Origin: Candidatus Gottesmanbacteria bacterium
GTDB taxonomy: Bacteria > Patescibacteriota > Microgenomatia > JAMCYU01
Assembly: GCA_043801155.1 (NCBI GenBank)
Contig: JAZDMI010000020.1
Coordinates: 1-62,028 of the forward strand
Reading direction: 5' to 3'
DNA length: 62,028 nucleotides
Shown: positions 1 through 62,028 of the stretch, one piece after another
Position numbering within the stretch: the first letter of the stretch is position 1
Layout of the letters: each line of letters starts with the position of its first letter
Made by a program: the position numbers and the translations under genes
The notes under the pieces: model-generated
The model's database searches: none
Told to the model about the DNA's origin: nothing
Seen by the model: the letters and a program-made list of their open reading frames with translations, nothing else

Positions 1-191
1 CCTTTAAGCGCAGCTTCAATACCTGCTTCGGCAGCAGCAAATGCTCGCGATGAATGTTCTAACTGGCTGGAAATCTTAACATCTGTAGCTGACCTGGTGG
101 CTAACGATAATCCCATGGTTAAACCAACGACCATAACTAATAGAACGATTAATAATATTTGACCGTTTTGTTTGCCAATATTATTTTTCAT
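1..191 (-). CDS. pilus-associated protein, PilX-N-like (N-terminal part only; ORF runs off the window)
   Basis: My translation of the minus strand from the ATG at 189-191 gives MKNNIGKQNGQILLIVLLVMVVGLTMGLSLATRSATDVKISSQLEHSSRAFAAAEAGIEAALKG. It has one N-terminal TM helix followed by an AFxAAEAG motif like PilX N-terminal domains. It lies at the end of the pseudopilin row. Confidence 0.45.
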   Translation of the reverse strand, partial: MKNNIGKQNGQILLIVLLVMVVGLTMGLSLATRSATDVKISSQLEHSSRAFAAAEAGIEAALK

Positions 192-241
192 ATTAAAACC
201 ATTGTATGCAATTTTAATGAATATTGTCAATCCTTCGACTT

Positions 242-727
242 TTAATATGTTCTTAAAGAAACTGTTGTCTGAAAATCAAGCGATGCTTTTTCTTCAGCCA
301 GAGTTGTTGTTAAATTTGCCTGCGTTACTGTAAAATTCATTTTAACAAACGGCGGTGCACCTTGCGGTTTAGTACAATTAAAAGTTAATCCACTAACAAC
401 CACTTTATCATTAGTCAAATAGTTACCAGTAGTAGTAGCACCTTCAGAAGCGATTTTATTACCGACTAAAGAAAATGTCGTTGTATATTTATCAGTATTT
501 AAAATCGTTAATTGATCTGCTCCATTGCAAGTAGCTGATTTAGCGCTTCGAATCATATTCTCCATCATTGAGATCGCATATTCGCCATTTTGCTTAACAT
601 CGCGCATCACATCGCCTTTATTTGCTCCTTTAATGGATGTAAATAAAATAATCATGGCAATACTGCCAACACTGGCCATTAAACCGATCGCGACTAACAT
701 TTCAATTAGACTAAATCCTTTTTTCAT
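242..727 (-). CDS. prepilin-type N-terminal cleavage/methylation domain protein (minor pilin/pseudopilin)
   Basis: N-terminus MKKGFSLIEMLVAIGLM matches the class III signal (G/FxLxE plus a hydrophobic helix). An alternative start lies at 733. Confidence 0.75.
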   Translation of the reverse strand: MKKGFSLIEMLVAIGLMASVGSIAMIILFTSIKGANKGDVMRDVKQNGEYAISMMENMIRSAKSATCNGADQLTILNTDKYTTTFSLVGNKIASEGATTTGNYLTNDKVVVSGLTFNCTKPQGAPPFVKMNFTVTQANLTTTLAEEKASLDFQTTVSLRTY

Positions 728-1197
728 TGCCAATTAGTAAAATATGATTCTAAATTTGATTTGTGATTACCACCAGCATCTGACCAGGAAACTGTAATAG
801 TAGCTTTAATTTTAATTTCTGGGAGTGTAGCAGGTTCGGTAAATAATAAGACTTCTCTTTTAAAGACTGTAGCAGAAGAAGGTCCGCTAATATAATCAGA
901 AGTACCGCACGCATTCGTTGATGGCCATGTAGATGTAGGTAACGTACTTATACAATATCTATTGCCTGGACTTGAGGTAGTAGATAATGGATAAAACGTG
1001 CTCCAATTTTGATCCCGCTGTGATCTTACCCACTCCATTCCTTCAGTGGCGTATTTAGTTGCCAAAGCTTGATTTTTAGAAAATTGCGCATTTTTAACCG
1101 CAGAAGTGACGGCAGTAACTAAACCGCTAATTATTAATATCGAAGCAGCCAAAGCAATCAGGGTTTCAATTAAAAATTGACCCTTATTTTTCTTCAT
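724..1197 (-). CDS. prepilin-type minor pilin/pseudopilin
   Basis: The internal start MKKNKGQFLIETLIALAASILIISG gives a prepilin leader plus a conserved Glu. The longer ORF-track start at 1236 would overlap the upstream gene. Confidence 0.7.
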   Translation of the reverse strand: MKKNKGQFLIETLIALAASILIISGLVTAVTSAVKNAQFSKNQALATKYATEGMEWVRSQRDQNWSTFYPLSTTSSPGNRYCISTLPTSTWPSTNACGTSDYISGPSSATVFKREVLLFTEPATLPEIKIKATITVSWSDAGGNHKSNLESYFTNWQ

Positions 1198-1204
1198 ACG
1201 AATA

Positions 1205-1729
1205 TTATGGGCAAACTGAAACTGCTCCACCGTCAATTATTTCTCCTGATCTTGTTACTTGAATTTTATAGTATTGAGTTCCAGTATTCCCATATCGTAA
1301 ACAAAATGTTCTTGGAGTCCTTACTCCTTGACCAAATATTTTAAACGCTACACGATTAAGATTAAAAGAATCACCGGCAAAATCTCCCGGATTATTAACT
1401 CGTACTGGGGATTTTAGGGATAGTCCACCTACTACCACCGGAAAAGTACCGCCTCCACCATTATCACATTGAGCACGAATTGAGTAGGTAGTTACATTTG
1501 AAAAATATACTTCATATCCGACTAATTTTTGACAGTTTAAAGAGGGTTTTTCAACAGCCATTGCTTTTTCCTGTGCCTGACGAATATGAGTTATTAAATT
1601 TAAGGCAGAGCTTTTTAGAATTTGCCGTTTATTAAAATCAGTGTACTTCGCATAACCGAAACTACTTAAAATAGAGACAATAACTATGGCTATTATCAAT
1701 TCAATAAAAGTAAAACCATTATTTTTCAT
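1205..1729 (-). CDS. prepilin-type minor pilin/pseudopilin (GspH/FimT-like)
   Basis: MKNNGFTFIELIIAIVIVSILSS prepilin motif. Confidence 0.7.
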   Translation of the reverse strand: MKNNGFTFIELIIAIVIVSILSSFGYAKYTDFNKRQILKSSALNLITHIRQAQEKAMAVEKPSLNCQKLVGYEVYFSNVTTYSIRAQCDNGGGGTFPVVVGGLSLKSPVRVNNPGDFAGDSFNLNRVAFKIFGQGVRTPRTFCLRYGNTGTQYYKIQVTRSGEIIDGGAVSVCP

Positions 1730-2230
1730 TTAAGGATTCGCAAGTTGATAGGCTTTACCTGAACTACACGCTGCCCCGATAAACCCTGATGATACAATGT
1801 CTAACCCAGTATCACCAGCAAACTCTATACACGCTTGCACTTTATAGGTTTTGTTAGTACTGTCATAATAATATCGGTAATTAGCAGCAGTATCGGTAGT
1901 ATTTGACGGTAGAACCATATACGTATTTGAGCTACAAGACCATGTATTACCCCAAGAACATGTTGCTGCAGAAGAACAAGTGGTACACCCAATAATTTCA
2001 TAACCGTCTGTGCTCGATGGGTAAGTATTATTATCGGCTCGATACATCTCTAAGGCGTTTTTTACCTGTTGCAGATTAGCTTTTCTTTTGGCATCGCGCG
2101 ATCTTTGTAAATATGCTGGTCCAAAACTAGCTAGCCCGATGGCTGAGACTACACCAATAATTACAATAACCATTAAAAGTTCAATTAATGTAAAACCTTT
2201 ATTTAATTTGCATTTATATATTTTCCACAT
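1730..2230 (-). CDS. type IV pilin-like protein
   Basis: MWKIYKCKLNKGFTLIELLMVIVIIGVVSAIG. The body is Cys-rich, typical of pilin disulfide loops. Confidence 0.75.
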   Translation of the reverse strand: MWKIYKCKLNKGFTLIELLMVIVIIGVVSAIGLASFGPAYLQRSRDAKRKANLQQVKNALEMYRADNNTYPSSTDGYEIIGCTTCSSAATCSWGNTWSCSSNTYMVLPSNTTDTAANYRYYYDSTNKTYKVQACIEFAGDTGLDIVSSGFIGAACSSGKAYQLANP

Positions 2231-2316
2231 AAAAATTTTCCTCCAATTCCAGTATGGCATTTACAAAGAATCATGTCAATCCTTGAGCTAAAAACGGAAT
2301 TTCTTTAAAAGATAGA

Positions 2317-2760
2317 TTAAGGAGTACAACTTGATAAAGATAGTTCAATCATTTTACCAGTGGCTGATCGCCAGCACCAAACATTCCCAGATCCAGATAT
2401 GCTGGGATCTTTTAGGGTCCCATAGATCGAAGCTTCACAGGCTCCAGCAACACAGACATTGCTCCGACTATATATATATGATCCACCTTCAGGTGGTATT
2501 GGATACGTTCTTAGGTCTCCCGATGTAACTAATGTGGTTTCTGGACTTGTAGGGAAAAGAGAATTTAGAACAAAATAGTTCTGTAAACCGGTGGCAATTT
2601 GACTGATATCGCTTTTAACTTTTGAATCTCTCGCCTGATTTATTCTTTTAATGGGATTAATTAAAACTATAATTGCTACAGCAAAAATACCAATCATAGC
2701 GATAACAAAAACTAATTCTATTATTGTAAAACCTAAAACACGAGCAGGATTTTTGACCAT
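2317..2760 (-). CDS. type IV pilin-like protein
   Basis: MVKNPARVLGFTIIELVFVIAMIGIF prepilin motif. Confidence 0.7.
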   Translation of the reverse strand: MVKNPARVLGFTIIELVFVIAMIGIFAVAIIVLINPIKRINQARDSKVKSDISQIATGLQNYFVLNSLFPTSPETTLVTSGDLRTYPIPPEGGSYIYSRSNVCVAGACEASIYGTLKDPSISGSGNVWCWRSATGKMIELSLSSCTP

Positions 2761-3491
2761 ATTAATTCCCCCCAAAATAATGCAATTATTGTTGATCCAA
2801 CTAGGAATGGACCAAAGGGAATATGACTTTTTAATTTTTTTCTGCCTACTAAAATTAGTATTACACCAAATAAAGCGCCTGTCAAGAAGGCTAGATATAA
2901 AGCAATTATAATCTTGGGAAATCCCAGGAATAATCCCATTAAGAGCGTTAATTTAATATCTCCGAAACCCATTCCCCGACCACGTGTTATTAAAAAAAGT
3001 AGTAGGAAAAGACCAGCGGCCAGTATACCTGACACCATGTAATTTAGTATTAAGTATTTAGTATTAAGTACTATGTATAAAACCGAAATAATTATCGCTG
3101 GATAAATAATTTGGTCGGGGATAATTTCATGTTCTAAGTCAATAAAGAAGATAACAATAAGGGCGTAGATAATGAGTAAGTAATAAGTAGTTAGCAGATA
3201 GTCTAAATTACTGAATACTGAATAGTGGATAATGAATAGTGTTAATATCGCAGTTATTAACTCCACCAGCGGATAACGCCAACTAATGGGGGAATGGCAA
3301 TGACGACATCGCCCGCGGAGAAAAAGAAAAGAGAGAAGAGGAATATTATTATACCAGAAAATCTTCTGTTTACACTTTGGACAAAATGATCGGCCAGTAA
3401 TTGACAATCCCAGAGGAAGACGATAAATTAAAACATTAAAAAATGACCCAAAACACAAACCAATAATAAAAAGAAAAATATAAATCATCAT
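2733..3491 (-). CDS. pilD: prepilin peptidase (A24 family)
   Basis: Zn-finger-like CPKC..CRHC in the first cytoplasmic loop, polytopic TM profile, and a GFGDIKL aspartyl motif. Confidence 0.85.
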   Translation of the reverse strand: MMIYIFLFIIGLCFGSFFNVLIYRLPLGLSITGRSFCPKCKQKIFWYNNIPLLSFLFLRGRCRHCHSPISWRYPLVELITAILTLFIIHYSVFSNLDYLLTTYYLLIIYALIVIFFIDLEHEIIPDQIIYPAIIISVLYIVLNTKYLILNYMVSGILAAGLFLLLFLITRGRGMGFGDIKLTLLMGLFLGFPKIIIALYLAFLTGALFGVILILVGRKKLKSHIPFGPFLVGSTIIALFWGELIWSKILLVF

Positions 3492-4745
3492 TTATAAATT
3501 GATAAAAGGGTATCCTCCCCAATAAGAGTACATATAAAAAAGGTTAATAAAAACACTATAAACTATTAATATTTTATGAGAAAAAAGTAGTTTACCATTA
3601 AAGGATTTTAATAATATTAGAAGTAAAAAAGGATAGAAATCCATTGCATAACGATAACCATATTGAATGTATCCGATACCATAATAAGTCATAATTGGTA
3701 TTGCGATTATGACAATAGTTAATATCTCATTAAAACTTTTTTTCAGTCCAGGTAAAAAGAAAGGTAATATAAATAATGGCGAGGTAAAAATTATACTTAA
3801 TCCCCAACCATCATGTCCCAAATAGGGAAAAGTCGCAATGTTAGTATTCGGTTCAACAAATATATCAAAACCTTTAAAAAATAAATAATAAAGATTTGTA
3901 GGTATATGATGAAAAGAAAATAATCCGTATCTTAGAGCCGCCTGGAAATCTGTACTTAAAGAAATTGCAGTGTTGTATCTAAATCCAGTTTCCAAAAAAT
4001 TTCCAAAGCGTACGAAATTGTAAAGAAATAAAATAATTAATATTAAGACTATGGGTGTTAATAATTTGACAAGGTTGATTAATTTCTGATTGATTGATTT
4101 TTTATCTTGAATTAAAGTCAAAATAAAAAAAATTAAGGTAAGAAAAAGATTAATCCTGGTAGCCATCGCCATTGATATATAGAAACCCATAAGAAAATAT
4201 CTTTTATTATTCAGGTATTCATTTATACTTAATAAGATAAAAAGCAGGCCGATAATTTGAGTTTGATAAGCAGAAAAAAATATTAAGGCTACTGAAGCAA
4301 CAAGAGTCCCAAAAACGAAAAATATTGCCAACCACCAAGAATCTGTTTTTTGAAATCGAAATTTTTTTGCAATTTTATAAACAAGTAAAAAACAGATAAT
4401 GGATGAAAACAGGGAGACAAGACTTGATGGATATCTATCTCCTTTCATTAAAACTCCTGGGATCGCCAAGATAGCTGGTAATGGTCCAAAATATACATAG
4501 TATTTTCCTTTATAAAGAGCCAAGTCGGCATTAGGGAAACGGTATGATCCAGGTTGTAAATCAAGTCTTCCTTTGATTAAGCTTTGAGCCAAAAGGGTAA
4601 AATGATTATCAATGGCTCTTGGTGTTGCGGTATTATAGAAATTAAATGCTATCGTAAGATATTTTAAAGAGAAAATTAAACAAAAAATTAAAATAGTCAT
4701 TAAAAATATATATTTTTTTATTAATAATTGCTTCTGTTTATTCAT
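3492..4745 (-). CDS. polytopic membrane protein, GT-C-like glycosyltransferase candidate
   Basis: 417 aa with at least 10 hydrophobic helices and an ArnT/PMT-like overall profile. No sharp motif was seen. Confidence 0.4.
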   Translation of the reverse strand: MNKQKQLLIKKYIFLMTILIFCLIFSLKYLTIAFNFYNTATPRAIDNHFTLLAQSLIKGRLDLQPGSYRFPNADLALYKGKYYVYFGPLPAILAIPGVLMKGDRYPSSLVSLFSSIICFLLVYKIAKKFRFQKTDSWWLAIFFVFGTLVASVALIFFSAYQTQIIGLLFILLSINEYLNNKRYFLMGFYISMAMATRINLFLTLIFFILTLIQDKKSINQKLINLVKLLTPIVLILIILFLYNFVRFGNFLETGFRYNTAISLSTDFQAALRYGLFSFHHIPTNLYYLFFKGFDIFVEPNTNIATFPYLGHDGWGLSIIFTSPLFILPFFLPGLKKSFNEILTIVIIAIPIMTYYGIGYIQYGYRYAMDFYPFLLLILLKSFNGKLLFSHKILIVYSVFINLFYMYSYWGGYPFINL

Positions 4746-4746
4746 A

Positions 4747-6261
4747 TTAGTTATTTAATAATTTGAATATTTTGTACGCTTGGTTATCAAATACTTTTTC
4801 CTTAGGTAACACCTTATCAAGATAGGAATAAATATCTGATGTCCATGGATTAGACATACCGTATGTTTGGTAAATAATATAATCGGCATTGTCATTTTCT
4901 GGATCACGGCCGATTGGTCTACCGGTTAAGTATGATATTTCAGGAGCTCTGTAAATTCCAATACCGGATATTTTTTTTACATAAGGTATAGATATATTGA
5001 CAAAATTTGCTGTTTCTTTTTGTTTTTTTAACAACAAATTTTCTTTAAAATATGGAGTTTTACTTTCTCCGACGAAGAGAAGATTTTGTTCTACAAGCTT
5101 GGTTAAATTAATAGCAGGATTATTTAATCTCTTTCTCTCGATAAAAGAATCAACTATAAAAATACTAATAAATAATAATAAAAGTACTATTTTATTCTTG
5201 TTTAATTTTTTTAAAAATACAGTTAAAAAATAGGGGATAATAATTATAAATGACAGAATCGAAGGAAAAAAATATCTATACCAATTAGTTGAACATATAA
5301 AGAGAAAGTATAAAGAGAAAAATAATTGAAAAAGGGCAACCATTTTAAAGAATATGATTTCTTTCTTACTCTTAGTAAATAGCACATATATACCAATAAA
5401 AAGCATGATTGTTATAAATAAAATTGGATTTAGGAAAAAAACATAATTAATCATTCTTAGACGATCATAGAACGCAAGAGGATTGGGATGTGATAATGAT
5501 CCATTAAATATTATGGTACTTGACCATATTTCTATGAATTTTGGCAAATTAAATTGGATAGAGATCAAAATATATAGATTCCATAATATTAAAATCATCA
5601 GCCCACCTGCTATAATTATTGACAGATTTTGAATTTGTTTATTATAATCTTTATTTGTAATAACCTGCATAAACCAAACTATTATAATTGGGATAATACT
5701 GATAAAAAAAATATTTTTTGTTAACACAGACAAGGCAATAAAAATACCTGTTAAAAAATATTTCTTTTTAGTAAAAAAGTAATAACTAAATATAAGCAGG
5801 GTAAGAGCAGGAATTTCTCCTAATACATGAGTCGAGAAAAAAAAGAATAATGGAGTAAATAATACAAGGACAAGAAATATAATTTTTTGATTATCCAAAA
5901 TGTATATATGTTTAAGCAATAACCAAAGTAACACTATTACATATATATTTATAACTAATCTTGGTAGGAATGGCAGAATAGTATTTACGAATAAAGATGC
6001 TGGGATTATAACAGTAGGGCCGGTCGTTATATTATAATCAAACAATCTTTCAAATGAGGCATATGTCAAATGGTAACGAAGATTTGTACTAACTTGAAGG
6101 AATACGCCTTCATCAAAATCATATGAAGCATTTATGGTTTGGGATATTAATACGATCAAAATATAGAAGAATAATAGGCGTATTAAAAATCGGATATTAT
6201 TATTAATAGATTGGTAATTTATTACTAAGTTATGTTTAAAAAAGTGACGATTTTCCATCAT
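4747..6261 (-). CDS. polytopic membrane protein, GT-C (GT39/83-like) glycosyltransferase candidate
   Basis: 504 aa and multi-TM. A YDFDEGVF motif directly after TM1 resembles the acidic DE motif in the first loop of ArnT/PMT-type enzymes. Confidence 0.45.
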   Translation of the reverse strand: MMENRHFFKHNLVINYQSINNNIRFLIRLLFFYILIVLISQTINASYDFDEGVFLQVSTNLRYHLTYASFERLFDYNITTGPTVIIPASLFVNTILPFLPRLVINIYVIVLLWLLLKHIYILDNQKIIFLVLVLFTPLFFFFSTHVLGEIPALTLLIFSYYFFTKKKYFLTGIFIALSVLTKNIFFISIIPIIIVWFMQVITNKDYNKQIQNLSIIIAGGLMILILWNLYILISIQFNLPKFIEIWSSTIIFNGSLSHPNPLAFYDRLRMINYVFFLNPILFITIMLFIGIYVLFTKSKKEIIFFKMVALFQLFFSLYFLFICSTNWYRYFFPSILSFIIIIPYFLTVFLKKLNKNKIVLLLLFISIFIVDSFIERKRLNNPAINLTKLVEQNLLFVGESKTPYFKENLLLKKQKETANFVNISIPYVKKISGIGIYRAPEISYLTGRPIGRDPENDNADYIIYQTYGMSNPWTSDIYSYLDKVLPKEKVFDNQAYKIFKLLNN

Positions 6262-6367
6262 ACTGCTTACCGTATATTGAAATTATTCTCATCTTATATT
6301 AAAGAGTTATTAATGTAAAGAATTATTAGAAAAATATTCAACTATCAATAAAAAATTTCGGCTATCT

Positions 6368-7999
6368 ATGAAAAAACTTTGGTTACTCACAATCATCATC
6401 TTTCTAATTTATTTTCATCCGTGGAATAAAGATTTTCCTCTTCCAGTCTATAATACTAAGGAGTCTTTTAACAAAACCTTCAGCAACTATTTTTATTATA
6501 GTTCTGAAATCAAACGCGGTAATCTCCCGTTTTGGAATCCTCTAGTCGCAAATGGCAGTACATTTTTAGCACAAACTGATTACTCCCTATTTAATCCTTT
6601 AACCCTGATCGTTTTAAGGTTTTTACCTTTCCCTTTAAATTTGAAGATTTTATATCTGATTAGTTTTTTAATAGCATCCACCGGTATGTTTCTTTTCTTA
6701 AAATCCCTCAAGCAGAAAGGAAATGCTTTTGCCGGTACTTGCATTTTCGTCTTTTTTGGTCCATTCTTGTCGATGGTAAGCGATCTGAATGTCTTACAAA
6801 CTCTAAGTTTAGTCCCTTGGATCTTTTTATTAGTCAATAAATCATTAGCTCTTGGAGGTCTCGTTATAGCTCTACAGGTTCTCTCTGGTCCATTTGAACT
6901 AACATTATTAACGCTTTTTTTTGTCCTAATCTATTATCGTTCCATAAGGGTTATTTGGACGATGATTGCCGGCTTATGTTTATCTTCTATCAAGCTTATA
7001 ACCTTTTTTGATATTTCTAGTTTAACCATTGCCCCTTTGCAGTATTTTTATGTAGCTTCTACAAACATAAATAGTATTCGATTCTTTTATCCAAGTATTG
7101 TTACAATTATTTCCGTTTTCTTTATAAGAAAAAATGTCATTTATTTATTTTTAGTTATTTTTTGTTTATTAATGGCGTTTCCGGCAATATCACCTCTCTA
7201 TATTCTGTACTTGACCCCGCCATTTTTTTGGATTAATCGCCCAGAAATATTTTTAAGTTTTGCCGGGTTTTTCCTTGGCGCTATAGTATCAATAAACTGG
7301 CGTCGATTATTTATAATCATCTTGTTTATCGAGCTTATCGTTTTTAACTTTCTCAATTTACCTAAGGAAACAGCTGGTCAAATTATGGTAAGTCTTGAAA
7401 AGAAATATCCGTTCATCAATAAAATACAGAAAGAAAAGGCTAAAATTTGGTTTAATGATAGTGTCTTAAGTACACAGATCGAGCCCTTAGAACCAAATAA
7501 TAATTTACTATGGGGTATAACCTCATTAAATAGCTACGAACCAGGAACCAAAAGACATCAAACATATCTATCATTACTTAATCCTAGTGCTAACAGACTT
7601 CTAAGTATACAATCAGTCAAATACCAAGTTAATCCGTTTAAAAGTATAAATAACCCCTTGCCTGAAGTGTATACCGCTAATAAAATTACGTTAGTCAAAA
7701 CTACTGAACAATTGATAGATCTTTTACTTGATAAGAAGTTTAGTCCAGAAAAAGAATCGTTAGTTGAAGAAAAACTTAGATCTACTAAAATTACTATTGT
7801 CACCCAAAGTTATTCCAAACTCTTTAAAAATGTTGTCCCGGTTAATCTTGATCAGCAAGGTATGGTCGGAGATAGAAAATCTTCATTAGATTTGCAGAGT
7901 TTAAAAATTGGGATAACCATTACTTTAATTTCGCTTATTTTTCTAATTCTTTTAAATTTCTCTCGCTGGCAGCTTTTTTTTCACCATAAATCTGGTTAA
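6368..7999 (+). CDS. large polytopic membrane protein (YfhO/GT-C-like)
   Basis: 543 aa with many TM helices and a soluble C-terminal region. Family assignment is tentative. Confidence 0.4.
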   Translation: MKKLWLLTIIIFLIYFHPWNKDFPLPVYNTKESFNKTFSNYFYYSSEIKRGNLPFWNPLVANGSTFLAQTDYSLFNPLTLIVLRFLPFPLNLKILYLISFLIASTGMFLFLKSLKQKGNAFAGTCIFVFFGPFLSMVSDLNVLQTLSLVPWIFLLVNKSLALGGLVIALQVLSGPFELTLLTLFFVLIYYRSIRVIWTMIAGLCLSSIKLITFFDISSLTIAPLQYFYVASTNINSIRFFYPSIVTIISVFFIRKNVIYLFLVIFCLLMAFPAISPLYILYLTPPFFWINRPEIFLSFAGFFLGAIVSINWRRLFIIILFIELIVFNFLNLPKETAGQIMVSLEKKYPFINKIQKEKAKIWFNDSVLSTQIEPLEPNNNLLWGITSLNSYEPGTKRHQTYLSLLNPSANRLLSIQSVKYQVNPFKSINNPLPEVYTANKITLVKTTEQLIDLLLDKKFSPEKESLVEEKLRSTKITIVTQSYSKLFKNVVPVNLDQQGMVGDRKSSLDLQSLKIGITITLISLIFLILLNFSRWQLFFHHKSG

Positions 8000-9911
8000 A
8001 TTTGATTTCTTTTTGTTTATTTTTATAACATTCCCTGGCATTCTCAGCCAAATAAAAATACGGTTCGGCTGCAGATTGATCATCATTAATGATTTTAAAT
8101 AATTCCTGTTCGGCTCTTAGGCAATTACCTTCTTTGGTGTAAATAAAACTTAGGTATAAACGCGAGTCAATATCTTGAGGGTTATATTTAAGTGCTTGCA
8201 GGAAAAAGGATTTTGCTTGAGAGACCTTATCTTCTGATAATAGATATAAACCCGTCCTCGAAGCTCCAATTTGATAGATATTAATTACCTCAGATAAAGT
8301 TGTTGGGCGAAACCATTTTAAAATACCAGCTAGAGGACTATGATATCTAGCCCAGGTTTTTTCGTTAACGGCAATTATTTGTTCGATTGGTGGCTTATCA
8401 TCTTCATGAGCATAAAATCTTACCAGCATACCCGTGGGTACGAGTACACCTGTTTTAAAAAAATCTACAGTATTACTAAAGATAGCTGAGCTTGAAGCAT
8501 TAAGTTCGATAATCTTGGTTAAAAGATTTTTTTCTACTTTTTGAGGCAAAACTAGATCTGGATATTTTTTCCTTATAGACTCTATACCCAATGTCATCGG
8601 TATTAGTCTGACTTTAGGATACTCTTTAAGACAAAAATAAACATATTCTGTATCAAATATTTCTGTATCTCCCGATAGTAATAGTATATCGCCCGGACTT
8701 ACGGTAGCCAATATATCACGTCCTAAGTTTTCAGCAGTAAAATCAGATCTTAAGGCCATAATTTTAGGTACATTACGAATAAAAAGACTCACCGGAATAA
8801 CAAATAAAGAAAGTGTAACAAGAAAACGTATAAATTTTATTTTCGAGAAATCAGCTACTCGTTTAATAAACCAAAATATACCTACTCCTAACAATATACC
8901 GCTAAAAATCAGTTCTGGCAGAACAAAACGACTATACATTCCTAAAATAAATAATTCAGTATTATTAATTGGAAAGCCTAAATAAAAGAGAAATAGTTCT
9001 TCAGCTAAAAGAAGAAGAAAAATCAAGAGGAAAAATTTTCTTTCATGGCGATATAAATAAATTAAACCCGTTATAATAAAAATTATCCACGGCCAACCAA
9101 AAAAACGCGGTATAAGTAGTAATCCATCAAGGATTAATATTCCACGAGGTATTAATCCCATCTGTAGGCTAACCGGGTGACTTAAAAATGTCCCATATCC
9201 CTGTCGAGTAATTAATTTCCAAAAATTTTCTAAGTTAACGGCATTATTCCAGCTAATAACCGGATAAGTTCGTGCAGCTAATAGGATATAAAAGTAGGGG
9301 ATTAAACCTAAGAAAAAAAGAGCAAAGCATTTAATAATTTTTTCTAATCTTTTTTTCTGCCAGTATTTAAAATTGTACTTATATATAAAAAAAATAAAAA
9401 CTGGATAGAACCAGAATGAAAAATGATGATGACTGGCAGACAAACCGGCAATAAAAAAAAATAGGAATACCTTTCTATTATCTATATTTTTCATGATTAA
9501 TATTGTCAGGTATAAAAGAATTATGATAAATAGATTATTAAGAGAAAATACTTCGGGGACAGAGGCATATAACCAAAAGAGATAAGAAAATGCCATAGTT
9601 GCTGCACCTATAATGCTGGCCAGTTTACTTTTTGTTAGTTGCCAAATTATAAGATATATTACGGTTATCGTCCCCGCTGCAGGTAATGATGATAGAAGAG
9701 ACACTCTCCATGCTGGGGTAAAAAGGGGAAGGCTATAAAAAAATCTTCCCAATAACATATAGAGAGGATACCCGGGAGGATGGGGGATACCGCCAACACA
9801 TATTGCTGATACTAAATCACCACCATCACCACCAAAAATACTTTGAGACTGAAAAAGAATAAAAAAAATTGCTGAAAATAAAAAAATAAGTAAGAAATAT
9901 TTCCTTACCAT
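7935..9911 (-). CDS. DUF2723-type GT-C membrane protein with C-terminal TPR repeats
   Basis: The N-terminal GGDGGDLVSAICVGGIPHPPGYPLYMLLG resembles the DUF2723/TMEM260-like signature. It has many TM helices and a TPR-like C-terminus (KAKSFFLQALKYNPQD...). Confidence 0.55.
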   Translation of the reverse strand: MVRKYFLLIFLFSAIFFILFQSQSIFGGDGGDLVSAICVGGIPHPPGYPLYMLLGRFFYSLPLFTPAWRVSLLSSLPAAGTITVIYLIIWQLTKSKLASIIGAATMAFSYLFWLYASVPEVFSLNNLFIIILLYLTILIMKNIDNRKVFLFFFIAGLSASHHHFSFWFYPVFIFFIYKYNFKYWQKKRLEKIIKCFALFFLGLIPYFYILLAARTYPVISWNNAVNLENFWKLITRQGYGTFLSHPVSLQMGLIPRGILILDGLLLIPRFFGWPWIIFIITGLIYLYRHERKFFLLIFLLLLAEELFLFYLGFPINNTELFILGMYSRFVLPELIFSGILLGVGIFWFIKRVADFSKIKFIRFLVTLSLFVIPVSLFIRNVPKIMALRSDFTAENLGRDILATVSPGDILLLSGDTEIFDTEYVYFCLKEYPKVRLIPMTLGIESIRKKYPDLVLPQKVEKNLLTKIIELNASSSAIFSNTVDFFKTGVLVPTGMLVRFYAHEDDKPPIEQIIAVNEKTWARYHSPLAGILKWFRPTTLSEVINIYQIGASRTGLYLLSEDKVSQAKSFFLQALKYNPQDIDSRLYLSFIYTKEGNCLRAEQELFKIINDDQSAAEPYFYLAENARECYKNKQKEIKFNQIYGEKKAASERNLKELEK

Positions 9912-9965
9912 ATAGTCTTAATACCCAATATAAGTAAATTTAGTTGATAATATCACACAATATAA

Positions 9966-9989
9966 GGATTCGGCCATACGGCCGAACCC
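9966..9989 (-). terminator. hairpin downstream of the major pilin gene
   Basis: GGATTCGGCC-ATAC-GGCCGAACCC has a GC-rich stem with one mismatch. The minus strand then reads TTATATT. It lies 28 nt after the pilin stop. Confidence 0.5.
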
Positions 9990-10016
9990 CTATATTCAAT
10001 CTTTGACTATTTATTG

Positions 10017-10436
10017 TTATGGACAGTTACCAGTAGCATTTACGGATCCAGCTTTACCGGTGCTTGAACACCACATCCACACACTATATCCTGCGGAAGT
10101 ATATCTTTTTGATTTTAAACTACCCCAGGTTTTTTGACTTAACGGAGTTCCTGAACCAGCAGATAGGCTATAGGCTCCTCCTCCGGGTGGTACAAATGTC
10201 ATTTTCAAATCACCATTGGTGACCAACTGCTCTTGAGATGTAGCATAAGTTCCCGTTTGAACGGTAGCATAAGCTTCCATTGCTTGAGCAATTTGACCAA
10301 TATCACTTTGAACTTTAGCATCATTAGCTGCATTAATCTTATCAATTGGGTCAAGGGCTACAAATATACCGGCGGCTAAAACAGCCAAAACGGCAATAAC
10401 TACTAGTAATTCAATTAATGTAAAACCTTTTTTCAT
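10017..10436 (-). CDS. type IV major pilin candidate
   Basis: MKKGFTLIELLVVIAVLAVLAAGIF, a strong SD (GGAGGGAGGTG), its own terminator, and a C-terminal Cys pair. Confidence 0.8.
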   Translation of the reverse strand: MKKGFTLIELLVVIAVLAVLAAGIFVALDPIDKINAANDAKVQSDIGQIAQAMEAYATVQTGTYATSQEQLVTNGDLKMTFVPPGGGAYSLSAGSGTPLSQKTWGSLKSKRYTSAGYSVWMWCSSTGKAGSVNATGNCP

Positions 10437-10560
10437 TTTTCACCTCCCTCCTTCGCTCGCCGTAACTTTAGTGAAGGCGAGTCGCGGATACTGTGTTTAT
10501 ATAAAATTATTATCTATATATTCTACTTTGGGCGAGCTTCGTAGGGCAAGCCCTTCGCTA

Positions 10561-11763
10561 TTAAAATGCACTTGTTAATTGATAGATTGGCATAATAATG
10601 GCAAAAATCAAAAATCCTACACCAACCCCTAATACAACCATTATTATTGGTTCAATGGCAGTTGTCAAGCCCTTGACGGTTTGGTCAGTTTGAAACTCGA
10701 AATAACTCGATAGTTTAAGAAGTGCTTCGTCTAATTTACCGGTCTCTTCGCCGACTTTTGTCATCTGGCTGACAATCGGCGGAAAATCAGGATTTTGACC
10801 TAATGGTATTCCTAATGGAAAACCTTTTTCTACTTCAGAAGCGGCATCTTTTAGAGCTTTCCTATAAGTAACGCTTTCCATCGAATTGGAAACAATATTT
10901 AAGGCTTCAAGAATCGGCAGTCCTGCCCCAACTAAAAGACCTAATGTTCGAGTAAATTCAACCATCATTGTTTCTCTTTTTAAGGGCCCGATTAATGGAA
11001 GGTTCAGAGTAAAAGAGTCCAGTAATTTTTCACCTACTTTAGTTTTGCTTCCATAAATAAAACCAATAACTGCACCGATTGTCCCGATAATTATCAACCA
11101 CCAAAAATTCACAAAAAAATCAGATACTGCCATTAACAAGAGTGTTGTCCATGGAAGATCAACATTAAAATCTTTATAAAGACCAGTCATTTTGGGTATA
11201 ACCATGGTCATCATAATAAAGAAAACTCCAATCATACCAATGATAATAATTACCGGATAAACCATGGCTCCCTTTATCTTGCCACGGAATTCTCTCTCTT
11301 TTTCTAAATTATCGGCTAACCGATTTAAAACCCGGTCGATCATACCGGCTGCCTCTCCCGCCTTTATCGATGATATATAAATCCTGGAGAAATATTGCGG
11401 ATATTTTTCTAAAGCCGAGGCAAAATTATTACCGGCTTCTATCTCATTTAAAATGTCATCAACCATATTAAGCATTGCCTTGTGTTTGGATTGCTGACCG
11501 AGAATTGACAGGGCTTCAGTTAAAGTTAAACCGGCAGCTACCATAGTAGCTAATTGCCTAGTAAAATTAACTATTTCGGAAAAACCAACTCGATCAAAAG
11601 TATATTTAAAAACATTTAACGGCGAATCAATAATTGGCTTTATATCAATTATTAAAAAATTTTGATCTCGAAGAACTTTAGCCGCATCTTTTATAGAACG
11701 TGCTTCGACTGTACCAATAAGCGATCTGCTTTTTTGATCTTTGACACGATATTTAAAAAACAT
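10561..11763 (-). CDS. pilC: type IV pilus platform protein PilC / GspF family
   Basis: 400 aa with two GspF-type repeats and three TM segments. It sits next to pilT and pilB. Confidence 0.9.
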   Translation of the reverse strand: MFFKYRVKDQKSRSLIGTVEARSIKDAAKVLRDQNFLIIDIKPIIDSPLNVFKYTFDRVGFSEIVNFTRQLATMVAAGLTLTEALSILGQQSKHKAMLNMVDDILNEIEAGNNFASALEKYPQYFSRIYISSIKAGEAAGMIDRVLNRLADNLEKEREFRGKIKGAMVYPVIIIIGMIGVFFIMMTMVIPKMTGLYKDFNVDLPWTTLLLMAVSDFFVNFWWLIIIGTIGAVIGFIYGSKTKVGEKLLDSFTLNLPLIGPLKRETMMVEFTRTLGLLVGAGLPILEALNIVSNSMESVTYRKALKDAASEVEKGFPLGIPLGQNPDFPPIVSQMTKVGEETGKLDEALLKLSSYFEFQTDQTVKGLTTAIEPIIMVVLGVGVGFLIFAIIMPIYQLTSAF

Positions 11764-11766
11764 ATT

Positions 11767-12828
11767 CTAACCCCTTCGACCTAGTAAAAGCCGATCTAGT
11801 TCATCAGGTCTTATGGCAAAATTTTGCGCGACAGTCTTTTCTATTTTGCCACTCTTTACTAACCGAGCAAGGGTATTTTCTAGTAAAAGCATCCCCAGCT
11901 CGCCTGATGTTTGAATAATATTGTCAATCAGATGTGACTTTCCATCACGAATAGTACTCTTGACAGCTGGCGTGGCAATGAGGATCTCACAAGCGGGAAT
12001 ACGTCCTCCATTAATAGCCGGTAGTAATCGCTGCGAGAAAATCCCTTCAAGTGTCCCTGCCAGTTGCATCCGGACTTGGGCTTTTGAATGTTCGGGGAAA
12101 ACGTCAACAATACGATCAACCGTTTGGGCAGCAGAATTGGTGTGTAAGGTTGCAAAAACAAGGTGTCCGGTTTCAGCAATCGTTAAGGCCGCCGCAATTG
12201 TCTCGTAATCACGCATTTCGCCAATTAAGACAACATCCGGGTCTTCACGTAAACAAGATCGTAAAGCCACATCCCAGGAATGAGTATCAAGGTGCATTTC
12301 TCGTTGTGAGATGATTGATTTCCCTCTCGGGTATACATATTCGATTGGATCTTCGATAGTAACAATATGGGTTGCTCTTGTCTGATTAATTTCATTTATT
12401 ATGGCTGACAGCGTCGTCGATTTCCCGTGACCGGTTGGTCCGGTTACTAATATAAAACCCTGGCGGAGTGAAGCAAAAGTATGACAAATAGCCGGTAAAT
12501 TAAGTTCATCAATTGCACGAATTTTAAGAGGTATTAACCTAAAAGCCGCCGTCATTCCCGCCTGTTGAAAATAAACATTGACCCGAAAACGCGCCTCTTT
12601 TGTTGCATAGGAAAAGTCTAATTCTTTATTGGCTAGATATAATTCTTTTTGTTCCGATGTTAAAATTGAAAAAATTAGGTGTTCCGCCTCTTCTGGCGTA
12701 ATGATATCTTTATCAATTAGTGCTACTAATTCACCATCAACTCTAAGTGTTGGTTTATTCCCGACAATAAGATGTAGATCCGAGGCATCTCTTCTATTAG
12801 TAATATCTAAAAGTTCAAGAATATCCAC
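11767..12828 (-). CDS. pilT: twitching-motility retraction ATPase PilT
   Basis: Walker A GPTGHGKST, Asp box, a His box-like region, and a PilT-type length of 353 aa. Confidence 0.9.
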   Translation of the reverse strand: MDILELLDITNRRDASDLHLIVGNKPTLRVDGELVALIDKDIITPEEAEHLIFSILTSEQKELYLANKELDFSYATKEARFRVNVYFQQAGMTAAFRLIPLKIRAIDELNLPAICHTFASLRQGFILVTGPTGHGKSTTLSAIINEINQTRATHIVTIEDPIEYVYPRGKSIISQREMHLDTHSWDVALRSCLREDPDVVLIGEMRDYETIAAALTIAETGHLVFATLHTNSAAQTVDRIVDVFPEHSKAQVRMQLAGTLEGIFSQRLLPAINGGRIPACEILIATPAVKSTIRDGKSHLIDNIIQTSGELGMLLLENTLARLVKSGKIEKTVAQNFAIRPDELDRLLLGRRG

Positions 12829-12853
12829 AGTAACCTCCTTTAAAATTTAAAAA

Positions 12854-14557
12854 TTAATCTTGGGCTACCCTAAGCACTTCACTAATCGTCGTTATTCCTT
12901 CAATCGTCTTAAGGTAACCATCTTGCTTCATAGTTATCATACCTTCAGCTACGGCTTGTTCTTCAACATTAGCAGCTGAAGCATGTTCTAATACTAGTCT
13001 AGCAATTTTTTCTGATACTGGCAAAACTTCAAATACACCAACACGTCCTAAATATCCAGTTTGATTACATTCCTGGCATCCTTTGCCTCGATAGAATTTC
13101 CCATTAAAGGAATTAGGAAATAATTTACCAAGAATGTTTTTAAAATCATCAATCATCTCTTTTGTCGGATCATAAGTTTCTTTACAGCTGGGACAAATTT
13201 TACGGCAGATTCGCTGACCAACAACAGCATTTAAACATGACGCAATCAGATATGGTTCGGCATTCATGTCAAGTAGCCGGGGTAGGGCAGTTGAAGAATT
13301 ATTAGTATGTAAAGTCGAAAAGACCAAATGTCCTGTTAGTGCTGCCTGAATTGCTAAGCCGGCTGTTTCACCATCACGAACCTCACCGACTAAAATAATA
13401 TTAGGATCTTGTCTTAAAAATGCCCGTAGTCCGGTGGCAAAGGTTAACCCGGCTGCGGGATTAATTTGGACCTGATTTACTCCGGCAATTTGATACTCGA
13501 CCGGATCTTCAAGAGTAACAATATTTACCTGAGTGGTATTTAATTTTGATAAAACAGCATATAGGGTTGTCGTTTTACCAGATCCAGTAGGTCCGGTTAC
13601 CAAAATAATGCCGTGAGGTCGAGAGATAGCCGTCTCTAAGTTTTTTAAGGCAATACCTCGCAACCCCAATTCAGGTAAAGATGGAATTCCGCCAGTTTTT
13701 TTAAGTAACCTCATGACTACCTTTTCGCCATTGGATGTGGGTAAAGTTGAAATACGAAGGTCAACTTCATCCTGTCCCATTTTGAAATTGAATCGTCCAT
13801 CCTGGGGAATCCGACGTTCATCAATCTTCATATTGGAAAGAATCTTTATCCGTGAAACAACTGCATCATGAACACTTTTAGGCAGAGCTAATTTTTCATG
13901 AAGAATACCGTCGATCCGGTAGCGGACACGGGTTTTCCCTTCTCCGGGCTCAATATGAATATCGGATGCTCGGCTTTTAACAGCAAATTCTAAAAGGGTT
14001 GAGACAATTTTAGCAATTGGAGCTTCTCTAATGATTTCACCTAACTTCCCGGCTTCAACAGTTCTGATTGTGGGGACGATTCTTTCTTTTAAGGCTGCAC
14101 TAACCTCGGTAGCTAAACTTTGACTATATTGTTCTTCAATTATTGTCTGAATTTCTTCAGGCATGGCTAAAAAGGGTTTGATTTTTTTAGCCGATTTTTT
14201 TTCAACAAATTCAATTACTTGTAGATCTAGAGGATCAGCCATCGCCACGCTTAGAACATTTTTTTGGCTATCTAAATCAAAAGGAACTAATACATAGCGA
14301 CGTGCTACCGCTTCAGGAATATAAGTTAATATATCAGGCGAAATACCTTTTCCCAGTAAAGAAACATAGGGGAATCCAAAAAGATGGGCTTTGGCTTGAG
14401 CTAATTGCTCGGGTGTCGCCAGTTTCTTACGAACAATGATTTCTTCAACCGATGCCCCGGTATTAATACTCTCAACGTTAGCCTGTGAAGCAATGTCATT
14501 ATCAATGACTCTATCTTGAACCAGAATATCAGCTAATGATTGAGCAGTTTTAACCAT
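12854..14557 (-). CDS. pilB: type IV pilus assembly ATPase PilB / GspE family
   Basis: N-terminal GSPII domain, Walker A GPTGSGKTT, and a tetracysteine CPSC...CQEC motif. Confidence 0.9.
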   Translation of the reverse strand: MVKTAQSLADILVQDRVIDNDIASQANVESINTGASVEEIIVRKKLATPEQLAQAKAHLFGFPYVSLLGKGISPDILTYIPEAVARRYVLVPFDLDSQKNVLSVAMADPLDLQVIEFVEKKSAKKIKPFLAMPEEIQTIIEEQYSQSLATEVSAALKERIVPTIRTVEAGKLGEIIREAPIAKIVSTLLEFAVKSRASDIHIEPGEGKTRVRYRIDGILHEKLALPKSVHDAVVSRIKILSNMKIDERRIPQDGRFNFKMGQDEVDLRISTLPTSNGEKVVMRLLKKTGGIPSLPELGLRGIALKNLETAISRPHGIILVTGPTGSGKTTTLYAVLSKLNTTQVNIVTLEDPVEYQIAGVNQVQINPAAGLTFATGLRAFLRQDPNIILVGEVRDGETAGLAIQAALTGHLVFSTLHTNNSSTALPRLLDMNAEPYLIASCLNAVVGQRICRKICPSCKETYDPTKEMIDDFKNILGKLFPNSFNGKFYRGKGCQECNQTGYLGRVGVFEVLPVSEKIARLVLEHASAANVEEQAVAEGMITMKQDGYLKTIEGITTISEVLRVAQD

Positions 14558-14596
14558 AATATGATCTATTATTAAGTATCTAGTATCTTTGATATA

Positions 14597-15298
14597 ATGT
14601 CAATATCATTTCACCCTATGAGTATTTTAATAATTGGCGGTAATTTAGACAAACGGAAACAAACGGTACAAGAGCTTATTAAAACAAAATATCAGGTCTC
14701 AAATTTCGATACGGTTCTTATCGAAGGAGAAACATCAATCGGTATCGAACAAATCCGGACACTAGAACACCAAGCGGCTCTTAAACCATATAATTCACCA
14801 TTTAAGGCGATCATTATTCATCCAGGAGAATTATTAACTATCGAAGCTCAAAATGCGCTGTTAAAAACATTAGAAGAAGCAAATGACTATACTATTATTA
14901 TATTAACAGCTTCGCATTCTGATATATTATTACCAACGATTGTCTCTCGTTGCCAAATTATTAAGCTGCCAACGATACCGGAAATTACCCTCGACGAAAA
15001 ATCCATTTCTGCTCACTGCTCACTACTCAAGGCTATCTTAAAAGCTGGGGTAGGGGAAAGGTTAAAAATTGCTAGCCAGATTGGAAAATCAAAAGAAGAT
15101 ATTGAATCCTGGTTGAACGAACAGTTATTTTTTTGGCACCATGTCCTAATCAAAAAAGTCAACATTAGTCTTAAACCATCTCAAATAATTAAAGTTATTC
15201 GGGATTTAGAAAAAACACGGATGGTAATTGAAAGCAATGTTAATCCGAGGCTGGCTTTGGAAATCTTTCTCCTTGATTTACCCAGGGTGTCAAGCTAA
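14597..15298 (+). CDS. holB: DNA polymerase III delta-prime-like clamp-loader subunit
   Basis: AQNALLKTLEE...LLPTIVSRCQ motif block. Confidence 0.7.
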   Translation: MSISFHPMSILIIGGNLDKRKQTVQELIKTKYQVSNFDTVLIEGETSIGIEQIRTLEHQAALKPYNSPFKAIIIHPGELLTIEAQNALLKTLEEANDYTIIILTASHSDILLPTIVSRCQIIKLPTIPEITLDEKSISAHCSLLKAILKAGVGERLKIASQIGKSKEDIESWLNEQLFFWHHVLIKKVNISLKPSQIIKVIRDLEKTRMVIESNVNPRLALEIFLLDLPRVSS

Positions 15299-15331
15299 TC
15301 AATTCTGCAGGTTAAATAGCCAAATTTGTGC

Positions 15332-15360
15332 TTGATTTAGATACTATTTCATGATAAAAT
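15332..15360 (+). promoter_or_regulatory. sigma70-like promoter upstream of gyrB
   Basis: TTGATT (15332-15337), a 17-bp spacer, then an extended -10 TGaTAAAAT (15352-15360). Confidence 0.4.
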
Positions 15361-15375
15361 CATAGTATAAATATA

Positions 15376-15410
15376 CCTTTTCTAGCCTTAGAAAAGGGTG
15401 TTTTTCTTTT
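15376..15410 (+). terminator. intrinsic-terminator-like hairpin in the holB-gyrB gap (possible gyrB leader attenuator)
   Basis: CCTTTTCTA-GCC-TAGAAAAGG is a perfect 9-bp stem followed by GTGTTTTTCTTTT. It ends one nt before the gyrB SD AAGGAG. Confidence 0.5.
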
Positions 15411-15412
15411 AA

Positions 15413-17353
<1,941 letters not shown>

Positions 17354-17391
17354 GTAACTTAAGATACCTAGGTTACTTAGAAAGGAATATT

Positions 17392-19419
17392 ATGGATATT
17401 CAAATAATCGCCTTAACATTTGCGCCTTTAACGGCTATATGTGCCCTATTATATGGGGGATATTTAATTAAAAAAGTTGTTGCGGCAGATCCCGGGTCAG
17501 AAAAAATGCAGGAGATTGGCAAAGCCATTGCTGATGGTGCTATGGCCTATTTAGCCAGACAATTTAAGGTGGTAGGAGTTTTTCTTGGTTTATTAACGAT
17601 ATTCTTAGGGATTGTTTTAGGTTGGGGTACGGCGGCTACATTTGTTTTAGGGGCAGTATTTAGCGCGATTACCGGTTATGTCGCTATGTGGATTGCGGTC
17701 AAGGCTAATATTAGAACTGCCCAGGGAGCTACCCTAGGCTTAAATCCGGCCTTAAAAGTTGCTTTTGGGGCGGGTACTGTTAATGGCATGTTAATTGTTG
17801 GCTTAGGGCTTCTAGGTGTCTCGATTATTTATGCTGCTTGTTACTTTTTAAAAATTACTGAAGGACCTGCTGCCGTAGCTAAACTAGCCACCACAGTTCT
17901 AGTTGGCTATGGCTTTGGCGCCGCTCTTTTAGCCTTGTTTATGAGGGTTGGCGGTGGAATTTTTACCAAAGCCGCTGATGTCGGTGCTGATTTGGTCGGT
18001 AAAGTTGAAAAGGGAATTCCCGAGGATGATCCGAGAAATCCGGCGGTTATCGCTGACCTAGTTGGTGATAATGTCGGTGACTGCGCGGGGATGGGTGCGG
18101 ATGTTTTTGAAAGTTATGCATTAACAATTGTCGCGGCAATGATTTTGGGCGGAACCATGTTTGGATTAAGTGGAGTAGTGTTCCCGCTCTTGGCTAGATC
18201 AGGAGCTATCTGGGCATCAATTTTAGGCACTCTAATTGTCAAGGCTAAAAATGATCAGGAAAATCCCTTAAATCCTTTAATCAGAGGCTTTATCTTATCA
18301 GCGGTAGCGTCCATTATCATTTTTATGGCTTTGGCAATTTTTCTTTTAGGTGAACCAAAGGCCGGCTATGCGGCCGTCTCGGGAATCTTGGCCATGCTGG
18401 CTCTTCTTTATATCACAAAATATTATACTGGGCCAGGTGAAAAACCGGTCGTTGAAATTGCCAAATCGTCAACTACTGGCGCTGGTACTAACTTAATATC
18501 CGGTTTGTCTATTGGAATGGAATCAACTATTCCTTCTGTTCTTGTCGTTGCTGCTGCCATTTTAACTGGGTATCACTTTATGGGCTTTTACGGTATAAGT
18601 TTAGCCGGTATGGGTATGCTGGCAACGACCGGAATTATTATGTCTTTGGATACCTTTGGCCCAATATCGGATAATGCTCAAGGGATTACCGAAATGGCCG
18701 GCTTAACTGAAGGGAAAGCAGCTAAAGTTACCGGAGCATTAGATGCTGTTGGTAATACCACCAAAGCCTTAACTAAAGGTTTCGCCATTGGTTCGGCCGC
18801 CGTGGCCGCCTGTTCTTTATATGCTACATATTTTGAAGCTACAGGACTATCAGTAATTAATATTGCTGATCCAAAAACCTTTGTTGGACTATTACTTGGA
18901 GCAGCTGTTCCATTCTTGTTTTCATCAAGATTAATTTCTGCTGTCGGCCGGGCGGCTTTTGAAATGGTCGAAGAGGTCCGTCGCCAATGGAAATCGATTA
19001 AAGGGATTATGGAAGGAACAGCTAAACCGGATTACGCCAGATGTGTAGAAATATCTACTGTCGCGGCGCAAAGAGAATTGGTTATTCCTGCAGCTTTAGT
19101 AATCGGTAGTCCAATTTTAGCCGGACTTCTAGGCGCCCAAGCACTTGGAGGCTTTTTATCAGGAACTATTGCTTCAGGGCTTCTTTTGGCCTTCTTTATG
19201 GCCAATACCGGCGGAGCCTGGGATAATGCCAAAAAATATATTGAAGACGGTCATTTCGGCGGTAAAGGCTCAGAAACGCATAAAGCCGCGGTTGTCGGAG
19301 ATACAGTGGGAGATCCTTTAAAAGATACTGCTGGCCCAGCGATTAACCCGATGATAAAAATCATTAATATTGTTGCTTTATTAATAGCACCGTTCGTTAT
19401 GTCAATGATTGGTAAGTAA
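17392..19419 (+). CDS. hppA: membrane-bound ion-translocating pyrophosphatase
   Basis: DVGADLVGKVE, DNVGDxAG and GGAWDNAKK signatures in a 675-aa polytopic protein. Confidence 0.93.
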   Translation: MDIQIIALTFAPLTAICALLYGGYLIKKVVAADPGSEKMQEIGKAIADGAMAYLARQFKVVGVFLGLLTIFLGIVLGWGTAATFVLGAVFSAITGYVAMWIAVKANIRTAQGATLGLNPALKVAFGAGTVNGMLIVGLGLLGVSIIYAACYFLKITEGPAAVAKLATTVLVGYGFGAALLALFMRVGGGIFTKAADVGADLVGKVEKGIPEDDPRNPAVIADLVGDNVGDCAGMGADVFESYALTIVAAMILGGTMFGLSGVVFPLLARSGAIWASILGTLIVKAKNDQENPLNPLIRGFILSAVASIIIFMALAIFLLGEPKAGYAAVSGILAMLALLYITKYYTGPGEKPVVEIAKSSTTGAGTNLISGLSIGMESTIPSVLVVAAAILTGYHFMGFYGISLAGMGMLATTGIIMSLDTFGPISDNAQGITEMAGLTEGKAAKVTGALDAVGNTTKALTKGFAIGSAAVAACSLYATYFEATGLSVINIADPKTFVGLLLGAAVPFLFSSRLISAVGRAAFEMVEEVRRQWKSIKGIMEGTAKPDYARCVEISTVAAQRELVIPAALVIGSPILAGLLGAQALGGFLSGTIASGLLLAFFMANTGGAWDNAKKYIEDGHFGGKGSETHKAAVVGDTVGDPLKDTAGPAINPMIKIINIVALLIAPFVMSMIGK

Positions 19420-19434
19420 CCTAAGTTATCTAAT

Positions 19435-22005
19435 ATGGATATCGGTAAAATACAACCAACGGAAATAACCACTGAGATGCAGTCGTCATACCTTGACTAT
19501 GCCATGTCGGTTATTGTGTCACGGGCTTTACCTGACGTTAAAGACGGTCTAAAACCAGTCCACCGCCGAATTCTTTATGCCATGCATCAACTGGGTTTAA
19601 CCCATCAAGCTCATTTTTCTAAATCAGCCAAAGTGGTTGGTGAGGTCTTAGGAAAATATCATCCTCATGGAGATATGTCTGTTTATGATGCCTTGGTCAG
19701 ATTAGCCCAAGATTTTAGTATGCGTTATCCCTTAGTTGAAGGCCAAGGTAATTTTGGTTCAGTTGATGGTGATCCACCGGCGGCGATGAGGTATACCGAG
19801 GTTAGATTGGCAAAAATCAGCCAGGAGATGCTGATTGATATTGATAAAAAAACTGTTGATTTTATCCCAAATTTTGACGCGACATTAGATGAACCGGTCT
19901 TTTTACCGGCTAAATTGCCCAATTTACTGCTGATGGGTTGTGAGGGCATTGCGGTTGGTATGGCGACCAAGATTCCAACTCACAATTTAGGCGAAGTTAT
20001 TGATGCTTTAGTTTTCATGATCGATAAAGCCAAGATAGACAGTGGTACACAGATAGCTGAAAGCCAAAATAAAAACAGAACAAAAGATAACCCTGTCACC
20101 GCTAACAGCTCACTACCGACAGCTGTCTCATTTGATATTACCATCGAAGATTTAGTGGAGTTTATTAAGGGTCCAGATTTCCCAACCGCCGGTACTATTT
20201 ATAATATTACGGAAATTATTGCCGCTTATGCTACTGGAAGAGGCCGAATAGTTATCCGTGGAAAAGCAGAAATTGAGGATGTCGGTCAAGGTAAATCAGC
20301 AATTATTATAAATGAATTGCCATATCAAGTTAATAAGGCATTATTAGTGGCCCATATTGCCGATTTAGTTAAAGACAAGAAACTAGAAGGAATTTCCGAC
20401 CTTCGAGATGAATCTGATCAGCGAGGTATTCGAGTTTATATCGAGCTTAAACGAGACGCCCGACCTCAATCAGTGTTAAATAACTTATATAAGCATACTG
20501 AATTGCAAACGGTTTTTCCGGTTAATATGGTAGCTCTGGTTGATGGAACGCCGCAAACATTGACTTTAAAGATGATCCTCGAAGAATATTTAAAACATCG
20601 CCAGAATGTGGTCAGAAAAAGATCAGAGTTTGAGTTAGCCCAAGCCAAAGCCCGCGCCCATATTCTTGAAGGTTTAAAAATCGCTGTCGACCATATTGAT
20701 GAAGTTATCCAAACGATTAAAAGAGCCAAAGATGCGGATGAGGCTAAGATTAATTTGATGACAAAGTTTAAATTGACTGAAATTCAGGCAACAGCAATTT
20801 TAGATATGCAGCTTCGCCGTCTGGCAGCCCTTGAACGACAAAAGATTGAAGATGAATATCAAATGGTCAAAGAAACAATTATCTATCTTGAGGATTTGCT
20901 AGCTCATCCGGAAAAAATTCTCAAAGTTATCAAAGATGAGTTGAATTATATTAAAGAAAAATATGCTGATCCAAGAAAAACTCGCGTGGTTAAAAGCAAG
21001 GTCGGCGAATTTAGTGACGAACAGTTAATCCAAAAAGAGACAACTATTATTACGATTACGACCAGTGGCTATATTAAGAGACTCTCACCTCTCTCATTTA
21101 AAACACAAGGCAGGGGTGGTAAGGGTGTTATAGGCATGACAACAAAAGAAGAAGATAATATTGATCACTTTTTGTTTACAAATACTCATGAAAATATCCT
21201 ATTTTTCACCAATAAAGGTAAAGTTTATCAGTTAAAGGTGTGGGATATCCCTGAAGGAACAAGAATCAGTAAAGGTCAGGCAATTGTGAATTTAATCAAT
21301 GTCGAACAAGGAGAAAAAGTTTCCTCTGTTTTAACTTACAACGAAAAATCTAATGTAAATAAATTTATCTTCTTAACCACAAAAGGCGGAACCGTCAAAA
21401 AGACAGATATTAATGACTTCACTAATATCAGACGTAATGGACTCACGGCCATTAAATTAATTTCCGGCGATGAACTCTGTTGGGCTAAATTAACTGATGG
21501 TAACTCCGACGTTATTTTAATTACCAATGACGGAAAAGGCATCAAGTTTAATGAAAAGCAAGTCCGACCAATGGGCCGGGACACCATGGGAGTGAGAGGA
21601 ATCCTGATTAAGAAACCTGCCCGCCAGCCTAGTGCAGGCTTGGCAGGCGGGAATGATCGAGTTATTGGTATGGATGTTATAGGTGATCCAAAGGCAAATC
21701 TTTTAGTAATTATGGATAAAGGAATTGGGAAACGAAGTCCTTTATCTGATTTCCCTAAACAGGGCAGGGGAGGAATGGGAGTAAAAGCATGTGAGGTAAC
21801 TGCGCGTACCGGAAAGGTTGTCTCGGCACAAATTATTCCAGAAGAAACAGATACCTGTATTTTGACTTCGTGTAAAGGTCAAGTAGTCAAGGTGAATATT
21901 AATCAAATTCCCAAACTATCGCGAGCAACACAAGGGGTTATTCTGATGAGATTTGCCGACCCCAAAGACTCATTAGCGGCGGCTACTTGCATGACAAAAG
22001 AATAA
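19435..22005 (+). CDS. gyrA: DNA gyrase subunit A
   Basis: [12 protein letters not shown], a QRDR-like HPHGD, the active-site region AAMRYTE, and C-terminal beta-pinwheel repeats. Confidence 0.97.
21616..21651 (+). repeat. GC-rich palindromic element inserted in frame in gyrA
   Basis: CCTGCCCGCCAGCCTAGTGCAGGCTTGGCAGGCGGG pairs CCCGCC/GGCGGG and AGCCT/AGGCT. It encodes [12 protein letters not shown]. The same termini occur at 49254-49294 and 53612-53653. Confidence 0.8.
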
Positions 22006-22041
22006 ACTTTCTTCATTATTCATCATCTATTGACATACTTG

Positions 22042-22067
22042 TATATGATATATTAATATATCATATA
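22042..22067. promoter_or_regulatory. perfect 26-bp palindrome (operator candidate) over the promoter and start codon of the TrpR-like gene
   Basis: TATATGATATATTAATATATCATATA equals its own reverse complement. It overlaps a putative -10 TAATAT (22054-22059), and its last base (22067) is the A of the ATG at 22067-22069. TTGACA lies at 22030-22035. Confidence 0.55.
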
Positions 22068-22456
22068 TGACCCACGTATCGAAGAAAAAATTGTCCGAAC
22101 AGACTTTCGAAGAAATAAAGAATACCTTTCTTCTTGTCCTTACCGAAATTAATAATAAACAGGCAATGAGTGAATTTTTAGATGTCTTTTTATCTACGAC
22201 CGAAAAAGAGATGCTGGCCAAAAGATTAGCGATAATTTATCTATTAGACAATGGTATTCCTGAAACAAATATTGCTCAATTACTTCATGTAACCCAATCT
22301 ACAGTCTCGTTAATGAAATTAAAATATGAAAACAATCAGCCGGGTTTTCAATGGGCAATTAGCCAAATAAAAAAACAAAAGTTATTACAGAATATCGAGA
22401 TATTAGCATTGCGCTTCGCCAAATACGCCGTCCGTGCTTCCGGTGGAAGAATATGA
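22067..22456 (+). CDS. TrpR-related YerC/YecD-family DNA-binding protein
   Basis: LSTTEKEMLAKRLAIIYLL..GIPETNIAQLLHVTQSTVS looks like a helix-turn-helix of the Trp repressor family. Confidence 0.6.
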   Translation: MTHVSKKKLSEQTFEEIKNTFLLVLTEINNKQAMSEFLDVFLSTTEKEMLAKRLAIIYLLDNGIPETNIAQLLHVTQSTVSLMKLKYENNQPGFQWAISQIKKQKLLQNIEILALRFAKYAVRASGGRI

Positions 22457-22464
22457 TATAGTTA

Positions 22465-22490
22465 TATATGATATATCGATATATCATATA
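22465..22490. promoter_or_regulatory. second perfect 26-bp palindrome, 8 nt after the TrpR-like stop
   Basis: TATATGATATATCGATATATCATATA has the same 11-nt arms as 22042-22067; only the central 4 nt differ (TCGA vs TTAA). An extra half-site ATATGATATA lies at 22451-22460. Confidence 0.55.
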
Positions 22491-22570
22491 ATAATAATTC
22501 ACCTCAATTTACGAGAAACTAAACTATCTTCTAGAAGAATATTTTTTACTCAACTAAGTTGCATTTTAAG

Positions 22571-22599
22571 TTGATATTGCGCCTAATTTATCATATAAT
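22571..22599 (+). promoter_or_regulatory. near-consensus promoter directly in front of ORF 22606
   Basis: TTGATA, 17 bp, then TATAAT. The GTG of the ORF lies 7 nt after the -10. Confidence 0.4.
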
Positions 22600-22605
22600 C
22601 TCGGT

Positions 22606-22851
22606 GTGAAAACTATTGCTGAAAGACTACGTCAGGGAGCTCGAATAATTAGTGACCAAGAAGCAATCGATCAAACAAATAGAGGTATCCCTTTTGGTCG
22701 GTTCATGAATGCATTGTGTAAATATAGACAAGATCAATACTCGGCCCATAAAATATTGGTGGCTAAACAGGCTTTAATAAAATTTACCGGTTCTGGAAAA
22801 GAAGCCAACCTGGCTGAAAAACTTTGGAATAAAGCGATTCATCGCCAGTAA
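22606..22851 (+). CDS. hypothetical small protein (81 aa, GTG start)
   Basis: Open frame only. There is no SD and no recognisable motif. Confidence 0.3.
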   Translation: MKTIAERLRQGARIISDQEAIDQTNRGIPFGRFMNALCKYRQDQYSAHKILVAKQALIKFTGSGKEANLAEKLWNKAIHRQ

Positions 22852-22856
22852 AAATA

Positions 22857-23786
22857 CTATTTATTACCGCTGTGAAAGGTGTCATGGATGTCTTTTAATC
22901 GTTTGTTAGTTACATGGGTATAAATAACGGTGGTACTGATACTTGAATGACCTAACATCTCCTGAACGCTGCGGATGTCAGCTCCGGCAATAAGAAGATC
23001 GGTGGCAAAACTATGTCTTAGAGTGTGCGGTGTTGCCTGGATTGGTAAACGTGCTTTGATAACATATTTTTCCACCAAACGTTCCACTGATCTGGCAGTC
23101 AACCGTAAAGTTTCACCGTCTTTCCCGGGATCTAATGTTTTACCGCTGTAGCGGATAAACAATGGTTTGTAGAGGTCCTGGCGAGCTGCTAGATATTTTT
23201 TAATCCAGCCAGCCGACCCGGATGACAAATAAACAACTCTGGATTTTCTACCTTTTCCAATAACACCAAATTCACGACGGTCTAAATTTATTTGATCTTT
23301 ATTCAACGAAGTCAGTTCTGATACCCGTAAACCAGTTGAGAATAATGTTTCCAGTATGGCTTTATCACGAAGCCCTGGCGGTGTACTTATATTAGGCTGA
23401 TTAAGTAATCTTTCAATTTGCTCATTATCGAGAAATTTTATTTGCACTGATTGGTCTTTTTTTGGCAATTCAATTCTTTTTGGCGCTAAGCTCTTTATTT
23501 CTTGCCTTTCCAAATAGCCTAAAAAGGCTCGCAGAATTATTACATGATAAACTTGGGTTCTTTTTGATAAAGGTAAATTATGAACGATTAAGCGGGCTAA
23601 ATAAATCCGGTATTTTTGGACCATATCCAGTGATAAATCAGTAATGGTTATTTTAGGATAGTTAGTCTCAAGCCATCTCTGGAATCGGGCCAGATATAAG
23701 CGATAATTTCTTATTGTCAGTTCCGAACAGCTTCGTTCAATTTCTAAATATTCTAAATATTTATCTATAGCTTCAGTAAAATTCAT
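22857..23786 (-). CDS. xerC: tyrosine recombinase, XerC/XerD type
   Basis: N-terminal SAM-like domain, HTLRHSFATDLL, and the C-terminal catalytic block GHSSISTTVIYTHV. Length is 309 aa. Confidence 0.85.
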   Translation of the reverse strand: MNFTEAIDKYLEYLEIERSCSELTIRNYRLYLARFQRWLETNYPKITITDLSLDMVQKYRIYLARLIVHNLPLSKRTQVYHVIILRAFLGYLERQEIKSLAPKRIELPKKDQSVQIKFLDNEQIERLLNQPNISTPPGLRDKAILETLFSTGLRVSELTSLNKDQINLDRREFGVIGKGRKSRVVYLSSGSAGWIKKYLAARQDLYKPLFIRYSGKTLDPGKDGETLRLTARSVERLVEKYVIKARLPIQATPHTLRHSFATDLLIAGADIRSVQEMLGHSSISTTVIYTHVTNKRLKDIHDTFHSGNK

Positions 23787-24972
23787 ATTATATTATAAAT
23801 AGGGGAGTCTTCCAGGAATAGGCATATAAAGATCAGGTATTAGGCAATAGGGATTAGGCCTTATATAAACATGCATAATTATTTAATTTAAATTAATTAC
23901 ATTAAATAGTGCAAATATAATATTAACAGATTTGACCTCTTCTCCGGAACCAGCCTTGCCTGACGTCGTAAAAGCTTGGTTATACGACATCATAGATAAT
24001 TTATCCTCCGTTGTCAAGTATCAATAAATAACAAGTTTTTACCTGGGTTCCGTAAGAACACGATAAATGTTTATATTCCCGGGAAGAAGATGAAGGTCTT
24101 CTCCAAGACCACGATCATGATTAATGAAACATTCATAATCGTTCTTTACCGAATATAAGATAACATTAGTGTCTTATCCAATATACTTAGGTTTCTAGAA
24201 GCTTACACGACCTTGTGTATTTAGATTGTTAATATGCTCTAAATATATAATTTCGTGCGTAGATAAGTATGTCATTAATAAGGAAATATTCAATAGCTAG
24301 AGCATAATGGCAACTTAAACTTGTATAATTGTGGCCAATTATTATCGTTATACTGTAATTAATTATATATCCTGGTTATAGAGAGGTTTCGGTTTTTTTA
24401 TGGTCTAGTACTAAGAATGAATTTAGAGCATAACAATGCCATAAATTAATATTTTTGAGGCTAACGTAAAATATAATGACATATGGAAATTATACGAATA
24501 TAGAGCGTATTAGCGTGATAAGCAACTAGTTTCGAGGTCACAAATATAACGCCGATATAATTATCCCCAGCACCCGAAGCATGTAATTGCTGACTAAACT
24601 ATGTTTTTTAATATCAAGCTTATTTAGCTTGTCAGGACAAGATAAATTATCGTTTTTGTGGCTAATATATTTGGAAAATAATAATGGTATGAAGATGCAG
24701 AGCATAATAACGAGCTATATTAATATTTTTATGCGTAAATTTGGTGTTCATTTCATCGCAAGGTCAGAAGAGTGCGCTTGCGGTGAACGTAGAAACCGTG
24801 AAAACAATTCCCGAATCCCGTGAAAAGAGTAGTAAGAAGTTATTCCGCGTGAGTTATCCACAACGCGTCTAAATTACTATAGGTTAGTATATTCAAATGA
24901 CTTAACTATATCAAACTATATCTTGCCACTTCCCTCTTCCCCACCACCAAGTCCAATTTTTTTGATATGATC
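23787..24972. other. ORF-free AT-rich region with DnaA-box-like words and an iteron-like motif (candidate origin, or dif/terminus locus, or RNA gene)
   Basis: No credible ORF. A perfect TTATCCACA lies at 24854-24862, with several one-mismatch boxes. The AGAGCATAA-type word occurs five times. Confidence 0.3.
24233..24707. repeat. cluster of five AGAGC(A/G)TA(A/T) words
   Basis: Copies at 24233-24243 (minus), 24298-24307, 24422-24433, 24501-24510 and 24698-24707. Confidence 0.7.
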
Positions 24973-25788
24973 TTATCCCCATATTGTTGTTATTAATACC
25001 AGGATAAAAACGACAACCGATACTGAAATAAATTCAGTAACTGTTCTATGGAAAAGCCTTTCGACCAGATATTGCTGAATCATACCAACCAGGCTATAAA
25101 AAATAGTCGTTAGGAAAAGAGATTCGATGATTGTCTGAATCGGCCAGAATGAAAAGATTATGGCCAATTCGCCGCCGATAAGCGATATTATTAAACAATA
25201 AATGAACAATTGCCAAGAAATTTTTGGTTCTAGCTTCATTGCCCATAAACATTGAAGGCTTAATAAACTATAGATAATAAAAATTAAAATAAAATTTTCT
25301 GCAAAAGGAAGATGAAGTGAAAAAATAATATTTAAGAGTAAAAATAAAGTAAATAAAGTGAGAAATAGACCGACTGAATGAGCTGCTCTTAATAACTGAA
25401 TCGTTCTCTCAGCCGCCACATTATAGATATTTTCAATAAGGAGAATTGCATAAATTCCCACAGCAAAAATAATGTCTATTGGTAGTCTAGTCAACCAACG
25501 AACTGGTAACAAAAAATAAAATAACGGCATGGCAATAACGTACGTAATTGGTAAGATAAATAATGTTAGCCATTCAATACCATTAAGGTCTTCCCATAAA
25601 CCCCAAACAAAAAGCACGTATGTTAAAACAGCTAATCCAATAATAAGATGGTAGCGAAAATTCGGGCCTAGAACTTGAATTAATAAGAGACCGCCTGTTA
25701 AAACACCTACAATTAAACCAAATTTTTCTCTTTTGGTTAAAAATAATTTATGGCTTAGATGGGTATAAAATTTTTTAATCCTTTTTAT
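24973..25788 (-). CDS. polytopic membrane protein, unknown function
   Basis: Multi-TM profile. The start at MIKRIKKF avoids a long overlap with ruvC. Confidence 0.5.
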   Translation of the reverse strand: MKRIKKFYTHLSHKLFLTKREKFGLIVGVLTGGLLLIQVLGPNFRYHLIIGLAVLTYVLFVWGLWEDLNGIEWLTLFILPITYVIAMPLFYFLLPVRWLTRLPIDIIFAVGIYAILLIENIYNVAAERTIQLLRAAHSVGLFLTLFTLFLLLNIIFSLHLPFAENFILIFIIYSLLSLQCLWAMKLEPKISWQLFIYCLIISLIGGELAIIFSFWPIQTIIESLFLTTIFYSLVGMIQQYLVERLFHRTVTEFISVSVVVFILVLITTIWG

Positions 25789-26293
25789 CATGGATTGAAA
25801 AACAGATGGCCAGGGCAAGAGCATCAGCGGCATCATCTGGTCGAGGGAGTTTATAAAGCCCTAAGGTTCTTCTGACAAATTGTTGGATTTGATGTTTAGA
25901 AGCATGGCCGTCGCCTACCAACTTCTTTTTAACCCAAAGTCCCTGGTATTCACAGGTGGTGATTTTCTGCTCGGCGGCTGTTACCATTACTACTCCCCTT
26001 GCCTGACCAACAGTCATGGCTGTTTTGGCATTTCTTCCAAAAAATAATTGTTCAATTATGATTGTCTGTGGCTTATATAGGCGAATTATTTTTCGTAAAT
26101 TTTGCCGAAGCATTAATAGTCTCTCCCCCATTATCATACCTACTGGTGTTTTAATAGTTCCATGGGCTACATAAACTAATCCGTCATTTTTAACCTTTGT
26201 GTTTCGACAATTCATTTTTATCACACCAAAGCCGGTAGTGGCTGTTCCGGGATCAATACCGAGAATAGTTTGCATGTTTGTTTGAATTTTCAT
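25775..26293 (-). CDS. ruvC: Holliday junction resolvase RuvC
   Basis: ILGIDPGTATTGFGVI, and a C-terminal DAADALALAI. Confidence 0.9.
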   Translation of the reverse strand: MKIQTNMQTILGIDPGTATTGFGVIKMNCRNTKVKNDGLVYVAHGTIKTPVGMIMGERLLMLRQNLRKIIRLYKPQTIIIEQLFFGRNAKTAMTVGQARGVVMVTAAEQKITTCEYQGLWVKKKLVGDGHASKHQIQQFVRRTLGLYKLPRPDDAADALALAICFSIHDKKD

Positions 26294-27048
26294 TTTTGTG
26301 TAATATTCCTTAATATCTCATCCGGTATATCAAAATTAGCAAACACATGTTGAACATTGTCATTATCCTCTAATTTATCGATTAAGTTTAACACTTTTTG
26401 CGCTGTTTCTGGTGAGGTAATAGAAATTGTTGAAGTCGGTCGTAAAGTTAGCTCTGATTCAATGATCGCGATACCCTGTTTTTCAAGAGTTTCTCTTGTC
26501 TTATGAAGATCTTCATGTTTGGTATAAACAATTATTTCGTCTCCAGCTTCTTCTAAATCTTGTGCTCCTGCTTCGATAACCTTATCCATAATTTCATCGC
26601 TTGTTTTTCCATGTTTTGATATAGTAATTGTACCGATATTTTGAAAAAGATAAGCAGTTGCTCCGGGGCCGGCTAAAGTTCCACCAAAGCTTTCCAAAAT
26701 ATTTTTAATTTCTTGTACTGTTCTCTGGCGGTTATCGGTAGCTGTTTGAACTAAAAACGCAATTCCTCCCGGCCCGAAGCCTTCATAATTTATTTCCACC
26801 AATTCTCCGGCCTCTGATCCTTTAGCTCTTTCAATTGCCCGTTGGATATTTTCTTTGGGCATATTAGCTGACCGGGCTTTTTCTATAGCTAACCGAAGTT
26901 TAAAATTGATATTAGGATCACTAATTTCCCCTCCAGCACGAACAGCTAATGTAATTGCAAATCCAAGTTTAGTAAACGCTTGACCTCTTTTTTGATCGGC
27001 TACGCCTTTTTGGTGTTTAATCGTACTCCACTTCGAATGTCCTGACAT
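26290..27048 (-). CDS. yebC: YebC/PmpR-family protein
   Basis: MSGHSKWSTIKHQKG...KRGQAFTKL. Confidence 0.9.
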   Translation of the reverse strand: MSGHSKWSTIKHQKGVADQKRGQAFTKLGFAITLAVRAGGEISDPNINFKLRLAIEKARSANMPKENIQRAIERAKGSEAGELVEINYEGFGPGGIAFLVQTATDNRQRTVQEIKNILESFGGTLAGPGATAYLFQNIGTITISKHGKTSDEIMDKVIEAGAQDLEEAGDEIIVYTKHEDLHKTRETLEKQGIAIIESELTLRPTSTISITSPETAQKVLNLIDKLEDNDNVQHVFANFDIPDEILRNITQK

Positions 27049-27147
27049 ATTAGTGATTATAACATAAATATTACCCTTGATAATACAATTACGGCGAACT
27101 ACCTATTGACAATTTCAGGTAAAACTCATATAGTTTTTGCTAAATTT

Positions 27148-27888
27148 ATGTCGCCTGATTTGACTACCCAAGCTGTAAATGCTGCCCTGTCAAGTGATTG
27201 GCCGCAAGCAATAAAAATTAATCGTGATATTTTAAAAGACCATCAAGAAGATGTCGAAGCTCTTAATCGTCTTGCTCGGGCCTATAAAGAATCAGGAGAT
27301 TATAAACAAGCATTAAAAATCTACCGAAAAGTTTTATCACTGGACCGTTATAATCCGATCGCTCAAAAAAATCTTAGTCTTCTGGAAAAACTTCCCAAAA
27401 GCTATAAAAAAAAGATTTTAAATAATAGCATAACTATTAACTCATGCCATTGCCAACCTCACATGTTTCTCGAGGAACCAGGCAAAACAAAAATAGTTAA
27501 TCTCGTTAACCTAGCTCCTGCTTCAAATCTACTTCCTCTTAGCTGTGGCGATCAAGTCAACCTTTTAATTAAAAGACGCGCTGTAATTGCCACCAATGAC
27601 GGTACATATCTAGGAGCAATACCCGATGATATGTCAATTAAACTAATTAAAAGAATTACGGTCGGTAATCGGTACGAAGCCTTTATTAAAACTGTCGATC
27701 ATAATTCTTTAGCGATATTCATTAGAGAAATATATCGTGCTTCTCGATATAAAAATCAACCAACCTTTCCCGGAGCCGGCGGTGAATTTTATAGCGATAA
27801 TAAGGGTGATGGTTACTCAGGTGATGAGGATAATTTATCTGAGGATGGACAAGATCAGGTCTCGGATGATGATTCTCAGCTCGTATAA
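27148..27888 (+). CDS. TPR-repeat protein with an acidic tail
   Basis: ALNRLARAYKESGDYKQALKIYRKVLSLDRYNPIAQKNL is TPR-like. The ATG at 27148 is preferred over the TTG at 27106. Confidence 0.5.
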   Translation: MSPDLTTQAVNAALSSDWPQAIKINRDILKDHQEDVEALNRLARAYKESGDYKQALKIYRKVLSLDRYNPIAQKNLSLLEKLPKSYKKKILNNSITINSCHCQPHMFLEEPGKTKIVNLVNLAPASNLLPLSCGDQVNLLIKRRAVIATNDGTYLGAIPDDMSIKLIKRITVGNRYEAFIKTVDHNSLAIFIREIYRASRYKNQPTFPGAGGEFYSDNKGDGYSGDEDNLSEDGQDQVSDDDSQLV

Positions 27889-27896
27889 TGCTTATC

Positions 27897-28916
27897 CTAT
27901 CTAGTAAATAATTTTTTCCAATAATTATTGCCAATAACTAATTGTAAATCTACACGTAAATTGTCAATTGCCTTACCTTTTTGACAACCATATATTTGCA
28001 GTAATCTTTGGCTAGTATAGCTTACTAATATATTATCATTACCATTAATTGAACAATTATTCTGTTCTTCGGCATTATTACTAATACTAATAACTGTCCC
28101 ACCCATATTGGTAATTAATCGACTAATACGATTGGCCATCCCATTTTTACTGGAACTATTGACTACTTCAATCACTAATTTGTCGTCAATAATTTTTTTA
28201 TCTTTGAATAAGTCCTTTATAGTAATATCAATAAGATTGATATCACTATTTAAGCCTTGGCTGCCATCAATAAAATTAAAAGGTTTTAGAGATGACGATT
28301 CTCCTAAATTAATATAGTTAATTTTATCAAAACGAATATTCTTAATTGAATACCAAAGTCTGGTAATATCCAAGATATTTAAGTTCGTATCGATATTTTT
28401 ATATTGAGCAAGTAAATTTTTAAAATTGAAAAACATATTCCATGAGGTTAGTGAATTCTTTAAACTTATTACTTCCTGCTTAGTCATGCCAATGTTCCAG
28501 GTTTGATCACCACTAGAAGGCCCGATCCAGCCATCAATCGGGACTGCCAAATACTCTTGAATTGTATCAGCCAAAAGTGTTCCGCCTAATTTTTCCTGTT
28601 TTCCTAAAGACCAGACTGCTCCCACGCGATATGAACCAAAACCATGGATTGTTTCCAGATAAGTATTTTTAGGAATCGACAAAATTGTCATTTCGCCTTG
28701 AGGAGTTAAGGAAACGACCATTATTGGCTGTGTTGCCAGAACAATAGTAACCCGACTATCCTTTAGCAATTGGGAATTCTTTTTAGCTTTTAATAGCGAT
28801 ATCGAGCTAAATAAGATTAAAGTTAATAAAATAATTAATATAAATAATCGTACGAAGAAAACAAATTTACGGTGTCGCCGTTGTTTTTGTGGATGTCTCC
28901 ATGTGGGCAGATACAT
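27897..28916 (-). CDS. LytR-CpsA-Psr (LCP)-like envelope protein with a LytR_C-like C-terminus
   Basis: N-terminal TM anchor, an LCP-like core, and a C-terminal IEVVNSSSKNGMANRISRLI segment. Confidence 0.5.
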   Translation of the reverse strand: MYLPTWRHPQKQRRHRKFVFFVRLFILIILLTLILFSSISLLKAKKNSQLLKDSRVTIVLATQPIMVVSLTPQGEMTILSIPKNTYLETIHGFGSYRVGAVWSLGKQEKLGGTLLADTIQEYLAVPIDGWIGPSSGDQTWNIGMTKQEVISLKNSLTSWNMFFNFKNLLAQYKNIDTNLNILDITRLWYSIKNIRFDKINYINLGESSSLKPFNFIDGSQGLNSDINLIDITIKDLFKDKKIIDDKLVIEVVNSSSKNGMANRISRLITNMGGTVISISNNAEEQNNCSINGNDNILVSYTSQRLLQIYGCQKGKAIDNLRVDLQLVIGNNYWKKLFTR

Positions 28917-29124
28917 GTTCTATCACTCTTCCCTTTTATTACTCTTCTTTTTTCTTTTTGCTTATAATTTCCACCTTTGGTAAAACAAAAGGTTTCTGAA
29001 AAGAAAGAACTCGAGACTTTTTTTCCAGTTCTTCTTTCTTTCTTTTCCTTTTTTCTCCAGAATAAAAACCACCAAAGCTTCCCATATATCTATATTATAA
29101 CAAATCAAAATGGATTGATCTAGT

Positions 29125-29439
29125 CTAGAGAGGAATTGGCACGGTGGAAAGTTGAGTAACTTTATTAAAATCGTCGTCACCAGCAATACGGTTATAGCGT
29201 TCCAATCCACATTTATGACATTTATGGACTAAAACATACTCCCCTGTTCTTCTGGTAAAAACTCCAATTGGCTTCATCATTCCTTGGCAGAGTGATTTTC
29301 TGTCTCCTGGTTCTTCGCCATCTACGTGCTTACTCCACAAACAATTTGGACAATGGTTACGATAAGAACCACCATACTTGATCGGCTTAACTTTTTTTCT
29401 ACAATTATCACATTTAAAAGGATCATTCCGAGCAATCAT
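29125..29439 (-). CDS. RNHCP domain protein
   Basis: The literal YRNHCPNCLWSKHV motif plus further CxxC pairs. Confidence 0.7.
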   Translation of the reverse strand: MIARNDPFKCDNCRKKVKPIKYGGSYRNHCPNCLWSKHVDGEEPGDRKSLCQGMMKPIGVFTRRTGEYVLVHKCHKCGLERYNRIAGDDDFNKVTQLSTVPIPL

Positions 29440-29448
29440 ATTAATATA

Positions 29449-31170
29449 TTACATTCCGTGTTCAATCTTGAGTCTTTTTATTTTACCGTCAATCTCTTCA
29501 GAATATAATCCATATTCATGTAGTATTTTATTGACAATTGATAAGGCGGCTTCAAATTCCGGTTGAATTATCGTGTCTACTTGTAGTGCCTTGAGCTTAG
29601 CATGGTCTTCCTCGTGATGTGAACGACAAATAATTTTTATTCCCGGCCGAAGGCTTTGGGCATTGGTAATAACCATTTCCTGTGTTTGCCTATCCGGAAT
29701 GGCAATGATAATTGCCCTGGCTTTATCTACTTGAGCATAATCGAGAACATCAATTTCGGCTGGATCTCCATAAACAACATTTAATCCCTTATCCTGTAAT
29801 TGTTTAATTATTTGATGATTATAATCAACAACGACAAAATTTATTTTAGCCATTTCCAGAGCCCGACCAATATACTTACCCACTCTACCAAAACCACAAA
29901 TGACCACATGATTTTCAAAAGGTAATTCTTCTTTAATTGGTTGTTTATCGAATTTATTAAAAAACTTAGCCAGAGTCTGCCAATTTAAACTGGCAGATTT
30001 TAATTTACGGTAAGCAATGGGGGCAATACTAATCATCCATGGGGAAACGACTAAGGTAAAGAGTGTTACGGAAATTATAATTAAATTTACGTCCGTGGAA
30101 ATTATTCCTTTTGATAGTCCCATTTGGGCTAAAACAAAGGCAAATTCTCCTACAGACGTTATAGAAAAACCGGTTAAAAATGCTGTTTTTGTATGGTAGC
30201 CTAAATATAGAATTAAGACAAAAACAATAAAAAACTTTAATAATATAATTAATAATGATATCAAAATTATAGTTATACTATGATTCAGTAAAAAAAGAGG
30301 ATTAACTAAAAAACCAAGCGTAACAAAGAAAATCACCGCAAAAATATCACGAAGCGGCCTCATTTCTGCAAATACCGATGCTGATATACCTACCTCGGAA
30401 ATTAAAAAACCAGCTAAAAAAGCACCCATGGCAAAGGAAAAACCTAATGATGCCATAGTGAATGACATAATCAAACAAAAGGCTACCACCCATAAAAGCA
30501 ACAGTTCTCGAGAATGTGTTTTCAGAATTTTATCGGTGACGATCGGTACTAAGCGTTTACCTAAAAAGAAGATTATAACAAGTAGAATTATAGCTTTAAC
30601 AACTGCCTGAATAAAGGTTGTTAATGATAACAATATTTTTGTACTAATAAAATCAGTCGAGAGAACCGGCAAAATAATAATCATTGGTAACACAGCCAAA
30701 TCCTGAAGCAATAACCAACCCAAAGATATTTCTCCGGATAATGTTTCTAGTTCTCCCCGATCAGAAAGAATTTTTACCACTACTGCCGTTGAGGAAAGAG
30801 ACAAACAGCATCCTAAAAATAAAGATGTATAAAAATCAAATCCAAATCTAGGAAAAATAAGACAACAAAATATTATGATAAATAAAATTTGTGAAATTGT
30901 AGCTAATACTATATTTCTACTTATATGCTTAAATTTTGACCAGGAAAATTCCAGCCCTAAAGTAAACATTAAAAAAACTACTCCAATCTCTGCCAAACTG
31001 ACCAAATTTTCACTTGGTTGAAAAAACCGCGATACAATAGCGCCAACAATAACTCCTCCGAGGATATAACCAGTTAACAGAGGTTGCCGAAGTTTCTTAG
31101 CTATAAAACCGCCCAAAAAAGCAGTTCCTAATACCAATATTAAATCACGGGTAAAACTAAAATTATCCAT
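29449..31170 (-). CDS. CPA2-family cation:proton antiporter with a C-terminal RCK/TrkA-N domain
   Basis: Kef-type membrane domain, then VVICGFGRVGKYIGRAL (a Rossmann GxGxxG). Confidence 0.8.
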   Translation of the reverse strand: MDNFSFTRDLILVLGTAFLGGFIAKKLRQPLLTGYILGGVIVGAIVSRFFQPSENLVSLAEIGVVFLMFTLGLEFSWSKFKHISRNIVLATISQILFIIIFCCLIFPRFGFDFYTSLFLGCCLSLSSTAVVVKILSDRGELETLSGEISLGWLLLQDLAVLPMIIILPVLSTDFISTKILLSLTTFIQAVVKAIILLVIIFFLGKRLVPIVTDKILKTHSRELLLLWVVAFCLIMSFTMASLGFSFAMGAFLAGFLISEVGISASVFAEMRPLRDIFAVIFFVTLGFLVNPLFLLNHSITIILISLLIILLKFFIVFVLILYLGYHTKTAFLTGFSITSVGEFAFVLAQMGLSKGIISTDVNLIIISVTLFTLVVSPWMISIAPIAYRKLKSASLNWQTLAKFFNKFDKQPIKEELPFENHVVICGFGRVGKYIGRALEMAKINFVVVDYNHQIIKQLQDKGLNVVYGDPAEIDVLDYAQVDKARAIIIAIPDRQTQEMVITNAQSLRPGIKIICRSHHEEDHAKLKALQVDTIIQPEFEAALSIVNKILHEYGLYSEEIDGKIKRLKIEHGM

Positions 31171-31227
31171 CCAAAATCATTATACATAATTCAATGGAAA
31201 TATAAAAAACGTAATCCTGAATGAGAT

Positions 31228-32025
31228 TTAATTTTTGATCTTATTTAGAGTTTCCTCTAGCTCTTGTGGTAACGGCGAGTCGAATTCAATCTTGCCACCA
31301 GTTATCGGATGAGTAAATTCTATATGGCTGGCGTGTAAAAAAACACGAGGACAAAATTTCCTGTCTTCGTTTGCCTGTTTCCGACCAGCGTAAAAACTAT
31401 CACCAACGATCGGGAAACCTATATATTTTAAATGAACACGTATTTGATGGGTTCGACCAGTTTGTGGATAAAGCTCTATCAGGGTATAGGGTTTGAGGTC
31501 TAGGGTATAGTATTTAACGATTTTATATTTTGTCAGTGCTTCACGACCACCAGGAACCACACCAAATCTTTCGCGATTCCATGGTAATCGGCCAATCGGC
31601 GCGTTGATTTCGCCCTCCTCTGGTATAACTTTTCCATGCACCAAAGCTAAATACTTCTTCTTCACTTCTCTATTTTTAAATTGTGCTTGCAGATTTACGA
31701 AAGCCGCTGGGGTCTTGGCAATTAATAATAATCCGGACGTTTCTTTATCCAGACGATGAACAATCCCCCCTCGTTTATAAAAATCCAAACCAGCGTCATT
31801 GCGAGGAGCTTGCGACGAAGCAATCTCTGTATCATCGTCATTCTGAACTTGTTTCAGAATCTCTTGAGATTGCTTCGCTTCGCTCGCAATGACGGGCATG
31901 TATTTTTCCACCCAGTCTTGTACTGTTTCAATATCTTTAGTTGTATCAGCCTTATTTACCACCATTCCGGAAGGTTTATCAATGACTAAAAGAGATTCGT
32001 CTTCAAAAACAATTTGTGGTTTCAT
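31228..32025 (-). CDS. rluD: RluA-family pseudouridine synthase carrying an internal repeat-derived insertion
   Basis: VFEDESLLVIDKPSGM and GIVHRLDKETSGLLL catalytic Asp motif. The start is taken at MKPQIVF. Confidence 0.85.
   Translation of the reverse strand: MKPQIVFEDESLLVIDKPSGMVVNKADTTKDIETVQDWVEKYMPVIASEAKQSQEILKQVQNDDDTEIASSQAPRNDAGLDFYKRGGIVHRLDKETSGLLLIAKTPAAFVNLQAQFKNREVKKKYLALVHGKVIPEEGEINAPIGRLPWNRERFGVVPGGREALTKYKIVKYYTLDLKPYTLIELYPQTGRTHQIRVHLKYIGFPIVGDSFYAGRKQANEDRKFCPRVFLHASHIEFTHPITGGKIEFDSPLPQELEETLNKIKN
31794..31894. repeat. 101-nt nested palindrome inside the rluD CDS
   Basis: 12-bp termini CGTCATTGCGAG/CTCGCAATGACG, an 11-bp inner pair GAAGCAATCTC/GAGATTGCTTC, and an 8-bp central stem ATTCTGAA/TTCAGAAT. 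Confidence 0.8.
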
Positions 32026-32094
32026 ATAACGATTAGGCGTACGGGGAGGCACAAAATTTTTGAGGAACGAAAAGTAATATTTTTTGTGCCGACC

Positions 32095-32457
32095 TCATTT
32101 TTCTTTCTTCTTCTCACACTCGAGACATAATTCGGCCGCGGGCATGACGGCTAAACGATCAGTGTCGATCATCTTTCCACATCTTTCACAGATTCCATAC
32201 TTACCTATCTTAATTTTGGTCAAAGCTTTTCTTATTCTGACTAAATTTTTTGACAATTCAAGTTTTATTGCCTCAACCCTTTCATGACCTTCTTGCTCTT
32301 TTACTTCGGTATCAATAGATGCATTATCAATTAATCTGTCAGTGTCATTGAACGGGTCTTCAACCGATATTTGCGCCATTTTCTTTTCGGTATCGGCCTT
32401 TTGATGCTTAAGATAATCTTCAATTGGTTTTAGTAAATTTATGGGAAATTTAAACAT
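32095..32457 (-). CDS. DksA/TraR-family C4 zinc-finger protein
   Basis: CERCGKMIDTDRLAVMPAAELCLEC. Confidence 0.7.
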   Translation of the reverse strand: MFKFPINLLKPIEDYLKHQKADTEKKMAQISVEDPFNDTDRLIDNASIDTEVKEQEGHERVEAIKLELSKNLVRIRKALTKIKIGKYGICERCGKMIDTDRLAVMPAAELCLECEKKKEK

Positions 32458-33250
32458 ATTTTGTTGGTCTTACTTTTTGTAAAATCGCCAGTAAGTCTTC
32501 TTTTAGCGATCTGCCTAATCTAATATATAACAAAATAACTGAGAATAAAATGAGAAACAAACAAATAATCTGCGTTAGACGATAACCGTAAAAGTATACA
32601 CTATCTCCCCTTAATATATCAAGGAGATAATGCGTTACCCCCCAGCATAATACATAGATTAAAAAAATCAGACCATGGGGAAAATTCCTACCGGATAACC
32701 ATTTGTCTACCTTTATTAGAAATAGAAAGATGAACAATAAAATTAAGGCTTGGTATATTTGTACCGGATGACGGAGTTCAGGAAGGCCAATTACCGGAAC
32801 AGCCCATGGTAAATTAGTAGTAATTCCGTATGCAGATCCCGAGAAAAACGCACCAATGCTGGCAATTGCTTCCGCTAAACTAATGCCTAATACCGAAATA
32901 TCAGCGATCTGCCAAAATGGCCAATTTTCCTTACGGGAAAAGTAAATCATGCCTATTAATCCTCCCAGGAGTCCACCAATAAAGGTCAGTCCGGGAAAAT
33001 GATAAATTAATAACCAGCGAAAAAAATTAAAACCAAAATCTTGAAAATGGAAGAATATATGAAAGATTCGCGCTCCTATTAAGCCAAAAATCATTTCTAC
33101 CAAAAGTAGGTCGATTATTTTTTCTTCATCAAATTTAAGGTTTTTTCCTACTCGCCAAACCACAAAACTGCCTATAATGATTGCTAATACAAGAAACAGA
33201 CCAAATGAATATATTCTAATTGATCCTAATGAAATTAAGATTGGATACAT
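32450..33250 (-). CDS. lgt: prolipoprotein diacylglyceryl transferase
   Basis: Lgt-like N-terminus, RHPVQIYQ (compare HPxQLYE), and a multi-TM profile. Confidence 0.85.
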   Translation of the reverse strand: MYPILISLGSIRIYSFGLFLVLAIIIGSFVVWRVGKNLKFDEEKIIDLLLVEMIFGLIGARIFHIFFHFQDFGFNFFRWLLIYHFPGLTFIGGLLGGLIGMIYFSRKENWPFWQIADISVLGISLAEAIASIGAFFSGSAYGITTNLPWAVPVIGLPELRHPVQIYQALILLFIFLFLIKVDKWLSGRNFPHGLIFLIYVLCWGVTHYLLDILRGDSVYFYGYRLTQIICLFLILFSVILLYIRLGRSLKEDLLAILQKVRPTKYV

Positions 33251-33269
33251 AAGATTTTACGTTTAAGAT

Positions 33270-34499
33270 TTAATATTTAACATTCCTATTATATCTTTCC
33301 TTTGATAACCTGTAAATTCCAAATAAAAGTATCAAGATTGAAATAGTAAAAATGACTTTTTCGATTCCAAATAAATCAGCGGCAACACCGGTAAATATTA
33401 CCGGTAAAATTGCCGCTCCACCGACAAGTGAAGTCAGAACACCATAGACCCGTCCCCGAAGTTCTGCTGGTGCGTGTTCCTGTAAATTGGTATTGGCCGG
33501 GACATCAATTAAGGCGTTAGCAGCTCCAATAAGAAATAAAATTGTTACCGCCAGATAAAGATTTCGTGCTTTTACAATAATAAAAACTAAAGCAAAAAGG
33601 AAAAGACCAGCCGAGAAAATACCCCAACTAATTAATTTGCTTTTTTCAGTTTTTCTACCAAACTGTCCAACTAATAATGCGCCGAATATCATTCCCAAAG
33701 CAGCCGGACCAAGAATTGTATAAGATGCGTCAGCGACATCGATTTGTAGAATCCGATGAGCAAATCCGGGCGCCAAGGAAGCCAGTGCCGCAATAAGTGC
33801 TTGGGATGCCGTCAATAAAATTAATGATTGAAAAACAATCGTATTTCTTTTAATGAAACGTAAACCATTAAGAAATTCCTGATATATTTTAATAATTTCC
33901 AGTTTACCATGAGATATTACTTTTGGCTTATCTTCACGAGATATTTGGGCGACAAAATAAGCAGCTAGACCTAAAAGAGCGCTAATAAATAAAAAGACAT
34001 TCCTTGGTCCAAAGAATTTTAAAGCTGGCCCGGATAATATAAAACCAGATATCATTGAGATATAATAGGTAAAAGTAAAAAGTGAATTTGCCGTTAAGAG
34101 GTATTCTTCAGGAACAATACGAGGAATTGTTGGTGCTTCAGCCGGAACGAAAAATTGAGTACTTATAGAAATAGCTACCACTAATATATATACCCATATC
34201 GGTGCTTCCGATGAGATAAAAAATCCTAATAACAAGACCATTCTTACTAAGTTAGTGACTACTAAAACATCCCTTTTATCCCAACGGTCAACTAAGGTTC
34301 CGGAAATGGCGCCAAAGATAATGGCCGGTAAACCAATCATTAAAATTAATAGAGAAACGGCGGTATTTGAAGACGTTGTCTGATAAATCCGTAAAATTAA
34401 AACGAATGCCATCATGTTAATCGCTACCTGAGACGTTATTTGACCCAGCCAGAGGCTACGGAAGTTACGATTTAAGATAACAGCCAAAAACGGCAACAT
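33270..34499 (-). CDS. MFS transporter
   Basis: 12-TM profile with a GTLVDRWDKR-like loop motif. Confidence 0.7.
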   Translation of the reverse strand: MLPFLAVILNRNFRSLWLGQITSQVAINMMAFVLILRIYQTTSSNTAVSLLILMIGLPAIIFGAISGTLVDRWDKRDVLVVTNLVRMVLLLGFFISSEAPIWVYILVVAISISTQFFVPAEAPTIPRIVPEEYLLTANSLFTFTYYISMISGFILSGPALKFFGPRNVFLFISALLGLAAYFVAQISREDKPKVISHGKLEIIKIYQEFLNGLRFIKRNTIVFQSLILLTASQALIAALASLAPGFAHRILQIDVADASYTILGPAALGMIFGALLVGQFGRKTEKSKLISWGIFSAGLFLFALVFIIVKARNLYLAVTILFLIGAANALIDVPANTNLQEHAPAELRGRVYGVLTSLVGGAAILPVIFTGVAADLFGIEKVIFTISILILLFGIYRLSKERYNRNVKY

Positions 34500-34620
34500 A
34501 GGGAAATATTACATCATTCTTGTTCTTTTGTCACCTTGATACTTCGATTATTTCAGTATCAAGCCTGATTATTTCGCAGGCTTGACATTATCTGTTAAAC
34601 TGTTCAGTATTAATTTATAC

Positions 34621-34703
34621 CGCCCCTCAAGATGTCGAGCTTACAGCGAGACCGAATTGAGGAAAGGTAAAAGGAGCATTCGCCGAAGGCGAAGCGGACT
34701 TAT
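34621..34703 (+). repeat. structured intergenic element, copy A
   Basis: CCTCAA-GAT-GTCGAGCT-TAC-AGCGAGAC-CGAA-TTGAGG, then an A-rich linker, a TTCGCC-GAA-GGCGAA hairpin, and GGACTTAT. Confidence 0.75.
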
Positions 34704-34709
34704 AAACAT

Positions 34710-35150
34710 ATGACAGCCACCACGCATTCATTAGTTGGAGTTTCTTTAGGTCGATTAATCCCTAATCCAATTGTTGCTTTAACAGTAGTTTTTTTGTCCA
34801 ATTTTATTCTTGATGCGGTTCCCCATTGGGATACCGGTACCGGGTGGCATAACCGGCCAAAAAAAATTACTTTTATAATGTCTGCTGTTGATGTTAGCCT
34901 TGGTTTAGTATTGGCTTGGGTATTTTTTCACTCTAAACTTAATCCTCTTTATCTTTTTAGTCTTGTTTTTGCATCAACCCTGGCTGATTGGACAGAAGCA
35001 CCATATATTTTCTTAAATTGGAATTTTCCGCCATTTAACTGGTTTTATAAAATCCAATCAAAATACCATGCCCGCAATGGTAGTCTTTGGGGAATTGTAA
35101 CCCAGCTAGTTATTGTTATTCCACTTGTATTAGTAGCCTACTATTTGTGA
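34710..35150 (+). CDS. small membrane protein, unknown function
   Basis: 146 aa with four hydrophobic helices. Confidence 0.4.
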   Translation: MTATTHSLVGVSLGRLIPNPIVALTVVFLSNFILDAVPHWDTGTGWHNRPKKITFIMSAVDVSLGLVLAWVFFHSKLNPLYLFSLVFASTLADWTEAPYIFLNWNFPPFNWFYKIQSKYHARNGSLWGIVTQLVIVIPLVLVAYYL

Positions 35151-35161
35151 ATCTTTTATTT

Positions 35162-35282
35162 CGCGCCTCAGAATGTCAACTTTACAAGTTGACCTGAATG
35201 AGGCAAGAAAAAAGGAGCACCTGCAGGAGCGAACTTATTCGAACATCGTGAGAAAAAGGAGCACCTGCAGGAGCGGACTTAT
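35162..35282 (+). repeat. structured intergenic element, copy B (tail module duplicated)
   Basis: CCTCA-GAAT-GTCAACTT-TAC-AAGTTGAC-CTGAA-TGAGG, then two copies of AAAAAGGAGCACCTGCAGGAGCG(A/G)ACTTAT with a 44-nt period. The end overlaps the efp stop codon. Confidence 0.8.
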
Positions 35283-35842
35283 TTATTGATCCTCTGAACA
35301 TATTCTCCGGTACGAGTATCGATTAACACCATATCGCCAATTTCAACAAACAAAGGAACTCTAACTTTAACTTTATTATCCAAAACTGCATCCTTGAATA
35401 TATTAGTTGCCGAATTACCACGATAACCAGGTTCAGTTTCTGCAATTGTAAATTCCATTTTAATCGGTAATTCAATTGTTAATGGTTCATCTTGATAAAA
35501 AACTACTTTAATATTCATTCCTTCTTTAAGATACGAGGCTTGATCTCCTATTTTATCGTTAGATAATTCAAACTGCTCAAAGGTATTTGGATCCATAAAA
35601 ACGAAGTTATTACCGTTTTTATAGAGATATTGTGATTCTTTCTTATCTAAATTTGCTTCCTGAACTTTGGCTCCTGATATAAAAACTTTTTCAACAATTG
35701 AACCACTGCGAAGGTTTTTGATTTTTGTTTTTATTGTCGCTGTGCCGCGGCCGAGCTTAACAAACTCATAATTTAAAACCTGGAAGAGATTATTATCTTC
35801 AGTAAAATAAGCTCCGGCTCGTAAATTTGTAACTGAAATCAT
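35279..35842 (-). CDS. efp: elongation factor P
   Basis: 187 aa with an EF-P-like N-terminus and a KLGRGTATIKTK loop. Confidence 0.93.
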   Translation of the reverse strand: MISVTNLRAGAYFTEDNNLFQVLNYEFVKLGRGTATIKTKIKNLRSGSIVEKVFISGAKVQEANLDKKESQYLYKNGNNFVFMDPNTFEQFELSNDKIGDQASYLKEGMNIKVVFYQDEPLTIELPIKMEFTIAETEPGYRGNSATNIFKDAVLDNKVKVRVPLFVEIGDMVLIDTRTGEYVQRINK

Positions 35843-37278
35843 AAATTTTGTAAAAAATTTAATATTGTTCTTACTCCAAATCCGGTTCCGCCCCTGGGTA
35901 TTAGATCATTGCCTTTTTCTTCCCAGGCCGGACCGGCAATATCTATATGCGCCCATGGTATATTTCCGACAAATTCCTCTAGGAATAAGGCAGCCGTTAT
36001 CGCTCCTCCATATCTTTTACCGCTGACGTTTTTAAGATCAGCAACACTTGATTTAATCAATTCCTTATATGTTTTTTCCAACGGCATAGGCCAGATTTTT
36101 TCACCAGCTGTATCAGCCGCAACTTTAATCTTTTCAATAAGATTATTATCTTTGGAAAACAATCCAGCGATTTCTTCACCTAACGCAACGATACATGCCC
36201 CGGTCAAGGTTGCCAAATCAATTATCAGATCTGGTTTTATCTCAACTCCATATGATAATGCATCAGCCAGAATAAGTCTGCCTTCGGCATCGGTGTTGAT
36301 AACCTCGATCGTTTTTCCATTATAAGCCTTAACTATGTCTCCCGGTTTTATCGCCTTACCTGAGGGCATGTTCTCGGTGACCGGGATTAAACCAATCAGG
36401 TGAATTTTGGGCCTTAATTTATCGATAACAGAGAAAATCGCGAGAACGCTGGCAGCGCCAGCCATATCCATTTTCATTGTCTCCATCCCCTCTTGTGGTT
36501 TTAGAGACAAACCGCCGCTATCAAAAGTTATCCCCTTACCGGCTAAAACAATTTTCTTCTTACCATTGCGGTAATCCAGTCTAATAAATTTAGCCGATTC
36601 ATCTGATCCTCGGGCAACACCAGCTAATGCTCCTAAGCCTAATTTTCCGAATTCAGATTCGTCATATATTTTACTGGAAAATTTATCTTTTTTAGCTAAT
36701 TTTTCTGCCATATCCGCCAAATATGTCGGGGTTGTTACCGAAGAGGGCTCATTGACTAAATTTCGGGTAAAAATTGTTGCTTCGCAATATATTTCAGCTC
36801 GGGTAATATATTCTCTAACTTTCACCAGCTCTTTAGCATCCTTGACTAAAATTGTGATTTCAAGTGGTTTAATATCATCCTTCTTATCGGTTTTGTATTT
36901 CTTAAAATCATAAGTACCAAGTAAAAATCCTGTAACAAAAGCCTCGATATTCTCTAATCCGAAGTTAGAACAATCTAATACCACTGATAACAATTTTTCT
37001 TCTTTAATTTTTTGATAAAGCTTGGCACAAGTTAATTGCAGATCAAAAGTTGTTAATTCACTGATTTTTCCAAGACCAACCAGAAAAACATTCTGTACTT
37101 TTAATATTTTTCCTACAGCAAATTTAAATTCTTTTCTGTCTGATTCTTTTTTGAGGATTCCGCCTAATTTTTTATCTAAATCCAGCAATTCTTTTGGCCA
37201 CTCGGTTTCCCAAACAAAAAAAACAAGTGATTCGGACTTTTTTTCATCGAAAATTCCAATTTTTATATTAAATTTCAT
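35839..37278 (-). CDS. pepA: leucyl aminopeptidase (M17)
   Basis: NTDAEGRLILADAL signature and 479 aa length. Confidence 0.9.
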   Translation of the reverse strand: MKFNIKIGIFDEKKSESLVFFVWETEWPKELLDLDKKLGGILKKESDRKEFKFAVGKILKVQNVFLVGLGKISELTTFDLQLTCAKLYQKIKEEKLLSVVLDCSNFGLENIEAFVTGFLLGTYDFKKYKTDKKDDIKPLEITILVKDAKELVKVREYITRAEIYCEATIFTRNLVNEPSSVTTPTYLADMAEKLAKKDKFSSKIYDESEFGKLGLGALAGVARGSDESAKFIRLDYRNGKKKIVLAGKGITFDSGGLSLKPQEGMETMKMDMAGAASVLAIFSVIDKLRPKIHLIGLIPVTENMPSGKAIKPGDIVKAYNGKTIEVINTDAEGRLILADALSYGVEIKPDLIIDLATLTGACIVALGEEIAGLFSKDNNLIEKIKVAADTAGEKIWPMPLEKTYKELIKSSVADLKNVSGKRYGGAITAALFLEEFVGNIPWAHIDIAGPAWEEKGNDLIPRGGTGFGVRTILNFLQNL

Positions 37279-37365
37279 AATTAGGCTGATTTTAGCATAA
37301 AAAGCCTTTTATTTACAAGGCTGGGTATGATAAAATAGTTATGTTTATCTTAAGTTTATCGAAGG

Positions 37366-37450
37366 GCCGAGGTGCTGAAATGGCAGACAGGCTAGTCTCA
37401 AAAACTAGTGAGGATAAAACCTCGTGAGGGTCCGACTCCCTCTCTCGGCA
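37366..37450 (+). tRNA. tRNA-Leu(CAA), class II with a long variable arm; CCA not fully encoded
   Basis: Hand fold: acceptor GCCGAGG/TCTCGGC, D stem CTG/CAG, anticodon stem CTAGT/ACTAG with loop CTCAAAA, variable arm GAGG/CCTC, and T stem GAGGG/CCCTC. The T loop reads TCCGACT. Confidence 0.85.
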
Positions 37451-37465
37451 CCGAAAAAATAAGGG

Positions 37466-38248
37466 TTAGAGAGACTCTTGAAGAAGAGGTTTTTCCCACA
37501 ATATCATTTCTCCTTTTCTCAAAAATGATGTTTTAGGATATCTTCCCTCATTAACACTTTTTTGATATTCCTGCTCAGTCATTCTCTTCATTTTGGAACC
37601 CTTAATTACAACGGTTGTAATCCAATCGATTAATGTCGGGTTTTCAATACCTCTTTCTCTTAATAGTTTTTCTTTTACTCTACTGGGGGTATTATCTAGT
37701 GGAACAATTCCTTTCTCTATTGCTTCGACCGTTCCAGAATCTAAAACAATAAGACATCCGCCCTTGGTTTTGGCAATGGTTGCATTGATCATCCTTTCTG
37801 TATCTTGAGTATCCGGAGAAATAAGTTGCGCATAAATGGCTAATCTGTCTTCTATTTTATTACTAAAGACTCCGAAAAGGTCCTTTATTCTACTATCTCC
37901 CCATCCATCACCTTTAAGTAAAATTATTGTCGGTTTAATTTTAGATACAAGTTGAGTTTTGATTTGGGTAATTTTTTCAAAATCAAAATTAGGATCAATA
38001 CCTATAACAATATCAGCCTCTGTTTTTTGCGATGCAAACAAAAGGCTGTCCAATTGATTCCCTGGTCCTATTTCTATGGCAACTTTATGGTTCTTAAGTA
38101 TTTCCTTTAGTTGGGAAACTGATTGAGTAGAAGGTTCTTTATCCGTAAAGTTGAGTGTATAGAACGGTAATCCGCATGAGTTTTCTTTATTTAATCCAAG
38201 TAATTCTAGTTGATCTGGTTGTATTTGTTCTGATGATTGGATATCCAT
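37466..38248 (-). CDS. hypothetical protein, possibly Rossmann/methyltransferase-like
   Basis: VAIEIGPGN resembles SAM-binding motif I. Otherwise unrecognised. Confidence 0.3.
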   Translation of the reverse strand: MDIQSSEQIQPDQLELLGLNKENSCGLPFYTLNFTDKEPSTQSVSQLKEILKNHKVAIEIGPGNQLDSLLFASQKTEADIVIGIDPNFDFEKITQIKTQLVSKIKPTIILLKGDGWGDSRIKDLFGVFSNKIEDRLAIYAQLISPDTQDTERMINATIAKTKGGCLIVLDSGTVEAIEKGIVPLDNTPSRVKEKLLRERGIENPTLIDWITTVVIKGSKMKRMTEQEYQKSVNEGRYPKTSFLRKGEMILWEKPLLQESL

Positions 38249-38368
38249 ATATCTACTCTGATCTTATCATATTTATTAGTCTTTTTCAGTTTTGATCTAG
38301 CCTCCGATGAACTCTATCTCTTGACTATCGTATGTATAATAGAATTAATATAAATAGTCTATAAGGAG

Positions 38369-38680
38369 ATGAAATATATGTTTCCTACACACGAACTACT
38401 TATTTCTCTTGACGATGCCCAGAGGGACCATATTAAGGGAATTCCCCAACCAGACGGCGTATTGAATACGTATGATCAAAATGCAGGCAGACGTATTGTA
38501 GTAATTCATACTGAAAATCCACCAAGATTCCTTAAATATCCAATAACGAAATTAGAGGATGTAAATGAAGCAATACCTATTGCAGCTAAATATGTTACCG
38601 AGTTAAAAAACCCTTCTCCCGATGGGAGAAAAATTAAAATGTTCCATAATCAACTTTGCCAGTTTTCACCAGATTTTTAA
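38369..38680 (+). CDS. hypothetical protein
   Basis: Open frame with an AAGGAG SD upstream. No motif. Confidence 0.35.
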   Translation: MKYMFPTHELLISLDDAQRDHIKGIPQPDGVLNTYDQNAGRRIVVIHTENPPRFLKYPITKLEDVNEAIPIAAKYVTELKNPSPDGRKIKMFHNQLCQFSPDF

Positions 38681-38684
38681 ATAT

Positions 38685-39158
38685 CTAAAACCACGTAGGA
38701 ATTATTTTCCAATCCATGAGTAGCAAAACTAGAGCGGCTAGGAAAAAAGTTGTAATCACTTGGTGAAATACCTGCATTATAATAAATGTTTGCTGCAATG
38801 AGACTTTTCCGGTTAAGAAATGCATTCTTTTGAATCCAGCATATTGATTATGAGGATAAACCGATGGTTGCCCAAATTGCTGCAGGAACCAATATATTGT
38901 TTCACCGCTACCGCGTACTATCCAAAATAATATCCAGATTAAAAGACCAAGACGTAAATCTTTAGCTAAATAGGTTATAAATAGGAATATTATGTCAAAA
39001 AGACTAAAAACCAGCAGATCTTCCCAGGTAAAAGCACCTAAAAGAAATCCCCAATGATATATAAATTCGATTTTTTTACGGCTGTGCCTTAATTTGTTGA
39101 TGGACAGAATAAAAAGAAATAGATTTATAACGACTAACCACCCGATAATCGAAATCAT
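38685..39158 (-). CDS. small membrane protein
   Basis: Four or five hydrophobic helices, immediately downstream of dnaB. Confidence 0.4.
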   Translation of the reverse strand: MISIIGWLVVINLFLFILSINKLRHSRKKIEFIYHWGFLLGAFTWEDLLVFSLFDIIFLFITYLAKDLRLGLLIWILFWIVRGSGETIYWFLQQFGQPSVYPHNQYAGFKRMHFLTGKVSLQQTFIIMQVFHQVITTFFLAALVLLLMDWKIIPTWF

Positions 39159-39159
39159 G

Positions 39160-40524
39160 TTATTCTTTTTCCCGTTTCTTTTCGACGCCGAAGAATTTTA
39201 TGCGGTCGCCTTTAAAAAGCATGTCAATTTCACCTAATGGTCCATTTCGATGTTTGGCGATTAATAATTTAGTGAGGATACTATCGCCCCATTTTTCTGG
39301 CTCCTCCTGTCGATAAAGAAACATAACCACATCTGCGTCTTGTTCAATGGCACCAGACTCACGAAGATCAGCCAATTGTGGAATCTTACTACCGCGTGAC
39401 TCAACCGCCCGTGACAATTGTGAAACGGATAGAACAGGGATTTTAAGTTCACGAGCCAAATTTTTAAGAGAGGCTGAAACCATTGAGACTTCTTGTACCC
39501 GGTTATCGTATCGACGACCGCAATCAACTAATTGTAGATAGTCAACAATTAATAACTGGACTCCGTGTTGGACTTGTAAACGGCGAGCTTTAGTCCTAAT
39601 TTCCAAAATATTGGCTCCGGGGGTATCATCAATATATAATGGCGCTTCGGCCAATTCACCCATAGCCGTTGACAACTTAGTAAAATCTTCGTCAGCTAAT
39701 TTCCCTGTTTTAAGGCGCCACGCATCAACGTCAGCCTGCGATACTAACAATCTGTCCACCAGCTCTTCCTTGCTCATTTCTAAAGAAAAAATCCCGACCG
39801 GGATTTTTTGTTGAACTGATGCATTTTGAGCCATGTTTAAAACTAAAGCCGTTTTTCCTTGACCGGGCCGGGCAGCTAAAATTAATAGATTTGAAGGCTG
39901 CATACCAGCTAATCGATTATCTAGATCAATAAAGCCGGTCGGTACTCCCCGCAGCCCTCCGGCGCGCTTATGTAACTCATCAAGCCGGTCAAAGGATTCA
40001 GCTAAAGCGTCTTTTATAGGGATAAAGTCTCGCCGAGCATGGATTTGCGCAATGGAAAAGATTTCTGACTCGGCCACATCTAAGATTCCTTTAACGTCTC
40101 CCTTGCCGGAAGTGGCTTCTGCGGAGATTTTGGCTGCTGTAGAAATAAGCGTTCGACGAGTAAAATTATCTTGGATAATCCGGCCATAATTTTCGGCATT
40201 AGCACTGGTTGGAACAGCATTAAGAATATCAGTTAAATATGAAGCACCGCCGATTTTTTCGAAGTCGCCGCTTTTTTTGAGTTCAGCTGTAATAGTAACA
40301 ATATCAATTGGTTCATGTTTTTCAAAAAGATAAATCATCGCCTGAAATATTTTGCCATTACTTTCCTTATAAAAATGATTCGGGCGGAGGAATTCAACAA
40401 TATCAACAATAGCATCCTTATCAATAAGGATTGCCCCTAAAACAGAAAGCTCGGCCTGGTCATCATGTGGAGGAACTTTGAGATCTGTCATATTTGATGA
40501 AAAGGAATACTTGGACTCACTCAA
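39160..40524 (-). CDS. dnaB: replicative DNA helicase
   Basis: PHDDQAELSVLGAIL, Walker A ARPGQGKTA, and 454 aa length. No intein. Confidence 0.95.
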   Translation of the reverse strand: MSESKYSFSSNMTDLKVPPHDDQAELSVLGAILIDKDAIVDIVEFLRPNHFYKESNGKIFQAMIYLFEKHEPIDIVTITAELKKSGDFEKIGGASYLTDILNAVPTSANAENYGRIIQDNFTRRTLISTAAKISAEATSGKGDVKGILDVAESEIFSIAQIHARRDFIPIKDALAESFDRLDELHKRAGGLRGVPTGFIDLDNRLAGMQPSNLLILAARPGQGKTALVLNMAQNASVQQKIPVGIFSLEMSKEELVDRLLVSQADVDAWRLKTGKLADEDFTKLSTAMGELAEAPLYIDDTPGANILEIRTKARRLQVQHGVQLLIVDYLQLVDCGRRYDNRVQEVSMVSASLKNLARELKIPVLSVSQLSRAVESRGSKIPQLADLRESGAIEQDADVVMFLYRQEEPEKWGDSILTKLLIAKHRNGPLGEIDMLFKGDRIKFFGVEKKREKE

Positions 40525-41149
40525 GAACTATAATTTCTAACTGTTCTGGCAGTTTATCTTTAGTAATTGATAATTTTGGTTGAGGTTGACAATCTTCTTT
40601 CCCCATCTCTTTTAAGAAGTTAGTTACCGGATTAATATCAAATTTAAGACCATCGACATAATAATGCATTGGAATAACAATACGTGGGTCAAGTTGAGCG
40701 ATAACTTCGGCTGCCTGCTTAGCGTCAAGAACATGAATACCGCCTACGGGTACCATAACAATATCAGCACCGTTCAATCTCTCAACCTGCTCGGTTGTTA
40801 GTTTATTTCCAAGATCACCAAGATGAACTATAGTTAAATTATCCATTTTAAATTGGTAAACAGTATTTAACCCTCTTTCCGATCCGCCGGATTGATCATG
40901 AAAAGTCGTGAGGCCTAAGATTTTTATACCCTTGACTTCATACTCACCGGGACCGGTAAATATTATTGGATTATTACCTACAAGATTAGCTTGATTATGA
41001 TCTTGATGATCATGCGAAATTGTCACGATATCCGCGTCAACTTTAGGAAATTTTAAACCGATTAAGTCGGGAGCAAAAGGATCAGTAATAACTGATGCTT
41101 GACGAGAACGTATTTTAAATGATGAATGGCCTAAATGGATTATGTCCAT
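40517..41149 (-). CDS. MBL-fold metallo-hydrolase (UPF0173-like)
   Basis: LGHSSF...SHDHQDH motif. Confidence 0.8.
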   Translation of the reverse strand: MDIIHLGHSSFKIRSRQASVITDPFAPDLIGLKFPKVDADIVTISHDHQDHNQANLVGNNPIIFTGPGEYEVKGIKILGLTTFHDQSGGSERGLNTVYQFKMDNLTIVHLGDLGNKLTTEQVERLNGADIVMVPVGGIHVLDAKQAAEVIAQLDPRIVIPMHYYVDGLKFDINPVTNFLKEMGKEDCQPQPKLSITKDKLPEQLEIIVLE

Positions 41150-41217
41150 GGTGAATTTTTTATATCACATATGTTAGGTATTGACAAGAGGAAAATGCAT
41201 AATATATTATATAGGAT

Positions 41218-41652
41218 ATGAATCTGGGGAAGGAAACGATTTTTGCTGCTATTGTTGGATTCGCCATCGGGATAGTAGCTGCTTGGGCCATACTGGGCTT
41301 ACCTCAATTTTTACCTAAAAAAGAAACGACCATTACGACAACCAATGAATTCAAGCAAACTCAACCATCGCCAACCCCACAAATTTCACTACTGACACTA
41401 ACCGCTCCGGAAAATGATATTATTGTTCAAACACCACGAGTTGATATTTCTGGTAAAACTTCCATCGGAAGTACTGTGGTTATTAATGGACCGTTAGCCG
41501 ATGAGGTAATCGAGGCTACCGGAGATGGTAGCTTTGTTGTAAGTCTTGATCTCGAGGAAGGTTCAAACGACATTCAGGTTACTGCATATGGGGTAAATGG
41601 ATCTGAAAAAACGGAAACAAGAATGGTCAACTATACTAAAGAAGAATTTTAA
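41218..41652 (+). CDS. membrane-anchored protein with an Ig-like domain
   Basis: N-terminal TM helix, and VDISGKTSIGSTVVINGP...DGSFVVSLDL is typical of bacterial Ig-like folds. Confidence 0.4.
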   Translation: MNLGKETIFAAIVGFAIGIVAAWAILGLPQFLPKKETTITTTNEFKQTQPSPTPQISLLTLTAPENDIIVQTPRVDISGKTSIGSTVVINGPLADEVIEATGDGSFVVSLDLEEGSNDIQVTAYGVNGSEKTETRMVNYTKEEF

Positions 41653-41659
41653 ATTGGCG

Positions 41660-42487
41660 ATGCAAATGAAAAAAATAATTTTTTTTATCATTACTTTTAT
41701 TTTATATACAACAATTTATTCGTCAACTGTCATGGCGGTTCCGGCTACTGATTCCGCCCAACAAGCAGAGAATCGCCAAGAACAGATAGAACAACTTAAA
41801 GACCGGGTAGCCACTAGAGTTGCCGAAATGAGACAACTAATGCGGCGAGCTTGGTCAGGTAAAATTAAAAGTATCTCCGAAAGTAATATTATCTTTTATA
41901 CAAAACTGGGAGATAAAACTGTAATTACCGATGACCAAACTATTTTTATCGAAGTCGGAGCTGGTGGTCGAAAGAAAATTAATTTTAATAACTTAAAAGT
42001 AGATCAACAAATTACGGTCTTTGGACTTTATGATGAAGAAAAAGGCCAATTAACAGCCAAGGTTATTATTGTTCGGGTACTACCGATGAATATCAACGGA
42101 AAAGTTCTTGAAGTAAGTTCAACAAATGGTACGCTAACAGTCCAGACTCCTAATCAAAGTTCTTATATTGTTGATATTGAAACAGCAACTAAGATTCGGG
42201 TTTGGGATAAAGAAAAAGGGATCCAACAATCCGGGCTATCAAAGATAACCGTTGGTGATCGGGTTCATATAAACGGTACAGTTCCATCAAAAGTAACAGA
42301 AACTAATCAACTTACAGCTATTCGCATTCTGGTTTTGCCAGGTAAAGCATTAGGAATTGTTGGTTCACCAAAGCCACTCGTTAATACTTCGCCGTCTCCA
42401 TCAGCATCAGTCAGTCCGTCAACAAAGGCTTCACCAGTATCCTCTCCGAGCGGATCCCCTGTCTCCTCTCCAAAATCTACCCCGTAA
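41660..42487 (+). CDS. secreted protein with a Ser/Pro-rich tail
   Basis: Signal-like MQMKKIIFFIITFILYTTIYSSTVMA, and a C-terminal SPSPSASVSPSTKASPVSSPSGSP. Confidence 0.45.
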   Translation: MQMKKIIFFIITFILYTTIYSSTVMAVPATDSAQQAENRQEQIEQLKDRVATRVAEMRQLMRRAWSGKIKSISESNIIFYTKLGDKTVITDDQTIFIEVGAGGRKKINFNNLKVDQQITVFGLYDEEKGQLTAKVIIVRVLPMNINGKVLEVSSTNGTLTVQTPNQSSYIVDIETATKIRVWDKEKGIQQSGLSKITVGDRVHINGTVPSKVTETNQLTAIRILVLPGKALGIVGSPKPLVNTSPSPSASVSPSTKASPVSSPSGSPVSSPKSTP

Positions 42488-42520
42488 TAAATTTTGATTT
42501 GACAAGGAATATTTATTTGT

Positions 42521-42593
42521 GATATAACATTCTTCGAATGTTTTTCCTTGCCTCAATTCACCTTTGATGTAATCAAAGGATCTTGAGGGGCAG
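42521..42593 (-). repeat. structured intergenic element, copy D (opposite orientation)
   Basis: CCTCAA (42551-42556)/TTGAGG (42583-42588), inner stem CCTTTGAT-GTA-ATCAAAGG, and a CATTC-TTC-GAATG hairpin followed by TTTTT. Confidence 0.75.
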
Positions 42594-42608
42594 AATAAAA
42601 ATTATCAT

Positions 42609-42761
42609 GTTAAGTTTAGTAAATAGAATCCATCATTACCAGCCAGCTTAAAGTTGGTTGGTTTTGACGTGGATTAAACTTAACAGTAAATACTAAAAAC
42701 TAAATACAAATAAGTAGGACCAGCCAAACTTTAGGCAAAAAGCTTAAGAGGCTGGTTTTTT
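42609..42761 (+). promoter_or_regulatory. structured leader with mutually exclusive hairpins ending in a terminator, upstream of the radical SAM gene
   Basis: A 76-nt three-tier hairpin spans 42609-42684. The terminator ACCAGCC...GGCTGGT plus TTTTTT spans 42719-42761. Segment 42650-42661 is complementary to 42720-42732. Confidence 0.45.
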
Positions 42762-42794
42762 AGTGGGAAAAATTAATGAAAGGAGGTGAAAAAT

Positions 42795-43916
42795 ATGAGT
42801 ATTAACGTAGAACAACGTTATGAAACAGCAAGAGACGTAAGTCGAAATAATAAGGTTCCAGCAATAATTCTGGAAACTAGCGGTGAATGCCCGCTGGCTT
42901 GTAAAAGATGTTACATGATAACTGGAGATCGCACAGCTTCCTTATCTGGCAAACCCCAAATGATTGACAGTCGAAAAGCCGTAGAAATTTTTGACCTGAT
43001 AAAGGCACAGAATAGCGGCCAGGAAGCGCAATCAGTTGATTTGGTTGGCGGTGAACCGATGTTACCAAGAGTTTGGCAGGAAGTTAAAAAGACTATTGAA
43101 ATAGCATCTGATCGCGGAATTGTACCATGGCTTTTTACTAACGGAATGTTTATGACGCCGGAAGATGCCAAATGGCTTCTAGATAAAAAAACATTTATTA
43201 CTATGAAGCTTAATATCGGTAACCCTAATGATCCCAAACAAATGGAATTACAGGCCAAAATGGTCGGCAGAAATATTAACGCAGCTAAACAGTTGGCGCG
43301 CGGATTATATATTGCTCTTGACGCCGGATTAAAGAATCCACAACTTAGCGTTGAGAACTTAATTCGGGCTGAAAATGCCCCCTTGGTTGGTGAATTCTAC
43401 GAGCTGGGGTTGAAATTAGGATTTAAACCGGATGTTGAAATTACGGGCAACGGACAAAAAGATAATTGGGGATTCTTTGCTGAAGCTCCAAGTATTGAAC
43501 AAATCCGCTCGATAATGGGACAAATAAAAAGTGTAAGAGAAAAACAAGGACTAGAACCAATCACTTTTTTAATGCCTCACATTACCGGCAGTTGTTCATT
43601 CTTTGATACGGCTTTATATTTCCGGCCGAACGGAGATATCCAACCGTGTAGTGGCAACCCAACGGTTCTGGCCAATGTTAATCAAGAAAATGCCATTGGG
43701 AATGCAATAGAAAGCCCAGTTATCCAAGTACGAAGGAATTTGACTCAAAGTCAACTTTCCGGACCATGTGGTAATTGTGGAACCTGGAGTCTGTGTCGAG
43801 GCGGATGCCGGGCAACTGTTGAATCATTTGGTAATCCTTATGGTTCTTATCCTTTATGCGGAATTCAGAAAGAATTCAATAACGCTAAAGATATAGCTTT
43901 GTCTAATAAGAAATAA
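42795..43916 (+). CDS. radical SAM enzyme with a C-terminal SPASM-like Cys cluster
   Basis: CPLACKRCY (CX3CX2C), and a C-terminal CGNCGTWSLCRGGCRA. The SD AGGAGG lies 8 nt before the ATG at 42795. Confidence 0.8.
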   Translation: MSINVEQRYETARDVSRNNKVPAIILETSGECPLACKRCYMITGDRTASLSGKPQMIDSRKAVEIFDLIKAQNSGQEAQSVDLVGGEPMLPRVWQEVKKTIEIASDRGIVPWLFTNGMFMTPEDAKWLLDKKTFITMKLNIGNPNDPKQMELQAKMVGRNINAAKQLARGLYIALDAGLKNPQLSVENLIRAENAPLVGEFYELGLKLGFKPDVEITGNGQKDNWGFFAEAPSIEQIRSIMGQIKSVREKQGLEPITFLMPHITGSCSFFDTALYFRPNGDIQPCSGNPTVLANVNQENAIGNAIESPVIQVRRNLTQSQLSGPCGNCGTWSLCRGGCRATVESFGNPYGSYPLCGIQKEFNNAKDIALSNKK

Positions 43917-43922
43917 GTTAGA

Positions 43923-43949
43923 GCTCCGGGGAAAGTACACCCCCGGGGC
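43923..43949 (+). terminator. GC-rich hairpin after the radical SAM gene
   Basis: GCTCCGGGG-AAAGTACAC-CCCCGGGGC is a 9-bp stem with one G-T pair. Only a weak T tract follows. Confidence 0.4.
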
Positions 43950-43963
43950 TTAACTTTAAAAAT

Positions 43964-44488
43964 ATGAACAAGAAAATATTAAACATAGCGATTAAAAAAT
44001 TCAAGAAACTTAAACCTGAATACAAGGGTTTTATTAATGTGGGAGTCGATAATTGGCGAGGTTTCAGATTTATTTTCGATACACAAGATGTGAGGAATTG
44101 TAAAAACAATTGTTCTGTATGTCCGCTGTATCAAGCATTACGGGTAGAAAAAAAGGGTTTATTTTCTGCCGGTCTATATCCGGCCAGTAAAGAAGATAAA
44201 AAACTGTTTGGTAAGCAAAATTATTTAAATTGTAAAACTTTAAAACAATATCAGAACTGCTATGTTAGTTGGTTAGTCAAAAAAGCAAAAACGAGAAAAA
44301 AAATTGAAGATGAGATAAAGTTAATAAAGAATTTTAGAATTATTTATTCAAATAAGAAAACAAATATAATCAAACAAGAGGTGAGATTTAGACAGGAAAT
44401 AATAAATAAAGTCCTGCAAAATGTTTCCATCAAAAGAAGCAAGCTACTTAAAAATTTATGGTATACTAAAAAAGGAGGAATTTTATGA
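43964..44488 (+). CDS. basic Lys-rich protein with a CX3CX2C motif, unknown function
   Basis: 174 aa containing NCKNNCSVCPLY. Its stop overlaps the start of the HisRS-like gene (ATGA). Confidence 0.4.
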   Translation: MNKKILNIAIKKFKKLKPEYKGFINVGVDNWRGFRFIFDTQDVRNCKNNCSVCPLYQALRVEKKGLFSAGLYPASKEDKKLFGKQNYLNCKTLKQYQNCYVSWLVKKAKTRKKIEDEIKLIKNFRIIYSNKKTNIIKQEVRFRQEIINKVLQNVSIKRSKLLKNLWYTKKGGIL

Positions 44489-45396
44489 AAAGAGGGCCAA
44501 CAACACCAAAAGGCTTTCGTGATATCGATCCGGAGTTAGCCAAAAAAAGACGAACTGTTATAAACAAGATTGCTGAAGTATTAGAGACTTTCGGCTTTGT
44601 TCCTATTGAGACCCCTACTCTTGAATTTGAGGAAACACTTATGGGTAAATATGGCGACGAGGAAAAATTGATTTATCAATTTACTGATCGCGGTGGAAGA
44701 AAGTTAGCTTTAAGATATGATTTAACCGTTCCCCTAGCACGATTTGTAGCCAATAACCTGGGTCTTCTTAAACCATCTTTCTCACGTTTTCAAGTCGGTC
44801 AGGTTTTCCGCGGAGAAAATCCGCAAAAAGGCCGATTTAGAGAGTTTACCCAATTTGACTTTGATACTGTTGGTTCTACCAGTTTAGAAGAAGATGCCAA
44901 AATAATATCCGCCTCAATCACATCAGTCAGAAATTTAGGGCTTAACGAAGCAAAAATGTTAATTAATGACCGACTTGTTTTTAAGGATCTTAAACCAGAA
45001 TATATAAGAGCGATCGATAAATTTTATAAAATTGGCAAGGAGGGAGTAATAACCGAAATGATTGCCAATGGCGCTGATAGTACTTGGGCTAAAAATTTTA
45101 TGTCTTCATTTGATGAATTACAGCTTACTCCAAATTTAAAAATTCTTTTTGATTATCTAAATAATATTGGTTTGGCTAAAGGAAAAGATTATGACTTTGA
45201 CCCTACCTTGGCTAGAGGTTTGGATTATTATACCTCCACCATTTTTGAACTGAAACCAACGGGGAAACCAGACGAGTTATCGATTGGCGGCGGCGGAAGA
45301 TATGATAATTTAATCGGTGTGTTTAGCGGCCGGCAAATTCCCGCCGTCGGTTTTTCTTTTGGTCTAGATAGGTTAATTGAATTTCTAAACAACTAA
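44485..45396 (+). CDS. hisS: histidyl-tRNA synthetase-like catalytic core (no anticodon-binding domain)
   Basis: Motif 2 FRGENPQKGRFREFTQ, ARGLDYYT, GGGGRYDNL and GFSFGLDRL are present. The protein ends 6 aa after the last motif, at 303 aa. Confidence 0.75.
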   Translation: MKRGPTTPKGFRDIDPELAKKRRTVINKIAEVLETFGFVPIETPTLEFEETLMGKYGDEEKLIYQFTDRGGRKLALRYDLTVPLARFVANNLGLLKPSFSRFQVGQVFRGENPQKGRFREFTQFDFDTVGSTSLEEDAKIISASITSVRNLGLNEAKMLINDRLVFKDLKPEYIRAIDKFYKIGKEGVITEMIANGADSTWAKNFMSSFDELQLTPNLKILFDYLNNIGLAKGKDYDFDPTLARGLDYYTSTIFELKPTGKPDELSIGGGGRYDNLIGVFSGRQIPAVGFSFGLDRLIEFLNN

Positions 45397-45407
45397 GAGA
45401 ACAATTT

Positions 45408-46310
45408 ATGTCTGCCCGGAAAAAAGCTATTCTGGCTTTAATAATTGCCAATATCATTTGGGGTGGTGCTTCGCCAATTTTCAAATGGGGGCTAACTAAT
45501 ATTGCTCCATTTACTCTTGCTTTTATTCGTTTTGCTGGGGCTGCTATTATCATTTTACCGTTTACTTATAAAAAAATATTTAATATCAACAAACAATATA
45601 TCAATAAAATTATATTATTTGGATTTTTAGGTGTCACTCTTAATATCTCCTTTTTCTTTGCCGGTCTTAAACTATCGCCGTCAATTAATGCGTCGATTAT
45701 TGCGGCAACAGAACCATTGATTTTACTTCTGATCGGTGCCTTTCTTCTTAAAGAAAATGTTGAACGTCATGAAATTGTTGGCACACTAATTTCCTTATTT
45801 GGAGTTTTTACTATTATTTTATTGCCTATTTTATCTAATGGTTTAAGCGGTGAACTAATGGCTTTGGGAAATTTTTTCTTTATTATCGCGGCGCTTGGTG
45901 CTGTTGGACAAGCTTTTTTTGGTAAACAACTTTTTAAATATAATGATACGTTACCGATAACATTCTGGTCGTTTTTAATCGGAGCAGTATCTTTTTTACC
46001 GGTATTTATTATTGAATTAATTGATAATCCTTTGTGGTATCAACATTTAGATAAACCAGGATTAACGGCAATTTTTTATGGAATATTTTTCTCATCTGCC
46101 TTAGCATATTTTCTTTATGATTGGGGCTTATCCAAAATTGAAGCCTCGGAAACCGGTATATTTACCTATATCATGCCGATTACGGCTCTGTTGATCGCTG
46201 TTCCCTTTTTTGGCGAGAAAATTACTTGGCAATTTATATTAGGCACATTATTTATTGTAACCGGAATTATTATTGCCCAGATACATCTTCACAAAAAGCC
46301 ATCATTCTGA
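45408..46310 (+). CDS. EamA/DMT-family transporter
   Basis: Ten TM helices in two EamA-like halves. Confidence 0.8.
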   Translation: MSARKKAILALIIANIIWGGASPIFKWGLTNIAPFTLAFIRFAGAAIIILPFTYKKIFNINKQYINKIILFGFLGVTLNISFFFAGLKLSPSINASIIAATEPLILLLIGAFLLKENVERHEIVGTLISLFGVFTIILLPILSNGLSGELMALGNFFFIIAALGAVGQAFFGKQLFKYNDTLPITFWSFLIGAVSFLPVFIIELIDNPLWYQHLDKPGLTAIFYGIFFSSALAYFLYDWGLSKIEASETGIFTYIMPITALLIAVPFFGEKITWQFILGTLFIVTGIIIAQIHLHKKPSF

Positions 46311-46322
46311 TATAATCAGTAC

Positions 46323-46631
46323 ATGAAATCAGACATTCATCCCCAATGGTATCCGAACGCCAAGGTCACCTGTGCCTGTGGTAATACTTTTACGATTGGT
46401 TCAACTAAACCAGAAATCAGAGTTCAGATTTGTAGCAAGTGCCACCCTTTTTTTACTGGTCAAATAAAATATGTTGATACGGCCGGTCAGGTCGAGAAAT
46501 TCCAGAAAAAACAGGCAATTGGCCAGGCAAAAGCATCAGATTTAGCAGCTAAAAAGGCTAAAAAACAACAGAAACTTCAGGAAGAAAAAGAAGGACCAAA
46601 GTCATTAAGAGAAATGCTACTTGGTAACTAA
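46323..46631 (+). CDS. rpmE: ribosomal protein L31 (Zn-ribbon type) with a Lys-rich C-terminal extension
   Basis: [10 protein letters not shown]...CACGN...[10 protein letters not shown]. Confidence 0.9.
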
Positions 46632-46648
46632 CTACTTAAGACTTAAAT

Positions 46649-47353
46649 ATGAATCCTAATATAATTATCATTGAAATTCGTGGTGCTGCCGGCGGTGATG
46701 AAGCCAAGATCTGGGCTGATGATCTTGTTCGGATGTATACAAGATATGCCCAAGCGCAAGGCTGGAAAGTTGAATTAATAGATCAGGGAACAATCAAAAT
46801 TTCCGGGACAGATGCTTTCAGTAAATTAAAAATGGAGGGTGGTGTACACCGCGTACAGCGTATACCGGAAACTGAACGCCGGGGTAGAATCCACACATCA
46901 ACCGCTACTGTGGCTGTCTTACCGGAAATTCCGGAAACTCAAGTGTATATTGATCCGGCTGATATTGAGATGCAGGTTTTTCGAAGTGCAGGCCATGGCG
47001 GCCAAAATGTGCAAAAGGTTTCTTCTGCAGTCAGGATTATTCATAAACCAACTGGTGTTATCACAACTTGCCAAACCGAAAGAGACCAATGGCAAAATCG
47101 ACAAACCGCTATGAGTATGCTGCGGGCAAAACTATGGGAGTTAGAAGAAGAAAGAAAAAGATTACGACTATCAGATCTTCGTCAGGTCATTGGCCGAGGT
47201 ATGCGAGCCGAAAAAATTAGGACATATAATTATCCGCAGGATAGAGTTACTGATCACCGAATCAATAAAAGTTTTAGATTGGCTGACGTAGTTGAAGGAA
47301 GACTTGATAAACTTTTATCCTCATTACTCAATCAAATAAATAAACAAATTTAA
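46649..47353 (+). CDS. prfA: class I peptide chain release factor, RF1-like, lacking N-terminal domain 1
   Basis: IEIRGAAGGDEA, RIPETERRGRIHTS (PxT-type tripeptide) and the GGQ motif SAGHGGQNVQK. Only 234 aa. Confidence 0.8.
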   Translation: MNPNIIIIEIRGAAGGDEAKIWADDLVRMYTRYAQAQGWKVELIDQGTIKISGTDAFSKLKMEGGVHRVQRIPETERRGRIHTSTATVAVLPEIPETQVYIDPADIEMQVFRSAGHGGQNVQKVSSAVRIIHKPTGVITTCQTERDQWQNRQTAMSMLRAKLWELEEERKRLRLSDLRQVIGRGMRAEKIRTYNYPQDRVTDHRINKSFRLADVVEGRLDKLLSSLLNQINKQI

Positions 47354-47425
47354 ACCTATTTCAATAATTTTCTAGGTTCTTCTTAACGTATTTTGCTCTA
47401 TCAAACTCATATTTTTATATTTAAC

Positions 47426-47929
47426 TTATCTCTGGAAAACTTCTGATAATACTCGATTTACCAAATCAAGTTTTTCAGAAAAATCAGTCATAATATGTTG
47501 CTGATCAAAGGGTACACCTCCGATAACAGTACCATCGGTATTTTCATTTAAAGAGTCGTTAGATCGCTTACCTACTTTCAAACTCGCAATCGTAACCCAA
47601 TCTCTATTATCTGGATCTGGTTTGTTAGTAGAATGCCATCTGATATCCATATGATGATATTGTCCATATCTTTCCAATTTATCTTCTTGATTACGTAACT
47701 CAACCGATACCTCGTACATTATTGGTCCTTTTATTTGATGTACTGCTCTCCTCCAGCGGCTTATGGGGTTTCCAGGCGTGGCGATGACATTTGTCCCTTT
47801 TTCTTCTACCAAATCGAAACCACGATCATAGAGTTCGCTTATTCTGTCGGCCTCTATTTGATGACGAATAATCATCTCAGCAAATTCTTGACTTAAATCT
47901 TTTTCGGTTTCTAGCTGGCTTTGTCCCAT
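47426..47929 (-). CDS. hypothetical protein
   Basis: Open frame with a GGAGG SD upstream. No motif recognised. Confidence 0.35.
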   Translation of the reverse strand: MGQSQLETEKDLSQEFAEMIIRHQIEADRISELYDRGFDLVEEKGTNVIATPGNPISRWRRAVHQIKGPIMYEVSVELRNQEDKLERYGQYHHMDIRWHSTNKPDPDNRDWVTIASLKVGKRSNDSLNENTDGTVIGGVPFDQQHIMTDFSEKLDLVNRVLSEVFQR

Positions 47930-47942
47930 TCTGCCTCCTTAT

Positions 47943-47968
47943 AAAAAAATACTGCCTTAATCGGCAGC
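47943..47968 (-). terminator. terminator-like hairpin after htrA
   Basis: The minus strand reads CTGCC-GATTAA-GGCAG followed by TATTTTTTTAT. Confidence 0.5.
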
Positions 47969-48013
47969 ACGTATAGATCTTACATCTAATCAAAATAAAT
48001 TACAAGGATATTT

Positions 48014-49168
48014 TTAACTGCTTGATTCGCCTAACGTTACATTAATCTTTAATTCCTTACCGTTTCTCCAGACAGTTAATTCGAGTGTGTCCCCTACTTT
48101 TTTGCTACTGATAATTTTTGAGACGGCATTATCATCGTCACCAGAAAGTTTTTGATTATTAATTTTAGTCACGATATCTTCTACCTGTATACCTGCTTTT
48201 TCTGCCGGAGAGCCGGTAATTATTTGTACGATATATGCTCCTTCAGGTAAATCGTTCATTAAAGCTAAATCGCGACTAATCATTTTGTAACGTATTCCCA
48301 AATATGGACGACTGAATTGGCCGGTTTTATTAAAATTGCTTAATGAATCCTTGATAACATTAATTGGTAAGGCAAAACCGATATTTTGGCTTCCCTGGGC
48401 CACCGCGACATTTATACCAATTGCCTGCCCCGCGGAATTAAGAAGCGGTCCCCCGGAGTTACCCGGATTAATAGCTGCATCCGTTTGAATCACATTATCC
48501 AACTGTTCGGCGTAGCCTTCAACAGGCGAACCGGCGGTTATTCCTCTGCCTAATCCAGAAACAACTCCGGTCGTAACCGTATTTCTAAATTCTCCCAAAG
48601 CTGTACCAATAGCAATAACAAACTGACCAACTTTTAGATTTGACGAGTCTCCCATTTCAATTGGTTTTAATCCCGAAGCGCTTATTTTAATTATAGCTAC
48701 ATCATTAGCTGGATCACGATAAATTTTTTCGACATCATATTTTTTATTATCTTTAGTAATAACACGATATTTTACCTCTGTTTCAGAAACAACATGTTTA
48801 TTCGTAACGATCAAACCGTCAGCGGTAACAATAAATCCAGTCCCGATATCTTGTTCAATTTTCTGTGGCTGTTGTTCTTGTGGTTGTCCAAATATTGAAT
48901 AGGGGTCGTATGGATCTATCTGGAAAATTTTGCCAACACTTCTTGTCTGGCTAATACCAACAGTCACTACTGACGGCGATACTTTGTCAACAACGTCAAT
49001 CACCATTGATTCTTCATTAACTATCTTTACGGTCTGCCTTTCAAGCCCGGTAGTAGGAGTAGAAAATTTTAGTTTCGACCAGTTCAGGCCTAAAAGACCG
49101 GAAGAAATACCAATACCTATAAGAACTATTAAAACCGATAGTAAAATGGGAGCTTTTTTAAACGTCAT
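48014..49168 (-). CDS. htrA: HtrA/DegP-family serine protease with a PDZ domain
   Basis: TNKHV, DVAIIKI and GNSGGPLLN catalytic triad contexts, plus a C-terminal PDZ. Confidence 0.9.
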   Translation of the reverse strand: MTFKKAPILLSVLIVLIGIGISSGLLGLNWSKLKFSTPTTGLERQTVKIVNEESMVIDVVDKVSPSVVTVGISQTRSVGKIFQIDPYDPYSIFGQPQEQQPQKIEQDIGTGFIVTADGLIVTNKHVVSETEVKYRVITKDNKKYDVEKIYRDPANDVAIIKISASGLKPIEMGDSSNLKVGQFVIAIGTALGEFRNTVTTGVVSGLGRGITAGSPVEGYAEQLDNVIQTDAAINPGNSGGPLLNSAGQAIGINVAVAQGSQNIGFALPINVIKDSLSNFNKTGQFSRPYLGIRYKMISRDLALMNDLPEGAYIVQIITGSPAEKAGIQVEDIVTKINNQKLSGDDDNAVSKIISSKKVGDTLELTVWRNGKELKINVTLGESSS

Positions 49169-49218
49169 AACAGAGAATATTTTTTCAAATAAACCTGAGA
49201 TAATACTTAGAATTATTC

Positions 49219-49328
49219 CGCGCCTCAGAACGTCAATTTCACAAATTGACCTGCCTGCCCGCCGGCGGCATTGCCGCAGGCAAATGCAGGCGGGAATGAG
49301 GCAAGGAAAAAGGAAAACTTGGACTTAT
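49219..49328 (+). repeat. structured intergenic element, copy C, carrying a nested GC-rich palindrome
   Basis: CCTCA-GAAC-GTCAATTT-CAC-AAATTGAC-CTG, then a 41-nt insert at 49254-49294, then AATGAGG and a tail ending GGACTTAT. The end overlaps the ctpA stop codon. Confidence 0.8.
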
Positions 49329-50539
49329 TTTAATAATTCTATGGCTTTCTCAAGTTGAGTGTCTTTTGTCAAATCTTTTTCATCCATAGCTACCTCATAA
49401 TCAGGTTTAATTCCGGTCCCATTAATCCATAATCCTTTTGGTAAAATCCATTTAGCCGTGGTTACGTGTAAACCTGCACCTCCGGGTAAATCTTGGGCTT
49501 CTTGGATTGTACCTTTACCAAATGATGTTTCCCCGACTAATTTTGCCCGATTATGATCTTTAAGTGCTCCGGCGACAATTTCTGATGCCGAGGCTGAACC
49601 TTTATTAATAATGATTATCATGGGAATTGTTAATTGTTTTCCTTGACGATCTACGTTATAGGGTGTTTGTGTACCGCCTGTCTGTTCCTGAAGTACGACT
49701 AATGTCCCTGGTGGTAAAAATTCTCCAGCAATAAAAACTGCTCCGGAAAGATAACCCCCGGGATTATTTCGTAAATCTAGAACTAATCCCTTAATTTTCC
49801 CGGACTTATATTCTAGATCGATTTCATTAATGGCATTTTCCCATTCGGTATTAGTTTGGTCACCAAATTGAGACAATTTAAGGTAAGCGGTATTGTCTTT
49901 TTTTTGCCATTCTACTGATTTGACTGATATTGTATCCCGAGTAACCGAGATATCGATTGCCTTATCTTGACCTTGATGGACAATCGATAAGGTAACTTTT
50001 GAATTACGAGGTCCGCGAATCTTATTAACGGCTTCCGGTAATGTCCAGTTACTAGTTTCTTGACCGTCAACTTTAGCAATCCAATCACCGTTTTTAATTC
50101 CGGCTTTTTCAGCCGGAGAATTTTTTAAAGGAGCGATAACAACAATTTTATTATTTTTAATGCCAAGCTGGGCTCCGACACCGTCAAATTGCCCTCCCAA
50201 ATCTTCTTTTGTTTGCTTTTGTTGTTCCGGGGTTAAAAATACCGTATAGGGATCGTTAAGCGATTGCACCATGCCTGATATGGCACCCCAAACCATTTTC
50301 TGTGGATCTAATGCTTTCTTATCAATATAACTTTTCTCTAATCTTGTCCAAACGTCCCAGAATAAAGAGAAATCAATCTGTCGATTAAGTGGGGCGGTGA
50401 CATTGGTAACCGACATTTTCGGTTTAAAGTTTTGCCAAGATAAAGTAACATCGTTTTTCCCTAAATTGTAACCAATACCACCGATTAAAATTGTAAAAGC
50501 GATTAGAAGAATAATATTTCTAACAAGTCTTAAGGGCAT
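49325..50539 (-). CDS. ctpA: carboxy-terminal processing protease (S41)
   Basis: PDZ region, then GSASASEIVAGALKD. Confidence 0.88.
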   Translation of the reverse strand: MPLRLVRNIILLIAFTILIGGIGYNLGKNDVTLSWQNFKPKMSVTNVTAPLNRQIDFSLFWDVWTRLEKSYIDKKALDPQKMVWGAISGMVQSLNDPYTVFLTPEQQKQTKEDLGGQFDGVGAQLGIKNNKIVVIAPLKNSPAEKAGIKNGDWIAKVDGQETSNWTLPEAVNKIRGPRNSKVTLSIVHQGQDKAIDISVTRDTISVKSVEWQKKDNTAYLKLSQFGDQTNTEWENAINEIDLEYKSGKIKGLVLDLRNNPGGYLSGAVFIAGEFLPPGTLVVLQEQTGGTQTPYNVDRQGKQLTIPMIIIINKGSASASEIVAGALKDHNRAKLVGETSFGKGTIQEAQDLPGGAGLHVTTAKWILPKGLWINGTGIKPDYEVAMDEKDLTKDTQLEKAIELLK

Positions 50540-50550
50540 ATAAATGAAAA

Positions 50551-50931
50551 TTATTTATCGGTTAGAGTCAGCTTTTCTTCTTGCGGATCTAGTGTTACTT
50601 CCTTGCCATTAAAATCCTTTATGGTATTAAAAGAGGTTTTATCCACAACCAGAAGCGGTAGTTTTATACACAAACTTTCACCTATCTCCCAATTTGTTCC
50701 GTGTTCCAATGCTTCGAAAAGCTCACTCTCAATATCAGTAACAACCAATCCGACAATACTTAGGGCTTTAACTTTCATTAGGGCCGCTCGGCCAAGTTTT
50801 CCAACGGCAATAATCTTCCCGCTTACTTCTTTAGTCAAAGCCAAAATTGGGAGTTCTTCTTTGCCTAAAAATATTAGTTCTGCTTTAACTTTATTTCCAG
50901 TGGCTTTTATTCCAATAATTTCTTGGCTCAT
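50551..50931 (-). CDS. hypothetical protein in the slot normally occupied by rplI
   Basis: 126 aa with no L9 motifs. It overlaps the rpsR stop by 4 nt. Confidence 0.4.
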
Positions 50932-51173
50932 CTTAATTTTGCCACGAAGGGCAGTAAAGCTAAAATCCTCGCCCGTTTAATTGCTATCGTTAATAACCGT
51001 TGATGTTTGTGACAAATCCCGGTTCGTGCTTGTCCGGAAATTTTCCCACGCTCGGTAACGAAACGGCGTAGTTGATCTACGTTCGTATAATCAGGAATAA
51101 TTTTTTCCTTACAGAAATAACAAGACGTTGGTACTCGCAGCATCCTTGATCTATGTTGATTTCTTCTCATCAT
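50928..51173 (-). CDS. rpsR: ribosomal protein S18
   Basis: CYFCKEK...[18 protein letters not shown]...[10 protein letters not shown]. Confidence 0.9.
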
Positions 51174-51178
51174 AATAG

Positions 51179-51769
51179 TTAAAAAGGAATGTCGTCGGGA
51201 TTTATTTCATCTTCCTTTGTATTATCGTTTGGTTTTACCTCTTCGGTATTTTTTGTTTCCTCGGTTGCTTCAGTTGCTTTTTTCTTTTTTTTAGATGTAT
51301 CATCTATTGATGGTGTTACCGGACTGGTTTGATTTGGAACAACGGGAACAACATCGGCTGACGGTGCGGTTACTCCGGTAGCTGTCGGAGTAACATTTCC
51401 TATACCTACAACTGGAGATTCTTCACCCATTCTTCGACTGTCTAAAATAATCATATCGTCAATGACAATCTCGGTAGTCGTCCGTTGATTTCCATCCTGA
51501 CCCTGCCAGGTACGAGTTTGCAGTCTCCCTTCAACAAAAACTTTTCTTCCTTTGGTTAAAAGTTGAGAACAAAGCTCGGCTAGCTTATTCCAAGCAACGA
51601 TACGATGAAATTCTGCTTCTTCTCTTTTTTCACCACTTTCCGTGGTCCATGCTCGATTAGTGGCTAAACCTAATGAACAAACAGCTGTTCCTTGGGGTGT
51701 ATAGCGAAGTTCCGGATCCCGGGTTAAATTTCCGATTAACATAACTTTATTTAAAGAACGTGTAGACAT
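51179..51769 (-). CDS. ssb: single-stranded DNA-binding protein
   Basis: [21 protein letters not shown] fold and an acidic tail ending DDIPF. Confidence 0.92.
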
Positions 51770-51773
51770 ACTC

Positions 51774-52058
51774 TTACTCCTTTCTCACAAGTAAATGGCG
51801 TAATAAATTTTGTTCAATTCTTAATCTAGCTTCAAGTGGTTGAGCTTCTTTTTCTGCAAATTCCAGATCTAAATGATAATATATTCCCTGATCTTGTTTT
51901 TTAATTTTATAGGCTAAATTCTTTTTTCCCCATTCATTAACTGAACTGATTTTCCCGCCACTATCGGTGATTGACTTTTTAATTTTATCCAGTGTTTTAT
52001 CCACACTAGTTTTGTCTAGATTAGTACTTAATATTAATGTTAAATCATAACTTCGCAT
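51774..52058 (-). CDS. rpsF: ribosomal protein S6
   Basis: MRSYDLTLIL start, and rpsF-ssb-rpsR synteny. Confidence 0.85.
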   Translation of the reverse strand: MRSYDLTLILSTNLDKTSVDKTLDKIKKSITDSGGKISSVNEWGKKNLAYKIKKQDQGIYYHLDLEFAEKEAQPLEARLRIEQNLLRHLLVRKE

Positions 52059-52107
52059 AGATTGTATAATAGCAAAATTAGTGAAATTTAACAAGTAGGA
52101 GGGAAAG

Positions 52108-53163
52108 TTAAACTATCAAACAAGCTCTTTTTATTCTTTGTTCTCTAAACATTTTACTTTCCTCGCTTGATATACCAAGAATTCCTTCTAAATCATCGCT
52201 GTTTTTAGATTTATCATCCAATATGACAGTACCGCTCATACGCCAAACAAGTTGGAATAAACGATAAGTGTCGTGCTGTAAAAAGGTATTTATTCTGTCC
52301 TTATTTATTCTTATAACTAGTATCGGCGGTTTGGTTGGAGGATTTTTAACCAACTCACTATATGCCCAATAAGATCTAATATCGTCGGCAAAAATGATAT
52401 TTTCTTTTCCAAAATCACCTATTTTTTTCCTGGTTTCTTCTTTAGTCGTCTTGGATAAAAATAAAAGGCCTTCATGGGGTAATGGAGCAACAATTCTAGT
52501 TTGAACAATATAAAATTCCGTTGTTACTGAAGTCCTTACATCATATCTGCCAACAAATTCCATTTGATAAGCATAACTTTGTCCTTGTTTATTAAAAAGC
52601 TCTTTTGCTTGCTGGTGCATGTTAAAAGCTTTTAAAAGACATTCTCTGTCAACACCTTCGTACGAACTATAATCATTAGTAACCTCGAAATCTAAACCAA
52701 AAGAGGCATACCCTCTTCTGGGTAAGTGTATACCTTGGGCTAAAACCATTTCTTGTCCGTTATCCATGGTAATAACCCTAAAATTGGCATGTCTTATCAT
52801 TCTTTGAAGAAAAAAGTCAGCTTTCAATTTGTTTGGATGAATACCACTGGCTTTACAATAATTCCCTATCTCGTCATTGGTATACGGATGGAATGGGTTT
52901 TCTCTTCTCGTTTTTAAAAATTTTTCCCAGCCTTTTTTCGAATAGATATCGTCTGTCGACAGAACATTAATTAAATAATTATCATTTATACCTATGACCC
53001 TTCCTCGTGCTACGACAGCTTCACCTCTATTGATATGTCCTTCCGCTATTTCCCAATCGGTAAAAATTTCAGGAACAGGAAAACCGTGACTGGCCAAAAA
53101 CTGTTGGCCTGTAAGTTTATCCAACTCTCCAAAAGGGGTTTGTAATACTTCGTGGCTGTTCAT
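52108..53163 (-). CDS. hypothetical protein (weak ATP-grasp-like N-terminus)
   Basis: LTGQQFLASHGFPVPE resembles ATP-grasp N-terminal segments. Otherwise unrecognised. Confidence 0.35.
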   Translation of the reverse strand: MNSHEVLQTPFGELDKLTGQQFLASHGFPVPEIFTDWEIAEGHINRGEAVVARGRVIGINDNYLINVLSTDDIYSKKGWEKFLKTRRENPFHPYTNDEIGNYCKASGIHPNKLKADFFLQRMIRHANFRVITMDNGQEMVLAQGIHLPRRGYASFGLDFEVTNDYSSYEGVDRECLLKAFNMHQQAKELFNKQGQSYAYQMEFVGRYDVRTSVTTEFYIVQTRIVAPLPHEGLLFLSKTTKEETRKKIGDFGKENIIFADDIRSYWAYSELVKNPPTKPPILVIRINKDRINTFLQHDTYRLFQLVWRMSGTVILDDKSKNSDDLEGILGISSEESKMFREQRIKRACLIV

Positions 53164-53216
53164 GTTGAAGAATATAACATTAAGAGGCTATAAATTCAAT
53201 AATTTCTTCAGAGGAG

Positions 53217-54359
53217 TTAAACATTAAACTTAAATTCCACTACATCCCCATCTTGCATTATATAATCTCTACCCTCTTGCCTAACTTTGCCGGCCTCGGT
53301 ACACTTCTTTTCTCCGCCAAAATTTATATAGTCATCGTAGGAAATTACATCCGCCATGATAAATCCTTTGGTAAAATCGGTATGAATAACTCCAGCAGCC
53401 TGGGGAGCTGACATTCCTTTTTTAATCGTCCAAGCCCTAACTTCCTTTTCGCCGGCAGTTAAAAAAGTCATTAAACCTAGTGTCGAAAATGCTTTTTGAA
53501 TTAGTCTTTCCAGGCCGCTTTTTTCAACTCCCAATTCTTTAAGATAGGATTTCTGTTCCTCCAAAGATAACTCGGCTAATTCAGCTTCTGTCTTGGCCGA
53601 AATCGTAACCACCTGCCCGCCAGTCGCTTGCGCTCTGGGCGCATGCAGGCGGGTCTGATTCTCTAATCCTAATTCTATTGAATACTTTTTTTCAATTTCT
53701 TCGCCTTTTTTTAAATCATTTTCATCTACATTTAAAACGACCAAAATAGCTTTATCTGTTAATAGGCTTAATTGTTTACTGGCTGTTTTTTCTTCATCAG
53801 ACAGGGTAATATCTCTAGCCGTTATCCCTTTGGCTAAACCCTCTCTTAACTTAATTACCGCTTGCCAACGAAATTGATCACTCTTAGTGATAGTTCCCCG
53901 TGGTTCACTTTGTTTTTCCAGAGTTTGTAAATCCGCTAACATAAGTTCAGTTTCCACTGTTTTGAAATCACTTTTCGGCTCAACACTTCCATGTCTGACT
54001 ATGTTGGAGTCAGTAAAGTCGCGGACAACATGAGCAATGGCGTCAGTTTCTCTTATATGTGATAAAAATTTGTTGCCTAAACCCTCGCCTTTTGATGCAC
54101 CGGCAATCAGCCCAGCAATATCCAGAAATTGAACCGTGGCCGGAACCTCGGGAGGAAGATGATCCAATCCTTCGGCCTTCTTTATTACTTCTGCTAACTT
54201 TGCCAGTCGTTCATCAGGAACTGGCACGATACCAATATTGGGTTCTATCGTGGCAAAGGGAAAATTAGCCACATACGCCTGCTGTTTTTTAAGAAGAGCG
54301 TTAAATAATGTAGACTTACCTACGTTTGGAAGACCAACAATTCCTACAGACAAAGACAT
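53217..54359 (-). CDS. ychF: ribosome-binding ATPase YchF
   Basis: GIVGLPNVGKSTLFNAL, and a TGS-like C-terminus. Confidence 0.93.
   Translation of the reverse strand: MSLSVGIVGLPNVGKSTLFNALLKKQQAYVANFPFATIEPNIGIVPVPDERLAKLAEVIKKAEGLDHLPPEVPATVQFLDIAGLIAGASKGEGLGNKFLSHIRETDAIAHVVRDFTDSNIVRHGSVEPKSDFKTVETELMLADLQTLEKQSEPRGTITKSDQFRWQAVIKLREGLAKGITARDITLSDEEKTASKQLSLLTDKAILVVLNVDENDLKKGEEIEKKYSIELGLENQTRLHAPRAQATGGQVVTISAKTEAELAELSLEEQKSYLKELGVEKSGLERLIQKAFSTLGLMTFLTAGEKEVRAWTIKKGMSAPQAAGVIHTDFTKGFIMADVISYDDYINFGGEKKCTEAGKVRQEGRDYIMQDGDVVEFKFNV
53612..53653 (+). repeat. GC-rich palindromic element inserted in frame in ychF
   Basis: CCTGCCCGCCAG...ATGCAGGCGGG is 42 nt. Read on the minus strand it encodes TRLHAPRAQATGGQ. 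Confidence 0.8.
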
Positions 54360-54426
54360 ATTAAAGTATTATAGCAAAAATATATGATTGGTTACTATGG
54401 GGTTTGTCAAGACTAAAACTAAATAT

Positions 54427-55818
54427 CTAGAACTCTCTTGGTTGAACTGGAATAGCAGCTAAACGGTTAATTATAGCTTGCCCTTTATATTCCTGAACTT
54501 TTCCCGTCCATTTATCGGGCCTTTCCAGATAGCTATTTAACATATAGGCTGAACGATGATGACAATTTGCTTCCGTTGGTTTGAACTCCCATACATTAGT
54601 AAACTCAAATAGACTTATTGCTTCTTCAGTTTCTTCAACCATAGCTAAAAAACATTTTTTTGTGACTTCTGCCTGATAATCATCTTCCCAAAGATTACTA
54701 GAAGTCTGTGGTTCTAATAACTTACCCCATAATCTATTAAATTGCTCGTCTGATAATTTCATCAATCGCATCTCATCCTTTTTTCTAAAAGCTCTGTAAT
54801 CAGCAAAATCTCTGAAACACAGATAATATAACGTTGGATCCATACGGTCTAATAGTTCGTAATCCTGGGAATTTTTGGCTTTTTTGATATAAGGAACGAA
54901 TTTAGGTTTTTCTACTAACCCTACATGGGAAATTTCATCTAGGGTAAAGTGTGTTTCTCTTGGAACAATTAAAGGAGCTTCTAAGGTTATGGCTAAAGTA
55001 GGAATTCCATAGGCTGCACCTTGGTAAGGATGTGCAGAAGTAAAATATACATCTTGACGGCTTGCTCCCGTTGCAGCTCGTTCTCCCGAACCATGAGTTC
55101 CAGTTGTAAAACCATAAGGCAAAGGAATTCCCCAAGTCGTACTTAATTCTCTTCCTTGGGCAATATGAACTTTTTGTAATTGGGTAAAATAATAACGGTT
55201 ATAATCATGACCAAATGTATCTTCAAAGGCTCTAGTATTTTTTTCTGCTTTAGGGTCAATTACTATTTCTACTCCTTTTGCTAAATGGGGGAAAAGATAA
55301 ATAGCCCTGTTTAAAAGGTCATTAAGTTTTTCTTCTATTTCCTGTATCCCTTTATCTGTTTTATCCCTTGTTTTGAGCTCGGAAAATAACTCTCCGATGC
55401 GTTCATTGATTCCGTGAAGACCTTTTCTTTCAACAATGTCTATATATTGTAAATCAAGAATTAAGTCTCTTAACCTATCTGTAGCCCCAAAACCTACTTG
55501 TTCAGCTTTAAATGGTTCTAATTTTTCATGAAGTTGAGCTGCACTAACTGTTTTTCCCCCGTCATAAACTAATTTTTGTCCTGACCAATCGCCCACAGTA
55601 TCAAGAACTTCTGCAAGTCTAAGTCTAGTCTGAATAACTGATTGAGAAGTTGAGGGATATTTATCTGAATCATCAACAGCCTCTTTACGAATTTCACTAA
55701 CTCTCGCATTTACTGAAAGAGTTAAAGGTGAAACCTCAGAAATAGGTAATGGTTCAAAATCTTTTGGTCTTATCATATAATATTGCCGATTATAGGCTAA
55801 ATTATTGATATAAGTCAA
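54427..55818 (-). CDS. hypothetical protein (463 aa from the TTG; alternative ATG at 55776)
   Basis: Long open frame with no recognised motif. Confidence 0.4.
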   Translation of the reverse strand: MTYINNLAYNRQYYMIRPKDFEPLPISEVSPLTLSVNARVSEIRKEAVDDSDKYPSTSQSVIQTRLRLAEVLDTVGDWSGQKLVYDGGKTVSAAQLHEKLEPFKAEQVGFGATDRLRDLILDLQYIDIVERKGLHGINERIGELFSELKTRDKTDKGIQEIEEKLNDLLNRAIYLFPHLAKGVEIVIDPKAEKNTRAFEDTFGHDYNRYYFTQLQKVHIAQGRELSTTWGIPLPYGFTTGTHGSGERAATGASRQDVYFTSAHPYQGAAYGIPTLAITLEAPLIVPRETHFTLDEISHVGLVEKPKFVPYIKKAKNSQDYELLDRMDPTLYYLCFRDFADYRAFRKKDEMRLMKLSDEQFNRLWGKLLEPQTSSNLWEDDYQAEVTKKCFLAMVEETEEAISLFEFTNVWEFKPTEANCHHRSAYMLNSYLERPDKWTGKVQEYKGQAIINRLAAIPVQPREF

Positions 55819-55934
55819 ATAGTATAAAATAAAGATTCGTGAGTTATGGTATGGGGTACTTAAAAGTTATTCAATAATTTCAGGAAGATTTTTTGAACAA
55901 AAATTCAAAAGTCCTTCGACTGTGCTCAGGACAT

Positions 55935-55962
55935 GTTGGGATAGTGAAAAGACTATCCCAAC
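55935..55962. promoter_or_regulatory. perfect 11-bp-stem hairpin/palindrome in a divergent intergenic region
   Basis: GTTGGGATAGT-GAAAAG-ACTATCCCAAC. Confidence 0.4.
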
Positions 55963-56034
55963 TGATAAAGACATGCAATGATTATATCAAAAATAATTTC
56001 GATATTTTATTTTCATAGTGTATAATGCCAAAAT

Positions 56035-56814
56035 ATGTTAGATAAAGACCAGCAAAACACCCACTTGTCCAATGAAACTCTTATTTATTCACTTCTTAAA
56101 CGGTTGCAAGACCCTGTTTATTTACCAGCCTTAGCAGAAGTAAACGAACTTTTGGAATTGAATAAGGCAGTAAAAGTAAGTATGGGAAAATTTGAACAGG
56201 AACATTCTATATATGAATTTTGGACAAGGGAATATATAGAAACACTTAGTGGATATCTTAAAGAACGAATAATCTCCTTGCGTTTAAGAGATAAAAAAAT
56301 CATAACGATTCTGGATACAGGAGCAGGAGACGGACGGTTGTGTTATTTCTTAAGAATGAGTAAGAATTTATCCCCCTTATTGGACATCTGTAGAATTATA
56401 GCGAGTGATAACGGATCTTGGAAAATCACTCCACAATTCCACGTAGAAAAATTAGATTATAAAGAAGCTCTAGAAAAATGTAAGCCGGATATAGTCTTAT
56501 GTTCATTTATGCCTCGTGGAGAGGACTGGACGGCAGCATTTCGAGAACAGCCAAGCGTAAAAGAGTACATCATAATTGGCGATACCGATTGTACTGGAAA
56601 TGATGATACTTATGGGTATGGGGAAGGTTGTTCGGCAAACTATGATAATGGAAGTTTTGAGATTACTAACCTAAATTATACACCCCCACACGAAAGAGAT
56701 GGCTTTACTCGAACTAATCTGTTTTTTAGTAGACTAAATCATTGTGTATATGATAACGATTTTATCCCCGATCGCTCAAGGACACTTTCTTTCAGAAGAA
56801 CAGAATCAGCATAA
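56035..56814 (+). CDS. hypothetical protein, class I methyltransferase-like
   Basis: ILDTGAGDGRL resembles SAM motif I. Confidence 0.4.
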   Translation: MLDKDQQNTHLSNETLIYSLLKRLQDPVYLPALAEVNELLELNKAVKVSMGKFEQEHSIYEFWTREYIETLSGYLKERIISLRLRDKKIITILDTGAGDGRLCYFLRMSKNLSPLLDICRIIASDNGSWKITPQFHVEKLDYKEALEKCKPDIVLCSFMPRGEDWTAAFREQPSVKEYIIIGDTDCTGNDDTYGYGEGCSANYDNGSFEITNLNYTPPHERDGFTRTNLFFSRLNHCVYDNDFIPDRSRTLSFRRTESA

Positions 56815-57002
56815 TACTCTACTTTGTAACAAATTTTAATTATAAAAGGATGAATTTTTTGGTAAGATGGATGAAGTAATGGGAGAATTGAAAGCAATCC
56901 GCGGAGAACGAACCTCTAATTAAAATCCTTGGTAAGGGTATAAAGGAAAATATATAACTATATGCAGGTCCTACTATTCCAATATATAGTGTCAAAAGAA
57001 GA

Positions 57003-57569
57003 TTATAGCATCTCTTCAACTTTTACGAGAGCTATTAGGGTATTAGGATCCCTAATTAGTTTTCGAGCATTTAGTATAGATTTCCAACCAATCTGGTAAA
57101 ATTCTTTGGCTAGTAGATTATTGTCAGGTAAAAATTGATTTTTATTAAATGAAAAGAAGTACCAAATGTCATAATGATACCTGCATATTTGTTTTTCCGG
57201 ATGTTCTATTTTTGTTAAAGTCATAAGTTCTGGTTTAGGAATTTTAGGAAAGTTTACATTTGTCCCCCACTCTTCTTTTATTTCTCTTTTTAATGCCTCT
57301 TTGGGATTTTCTCCTTTTTCAAAATGACCACCATTAAATAACCAAAGACCGGATTTAATATGATGACCAATAAAAACCTGCTTCGCAGAAGGATCGTAGG
57401 CGGCGAAATAAACACAAAAATGAGATAAAGGATTTTCCTCACGGCTTAAATTCCCCCCTTGGGTCCTTTCAAGAAATTTATCCTTTTCTTTCTTTTCTGT
57501 CGGAATAGAAGAAATAACTTTTTTTAAAGTGATAACCAGATTATTTGAGTGAAATATGAGAAGATTATA
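57003..57569 (-). CDS. Nudix hydrolase; the open frame is much longer than the ORF-track call and lacks an ATG/GTG/TTG start
   Basis: My translation upstream of 57224, in the same frame, gives ...SHFCVYFAAYDPSAKQVFIGHHIKSGLWLFNGGHFEKGENPKEALKREIKEEWGTNV... This contains a complete Nudix box GGHFEKGENPKEALKREIKEEWG. The frame is open from 57569. Confidence 0.6.
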   Translation of the reverse strand, partial: YNLLIFHSNNLVITLKKVISSIPTEKKEKDKFLERTQGGNLSREENPLSHFCVYFAAYDPSAKQVFIGHHIKSGLWLFNGGHFEKGENPKEALKREIKEEWGTNVNFPKIPKPELMTLTKIEHPEKQICRYHYDIWYFFSFNKNQFLPDNNLLAKEFYQIGWKSILNARKLIRDPNTLIALVKVEEML

Positions 57570-57651
57570 CTAGAAATTAAAAGATTAAGAAATTAGAAAA
57601 AACGAAGATGATCTAGTTTGATATGTTGATTCCCGGAATCGACAGACTCAT

Positions 57652-57987
57652 TCACTCAAGTTTTATTTTTCTACTAGGTTGAGTGAAACAATCATAAGGA
57701 AGATATTCGTCACTTCTGAACTGAACGCCATTAACTTCTGTCAACGCAATTAGATCATTCATTATCTGCCGAGGGGTAAGCCCAATAAATTCCATTTGAG
57801 GTGTGTGCAAGCAAACAGCCCCGTTTATAATTACTCCAACTCCAGTGGGTTTCCCTTTAAACCACGGTCCGTAGGTTACGATTTCATATCTCGGAATAGA
57901 AACACCACTAGTATCTATTAACCTAACAATCCGAAGTGATGCCTGAGATTTCGAGTCGATTTCTGCTGTTTTGTTTTCTACTGACAT
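57652..57987 (-). CDS. hypothetical protein
   Basis: Open frame only. Confidence 0.35.
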   Translation of the reverse strand: MSVENKTAEIDSKSQASLRIVRLIDTSGVSIPRYEIVTYGPWFKGKPTGVGVIINGAVCLHTPQMEFIGLTPRQIMNDLIALTEVNGVQFRSDEYLPYDCFTQPSRKIKLE

Positions 57988-58055
57988 ACCCGGAAGTATA
58001 CAACGTTACATACTATAGGTCAAACTGCAGGATCGGAAGATATCAAATTTGATCT

Positions 58056-58083
58056 TTTTCCATATCAATTACCCAATCCTCTA
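58056..58083. repeat. 28-bp direct repeat, copy 1 (remnant of a GNAT gene 3-prime end)
   Basis: TTTTCCATATCAATTACCCAATCCTCTA is identical to 58857-58884. Confidence 0.85.
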
Positions 58084-58110
58084 AGCTCCTTTTCAAACCT
58101 ATTTAACTTT

Positions 58111-58839
58111 CTAATCTGTTACCGGAACTCTTACAAACATATCTCCAGAATCCTTAGAGGACAGATATAAAGTCATACCAAATTCTATACATACCTGTTT
58201 ATTAAAATCTACGAGTCTTTCTCTGAAACTCCCTCTTTTCTTGCGCATAAATTCATCACGTAAGCTATCTAAACGTTTCGTTAGTTTTTCCTCACTCATA
58301 TTGTTCGGTGTTGCCGCCGTCTTCAAGGCTAACAAGGCCGTTTCACCATATATTAAGAGAAAAAATTGCATATTTTGATTTACAAGTAAATTAAAATAAT
58401 CTTTTCCTGAAAAACTTAATTGACCAGTTTTTGTCTCCGCTTTCGCATCTTTTGGTACATTATGAGAATGTAACAAACCAATATTTTTTTGAAACTGATC
58501 TCTTCCTGGTTGATATTTAACTTCTAATGTTACACTATGACCAGTACCTTCCACTGATTTTGTTACAAATAAAGTAGAACTTCGAGGGTCAGTATCCGCG
58601 ATAACTAACATACCCCATTCATGATGAGTTCTGTCAGTATTATCTCTTAATTCATTTCTATAAGTTCTAAACGGACCTAAATTAATAAAGTCAGGACGAT
58701 TATAAGCAGGAAGATAACTATCAGTGGCAGCAAGTACAATCTCTATATTTTTAAAACGTTGAAAATCCCAATATTTAGGAGCTGTTAATTGTTCTATATA
58801 ATTACTTAAAGAGGAACTTTCATTTTTGTCAGTATACAT
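58111..58839 (-). CDS. hypothetical protein with a possible JAB/MPN-like motif pattern
   Basis: HHEWGMLV ... LHSHNVP ... SFSGKDY loosely fits E..HxH..SxxD, but the spacing is atypical. Confidence 0.3.
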   Translation of the reverse strand: MYTDKNESSSLSNYIEQLTAPKYWDFQRFKNIEIVLAATDSYLPAYNRPDFINLGPFRTYRNELRDNTDRTHHEWGMLVIADTDPRSSTLFVTKSVEGTGHSVTLEVKYQPGRDQFQKNIGLLHSHNVPKDAKAETKTGQLSFSGKDYFNLLVNQNMQFFLLIYGETALLALKTAATPNNMSEEKLTKRLDSLRDEFMRKKRGSFRERLVDFNKQVCIEFGMTLYLSSKDSGDMFVRVPVTD

Positions 58840-58846
58840 ATTTTAA

Positions 58847-59470
58847 TTATATTCCCTTTTCCATATCAATTACCCAATCCTCTACCTCGTTATAAACTCC
58901 ATCTATATATTTTTCCTTCCCGTCATGTTTATATCCTAACTCCTCATACATTTCCATTGCTCTTGGGTTTTCGGATGGGTTTACGGCCATGCCGATCTTT
59001 TTAAACCCGCGATCTTTGGCTAACCGCTCACATTCATTTATTAATAGTTGACCATATCCTAAGCCGCGTTTGCTTTCTTCTATATATAAATCTTCCATAT
59101 CCGGATATTCCGGATGGGTTGGTTTACCTTCCCATTTTAGTAATACAAAACCCACTATTTCATTCTCAAGTTCCATTACAAGATAAGCTGCTTTACCAGC
59201 ATTTTGCAAATCTATTCTTTTCTTAATCATTTCATCGGTTAAAAAGGGCTTAATCCCTTTTATACTTTCTGAGTCAGAGGGGTTAACTGGTCTTATAATT
59301 TCCTGTTTCATTCTCTTGATTTTATCATAATTCAAAAACTCATCCTCCTTTAATAGAAAAGTCATTAAATACACATATTTATAAGCGTATCGAAGAAGTT
59401 TTTGGTTGGAAAATGCAGCAGTAGGGCAATGACGATGAGCTTTCCGATCCTGGATCGGAAAGTTGTTCAT
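58847..59470 (-). CDS. GNAT-family N-acetyltransferase (true start probably internal, about 59311-59335)
   Basis: IVGFVLLKWEG and RGLGYGQLLINECERLAKDRGFKKIGMAV acetyl-CoA binding motif. A hairpin at 59440-59462 lies inside the maximal ORF. Confidence 0.8.
   Translation of the reverse strand: MNNFPIQDRKAHRHCPTAAFSNQKLLRYAYKYVYLMTFLLKEDEFLNYDKIKRMKQEIIRPVNPSDSESIKGIKPFLTDEMIKKRIDLQNAGKAAYLVMELENEIVGFVLLKWEGKPTHPEYPDMEDLYIEESKRGLGYGQLLINECERLAKDRGFKKIGMAVNPSENPRAMEMYEELGYKHDGKEKYIDGVYNEVEDWVIDMEKGI
58857..58884. repeat. 28-bp direct repeat, copy 2 (within the real GNAT 3-prime end)
   Basis: Identical to 58056-58083. Confidence 0.85.
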
Positions 59471-59498
59471 CTATATAAATTATAATTAAAATACCTTT

Positions 59499-60713
59499 TT
59501 AGGCTAGAGCTTCAAGAGAAGAACTGGGAAGAGATTTCATTTTCCATAATAAAAAACCCAAAATTAAAGGTAAAAAAGGCAGGAAATAAAGCCAGATACG
59601 AGCTAGTTGTATTTGGTCTCCAAATTGCAGAAATATTAATAGAAAAATATAGCTTAACATCCTGGGTATTCCTAAAGCAATATCTCTTTCGATAAGAAAA
59701 TGGTATTTTTCTTTCCAGGAAGTGTCAACTGAATCCATTACTCTAAAACCGGTCGCCGACAGCATGTTATATAAAAACGGAGAAAAAAGACCGTATAAAA
59801 TAACAAACAATATTAACCCATAGGTATTCTGAAATAATGCAAATGAAGTCATTCCCAGAGCCACTCCGACAACCCCGAACCAATAAGATTGTCTGTTTTT
59901 AGTCAAAATTCTGATGGAGATTAAACTACCCACTGCCGAGAGTAAAAAAATGGCCGTTTGCGATGCTCCGAGTATAATTTCATTCTTAAGAATCAGGAAA
60001 AAAAGTATCCCTAAAACCGTGCTCATCGCCACATCAAAGGAACCCCAAACTGCCTGCTGACAAAGAACAAACTTCCAATTTCTTGATCTCTGGTGTGAAG
60101 TAATATGAGCATAAGAGAAATTTGGCATTTCGTGGTTTGGGAGTTTACCAACAACCAAAATCATTAAGAATAGTAAGATAAAAACAATTAAAAACAAAAT
60201 TGCATAACCAGCTTGAGGACTTAGCAAATCAGACGACTTGGCCAGGATGATAATTCCACCGCCTATCAAGGGTGAAACGGACTGAAGAATATTGAGAATG
60301 GTATTCATTGATCCAAAATACTCAAGACGCTTCTTCTTGTTTGTAAATATATACTGATTTAAATTTAACCCAGCCCAATAATTTCCAGCTCCAAATCCGC
60401 TAAATATTCCCAAAGGAATAACATAATAAATAATGTTTTCTTTCAACAAAAACAATAATAAGTAAAAAATTGCGGCTATGAATATTCCAAACTTAATTAA
60501 GAATGCTGATGAAACTTTTTTTAGAGTCCAGCCGGAAGCTATATAAACAATCAATAATGTAGTATAGAACAATAGATTGTAGAAAATGGTGGTCTTTAAA
60601 TCACTATGAGAATAAAAATATACCGTGACGAAAATACCGGCTAAACCAGCACTAAAATAATTCATTGACTGAATAAACATTAGGTTTCTTTCTTCGGTAT
60701 TAAAGATCGACAT
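59499..60713 (-). CDS. MFS-like polytopic membrane protein
   Basis: 404 aa with about 12 TM helices. Confidence 0.55.
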   Translation of the reverse strand: MSIFNTEERNLMFIQSMNYFSAGLAGIFVTVYFYSHSDLKTTIFYNLLFYTTLLIVYIASGWTLKKVSSAFLIKFGIFIAAIFYLLLFLLKENIIYYVIPLGIFSGFGAGNYWAGLNLNQYIFTNKKKRLEYFGSMNTILNILQSVSPLIGGGIIILAKSSDLLSPQAGYAILFLIVFILLFLMILVVGKLPNHEMPNFSYAHITSHQRSRNWKFVLCQQAVWGSFDVAMSTVLGILFFLILKNEIILGASQTAIFLLSAVGSLISIRILTKNRQSYWFGVVGVALGMTSFALFQNTYGLILFVILYGLFSPFLYNMLSATGFRVMDSVDTSWKEKYHFLIERDIALGIPRMLSYIFLLIFLQFGDQIQLARIWLYFLPFLPLILGFLLWKMKSLPSSSLEALA

Positions 60714-60737
60714 GGGGGAATTATAGCACTTTAAGAG

Positions 60738-61925
60738 TTAATCTGATTTTACAGCAAGCAGTGTTTTTCTTTTTGCTTCTTTTAATATTTCAGCGGTATT
60801 TTGATTAAGTATCTTAAAATTCAATTCTAGTCCCCTATGGACAAGAACATTTTCTAAAAATTTTATCCCTGCCCAATCCAAGCTTTTTCTCCAATTATCA
60901 CTATATACTTCATCTGGATGAGAGAAAATATGAAAAATTCGTTTCTTTTGAGATAATCCTTTTATATACTGTAAAGCATAATTTCGTATGCTTGATGGAC
61001 AATATTCTTCTTGAGCAAAAATTTCATAACATCTTTTTATATCTAGATCCCACCGATTTTGCGCTGGATTTCCGTCTTTTCTTGGAAAACAATTAATTAT
61101 TCCATCTTTTTCCCCTTTAAAATTCGTGATGGTATTATCAAATTCTTGGCGCATCATCTCGGCCAGAAATGTTTTTATCATGTTAATTCTAACCTGTTCC
61201 TGTAATTTAAGACGCGGACCTTTGTATGCGTAAAGAAAACCAGCTGCCCGAGCGACAAGCCTATCTCCCCCATCTATAGAAAAAGTATTTTGACCCCTTA
61301 ACCAAAGCGCTAATGAGAATCGCGTTGCTAGGGTTGTAATACCGTCCAATGATTCTTCCGGGCTTGATGTCATCAGGAACCTGTAAACTGATCTAAGCTG
61401 GTAGGATGTATAAGGAATTCCTAAATCATCGAGTAAATATTTTACTGTCCCCCATTTTAAAAAATAATCAATTAAATAACTTACATGGGGTACTTTTTTT
61501 AAGGCCCGGGTAAGGACATTACTTTGTCTGATAGTCAAAGCTTTGACTAGTTTTTCTTCAATTCTCTTTAAATCTGTAATTCTTTTATTAATGTCTATAC
61601 TTATTTTGGATTGGTCGTATTGTTCCTGTAAACAAATTGCCGAAGCAATTGTGTCTCGGACAGTCCTTTCAACAGTATGAAAATTTAATCCATGATTATA
61701 TGCAACTGTAGCAGTATTTTTATCACTGACCTCTAATGCAAGTTCCAGACGTTTTTGAGGAGTTAGACTTGTTGGGCCAGGACCAGACGCTAATAGAGAA
61801 AGACCTCTGGTAATTTTCTCTCTTCCTTCATCCGTATTAAAAATACTATCCTTCTCAACAAAATGTCTTAGTACCTCTCGAGCTTTTAATATACCTATCT
61901 GTTCCCCTGTTTCTTTGTTTGCCAT
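60738..61925 (-). CDS. hypothetical protein (395 aa)
   Basis: Long open frame with no recognised motif. Confidence 0.4.
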   Translation of the reverse strand: MANKETGEQIGILKAREVLRHFVEKDSIFNTDEGREKITRGLSLLASGPGPTSLTPQKRLELALEVSDKNTATVAYNHGLNFHTVERTVRDTIASAICLQEQYDQSKISIDINKRITDLKRIEEKLVKALTIRQSNVLTRALKKVPHVSYLIDYFLKWGTVKYLLDDLGIPYTSYQLRSVYRFLMTSSPEESLDGITTLATRFSLALWLRGQNTFSIDGGDRLVARAAGFLYAYKGPRLKLQEQVRINMIKTFLAEMMRQEFDNTITNFKGEKDGIINCFPRKDGNPAQNRWDLDIKRCYEIFAQEEYCPSSIRNYALQYIKGLSQKKRIFHIFSHPDEVYSDNWRKSLDWAGIKFLENVLVHRGLELNFKILNQNTAEILKEAKRKTLLAVKSD

Positions 61926-62028
61926 TGTTAATATTATCTATAAATTTATAATTTGTGGTATTTATACCTGCTAAACATCATTATTCTAATGAAAAAATAT
62001 TATAACACATAGGGATTATTTTTAGATT

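Follow-up and report, generated by a model that had tools for sequence, protein, structure and literature searches.

The leader upstream of a radical SAM/SPASM (rSAM) gene in a Candidatus Gottesmanbacteria genome is probably a ribosome-mediated, His-codon transcription attenuator of the trp/his type. It lies in the window, the whole 62,028-nt stretch of DNA analysed here, and the host genome is that of a CPR (Microgenomates-like) bacterium. The leader has the structures, the mutual exclusivity, and the His-codon position of such a switch, and these are conserved, with coordinated change, across CPR relatives. That a ribosome reads the His codons is supported by the recurrent architecture, the locus-specific pairing, the folds computed with a ribosome footprint, and the histidine-related neighbouring genes.

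Results

Anatomy of the leader and its alternative helices

The leader comprises the following features, numbered from the first letter of the window.

42499 to 42528, plus strand: promoter-like site, read directly from the sequence, with the −35 box TTGACA (42499-42504), an 18-nt spacer, and TATAAC (42523-42528)
42541 to 42598, plus strand: H0, copy of a palindromic intergenic repeat (REP-like mobile hairpin), between the promoter-like site and the leader ORF
42607 to 42651, plus strand: leader mini-ORF of 14 codons, MLSLVNRIHHYQPA and stop; its UAA stop is the loop of hairpin 1:2
42631 to 42636, plus strand: CAT CAT, two adjacent His codons proposed to do the sensing, placed at the 5′ foot of region 1
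42608 to 42685, plus strand: H1, three-tier anti-antiterminator hairpin (fold −33.5 kcal/mol, z −7.8 vs shuffles)
42647 to 42735, plus strand: antiterminator (2:3), in which 42647-42665 pairs with 42716-42735 and uses up the 5′ arm of the terminator
42716 to 42761, plus strand: intrinsic terminator (3:4; −19.0 kcal/mol, z −4.1)

A preliminary description of this DNA had pointed out the promoter-like site, a three-tier hairpin, a terminator, an alternative pairing, and a mini-ORF; every one of its coordinates is correct and all of these features are present in the sequence. To the TTGACA-18-TATAAC site we add a TG extension of the −10 box (TGATATAAC, 42520-42528). This box ends in C, not the usual T, and the site is absent from the list of a consensus promoter scan; TGnTATAAT boxes resembling it are present elsewhere in the same genome. 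Transcription would start near 42535, giving a leader of about 260 nt.

H0, which had been overlooked, folds with −17.1 kcal/mol and belongs to a 58-nt repeat with approximately 38 copies in the 1.06-Mb genome, as collected by iterative nhmmer. The copies are dispersed, intergenic, and situated at gene boundaries; their inner stem covaries and some carry nested insertions. With many dispersed intergenic copies and a short imperfect palindrome, H0 is a REP/REPIN-like mobile hairpin, and it is an insertion in the leader.

The mini-ORF, present with its two adjacent His codons as originally described, has only these two. No canonical SD was found at 5-10 nt from its ATG, a caveat already raised in the preliminary description that holds: the nearest GAGG-type match is GAGGGG at 42585-42590, 16 nt upstream and inside H0. 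In this genome, the start of several real genes lies 3-4 nt after an H0 copy, without any other SD. Further, the ATG overlaps P1, the outermost tier of H1, such that its G and codons 2-4 lie within the helix.

H1 was first delineated as a 76-nt hairpin at 42609-42684, and two of its tiers are as given there: P1 pairs 42609-42618 with 42675-42684 in a perfect 10-bp helix, or 11 bp with 42608/42685, and P2 pairs 42628-42635 with 42665-42674. P3 had been given as the 6-bp helix CCAGCC/GGTTGG, which is too short; we find an 11-bp stem between region 1 (42638-42648) and region 2 (42652-42662), with two G-U pairs and a 3-nt loop that is the UAA stop codon of the mini-ORF. P2 is homologous to the conserved CAUCA/UGAUG base helix of the relatives. 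A U run at 42662-42665 follows hairpin 1:2, as is common in relatives too, and may be a pause site. The cognate 1:2 duplex of the window reaches −25.9 kcal/mol compared to a mean of −8.1 with region 2 from other loci.

The terminator consists of a stem (42719-42725 with 42750-42756), an inner stem (42730-42736 with 42742-42748), and a run of six T (42756-42761) that ends 33 nt ahead of the rSAM ATG at 42795. The alternative pairing of region 2 with the 5′ arm of the terminator is borne out by a duplex energy of −16.9 kcal/mol (z −2.5 vs shuffles), which ranks best, at rank 0 of 34 partners. The 2:3 helix is mutually exclusive with both 3:4 and 1:2. The whole leader folds with −81.2 kcal/mol compared to −51.3 ± 4.2 in dinucleotide shuffles (z −7.1).

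Predicted folds with a ribosome on the leader

Fold and footprint tests covered 30 non-redundant homologous leaders. For the footprint folds, a ribosome on the His codons was taken to mask the RNA to 15 nt beyond the P-site. With no ribosome, the default fold of the window leader is H1 plus terminator, and single-sequence folds of the 30 leaders give hairpin 1:2 and terminator 3:4, with one third of the leaders already adopting the 2:3 alternative form in their minimum-energy fold. In the constrained folds, the terminator is gone from the minimum-energy fold in 24 of the 30 leaders when the ribosome is placed at the tandem His codons (HH), and it is retained in 28 of the 30 when the ribosome sits on the stop codon. 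For the window, the folds predict 14 terminator pairs without a ribosome, 0 when it is at HH, and 14 again when it is at the stop, in agreement with the earlier proposal that a stalled ribosome would free region 2 for antitermination.

When the footprint covers the RNA up to 42646, the 2:3 antiterminator is the minimum-energy fold (−24.2 kcal/mol), and co-transcriptional snapshots show it ahead of the terminator, forming once 42725-42745 has been transcribed. With a more generous footprint, which leaves the RNA free only from 42651 on, the terminator in the full-length RNA has an advantage of about 5 kcal/mol over the antiterminator, and read-through must consequently depend on kinetics. Classical attenuators likewise depend on kinetics. 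The outcome of this geometry, with region 1 alone covered by a ribosome at HH and region 2 by one at the stop, depends on the assumed footprint.

A long, structured leader with mutually exclusive helices could also be a riboswitch, in which binding of a ligand or a tRNA (metabolite or T-box-like) drives the choice between terminator and antiterminator without a ribosome. We regard this as extremely unlikely. The Rfam search at gathering thresholds returned only one tRNA in the whole window, the permissive search of 42400-42900 gave only chance-level rows, and the leader has no match in either; the sole T-box (RF00230) row, positioned over the RBS and coding start, has 14.9 bits where the cut-off is 93. 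Nor does Rfam detect a T-box or any other leader upstream of the rSAM gene in the loci of 14 relatives. The in-frame pair of His codons is the only invariant sequence, and no conserved unpaired pocket is visible. The metabolite riboswitch, which the preliminary description had entertained, thus finds no support.

Conservation of the leader across CPR

For comparison, the 200 nt upstream of each homologous rSAM/SPASM gene were collected, amounting to 65 distinct upstream regions from many CPR lineages. A recurrent order emerges: a hairpin immediately follows two to three in-frame His codons, and beyond a spacer come a terminator, rich in G+C and with its T run, the RBS, and the rSAM ATG. In 45 of the 65 upstream regions, HH occurs within the last 25 codons of an ORF ending 40-300 nt before the rSAM start, against a background of 5.6% among other ORFs of at least 80 aa in the same loci. 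In all 30 analysed leaders the His codons, two in 20 leaders and three in 10, mark the foot of hairpin 1:2, and a terminator follows downstream. The codons are CAU in 93% of cases and pair with a downstream UGAUG, and part of their conservation may therefore be at the level of RNA structure.

The pairing is locus-specific. In an alignment-free test, each region was paired in silico both with its own partner and with partners from other loci, and the duplex energies were compared (5000 permutations). Cognate and non-cognate means are −16.2 and −10.7 kcal/mol for 1:2, −13.9 and −11.0 kcal/mol for 2:3, and −16.6 and −11.1 kcal/mol for 3:4; the cognate mean was reached in 0 of 5000 permutations for each of the three helices, and the result is the same on 15 dissimilar leaders. 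The arms of the window (CCAGCC, GGTTGG, CCAGCC, and GGCTGG) have nothing in common with the family consensus (CTCTTC, GGGAAAGGG, CCCCTTCTC, and GAGAAGGGG): all four have changed, yet they still fit each other best. The architecture and its pairing, read at first from the window, are thus found in the leaders of relatives as well.

Complementarity between H1 and the terminator could also have arisen at the level of DNA, if H1 were, like H0, a palindromic or mobile element and if local duplication, with no selection for an RNA switch, accounted for how well it fits the terminator. The genome is indeed rich in palindromic repeats, including nested palindromes, and P1 is a perfect 10-bp inverted repeat. 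The apex of H1 and H2 have the words CCAGCCA and AGCTTAA in common, as local duplication would give, and an 8-nt direct repeat, AGTAAATA, is present at 42618-42625 and 42685-42692. Such an origin is nevertheless very unlikely: H1, like H2, is single-copy in the genome, and the two G-U pairs of P3 correspond to A-C mismatches on the opposite strand, a sign of an RNA from the plus strand. Moreover, HH codons, hairpin, and terminator are ordered and spaced here just as they are in about 45 homologous leaders.

A covariance model built on hairpin 1:2 in its common form gave 36 plus-strand matches, every one just upstream of an rSAM gene, with 86% of cells paired compared to 40-50% in slid controls. 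Its minus-strand matches are terminators, as is to be expected where regions 3 and 4 resemble the complements of regions 2 and 1. The model does not match H1 of the window, and the membership of the window leader is consequently based on its position, its His codons, the peptide similarity described below, and the alignment-free pairing tests. Within the closely similar typical subfamily covariation is modest, with one of five measures clearly above shuffles. When whole leaders were aligned with MAFFT and passed to RNAalifold, the terminator alone came out, since variable spacers disrupt such an alignment.

A DNA search of the leader against the compared loci revealed no sequence-level conservation of H1 or H2; the sole match is to L042, the closest rSAM relative with visible upstream DNA (65% identity), where it takes in the T run and RBS over 46 nt. 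L042 and L046, the two nearest such relatives, do not have the 1:2/2:3 arrangement. Their layout is HH(H), two codons, a stop, and then a single long terminator that starts right after the stop.

Beyond HH, the leader peptide is not conserved where the arms have changed (YQPA, QITSP, RINSPRSR, and SPSQAFEKRPV, each up to the stop), and the stop of the leader ORF lies in the loop or after region 2, varying among relatives. These observations bear on a different role for the peptide. A small ORF directly upstream of an rSAM gene is what a RiPP precursor would look like, and the His-containing peptide, or the corresponding tail of HisR in relatives, could be a substrate of the adjacent rSAM/SPASM enzyme, with hairpin and terminator forming a leaky terminator between precursor and maturase. 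A leaky terminator commonly separates these two genes in RiPP loci. SPASM enzymes are typically peptide maturases, an H-x-N/S-like motif (HHHNSS) occurs in the typical subfamily, and the rSAM protein has weak NCBIfam similarity to maturases that form cyclophanes, thioethers, and sactipeptides; these matches are, however, all far under the cut-offs. A core peptide should be conserved beyond HH, whereas here the following residues change completely wherever the RNA arms change. In addition, the locus-specific 2:3 pairing has no role in a leaky terminator, and the partner genes are histidine-related (HisR, hisC-like, HisRS) rather than proteases, exporters, or RRE proteins. We therefore give a RiPP precursor very little credence.

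Separately, queuosine-dependent decoding had come into consideration from the NAY-rich codons after HH (Tyr, Asn, Asp); the idea was dropped, as AAC is explained by the helix sequence.

Genes behind the leader

Three genes of the operon follow the leader.

42779 to 43916, plus strand: RBS AAAGGAGGTGA (42779-42789) and radical SAM/SPASM gene with ATG at 42795, the first structural gene of the operon
43964 to 44488, plus strand: 174-aa protein without family match, the constant partner of rSAM across CPR
44485 to 45396, plus strand: 303-aa catalytic core of HisRS that lacks the anticodon-binding domain, overlapping at its start with the stop of the 174-aa gene

The rSAM family is CPR-wide, and the pair of rSAM and 174-aa partner occurs in approximately 100 loci of many lineages, with synteny in about 80 loci. 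The partner has no Pfam or NCBIfam match and no informative protein Atlas match. Downstream, the HisRS-like gene pointed out earlier is the only HisRS match in the genome (92% completeness). The same short form of HisRS is the sole one in the family mate G001 and in G007, and most other genomes of the class have one full-length HisRS. Behind hisS lie genes for an EamA transporter, L31, and RF1 without its N-terminal domain. In L042 and in G007, hisC-like genes flank the operon.

The upstream neighbour of the leader is a DUF5666 gene, and the locus in G001 helps to separate the two. There, only 82 nt separate the same DUF5666 gene from the short hisS, EamA, L31, and truncated RF1 that the window has as well; this spacer contains a TGGTATACT box but no hairpin, and G001 has neither the leader nor the rSAM pair. 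Thus, the attenuator travels with the rSAM module and not with hisS. As no terminator hairpin stands behind the DUF5666 gene of G001, the terminator of the window is not simply the end of the upstream gene, which weakens the caveat that it might just belong to that gene.

Origin of the mini-ORF

In most relatives, the His codons form part of the C-terminal tail of a gene of about 107 aa in the Trp-repressor family (PF01371, TIGR02531 YerC/YecD) that lies directly upstream. This HisR-type ORF has an extra tail, such as one ending in GGYKLILNRLNHHHNFSPSGRGLC before the stop. YerC is the histidine repressor HisR in Firmicutes (Ashniev et al, 2022; PMC9413887). Elsewhere (L091, L057, L052, L071, L094, L036, and L046), a mini-ORF of 15-31 codons, either stand-alone or coupled, contains the His codons.

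The window peptide LVNRIHHY aligns with the consensus LILNRLHHH at the same position, with 4 identical and 3 similar of 9 residues; the HisR tails of relatives read L(I/V)LNR(L/I)HHH there. Judged by this alignment, the mini-ORF is probably a remnant of the 3′ end of hisR, the rest of the gene having been lost. No TrpR-family ORF was found at the window locus between 41597 and 42795. The genome has TrpR-family genes at two other places, 22067-22456 and contig 22; both are without an HH tail and reach only 21% identity with the HisR-like gene of L058.

With hisR gone from the locus, the remaining TrpR-family genes of a different type, and H0 inserted, the leader could be a relic: a hisR-linked attenuator that decayed after the loss of hisR and the insertion of the mobile hairpin. 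The mini-ORF would then be untranslated, H1 and H2 would be constitutive tandem terminators or insulators for the DUF5666 gene, and the rSAM operon would be transcribed through leakage or from an unrecognised promoter. The SD-less mini-ORF with its start codon partly in P1 and the ribosome-free default fold of H1 plus terminator are compatible with such decay. We consider it unlikely, since the four arms have been rewritten relative to the family consensus while 1:2, 2:3, and 3:4 complementarity was kept, which is unexpected in decay. The ORF is intact with its stop exactly in the loop, and stand-alone mini-ORFs without SD occur in independent lineages too (L091, L094, L052, L071, and L036). 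The hairpin-less DUF5666 orthologue in G001 also argues against a relic, and the 33 nt between T run and ATG leave little space for another promoter.

Discussion

In the attenuation mechanism that we favour, RNA polymerase would start near 42535, pass H0, and enter the mini-ORF, whose His codons stand just before region 1. If no ribosome followed, region 1 would pair with region 2 in H1, the terminator would form, and transcription would stop 33 nt before the rSAM start codon. With charged tRNA-His plentiful, the ribosome would reach the UAA in the 1:2 loop and cover region 2, and the terminator would again form. With charged tRNA-His scarce, the ribosome would stall on the His codons and cover region 1 only; region 2, now free, would pair with region 3 before region 4 is made, thereby blocking the terminator. 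RNA polymerase would then read into the genes for rSAM/SPASM, the 174-aa partner, and the truncated HisRS, and probably into the genes behind. In this scheme, the promoter, the translation of the mini-ORF, and the response to His-tRNA are predictions from sequence.

Leader-peptide attenuation is textbook biology, and the trp operon combines the trpL leader-peptide attenuator with the TrpR repressor. The likeness to E. coli trp is close: a 14-residue leader peptide, two adjacent regulatory codons within or immediately ahead of region 1, a stop codon that separates regions 1 and 2, the 1:2, 2:3, and 3:4 helices, an intrinsic terminator, and, in the CPR relatives, a TrpR-family repressor on the same operon. 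In contrast to trp, the window leader uses codons for His and not Trp, lacks an SD, and controls genes other than those for biosynthesis of the sensed amino acid; moreover, the CPR relatives mostly carry the codons in the tail of the repressor gene, with no separate leader ORF. Control of a synthetase gene by the charging of its own tRNA is known from the pheST leader-peptide attenuator and from T-boxes. As in E. coli pheST and in the T-box control of aminoacyl-tRNA synthetases in Firmicutes, the operon here includes a synthetase gene under a switch that would read its own tRNA charging. Unlike in these systems, hisS is third in the window operon, behind the rSAM gene and its 174-aa partner, the G001 hisS stands without a leader, and Rfam gives no T-box match.

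His-leader attenuators and HisR regulons have been described for Proteobacteria and Firmicutes (Ashniev et al, 2022; PMC9413887). As in hisL and the His-leaders of Firmicutes, tandem His codons immediately precede the attenuator, antiterminator, and terminator hairpins, and charged tRNA-His would be sensed by ribosome stalling (compare Ashniev et al, 2022). The CPR leaders have two to three His codons, compared to seven in hisL and three to five in Firmicutes leaders, and their target is the rSAM/SPASM pair plus hisS, unlike that of either; neither radical SAM nor hisS is mentioned in PMC9413887. Firmicutes His attenuators occur in lineages without HisR (PMC9413887), whereas CPR relatives have HisR and attenuator in one transcript. 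The His-codon gene of most relatives belongs to the same PF01371/TIGR02531 YerC family as the repressor of the HisR (YerC/YecD) regulons; the window locus differs in having no hisR gene, no HisR operator stood out there, and it does not count as such a regulon. Our literature search found no paper on leader-peptide attenuation or HisR regulons in CPR/Patescibacteria, nor on this rSAM family or its His-controlled operon.

At the level of the family, the design is unusual in that the last codons of the HisR gene do the sensing and one transcript joins protein-based and ribosome-based histidine sensing; the window shows the stripped-down form that remained after the loss of hisR. The switch puts a label on a CPR gene pair that could otherwise not be annotated, namely that it is wanted when charged tRNA-His is low, and the same label here covers a HisRS without anticodon-binding domain, seemingly the only one of the cell. 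Tentatively, the rSAM/SPASM enzyme and its 174-aa partner may be part of a histidine-starvation response common to many CPR (Patescibacteria) lineages, coupled here to the sole, anticodon-domain-less HisRS. The pair would then carry out an undescribed histidine-related task, such as a non-canonical route to His, salvage, or a tRNA-His-related modification. If true, this task would be found in organisms thought unable to make amino acids, and what was an unknown rSAM enzyme becomes a testable, histidine-linked hypothesis.

Insertion or deletion of the leader–rSAM module

The window genome has the structured leader, the radical SAM/SPASM (rSAM) gene behind it and the 174-aa gene, and the corresponding site of the family mate G001 lacks all three, as a comparison of the G001 locus (L132, G001:C9:170500-176500) with window positions 41597-47353 shows. 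The flanks are identical in both genomes, with the DUF5666 gene on the left and the short hisS, EamA, L31, and RF1 genes on the right. The leader, the rSAM gene, and the 174-aa gene behave as a single insertion/deletion unit.

Two of the downstream flanking genes encode:

46323-46631: ribosomal protein L31, 102 aa (model about 68)
46649-47353: RF1 without N-terminal domain, 234 aa, aligned to prfA model positions 113-352

The shortened RF1 is conserved in G001 (225 aa, 75% identical; L132 5223-5900) and is thus no assembly artefact. L31 is extended at its C-terminus by about 35 residues, and this extension is conserved in G001 and at the relative's locus L042.

A genome-wide palindromic repeat

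The 1.06-Mb genome holds about 38 copies of a palindromic repeat of 58 nt, among them the following in the window:

34615-34672: repeat copy
35156-35213: repeat copy
42541-42598: repeat copy
49213-49311 (minus strand): repeat copy

The copies retain the flanks TTTTTCCTTRCCTCA .. TGAGGNGCGRAATAA, display covariation in the inner stem, and have a GTAA/GTGA-like loop. Several real genes (rpoC-like, rpsK-like, serS-like) start 3–4 nt after a repeat copy without another SD.

Variant leaders and operator-like palindromes in relatives

In the nearest Microgenomates-type relatives (L042 5869-5960 and L046 2276-2400), the His codons close a hisC-like gene (L042) or lie within an ORF of 31 codons (L046). 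Behind them come two more codons and a stop, and a single long terminator begins immediately after that stop. This layout may represent a variant with two regions, where a stalled ribosome would directly block the terminator arm. In one clade (L064, L021, L072), CAT CGA CAC (His-Arg-His) replaces the tandem His codons upstream of rSAM, at the same position before hairpin 1:2.

Palindromes of the TGTATTAATACA type are found near promoters upstream of the hisR/leader region in three relatives (L029, L063, L036) and resemble TrpR/HisR-type operators. No such palindrome was seen in window positions 42488-42540. The genome has two more genes of the TrpR family (129 and 153 aa), which end without the tandem His residues and do not adjoin rSAM genes:

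22067-22456 of the window: TrpR-family gene
G000:C22:5830-6063, window's own genome: TrpR-family gene

A HisRS without anticodon-binding domain

The short hisS gene encodes a HisRS core that is also found in two further genomes from this class:

44485-45396 of the window: HisRS core, 303 aa, without anticodon-binding domain
G001:C9:173506-174405: short HisRS
G007:C17:14178-15068: short HisRS

This form is the sole HisRS match in the window genome and in both others (95% and 100% complete). None of the 18 remaining genomes sampled in the class has a HisRS shortened like this: full-length HisRS (400–453 aa) is encoded in 16 of them, the other two (G005, G015) giving partial matches only. The short HisRS is probably the housekeeping enzyme in the lineages that carry it.

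Follow-up and report, generated by a model that had tools for sequence, protein, structure and literature searches.

How did a GC-rich imperfect palindrome of 41 nt come to lie inside another repeat, in the spacer between ctp and htrA on this contig of Candidatus Gottesmanbacteria (the whole 62,028-nt stretch analyzed here is called the window)? An earlier note made from the letters alone had answered that the palindrome is a mobile unit nested in an intergenic repeat, of which a sister copy, copy B, preserves the empty site. The sequence readings confirmed the arrangement. Copy C reads ...CACAAATTGACCTG, then the block CCTGCCCGCCGGCGGCATTGCCGCAGGCAAATGCAGGCGGG, then AATGAGGCAAGG; to the left of the block stands ...AAATTGACCTG, ending ...TTGACCTG, and the right-hand sequence starts with AATGAGG. 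Copy B passes from TTGACCTG directly into AATGAGG (...ACAAGTTGACCTGAATGAGGCAAG at 35186-35207; in a longer reading, of 35155-35290, ...AAGTTGACCTGAATGAGGCAAG). The insertion point claimed between CTG and AATGA is likewise correct, with a shift of one G possible: the block ends in G, as does the host sequence before it, so that the gap in copy C can be placed in two ways that differ by a single base. The features concerned are collected in Table 1.

Table 1. Positions of the palindrome copies, the host repeat copies and the genes around them in the window
Feature	Coordinates	Strand	Remarks
Palindrome copy nested in host copy C	49254..49294	+	CCTG tag and hairpin CCCGCC...GGCGGG; intergenic
Palindrome copy in gyrA	21616..21651	+	36 nt, 12 codons, between K-K and N-D, C-terminal domain
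Palindrome copy in ychF	53612..53653	+ (gene -)	read as TRLHAPRAQATGG(Q)
Host repeat copy A	34612..34700	+	empty, subtype II
Host repeat copy B	35153..35290	+	empty, TTGACCTG|AATGAGG; two 3' modules
Host repeat copy C	49210..49332	+	filled; outer stem CCTCA/TGAGG, inner hairpin GTCAATTT/AAATTGAC, A-rich tract, module ending GGACTTATT
Host repeat copy D	42537..42601	- (opposite strand)	empty, subtype II
gyrA	19435..22005	+	carries a palindrome copy
ychF	53217..54359	-	carries a palindrome copy
ctp (S41 peptidase)	49325..50539	-	stop codon inside the end of host copy C
htrA-like protease	48014..49168	-	downstream neighbor of copy C

The window has a GC content of 36%, and the block therefore stands out from its surroundings. 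Only six places in the window hold 30-nt stretches of at least 73% GC, and three of them, the palindrome copies of Table 1, share the ends CCTGCCCGCC...GCAGGCGGG and are identical there over 10 and 9 nt. With up to three mismatches allowed, the 15-nt left end of the block has four matches in the window, where shuffles predict 0.15, and a looser family pattern matched eight times in ~470 kb of related DNA against 0.5 expected. Chance does produce GC-rich patterns of 19 nt where the GC content is high, and some of the viral matches described below are probably of that kind, but the window itself is low in GC, the counts exceed the shuffles, the copies stem from independent assemblies, and those in coding sequence keep the frame where orthologues are exactly without them; it is therefore hardly credible that the blocks are chance GC-rich sequence or assembly artefacts.

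The host repeat was studied in four window copies and 11 further copies that a strict pattern scan recovered from JGI metagenomes, ten of them from one sample. Its core consists of the invariant outer stem around an inner hairpin of 7 to 8 bp and occurs in two subtypes; downstream of it follow an A-run and then one or two modules ending in GGACTTATT. Compensatory changes were found at seven of the eight pairs of the inner helix, and across the structure 91% of the cells were paired, compared with 73% in shuffles and at most 47% when the partners were slid. Fourteen of the 15 copies (three in the window and 11 on metagenome contigs), from both subtypes and at least two organisms, are empty at the insertion point. 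A covariance model built from these 14 empty copies only matched copy C at 49210-49315 over all 65 model positions (50 bits, E = 2e-8), and since the matched span of 106 nt is 41 nt longer than the model, a single 41-nt insertion was placed. The reverse history, which the earlier note had set against its own, would make the block an ancestral part of the intergenic repeat, lost by deletion in copy B and in the remaining copies. Palindromes are indeed prone to deletion, and only 15 host copies were examined; however, the 14 empty copies are without the block precisely, and similar blocks lie at unrelated sites (gyrA, ychF, rpsF and phage genes), where outgroups show gain. Considering the empty host copies together with the clean gains in gyrA and ychF, we reject the ancestral-and-deleted history, which has next to no chance of being right, and the filled-versus-empty comparison supports a mobile palindrome in a nested insertion.

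Another origin to be weighed is growth in place, with the host repeat as a functional structured RNA and the block as an optional, variable stem of the kind known as an expansion segment. The strong covariation of the inner helix would suit such an origin, as would the predicted DNA fold of filled copy C, in which both host helices are kept undisturbed and the block forms a third, separate hairpin at the junction (-23.1 kcal/mol, z = -4.5). Nevertheless, local growth would not yield 10-nt and 9-nt ends identical to those of the gyrA and ychF copies, and the host repeat is without a match in Rfam, has no fixed orientation relative to the neighboring genes, and is absent from the orthologous spacers of relatives, so we consider growth in place very improbable. 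Searches of Rfam 15, at the gathering thresholds and with E values up to 10, returned no family for the four window copies of the host repeat or for the palindrome, and in a scan of the window tRNA-Leu alone reached threshold. With the covariance model, no further host-repeat copy was found in 403 kb comprising the window and relatives. The host repeat was also considered by eye as an intrinsic terminator and rejected, as it is T-rich before the hairpin and A-rich after it, the reverse of the expected order, on either strand. In copies A and B, GGAAYACTTGGAC of the 3' module is replaced by GGAGC, a small GC-rich palindrome, and GCGGAC; the palindrome is ATTCGCCGAAGGCGAA in A (34676-34692) and ACCTGCAGGA in B (35217-35232 and 35261-35276). 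Either additional palindromic inserts of very small size or stems of variable sequence may be present here.

As judged from sequence comparison, the host repeat is itself an insertion. Gene order is kept in the three nearest relatives (ychF-rpsF-ssb-(rpsR)-x-ctp-htrA), and their ctp-htrA spacers measure 42, 38, and 68 nt and hold no element, compared with 156 nt in the window, where ~112 nt lie between two AATAA motifs directly past the ctp stop codon. The TTA of the GGACTTATT module in copy C is the TAA stop of ctp on the other strand, that of the last GGACTTATT in copy B is the stop codon of efp on the other strand, and the same relation to the stop of a converging gene recurs in L020, L021, L025, and L027. 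The host repeat looks mobile in its own right, with TTAT(T)/AATAA on both sides and the TAA stop of the neighboring gene typically in its end. In addition, L023 is orthologous to window positions 23.7-26.9 kb (~70% identity) and carries a host copy where the window has none. Within that region, an ORF-free stretch of ~1.2 kb (23787-24972) is conserved with L023 1890-3170 and has no Rfam match; it contains four TTATGCTCTAAA-like motifs (24232-24707), one perfect DnaA-box (24854-24862), and three near matches, and it could be an origin-like or RNA-coding region. Two further genes of the window are unusually short: the release factor (46649-47353) has only 234 aa, with PCRF matched from model position 101 on, as do the relatives (226-234 aa), and the HisRS-like protein (44485-45396, 303 aa) is without the anticodon-binding domain that L031, L032, and L034 have.

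GyrA, YchF, and gene order assign the contig to the Microgenomates within the CPR (candidate phyla radiation), nearest to Candidatus Gottesmanbacteria. In two genes of this lineage, the palindrome is a clean, lineage-specific insertion. In GyrA, whose closest homologue is 83% identical, the insert columns hold residues in none of 119 homologues, and the DNA of three relatives reads AAA AAG directly followed by GAA/GGA GAC/GAT, so that the boundaries are exact and free of duplication. In ychF, the insert lies in the GTPase domain between the NVDE and SAK stretches, with a net gain of 39 nt (13 codons); 115 of 120 homologues are insert free at this site, and in the three nearest relatives ...GAC/AGT CAG GTx runs on uninterrupted. 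The insert adjoins a preexisting CAGG (CCTG on the strand of the element), the CAG|GT being common to these three relatives. A 39-nt copy, also in frame, was found in L028 (4006-4044) in a metal-transporter gene, where it occupies the linker that follows the HMA domain of the encoded membrane protein; this locus belongs to a relative that also has the host repeat. Neither repeat family was detected at 13 loci of GTDB genomes reached through Ctp (43-57% identity, 40-53% GC) or at the gyrA loci of the closest relatives (83% amino acid identity), and a scan by GC content was uninformative in the relatives because their base composition is higher. Next to gyrA, a Trp-repressor-like gene (22067-22456) takes the place of the relatives' folD between gyrA and xerD and is bracketed by direct and inverted AT-rich repeats of 37-41 nt (22031-22071 and 22451-22501).

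Four ychF genes of other Microgenomates carry inserts that start at the same nucleotide (CAR R|CCCGCCT) and have other lengths: L033, with a 33-nt perfect palindrome (CCCGCCTCG...CGAGGCGGG); L035, with a decayed version; P0165; and L034, a member of Woesebacteria, with a 21-nt copy flanked by CAGG repeats. L034 also has a 24-nt copy in rpsF, which encodes PASPSLGG, is followed by CCTGAT, and is absent from five other S6 proteins. The five insert-bearing YchF proteins are not each other's nearest relatives. Such recurrence at one nucleotide does not fit untargeted insertion; it calls for preferred sites, for exchange between lineages by recombination, or for an old insert that was lost many times. 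Moreover, the coding copies are read in several frames and stand in both orientations, and therefore what is conserved is the DNA and not a peptide. The interiors of the four copies from this lineage differ strongly, so these copies are either old or drawn from different subfamilies. Translational bypass, suggested by the CAG on both sides of the ychF insert, is not needed: all the coding copies are open, their net lengths are multiples of three, and the gyrA copy lacks matching codons. In relatives, hairpins on the same CCTGCC/GGCAGG motif were seen in L030 (5497-5518, GCCTGCCTGCCGGCAGGCAGGC), where the hairpin encodes the last eight residues of a DUF1801 protein before TAA, and in L009 (6918-6940, CCTGCCTGCCGGCAAGGCAGG). 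As regards the neighborhoods of these genes, the start of ychF in L034 is adjoined and overlapped by an integrated element (3721-10068) that encodes a Prim-Pol, a serine recombinase of 548 aa, and an HTH protein, and an HNH endonuclease gene lies directly upstream of the palindrome-bearing ychF in L033 (2404-2967).

The family extends to phages. A scan of IMG/VR with the two palindrome ends returned 94 stretches; this set shares the ends by construction of the search, and about a dozen or more of the 94 could be chance matches, mainly on high-GC contigs. Contigs of 39-57% GC carry palindromes of 27, 30, 33, or 36 nt, often several per contig. Capsid, SPP1-type portal, and Mu genes mark these contigs as genuine phage DNA, and some copies are intergenic (L107) and many lie in long ORFs. 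SPP1-type portal genes of 77-80% identity provide natural pairs: the 9-codon unit in TS[PARQGLAGG]RHRQ is filled in four and empty in two. Between L110 and L067, whose portal DNA is 98-99.4% identical, the sole unit difference is the 27-nt CCCGCCTGCCAAGCCTTGGCGGGCAGG, which sits between GCCA and TTGAT with its tag included and with neither a duplication nor a flanking repeat. In L073, a copy in the opposite orientation lies one codon away from the PARQGLAGG site; at a third site, the unit PARQALAGE occurs in L067 and L110 and in no other gene of the set, and altogether four sites in one portal gene hold units, in both orientations. The window copies resemble these phage subfamilies, the gyrA copy being the phage 27-mer plus 9 nt and copy C sharing CCTGCCCGCCGGCGGCnTnGCCGCAG with L037. 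In L122 (10046-10099), a phage contig of 41% GC, two identical 27-nt units (CCTGCCCGCCCTTCGGGAGCAGGCGGG) stand head to tail with one more CCTG after them, an arrangement that recalls the CCTGCCTG doublet on the left margin of copy C in the window. The phage contig L107, on which three intergenic 33-nt palindromes are found, encodes two 358-aa ORFs (10459-11535 and 12499-13575) with the N-terminal domain of Mtd (major tropism determinant), and a diversity-generating retroelement may lie near them.

These comparisons demonstrated that members of the family enter DNA as whole units (tag plus hairpin), in either orientation, in coding and noncoding sequence and with no consistent duplication, and that close relatives differ by single palindrome units, indicating recent gain or loss. 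The units are 21 to ~42 nt long and consist of a CCTG tag followed by a hairpin with the foot CCCGCC/GGCGGG; between ends of the consensus CCTGCC(C/T)GCC...(T)GCAGGCGGG lies a variable yet self-pairing interior. Single units gave DNA folds of -11 to -14 kcal/mol (z -1.0 to -2.8). Further filled/empty pairs, which the earlier note had proposed to collect, were obtained at the host repeat, gyrA, ychF, rpsF, and the portal genes, and the target-site consensus expected along with them did not appear, as no consistent target or duplication emerged. AATGA does follow the gyrA copy (21652-21656) as well as copy C, but it follows two of seven sites and is no general target; TCTGA follows the window ychF copy, and AGTTC, CCTGA, CCTGT, and CTTGG were found elsewhere. 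In copy C and at the ychF site, the insertion point has CCTG before it, which gyrA and the portal sites lack, and direct CCTG/CAGG repeats flank only the ychF and rpsF copies of L034. An intergenic setting stood for the block in copy C and fell for the gyrA and ychF copies, which are in-frame coding sequence. The Y1/TnpA-REP type of mobilizing enzyme that had been suggested was not met with either: Pfam searches of ~50 of the 82 window ORFs with at least 80 aa and of 143 ORFs beside phage copies revealed no HUH/Y1 enzyme, transposase, or homing nuclease, and those of 10 L107 ORFs revealed no HUH/Y1 enzyme and no IS transposase. Among the scanned ORFs were XerD-like and serine recombinases and phage genes.

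This result bears on whether a dedicated transposase is needed at all. A real family might spread as filled gene segments pass from one lineage or phage to another by homologous recombination or gene conversion, and slippage between short repeats at its flanks would account for losses; the shared start of the inserts in five ychF genes that are not nearest relatives, with their different lengths, would agree with such exchange, as would the direct repeats around the L034 ychF and rpsF copies, which permit precise loss, and the empty-handed enzyme search in the window and among the phage neighbors. However, recombination cannot seed unrelated sites such as gyrA, ychF, rpsF, the host repeat, and the four portal-gene sites in both orientations, and L110 and L067 differ by one exact unit that no repeat flanks, which makes spread by recombination alone unlikely, although less so than the alternatives treated above. 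Overall, we regard as probable the explanation by which the block is one member of a dispersed family of small GC-rich imperfect palindromes. The comparisons show a discrete secondary insertion: the host element had inserted at the ctp TAA stop, and the block landed in its 3' internal-loop strand, leaving both host helices intact. In this gene-dense, AT-rich genome, surviving copies are found in spacers or in tolerant protein loops, and those in coding sequence have a net length that is a multiple of three and are read through as loops rich in P, A, R, and G. Since no transposase was found, the mechanism is one that we infer, and the mobilizing enzyme is a conjecture. A trans-acting protein would recognize the folded single-stranded hairpin, as suggested by the conservation of foot and tag and by the compensatory nature of the interior changes; candidates for it include enzymes like those of the REP/RAYT and IS200/IS605 systems.

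Among known elements, the closest in form are the REPs, which are imperfect GC-rich palindromes of 20-40 nt with a tetranucleotide at one stem end, a variable loop, and G·T stem pairs, fall into GTAG- and CGTC-tagged superfamilies, and are in some cases mobilized by RAYT/TnpA-REP (Di Nocera et al. 2013, PMC3733652). They occur singly or in tandem, some copies being intragenic, including in replication and repair genes; nesting within other palindromes is seen at times, and neighboring ORFs can receive their stop codons from REP ends (PMC3733652). The elements described here resemble them in size, imperfect stem-loop with variable loop and G·T stem pairs, tetranucleotide tag, single and tandem units, intragenic copies, nesting, and provision of stop codons (here by the host-repeat ends). 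They differ in that the tag is CCTG in all window copies and in L028, with neither GTAG nor CGTC flanking the stem, and in that the hosts are a CPR bacterium and phages, in contrast to the Proteobacteria-dominated set of the REPs (PMC3733652). A large share of the copies known here is intragenic, and no RAYT was found among the ~50 of 82 window ORFs scanned. REPs are present in many copies per genome, mostly extragenic and downstream of genes; the 62 kb at hand contain three copies, two of them intragenic. Considering the absence of the defining GTAG and CGTC tags, we did not file the element as a member of the REPs. In what Di Nocera et al. (PMC3733652) say of them, the Rickettsia RPEs are selfish palindromic repeats that lie in frame in essential genes of a reduced genome and are tolerated as loops. 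The likeness lies in the in-frame insertion absent from orthologues, as met with at gyrA, ychF, and L034 rpsF. Elements of the RPE-1 type measure roughly 100-150 bp, and the blocks of 21-42 nt found here are shorter and belong to a different lineage.

The GC clusters of yeast mitochondria and related hairpin elements are short GC-rich palindromes that have invaded an AT-rich compact genome, where they lie in spacers and occasionally in genes and vary in presence between close relatives; to our knowledge, they have no dedicated enzyme, and some mitochondrial inserts are skipped by the ribosome. GC-rich hairpins that enter the spacers and genes of a compact AT-rich genome are common to both cases, but the mitochondrial clusters are organellar and different in sequence, and the coding copies found here are all in frame and open. 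Palindrome-associated elements derived from IS200/IS605 resemble the present units in that they make no target duplication and depend on a hairpin with an adjacent tetranucleotide. Their two subterminal hairpins are unlike each other, and integration takes place 3' of a fixed tetra- or pentanucleotide; the units here have one hairpin, with CCTG ahead of the insertion point at some sites (copy C and ychF) and not at others (gyrA and the portal genes). MITEs, which have terminal inverted repeats and a target-site duplication of fixed length, are set apart by the absence of such a duplication at gyrA, copy C, and the L110/L067 site. Literature searches, both for the palindrome end sequences and for elements of this kind in CPR bacteria and in phages, brought up no relevant paper. 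It is conceivable, although we think it rather doubtful, that the palindromes form an undescribed, horizontally spreading class of mini-elements common to CPR bacteria and phages, still active, as the one-unit difference between two 99%-identical portal genes would suggest. Such a class would insert in frame in essential genes through an enzyme or mechanism so far unconnected with elements of this type, and the ychF recurrence would be a homing-like site preference.

Rickettsia and a small number of REP-rich bacteria are the main known cases of small palindromic repeats lying in frame in essential genes. The same behavior is now found in a streamlined CPR genome (gyrA and ychF; in a relative, rpsF) as well as in structural genes of phages, and the element ends are nearly identical across very different hosts. 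These ends offer a sequence handle for genome searches for the missing mobilizing activity, and the natural filled/empty pairs allow the chemistry of insertion to be defined. According to the nested arrangement, two unrelated small elements have moved in this lineage. For annotation, the findings serve as a warning that loops rich in P, A, R, and G in CPR and phage proteins, as well as GC islands in spacers that are otherwise AT-rich, need not be adaptive and can consist of selfish DNA.

What the first reader, a model, noticed from the sequence alone, without database searches (positions are those of the whole stretch)
53612..53653. Same GC-rich palindromic element in frame inside ychF, on the opposite coding strand
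CCTGCCCGCCAGTCGCTTGCGCTCTGGGCGCATGCAGGCGGG is 42 nt, a multiple of three. It lies in the same plus-strand orientation as the gyrA copy, although ychF is on the minus strand. It is translated as TRLHAPRAQATGGQ, at about residues 236-249, just before the conserved VVTISAKTEAELAEL segment. Because the element is palindromic, both reading directions give Pro/Ala/Arg/Gln/Gly-rich, stop-free peptides. That may explain why it is tolerated in two essential genes.
Basis: partly seen in the sequence, partly recalled or inferred. Interest (0 to 1): 0.65.

Follow-up and report, generated by a model that had tools for sequence, protein, structure and literature searches.

The report
Tiny in-frame GC-rich hairpin repeat
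The 42 bases inside ychF are a real copy of a very small GC-rich hairpin repeat, apparently mobile, that occurs in many bacterial phyla and phage-like contigs; it sits in reading frame inside ordinary genes and is most likely translated as a harmless surface loop.

Summary
Bases 53612-53653 are 76% GC in a 36% GC Microgenomates (CPR) contig and lie in frame in an intact ychF. They encode residues 236-249, which all close homologues and all solved YchF structures lack. AlphaFold places them in a disordered loop.

The window has three copies: gyrA, ychF and one intergenic. They share only the arms CCTGCCCGCC...(G/T)GCAGGCGGG.

The same arms turn up in low-GC genomes of many phyla and in viral contigs, about 16 times more often than a mirror-image control hairpin. 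Copies are 27-57 nt, and 66 of 93 distinct sequences are multiples of three, even where no gene spans them. In-gene copies use three of the six frames (28 of 31). One nested copy shows insertion of the exact unit with no target duplication.

Most likely this is a non-autonomous mobile hairpin that persists in genes when it is in frame and falls in a permissive loop. The mobilising enzyme is unknown.

The closest known kinds are intragenic REPs and Rickettsia palindromic elements. It lacks their defining tags and sizes, so I rate it a new variant of a known kind.

The parts
53612..53653 (+). 42-nt hairpin element (here called FAM1), ychF copy. It is antisense to ychF and translated as residues 236-249, TRLHAPRAQATGGQ.
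53612..53621 (+). 5' arm CCTGCCCGCC, identical in all three window copies
53644..53653 (+). 3' arm TGCAGGCGGG (family consensus GGCAGGCGGG). It pairs with the 5' arm with one T.G and one C.A mispair.
53217..54359 (-). ychF, the host gene: intact, 380 aa, against 366-367 aa for most homologues
21616..21651 (+). 36-nt FAM1 copy in gyrA, on the sense strand. It encodes residues 728-739, [12 protein letters not shown], and falls in a gap of the alignment to solved GyrA C-terminal domains.
49254..49294 (+). 41-nt FAM1 copy, intergenic between ctp and htrA. It interrupts one of four copies of a ~60-nt structured repeat; the other three serve as empty sites.
49213..49321 (+). The copy of the ~60-nt structured repeat that carries the 41-nt element. 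Uninterrupted copies are at 34614-34678, 35155-35219 and 42541-42599 (- strand).

Best explanation
The 42 nt are a copy of a family of miniature GC-rich hairpin repeats, 27-57 nt long, with arms CCTGCCCGCC...GGCAGGCGGG and a variable, usually self-pairing interior.

**Shown**
- Copies are dispersed at unrelated sites.
- They are absent from orthologous or paralogous sites.
- They are foreign in composition.
- At least once a copy was inserted as an exact unit, without target duplication or loss.

**Inferred**
- The elements are non-autonomous. An enzyme encoded elsewhere moves them, probably acting on the folded single strand as the HUH/Y1 transposases of IS200/IS605 and REPs do. This step is the least certain.
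- Insertions into genes survive only if they are a multiple of three, stop-free, in a tolerable frame and in a permissive surface loop.
- The family as a whole has become adapted to coding DNA, since even likely non-coding copies are multiples of three.
- In ychF the copy is transcribed and translated into a disordered 13-14-residue loop between the helix after G4 and the strand before G5, with little effect on the protein.
For: **Insertion status**
- The YchF residues are missing in the closest relatives and in PDB homologues.
- The gyrA residues are missing in 119 of 119 homologues and in PDB homologues.
- The intergenic copy is missing from three paralogous repeat copies.

**A family, not chance**
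72 matches lie in loci below 56% GC, from Patescibacteria, Bacteroidota, Ignavibacteria, Desulfobacterota, Planctomycetes, Chloroflexi and others.
- It gave 94 viral stretches, against 22 for a mirror-image control of equal composition and pairing. In low-GC contigs that is 32 matches against 2.

**Exact, duplication-free insertion**
- L153/L210 are the 33-nt element of L222 with a complete 27-nt element inserted at its apex.
- L157 is self-nested.

**Translated and filtered**
- 49 of 72 lengths are multiples of three (p = 2e-9).
- 28 of 31 in-gene copies use the frames PAR..AGG, xLPA..QAG or xRLP..GGQ.
- Stop codons are depleted.
- Hosts are ordinary proteins: RNase J, UvrD, RpoD, trigger factor, a DegT aminotransferase, a P-type ATPase and an S9 peptidase.
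- The YchF insert has pLDDT < 50 between well-folded elements.

**Family-level multiple-of-three length**
- 16 of 24 copies with no spanning ORF of 80 codons are multiples of three (p = 9e-4).
- 34 of 39 FAM1 sites in viral contigs are multiples of three, against 10 of 41 for the perfect-arm hairpin.

**Structure**
- All copies fold (z about -2.4 to -2.9).
- Interiors add stability in 61 of 72 copies.
Against: - No mobilising enzyme was found. No protein family recurs near copies, and the window shows only an XerC/D-like recombinase.
- No conserved target tetranucleotide flanks the copies. IS200/IS605 and RAYT systems normally need one.
- Copies within one genome differ completely in their interior. 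That is unusual for a recently amplifying element.
- Sister arm combinations also exist, so family limits are blurred.
- In some phage contigs the hairpin is part of a conserved hairpin-element-RBS module, which hints at a cis function there.
- No reads, RNA or peptide data could be obtained, so translation is inferred.
- Other palindromes occupy the same ychF site in other lineages. A single old insertion followed by divergence and loss is therefore not excluded.
Confidence: 0.68

Rival explanations
1. Functional cis-element. The hairpin is kept because a host or phage factor uses it at the DNA or RNA level, for example as a protein-binding or uptake signal, an RNA processing or stability site, or a translational pause. 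In-gene copies would then be selected, not merely tolerated.
For: - The arms are invariant, with two conserved mispairs, while interiors vary.
- In related phage contigs the element sits in a conserved module between a hairpin and an RBS+ATG.
- It is enriched over the mirror control.
- The window encodes type IV pilus genes, which would fit DNA uptake.
Against: - Orientation relative to the host gene is roughly even, 20 + against 11 -.
- Sites are scattered over unrelated genes and intergenic DNA.
- Density is only 3 per 62 kb, far below known uptake sequences (own knowledge).
- Decayed copies exist, such as L130.
- Close relatives do without it.
Confidence: 0.15
2. A local, non-mobile loop expansion of YchF. 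It would have arisen by slippage or duplication in a variable loop, and its resemblance to the gyrA stretch would be coincidental.
For: - This loop varies in length among YchF proteins.
- Several lineages carry different extra residues at this site.
Against: - Identical 10-nt and 9-nt arms occur at three unrelated window sites, against 0.02 expected.
- The same arms occur in many phyla.
- The stretch is 76% GC in a 41% GC gene.
- A near-identical interior occurs in another genome, L101.
Confidence: 0.04
3. One ancient insertion at this ychF site that has since diverged in sequence and been lost many times. On this reading the window copy is not a recent event.
For: - In the sense strand all occupants of the site begin CCCGCCT (CCAGCCT in the decayed L130 copy) right after the Gln codon: window, L001/L009, L003 and L130.
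- L130 is a decayed version of the L001 type.
- Palindromes flanked by short repeats are prone to precise deletion (own knowledge).
Against: - Carriers are scattered in the YchF tree, and the window groups with five empty relatives.
- The window copy has intact family-1 arms and an interior close to copies in other genomes.
- The L001 type has different arms.
- Only a few loops tolerate inserts, so repeated occupation of one loop is expected anyway.
Confidence: 0.1
4. The element is not translated. It would be removed from the mRNA or bypassed by the ribosome, as with mitochondrial byp elements or T4 gene 60.
For: - CAG codons flank the 39-nt core in ychF, a formal take-off and landing pair.
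- The RNA would form a strong hairpin.
Against: - The copy is in frame and stop-free.
- The family shows multiple-of-three lengths, frame preference and stop depletion, which only matter if it is translated.
- There is no stop after a take-off codon.
Confidence: 0.02
5. Assembly or sequencing artefact.
For: - The window is a single metagenomic contig.
- No reads could be inspected.
Against: - The copies are in frame in two genes.
- The same family appears in assemblies from many studies, assemblers and platforms, with different interiors.
Confidence: 0.01

Closest known systems
Intragenic REPs (repetitive extragenic palindromes, GTAG- and CGTC-tagged super-families) and REPINs
   Same: - Both are short (20-40 nt), GC-rich, imperfect palindromes in many copies.
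- Some REP copies lie inside known genes, including replication and repair genes, and encode extra residues.
- Different REPs can occupy about the same site of one gene in related species.
- REPs are thought to be non-autonomous and mobilised in trans (PMC3733652, PMC12306157, PMC3116915).
   Different: - There is no GTAG or CGTC tag; the ends are CCTG... and ...CGGG.
- No RAYT gene was seen nearby.
- The same arms occur across many phyla and in phage-like contigs, rather than one family per species.
- Lengths are quantised in threes and frames are biased.
- Interiors are unrelated between copies of one genome.
Rickettsia palindromic elements (RPEs)
   Same: Both are palindromic selfish repeats inserted in frame into unrelated housekeeping genes of a small AT-rich genome. 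The added peptide is judged compatible with the protein fold (PMC10969869, citing Ogata et al. 2000).
   Different: - RPEs are about 100-150 bp, are restricted to Rickettsia, and each family encodes a conserved peptide.
- This element is 27-57 nt, conserves only its arms, and is spread over phyla.
Prokaryotic MITEs
   Same: Both are small, non-autonomous, have terminal inverted repeats and sometimes make in-frame fusions (PMC10969869).
   Different: - MITEs are usually over 100 bp, make target-site duplications, and derive from a recognisable IS.
- Here there is no duplication, the inverted repeats are 10 nt, and no parent IS was found.
Small dispersed repeats of heterocyst-forming cyanobacteria, and GC clusters and byp elements of yeast mitochondria (own knowledge, not checked here)
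   Same: All are very small mobile hairpin-like repeats that nest within one another and enter coding regions of AT-rich genomes without destroying the genes.
   Different: They have different sequences and hosts. Byp elements are skipped by the ribosome, whereas this element appears to be translated.

Membership tests
REP / REPIN (RAYT-mobilised) | Conserved GTAG (or CGTC) tetranucleotide at one end of the palindrome | tested here: not met
   The ends are CCTG... and ...CGGG on one strand, and CCCG... and ...CAGG on the other. Feature as defined in PMC3733652.
REP / REPIN (RAYT-mobilised) | Short, GC-rich imperfect palindrome present in multiple similar copies per genome | tested here: met
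   3 copies per 62 kb in the window, up to 4 per 8 kb in L090; all fold.
REP / REPIN (RAYT-mobilised) | Predominantly extragenic location | tested here: not met
   2 of 3 window copies and at least 37 of 89 surveyed copies lie inside ORFs of 200 codons or more.
REP / REPIN (RAYT-mobilised) | A RAYT (Y1 HUH transposase) gene in the genome, flanked by the repeats | not testable with these tools
   Only 62 kb of this genome and 8-kb pieces of the others were available. No recurrent family was found among neighbouring ORFs.
Rickettsia palindromic elements | About 100-150 bp element with a family-specific conserved encoded peptide | tested here: not met
   Copies are 27-57 nt and only the arm-encoded residues are shared.
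Rickettsia palindromic elements | In-frame insertion into unrelated conserved genes at positions compatible with the fold | tested here: met
MITE | Target-site duplication flanking terminal inverted repeats | tested here: not met
   No duplication at the nested insertion or at the intergenic filled/empty pair. No flank conservation.
MITE | Derivation from an autonomous IS with the same terminal repeats | tested here: inconclusive
   The only two arm pairs 100-6000 nt apart enclose phage portal and terminase genes or nothing relevant. Whole genomes were not searchable.
IS200/IS605-type single-strand transposition (mechanism, not membership) | Insertion without duplication, imperfect subterminal hairpin, and insertion 3' of a fixed tetra- or pentanucleotide | tested here: inconclusive
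   The first two features are met. No fixed upstream motif was found: the best positions reach only 39-43% for one base.
Known RNA families (Rfam 15) | Match to a curated covariance model | tested here: not met
   No hit on the element in the window or in 18 loci.

The most novel reading that the evidence does not exclude
FAM1 would be the smallest class of mobile DNA yet seen in bacteria, down to 27 nt. On this reading it is a hairpin parasite that crosses phylum boundaries, perhaps carried by phages. It would have evolved to live inside coding sequence, with lengths quantised in threes, few stop codons and three preferred frames. It would be moved by a ubiquitous host enzyme or an undescribed one rather than by a dedicated transposase of a known family.
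Probability: 0.25. Interest if true: 0.8.

Novelty: new variant of a known kind. Interest (0 to 1): 0.6.

Why it matters
- **Essential proteins in reduced genomes.** Highly conserved proteins (YchF, GyrA, RNase J, UvrD, RpoD, trigger factor) in reduced CPR genomes and in other phyla are being lengthened by selfish DNA rather than by adaptive loop evolution.
- **Annotation and phylogeny.** These inserts matter for annotation, for alignment-based phylogenies of CPR, and for reading 'lineage-specific insertions'.
- **Element-level adaptation.** Multiple-of-three length as a family trait, even outside genes, is a clean and testable case of a mobile element adapted to compact, gene-dense genomes.
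- **Horizontal spread.** Identical arms in distant phyla and in phage-like contigs point to horizontal spread, or to a shared and still unknown mobilising activity.

Tried and rejected
- **Reads.** I searched for public sequencing runs holding the window, to test polymorphism and RNA. None could be listed, and a relative's locus was not accepted.
- **Rfam.** Searches at gathering and permissive thresholds found nothing on the element.
- **Literature.** A full-text search for the four arm strings returned only unrelated eukaryotic papers. Keyword searches for CPR palindromic insertions found nothing specific.
- **Associated enzyme.** All-against-all clustering of 1072 ORFs from 63 loci, and Pfam on 144 neighbouring ORFs, gave only housekeeping families. 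Pfam on ten window ORFs gave a XerC/D-like recombinase but no transposase.
- **Autonomous long version.** The only two widely spaced arm pairs were spurious.
- **Target motif or duplication.** Neither was found in the flanks.
- **CCTG as a pre-existing target.** The ychF empty sites, which read CAG GTx, suggested this. I rejected it because the gyrA empty site has no CCTG and the nested copy carries its own.
- **Other GC-rich islands in the window.** The islands in gyrB (16574-16612) and dnaB (39930-39972) are ordinary conserved coding sequence, not elements.
- **Are the mispaired arms the dominant form?** This stayed inconclusive.

Full report
**1. The observation**

The quoted 42 nt are at 53612-53653 on the + strand. 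They are 76% GC, against 41% for the host gene and 36% for the window.

The host ORF, 53217-54359 on the - strand, is a full-length YchF. It has motifs G1, G3, G4 (NVDE) and G5 (SAK), and it aligns end to end with H. influenzae, E. coli and T. thermophilus YchF (E about 1e-96). The peptide TRLHAPRAQATGGQ is residues 236-249.

By its best named YchF relatives, the window is a whole 62,028-bp contig of a Microgenomates/Woesebacteria-like CPR bacterium.

**2. It is an insertion**

In an alignment of 120 YchF proteins, the five closest relatives (72-78% identical, 367-374 aa, the extra length lying at another site) and more than 100 others have nothing at this position. Typical length is 366-367 aa against 380 here. 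All solved YchF/OLA1 sequences show a gap there.

An AlphaFold2 model built on 119 homologues has mean pLDDT 83. It drops below 50 exactly at residues 236-247, between helix 213-229 and strand 250-253, which leads into G5.

At codon level the empty relatives read G-L-x-x-x-CAG-GTx. The window reads GGA TTA GAG AAT CAG [39 nt] CAG GTG. The net gain is therefore 13 codons, with a 3-nt junction ambiguity.

**3. It is a repeat**

The window holds three copies, all in + orientation:
- gyrA, 21616-21651 (36 nt, sense strand, [12 protein letters not shown])
- an intergenic copy, 49254-49294 (41 nt)
- ychF (42 nt, antisense strand)

They share CCTGCCCGCC at the 5' end and (G/T)GCAGGCGGG at the 3' end, and nothing else. 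A search tolerating three arm mismatches finds only these loci, and none in 20 shuffled windows. Each copy folds as a hairpin (z -2.4 to -2.9).

The gyrA residues are absent from all 119 best GyrA C-terminal-domain homologues. They fall in a gap against E. coli GyrA structures, within the aligned C-terminal domain. The nearest relative with DNA has GAC GCT TCA there instead.

The intergenic copy interrupts one of four copies of a ~60-nt structured repeat. The three uninterrupted copies act as empty sites and show a clean 41-nt gain with no duplication.

**4. The family is widespread**

High-GC genomes contribute hits that look like chance. But 72 matches lie in loci below 56% GC, where I estimate only one or two by chance (my own calculation from base composition).

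These low-GC matches come from many groups:
- Saccharibacteria
- Nomura-, Doudna-, Shapiro-, Lloyd- and Peribacteria
- Spechtbacterales
- Bacteroidota, Ignavibacteria and Chlorobiaceae
- Desulfobacterota and Gammaproteobacteria
- Planctomycetes, Omnitrophota, Elusimicrobia and Chloroflexi

*Viral contigs and controls.* Viral contigs gave 94 stretches. A mirror-image hairpin with the same composition and pairing gave 22. In low-GC contigs the counts are 32 matches against 2.

*What is and is not conserved.*
- Flanks are not conserved.
- The 3' arm is really GGCAGGCGGG, with G in 52 of 72 copies.
- Interior sub-families recur across phyla. The ychF interior resembles that of L101 and of Desulfobacteraceae copies, and L127 and L041 are identical.
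- About 110 kb from related Microgenomates contain no family-1 copy. These relatives carry other GC-rich in-frame palindromes instead.

**5. Evidence that it moves, and how**

L153 and L210 equal the 33-nt element found intact in L222 at the same conserved module site, plus a complete 27-nt element at its apex:

CCTGCCCGCCGAACA^AATTCTTTGGCAGGCGGG

The boundaries are unambiguous. They run from the first C of CCTG to the last G of CGGG, with no duplication and no loss. L157 is a copy nested in itself.

Exact, duplication-free insertion of an imperfect hairpin into a hairpin apex is what single-strand HUH/Y1 transposition would give. However, I found no fixed upstream target motif and no linked enzyme. 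I therefore hold that mechanism at about one chance in four.

**6. Evidence that in-gene copies are translated and filtered**

- Lengths are multiples of three in 49 of 72 copies (p = 2e-9), and in 66 of 93 distinct sequences.
- Copies open in all six frames number 30 of 72, against 17.8 +/- 3.3 for interior shuffles.
- Among multiple-of-three copies inside ORFs of 200 codons or more, 28 of 31 use three of the six frames: PAR..AGG, xLPA..QAG and xRLP..GGQ (chi-square p = 0.001). The gyrA and ychF copies use the first and third.
- Hosts confirmed by Pfam include RNase J, UvrD, RpoD, trigger factor, a DegT aminotransferase, a P-type ATPase, an S9 peptidase and an HD protein.

**7. Multiple-of-three length is a family trait**

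Of 24 copies that no frame spans with even 80 open codons, 16 are still multiples of three (p = 9e-4).

In viral contigs, 34 of 39 family-1 sites are multiples of three. That includes 21 of 25 in high-GC contigs. Only 10 of 41 sites of the perfectly complementary hairpin CCTGCCCGCC...GGCGGGCAGG are.

The simplest reading is lineage selection. In gene-dense genomes most surviving copies, and hence most donors, are multiples of three, so new copies inherit that length. The window's non-coding copy is 41 nt, so the rule is not absolute.

**8. The ychF site in other lineages**

Four other YchF proteins among the 120 carry inserts at the same position, within about one nucleotide:
- a 33-nt palindrome, CCCGCCTCGCCGAAGACGGCGAGTCGAGGCGGG, in L001 and L009; removing it restores E-D-Q-V-V
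- a decayed copy of that palindrome in L130
- a 21-nt remnant in L003

Carriers are scattered in a neighbour-joining tree, and the window groups with five empty relatives.

Two readings remain open. The loop may simply be one of the few places that tolerate inserts, so independent hits accumulate there. Or one old insertion has diverged and often been lost. Repeated occupation of one site by different REPs has been reported for Xanthomonas recB (PMC3733652).

**9. Comparison with what is known**

In-frame palindromic repeats in housekeeping genes are known. The examples are Rickettsia RPEs (PMC10969869) and intragenic GTAG/CGTC REPs (PMC3733652). REPs are defined as short, palindromic, multi-copy and mostly extragenic (PMC12306157).

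This family works like them but fails their defining features:
- It has no GTAG or CGTC tag.
- It is not mostly extragenic.
- It is far smaller than RPEs.
- It makes no target duplication, unlike MITEs.

It matches no Rfam family. Its arm sequences appear in no relevant paper in the searchable library.

Degenerate-arm scans show sister combinations. Family 1 is therefore probably one branch of a wider set of hairpins with (CCYG)2CC arms.

**10. Verdict**

It is a copy of a tiny, widespread, apparently undescribed hairpin repeat that persists in frame in essential genes. The mobilising enzyme, the timing of the ychF insertion and actual translation remain inferred.

Noticed in passing
window 34614-34678, 35155-35219, 49213-49321 (+), 42541-42599 (-): Four copies of a ~60-nt three-tier hairpin: CCUCA/UGAGG, a variable inner stem and a UUACA loop. 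9 of 17 pairs show compensatory changes, and an A-rich GGAG tail follows. It has no Rfam match, and only one copy lies upstream of a same-strand gene. It could be an unknown structured RNA or a second repeat family.
   Followed up: partly
window ~22043-22066 and ~22464-22487: Two 24-nt perfect palindromes, ATATGATATAT(TA/CG)ATATATCATAT, bracket the 129-aa ORF 22067-22456 just downstream of gyrA. They are candidate operator sites. The ORF's family was not checked; relative L005 encodes a Trp_repressor-family protein (PF01371).
   Followed up: no
L006 10172-10237, L007 10178-10228, L008 10343-10384, L009 1650-1697, L003 11413-11436: Other GC-rich in-frame inserts occur in relatives: at three further YchF positions (after residues 60, 119 and 345) and in rpsF. 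Some have related arms (CCTGCCTCGCC...AGGCGGG) and several are decayed. In-frame hairpin insertion seems common in Microgenomates.
   Followed up: partly
L222, L158, L153, L210 (viral contigs): The element is embedded in a conserved module, CCCCTCTTAANNTTAAGAGGGGCNAGG-[element]-GGAGTTATGAA (hairpin, element, RBS and start codon). The genes around the module differ, and the element interior differs between contigs.
   Followed up: partly
L001 9404-9967; L003 3721-10068: In L001/L002 an HNH endonuclease gene lies directly upstream of ychF. In L003 a serine recombinase plus Prim-Pol island abuts the ychF start.
   Followed up: no
window 52108-53163, 54427-55818, 56035-56814, 58111-58839, 60738-61925, 37466-38248: Six sizeable ORFs, including both neighbours of ychF, match no Pfam family.
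   Followed up: partly
window 242-2775 and 10017-10436: Several tandem pilin-like genes share a conserved N-terminal segment, seen as DNA repeat families D1, D2 and D5. They sit next to ORFs that look like prepilin peptidase, PilC, PilT and PilB, judged from their N-terminal sequences only.
   Followed up: no
window 35209-35239 and 35253-35283: A 31-nt direct repeat, AAAAAGGAGCACCTGCAGGAGCG(A/G)ACTTATT, occurs twice, 44 nt apart, between a small membrane-protein-like ORF and an ORF that looks like EF-P.
   Followed up: no
L005 7284-7303: A perfect palindrome, CCTGCCTGCCGGCAGGCAGG, lies a few bases after the ychF stop codon in the closest relative with DNA. It is built from the same CCTG units as the element arms and is probably a terminator.
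   Followed up: no
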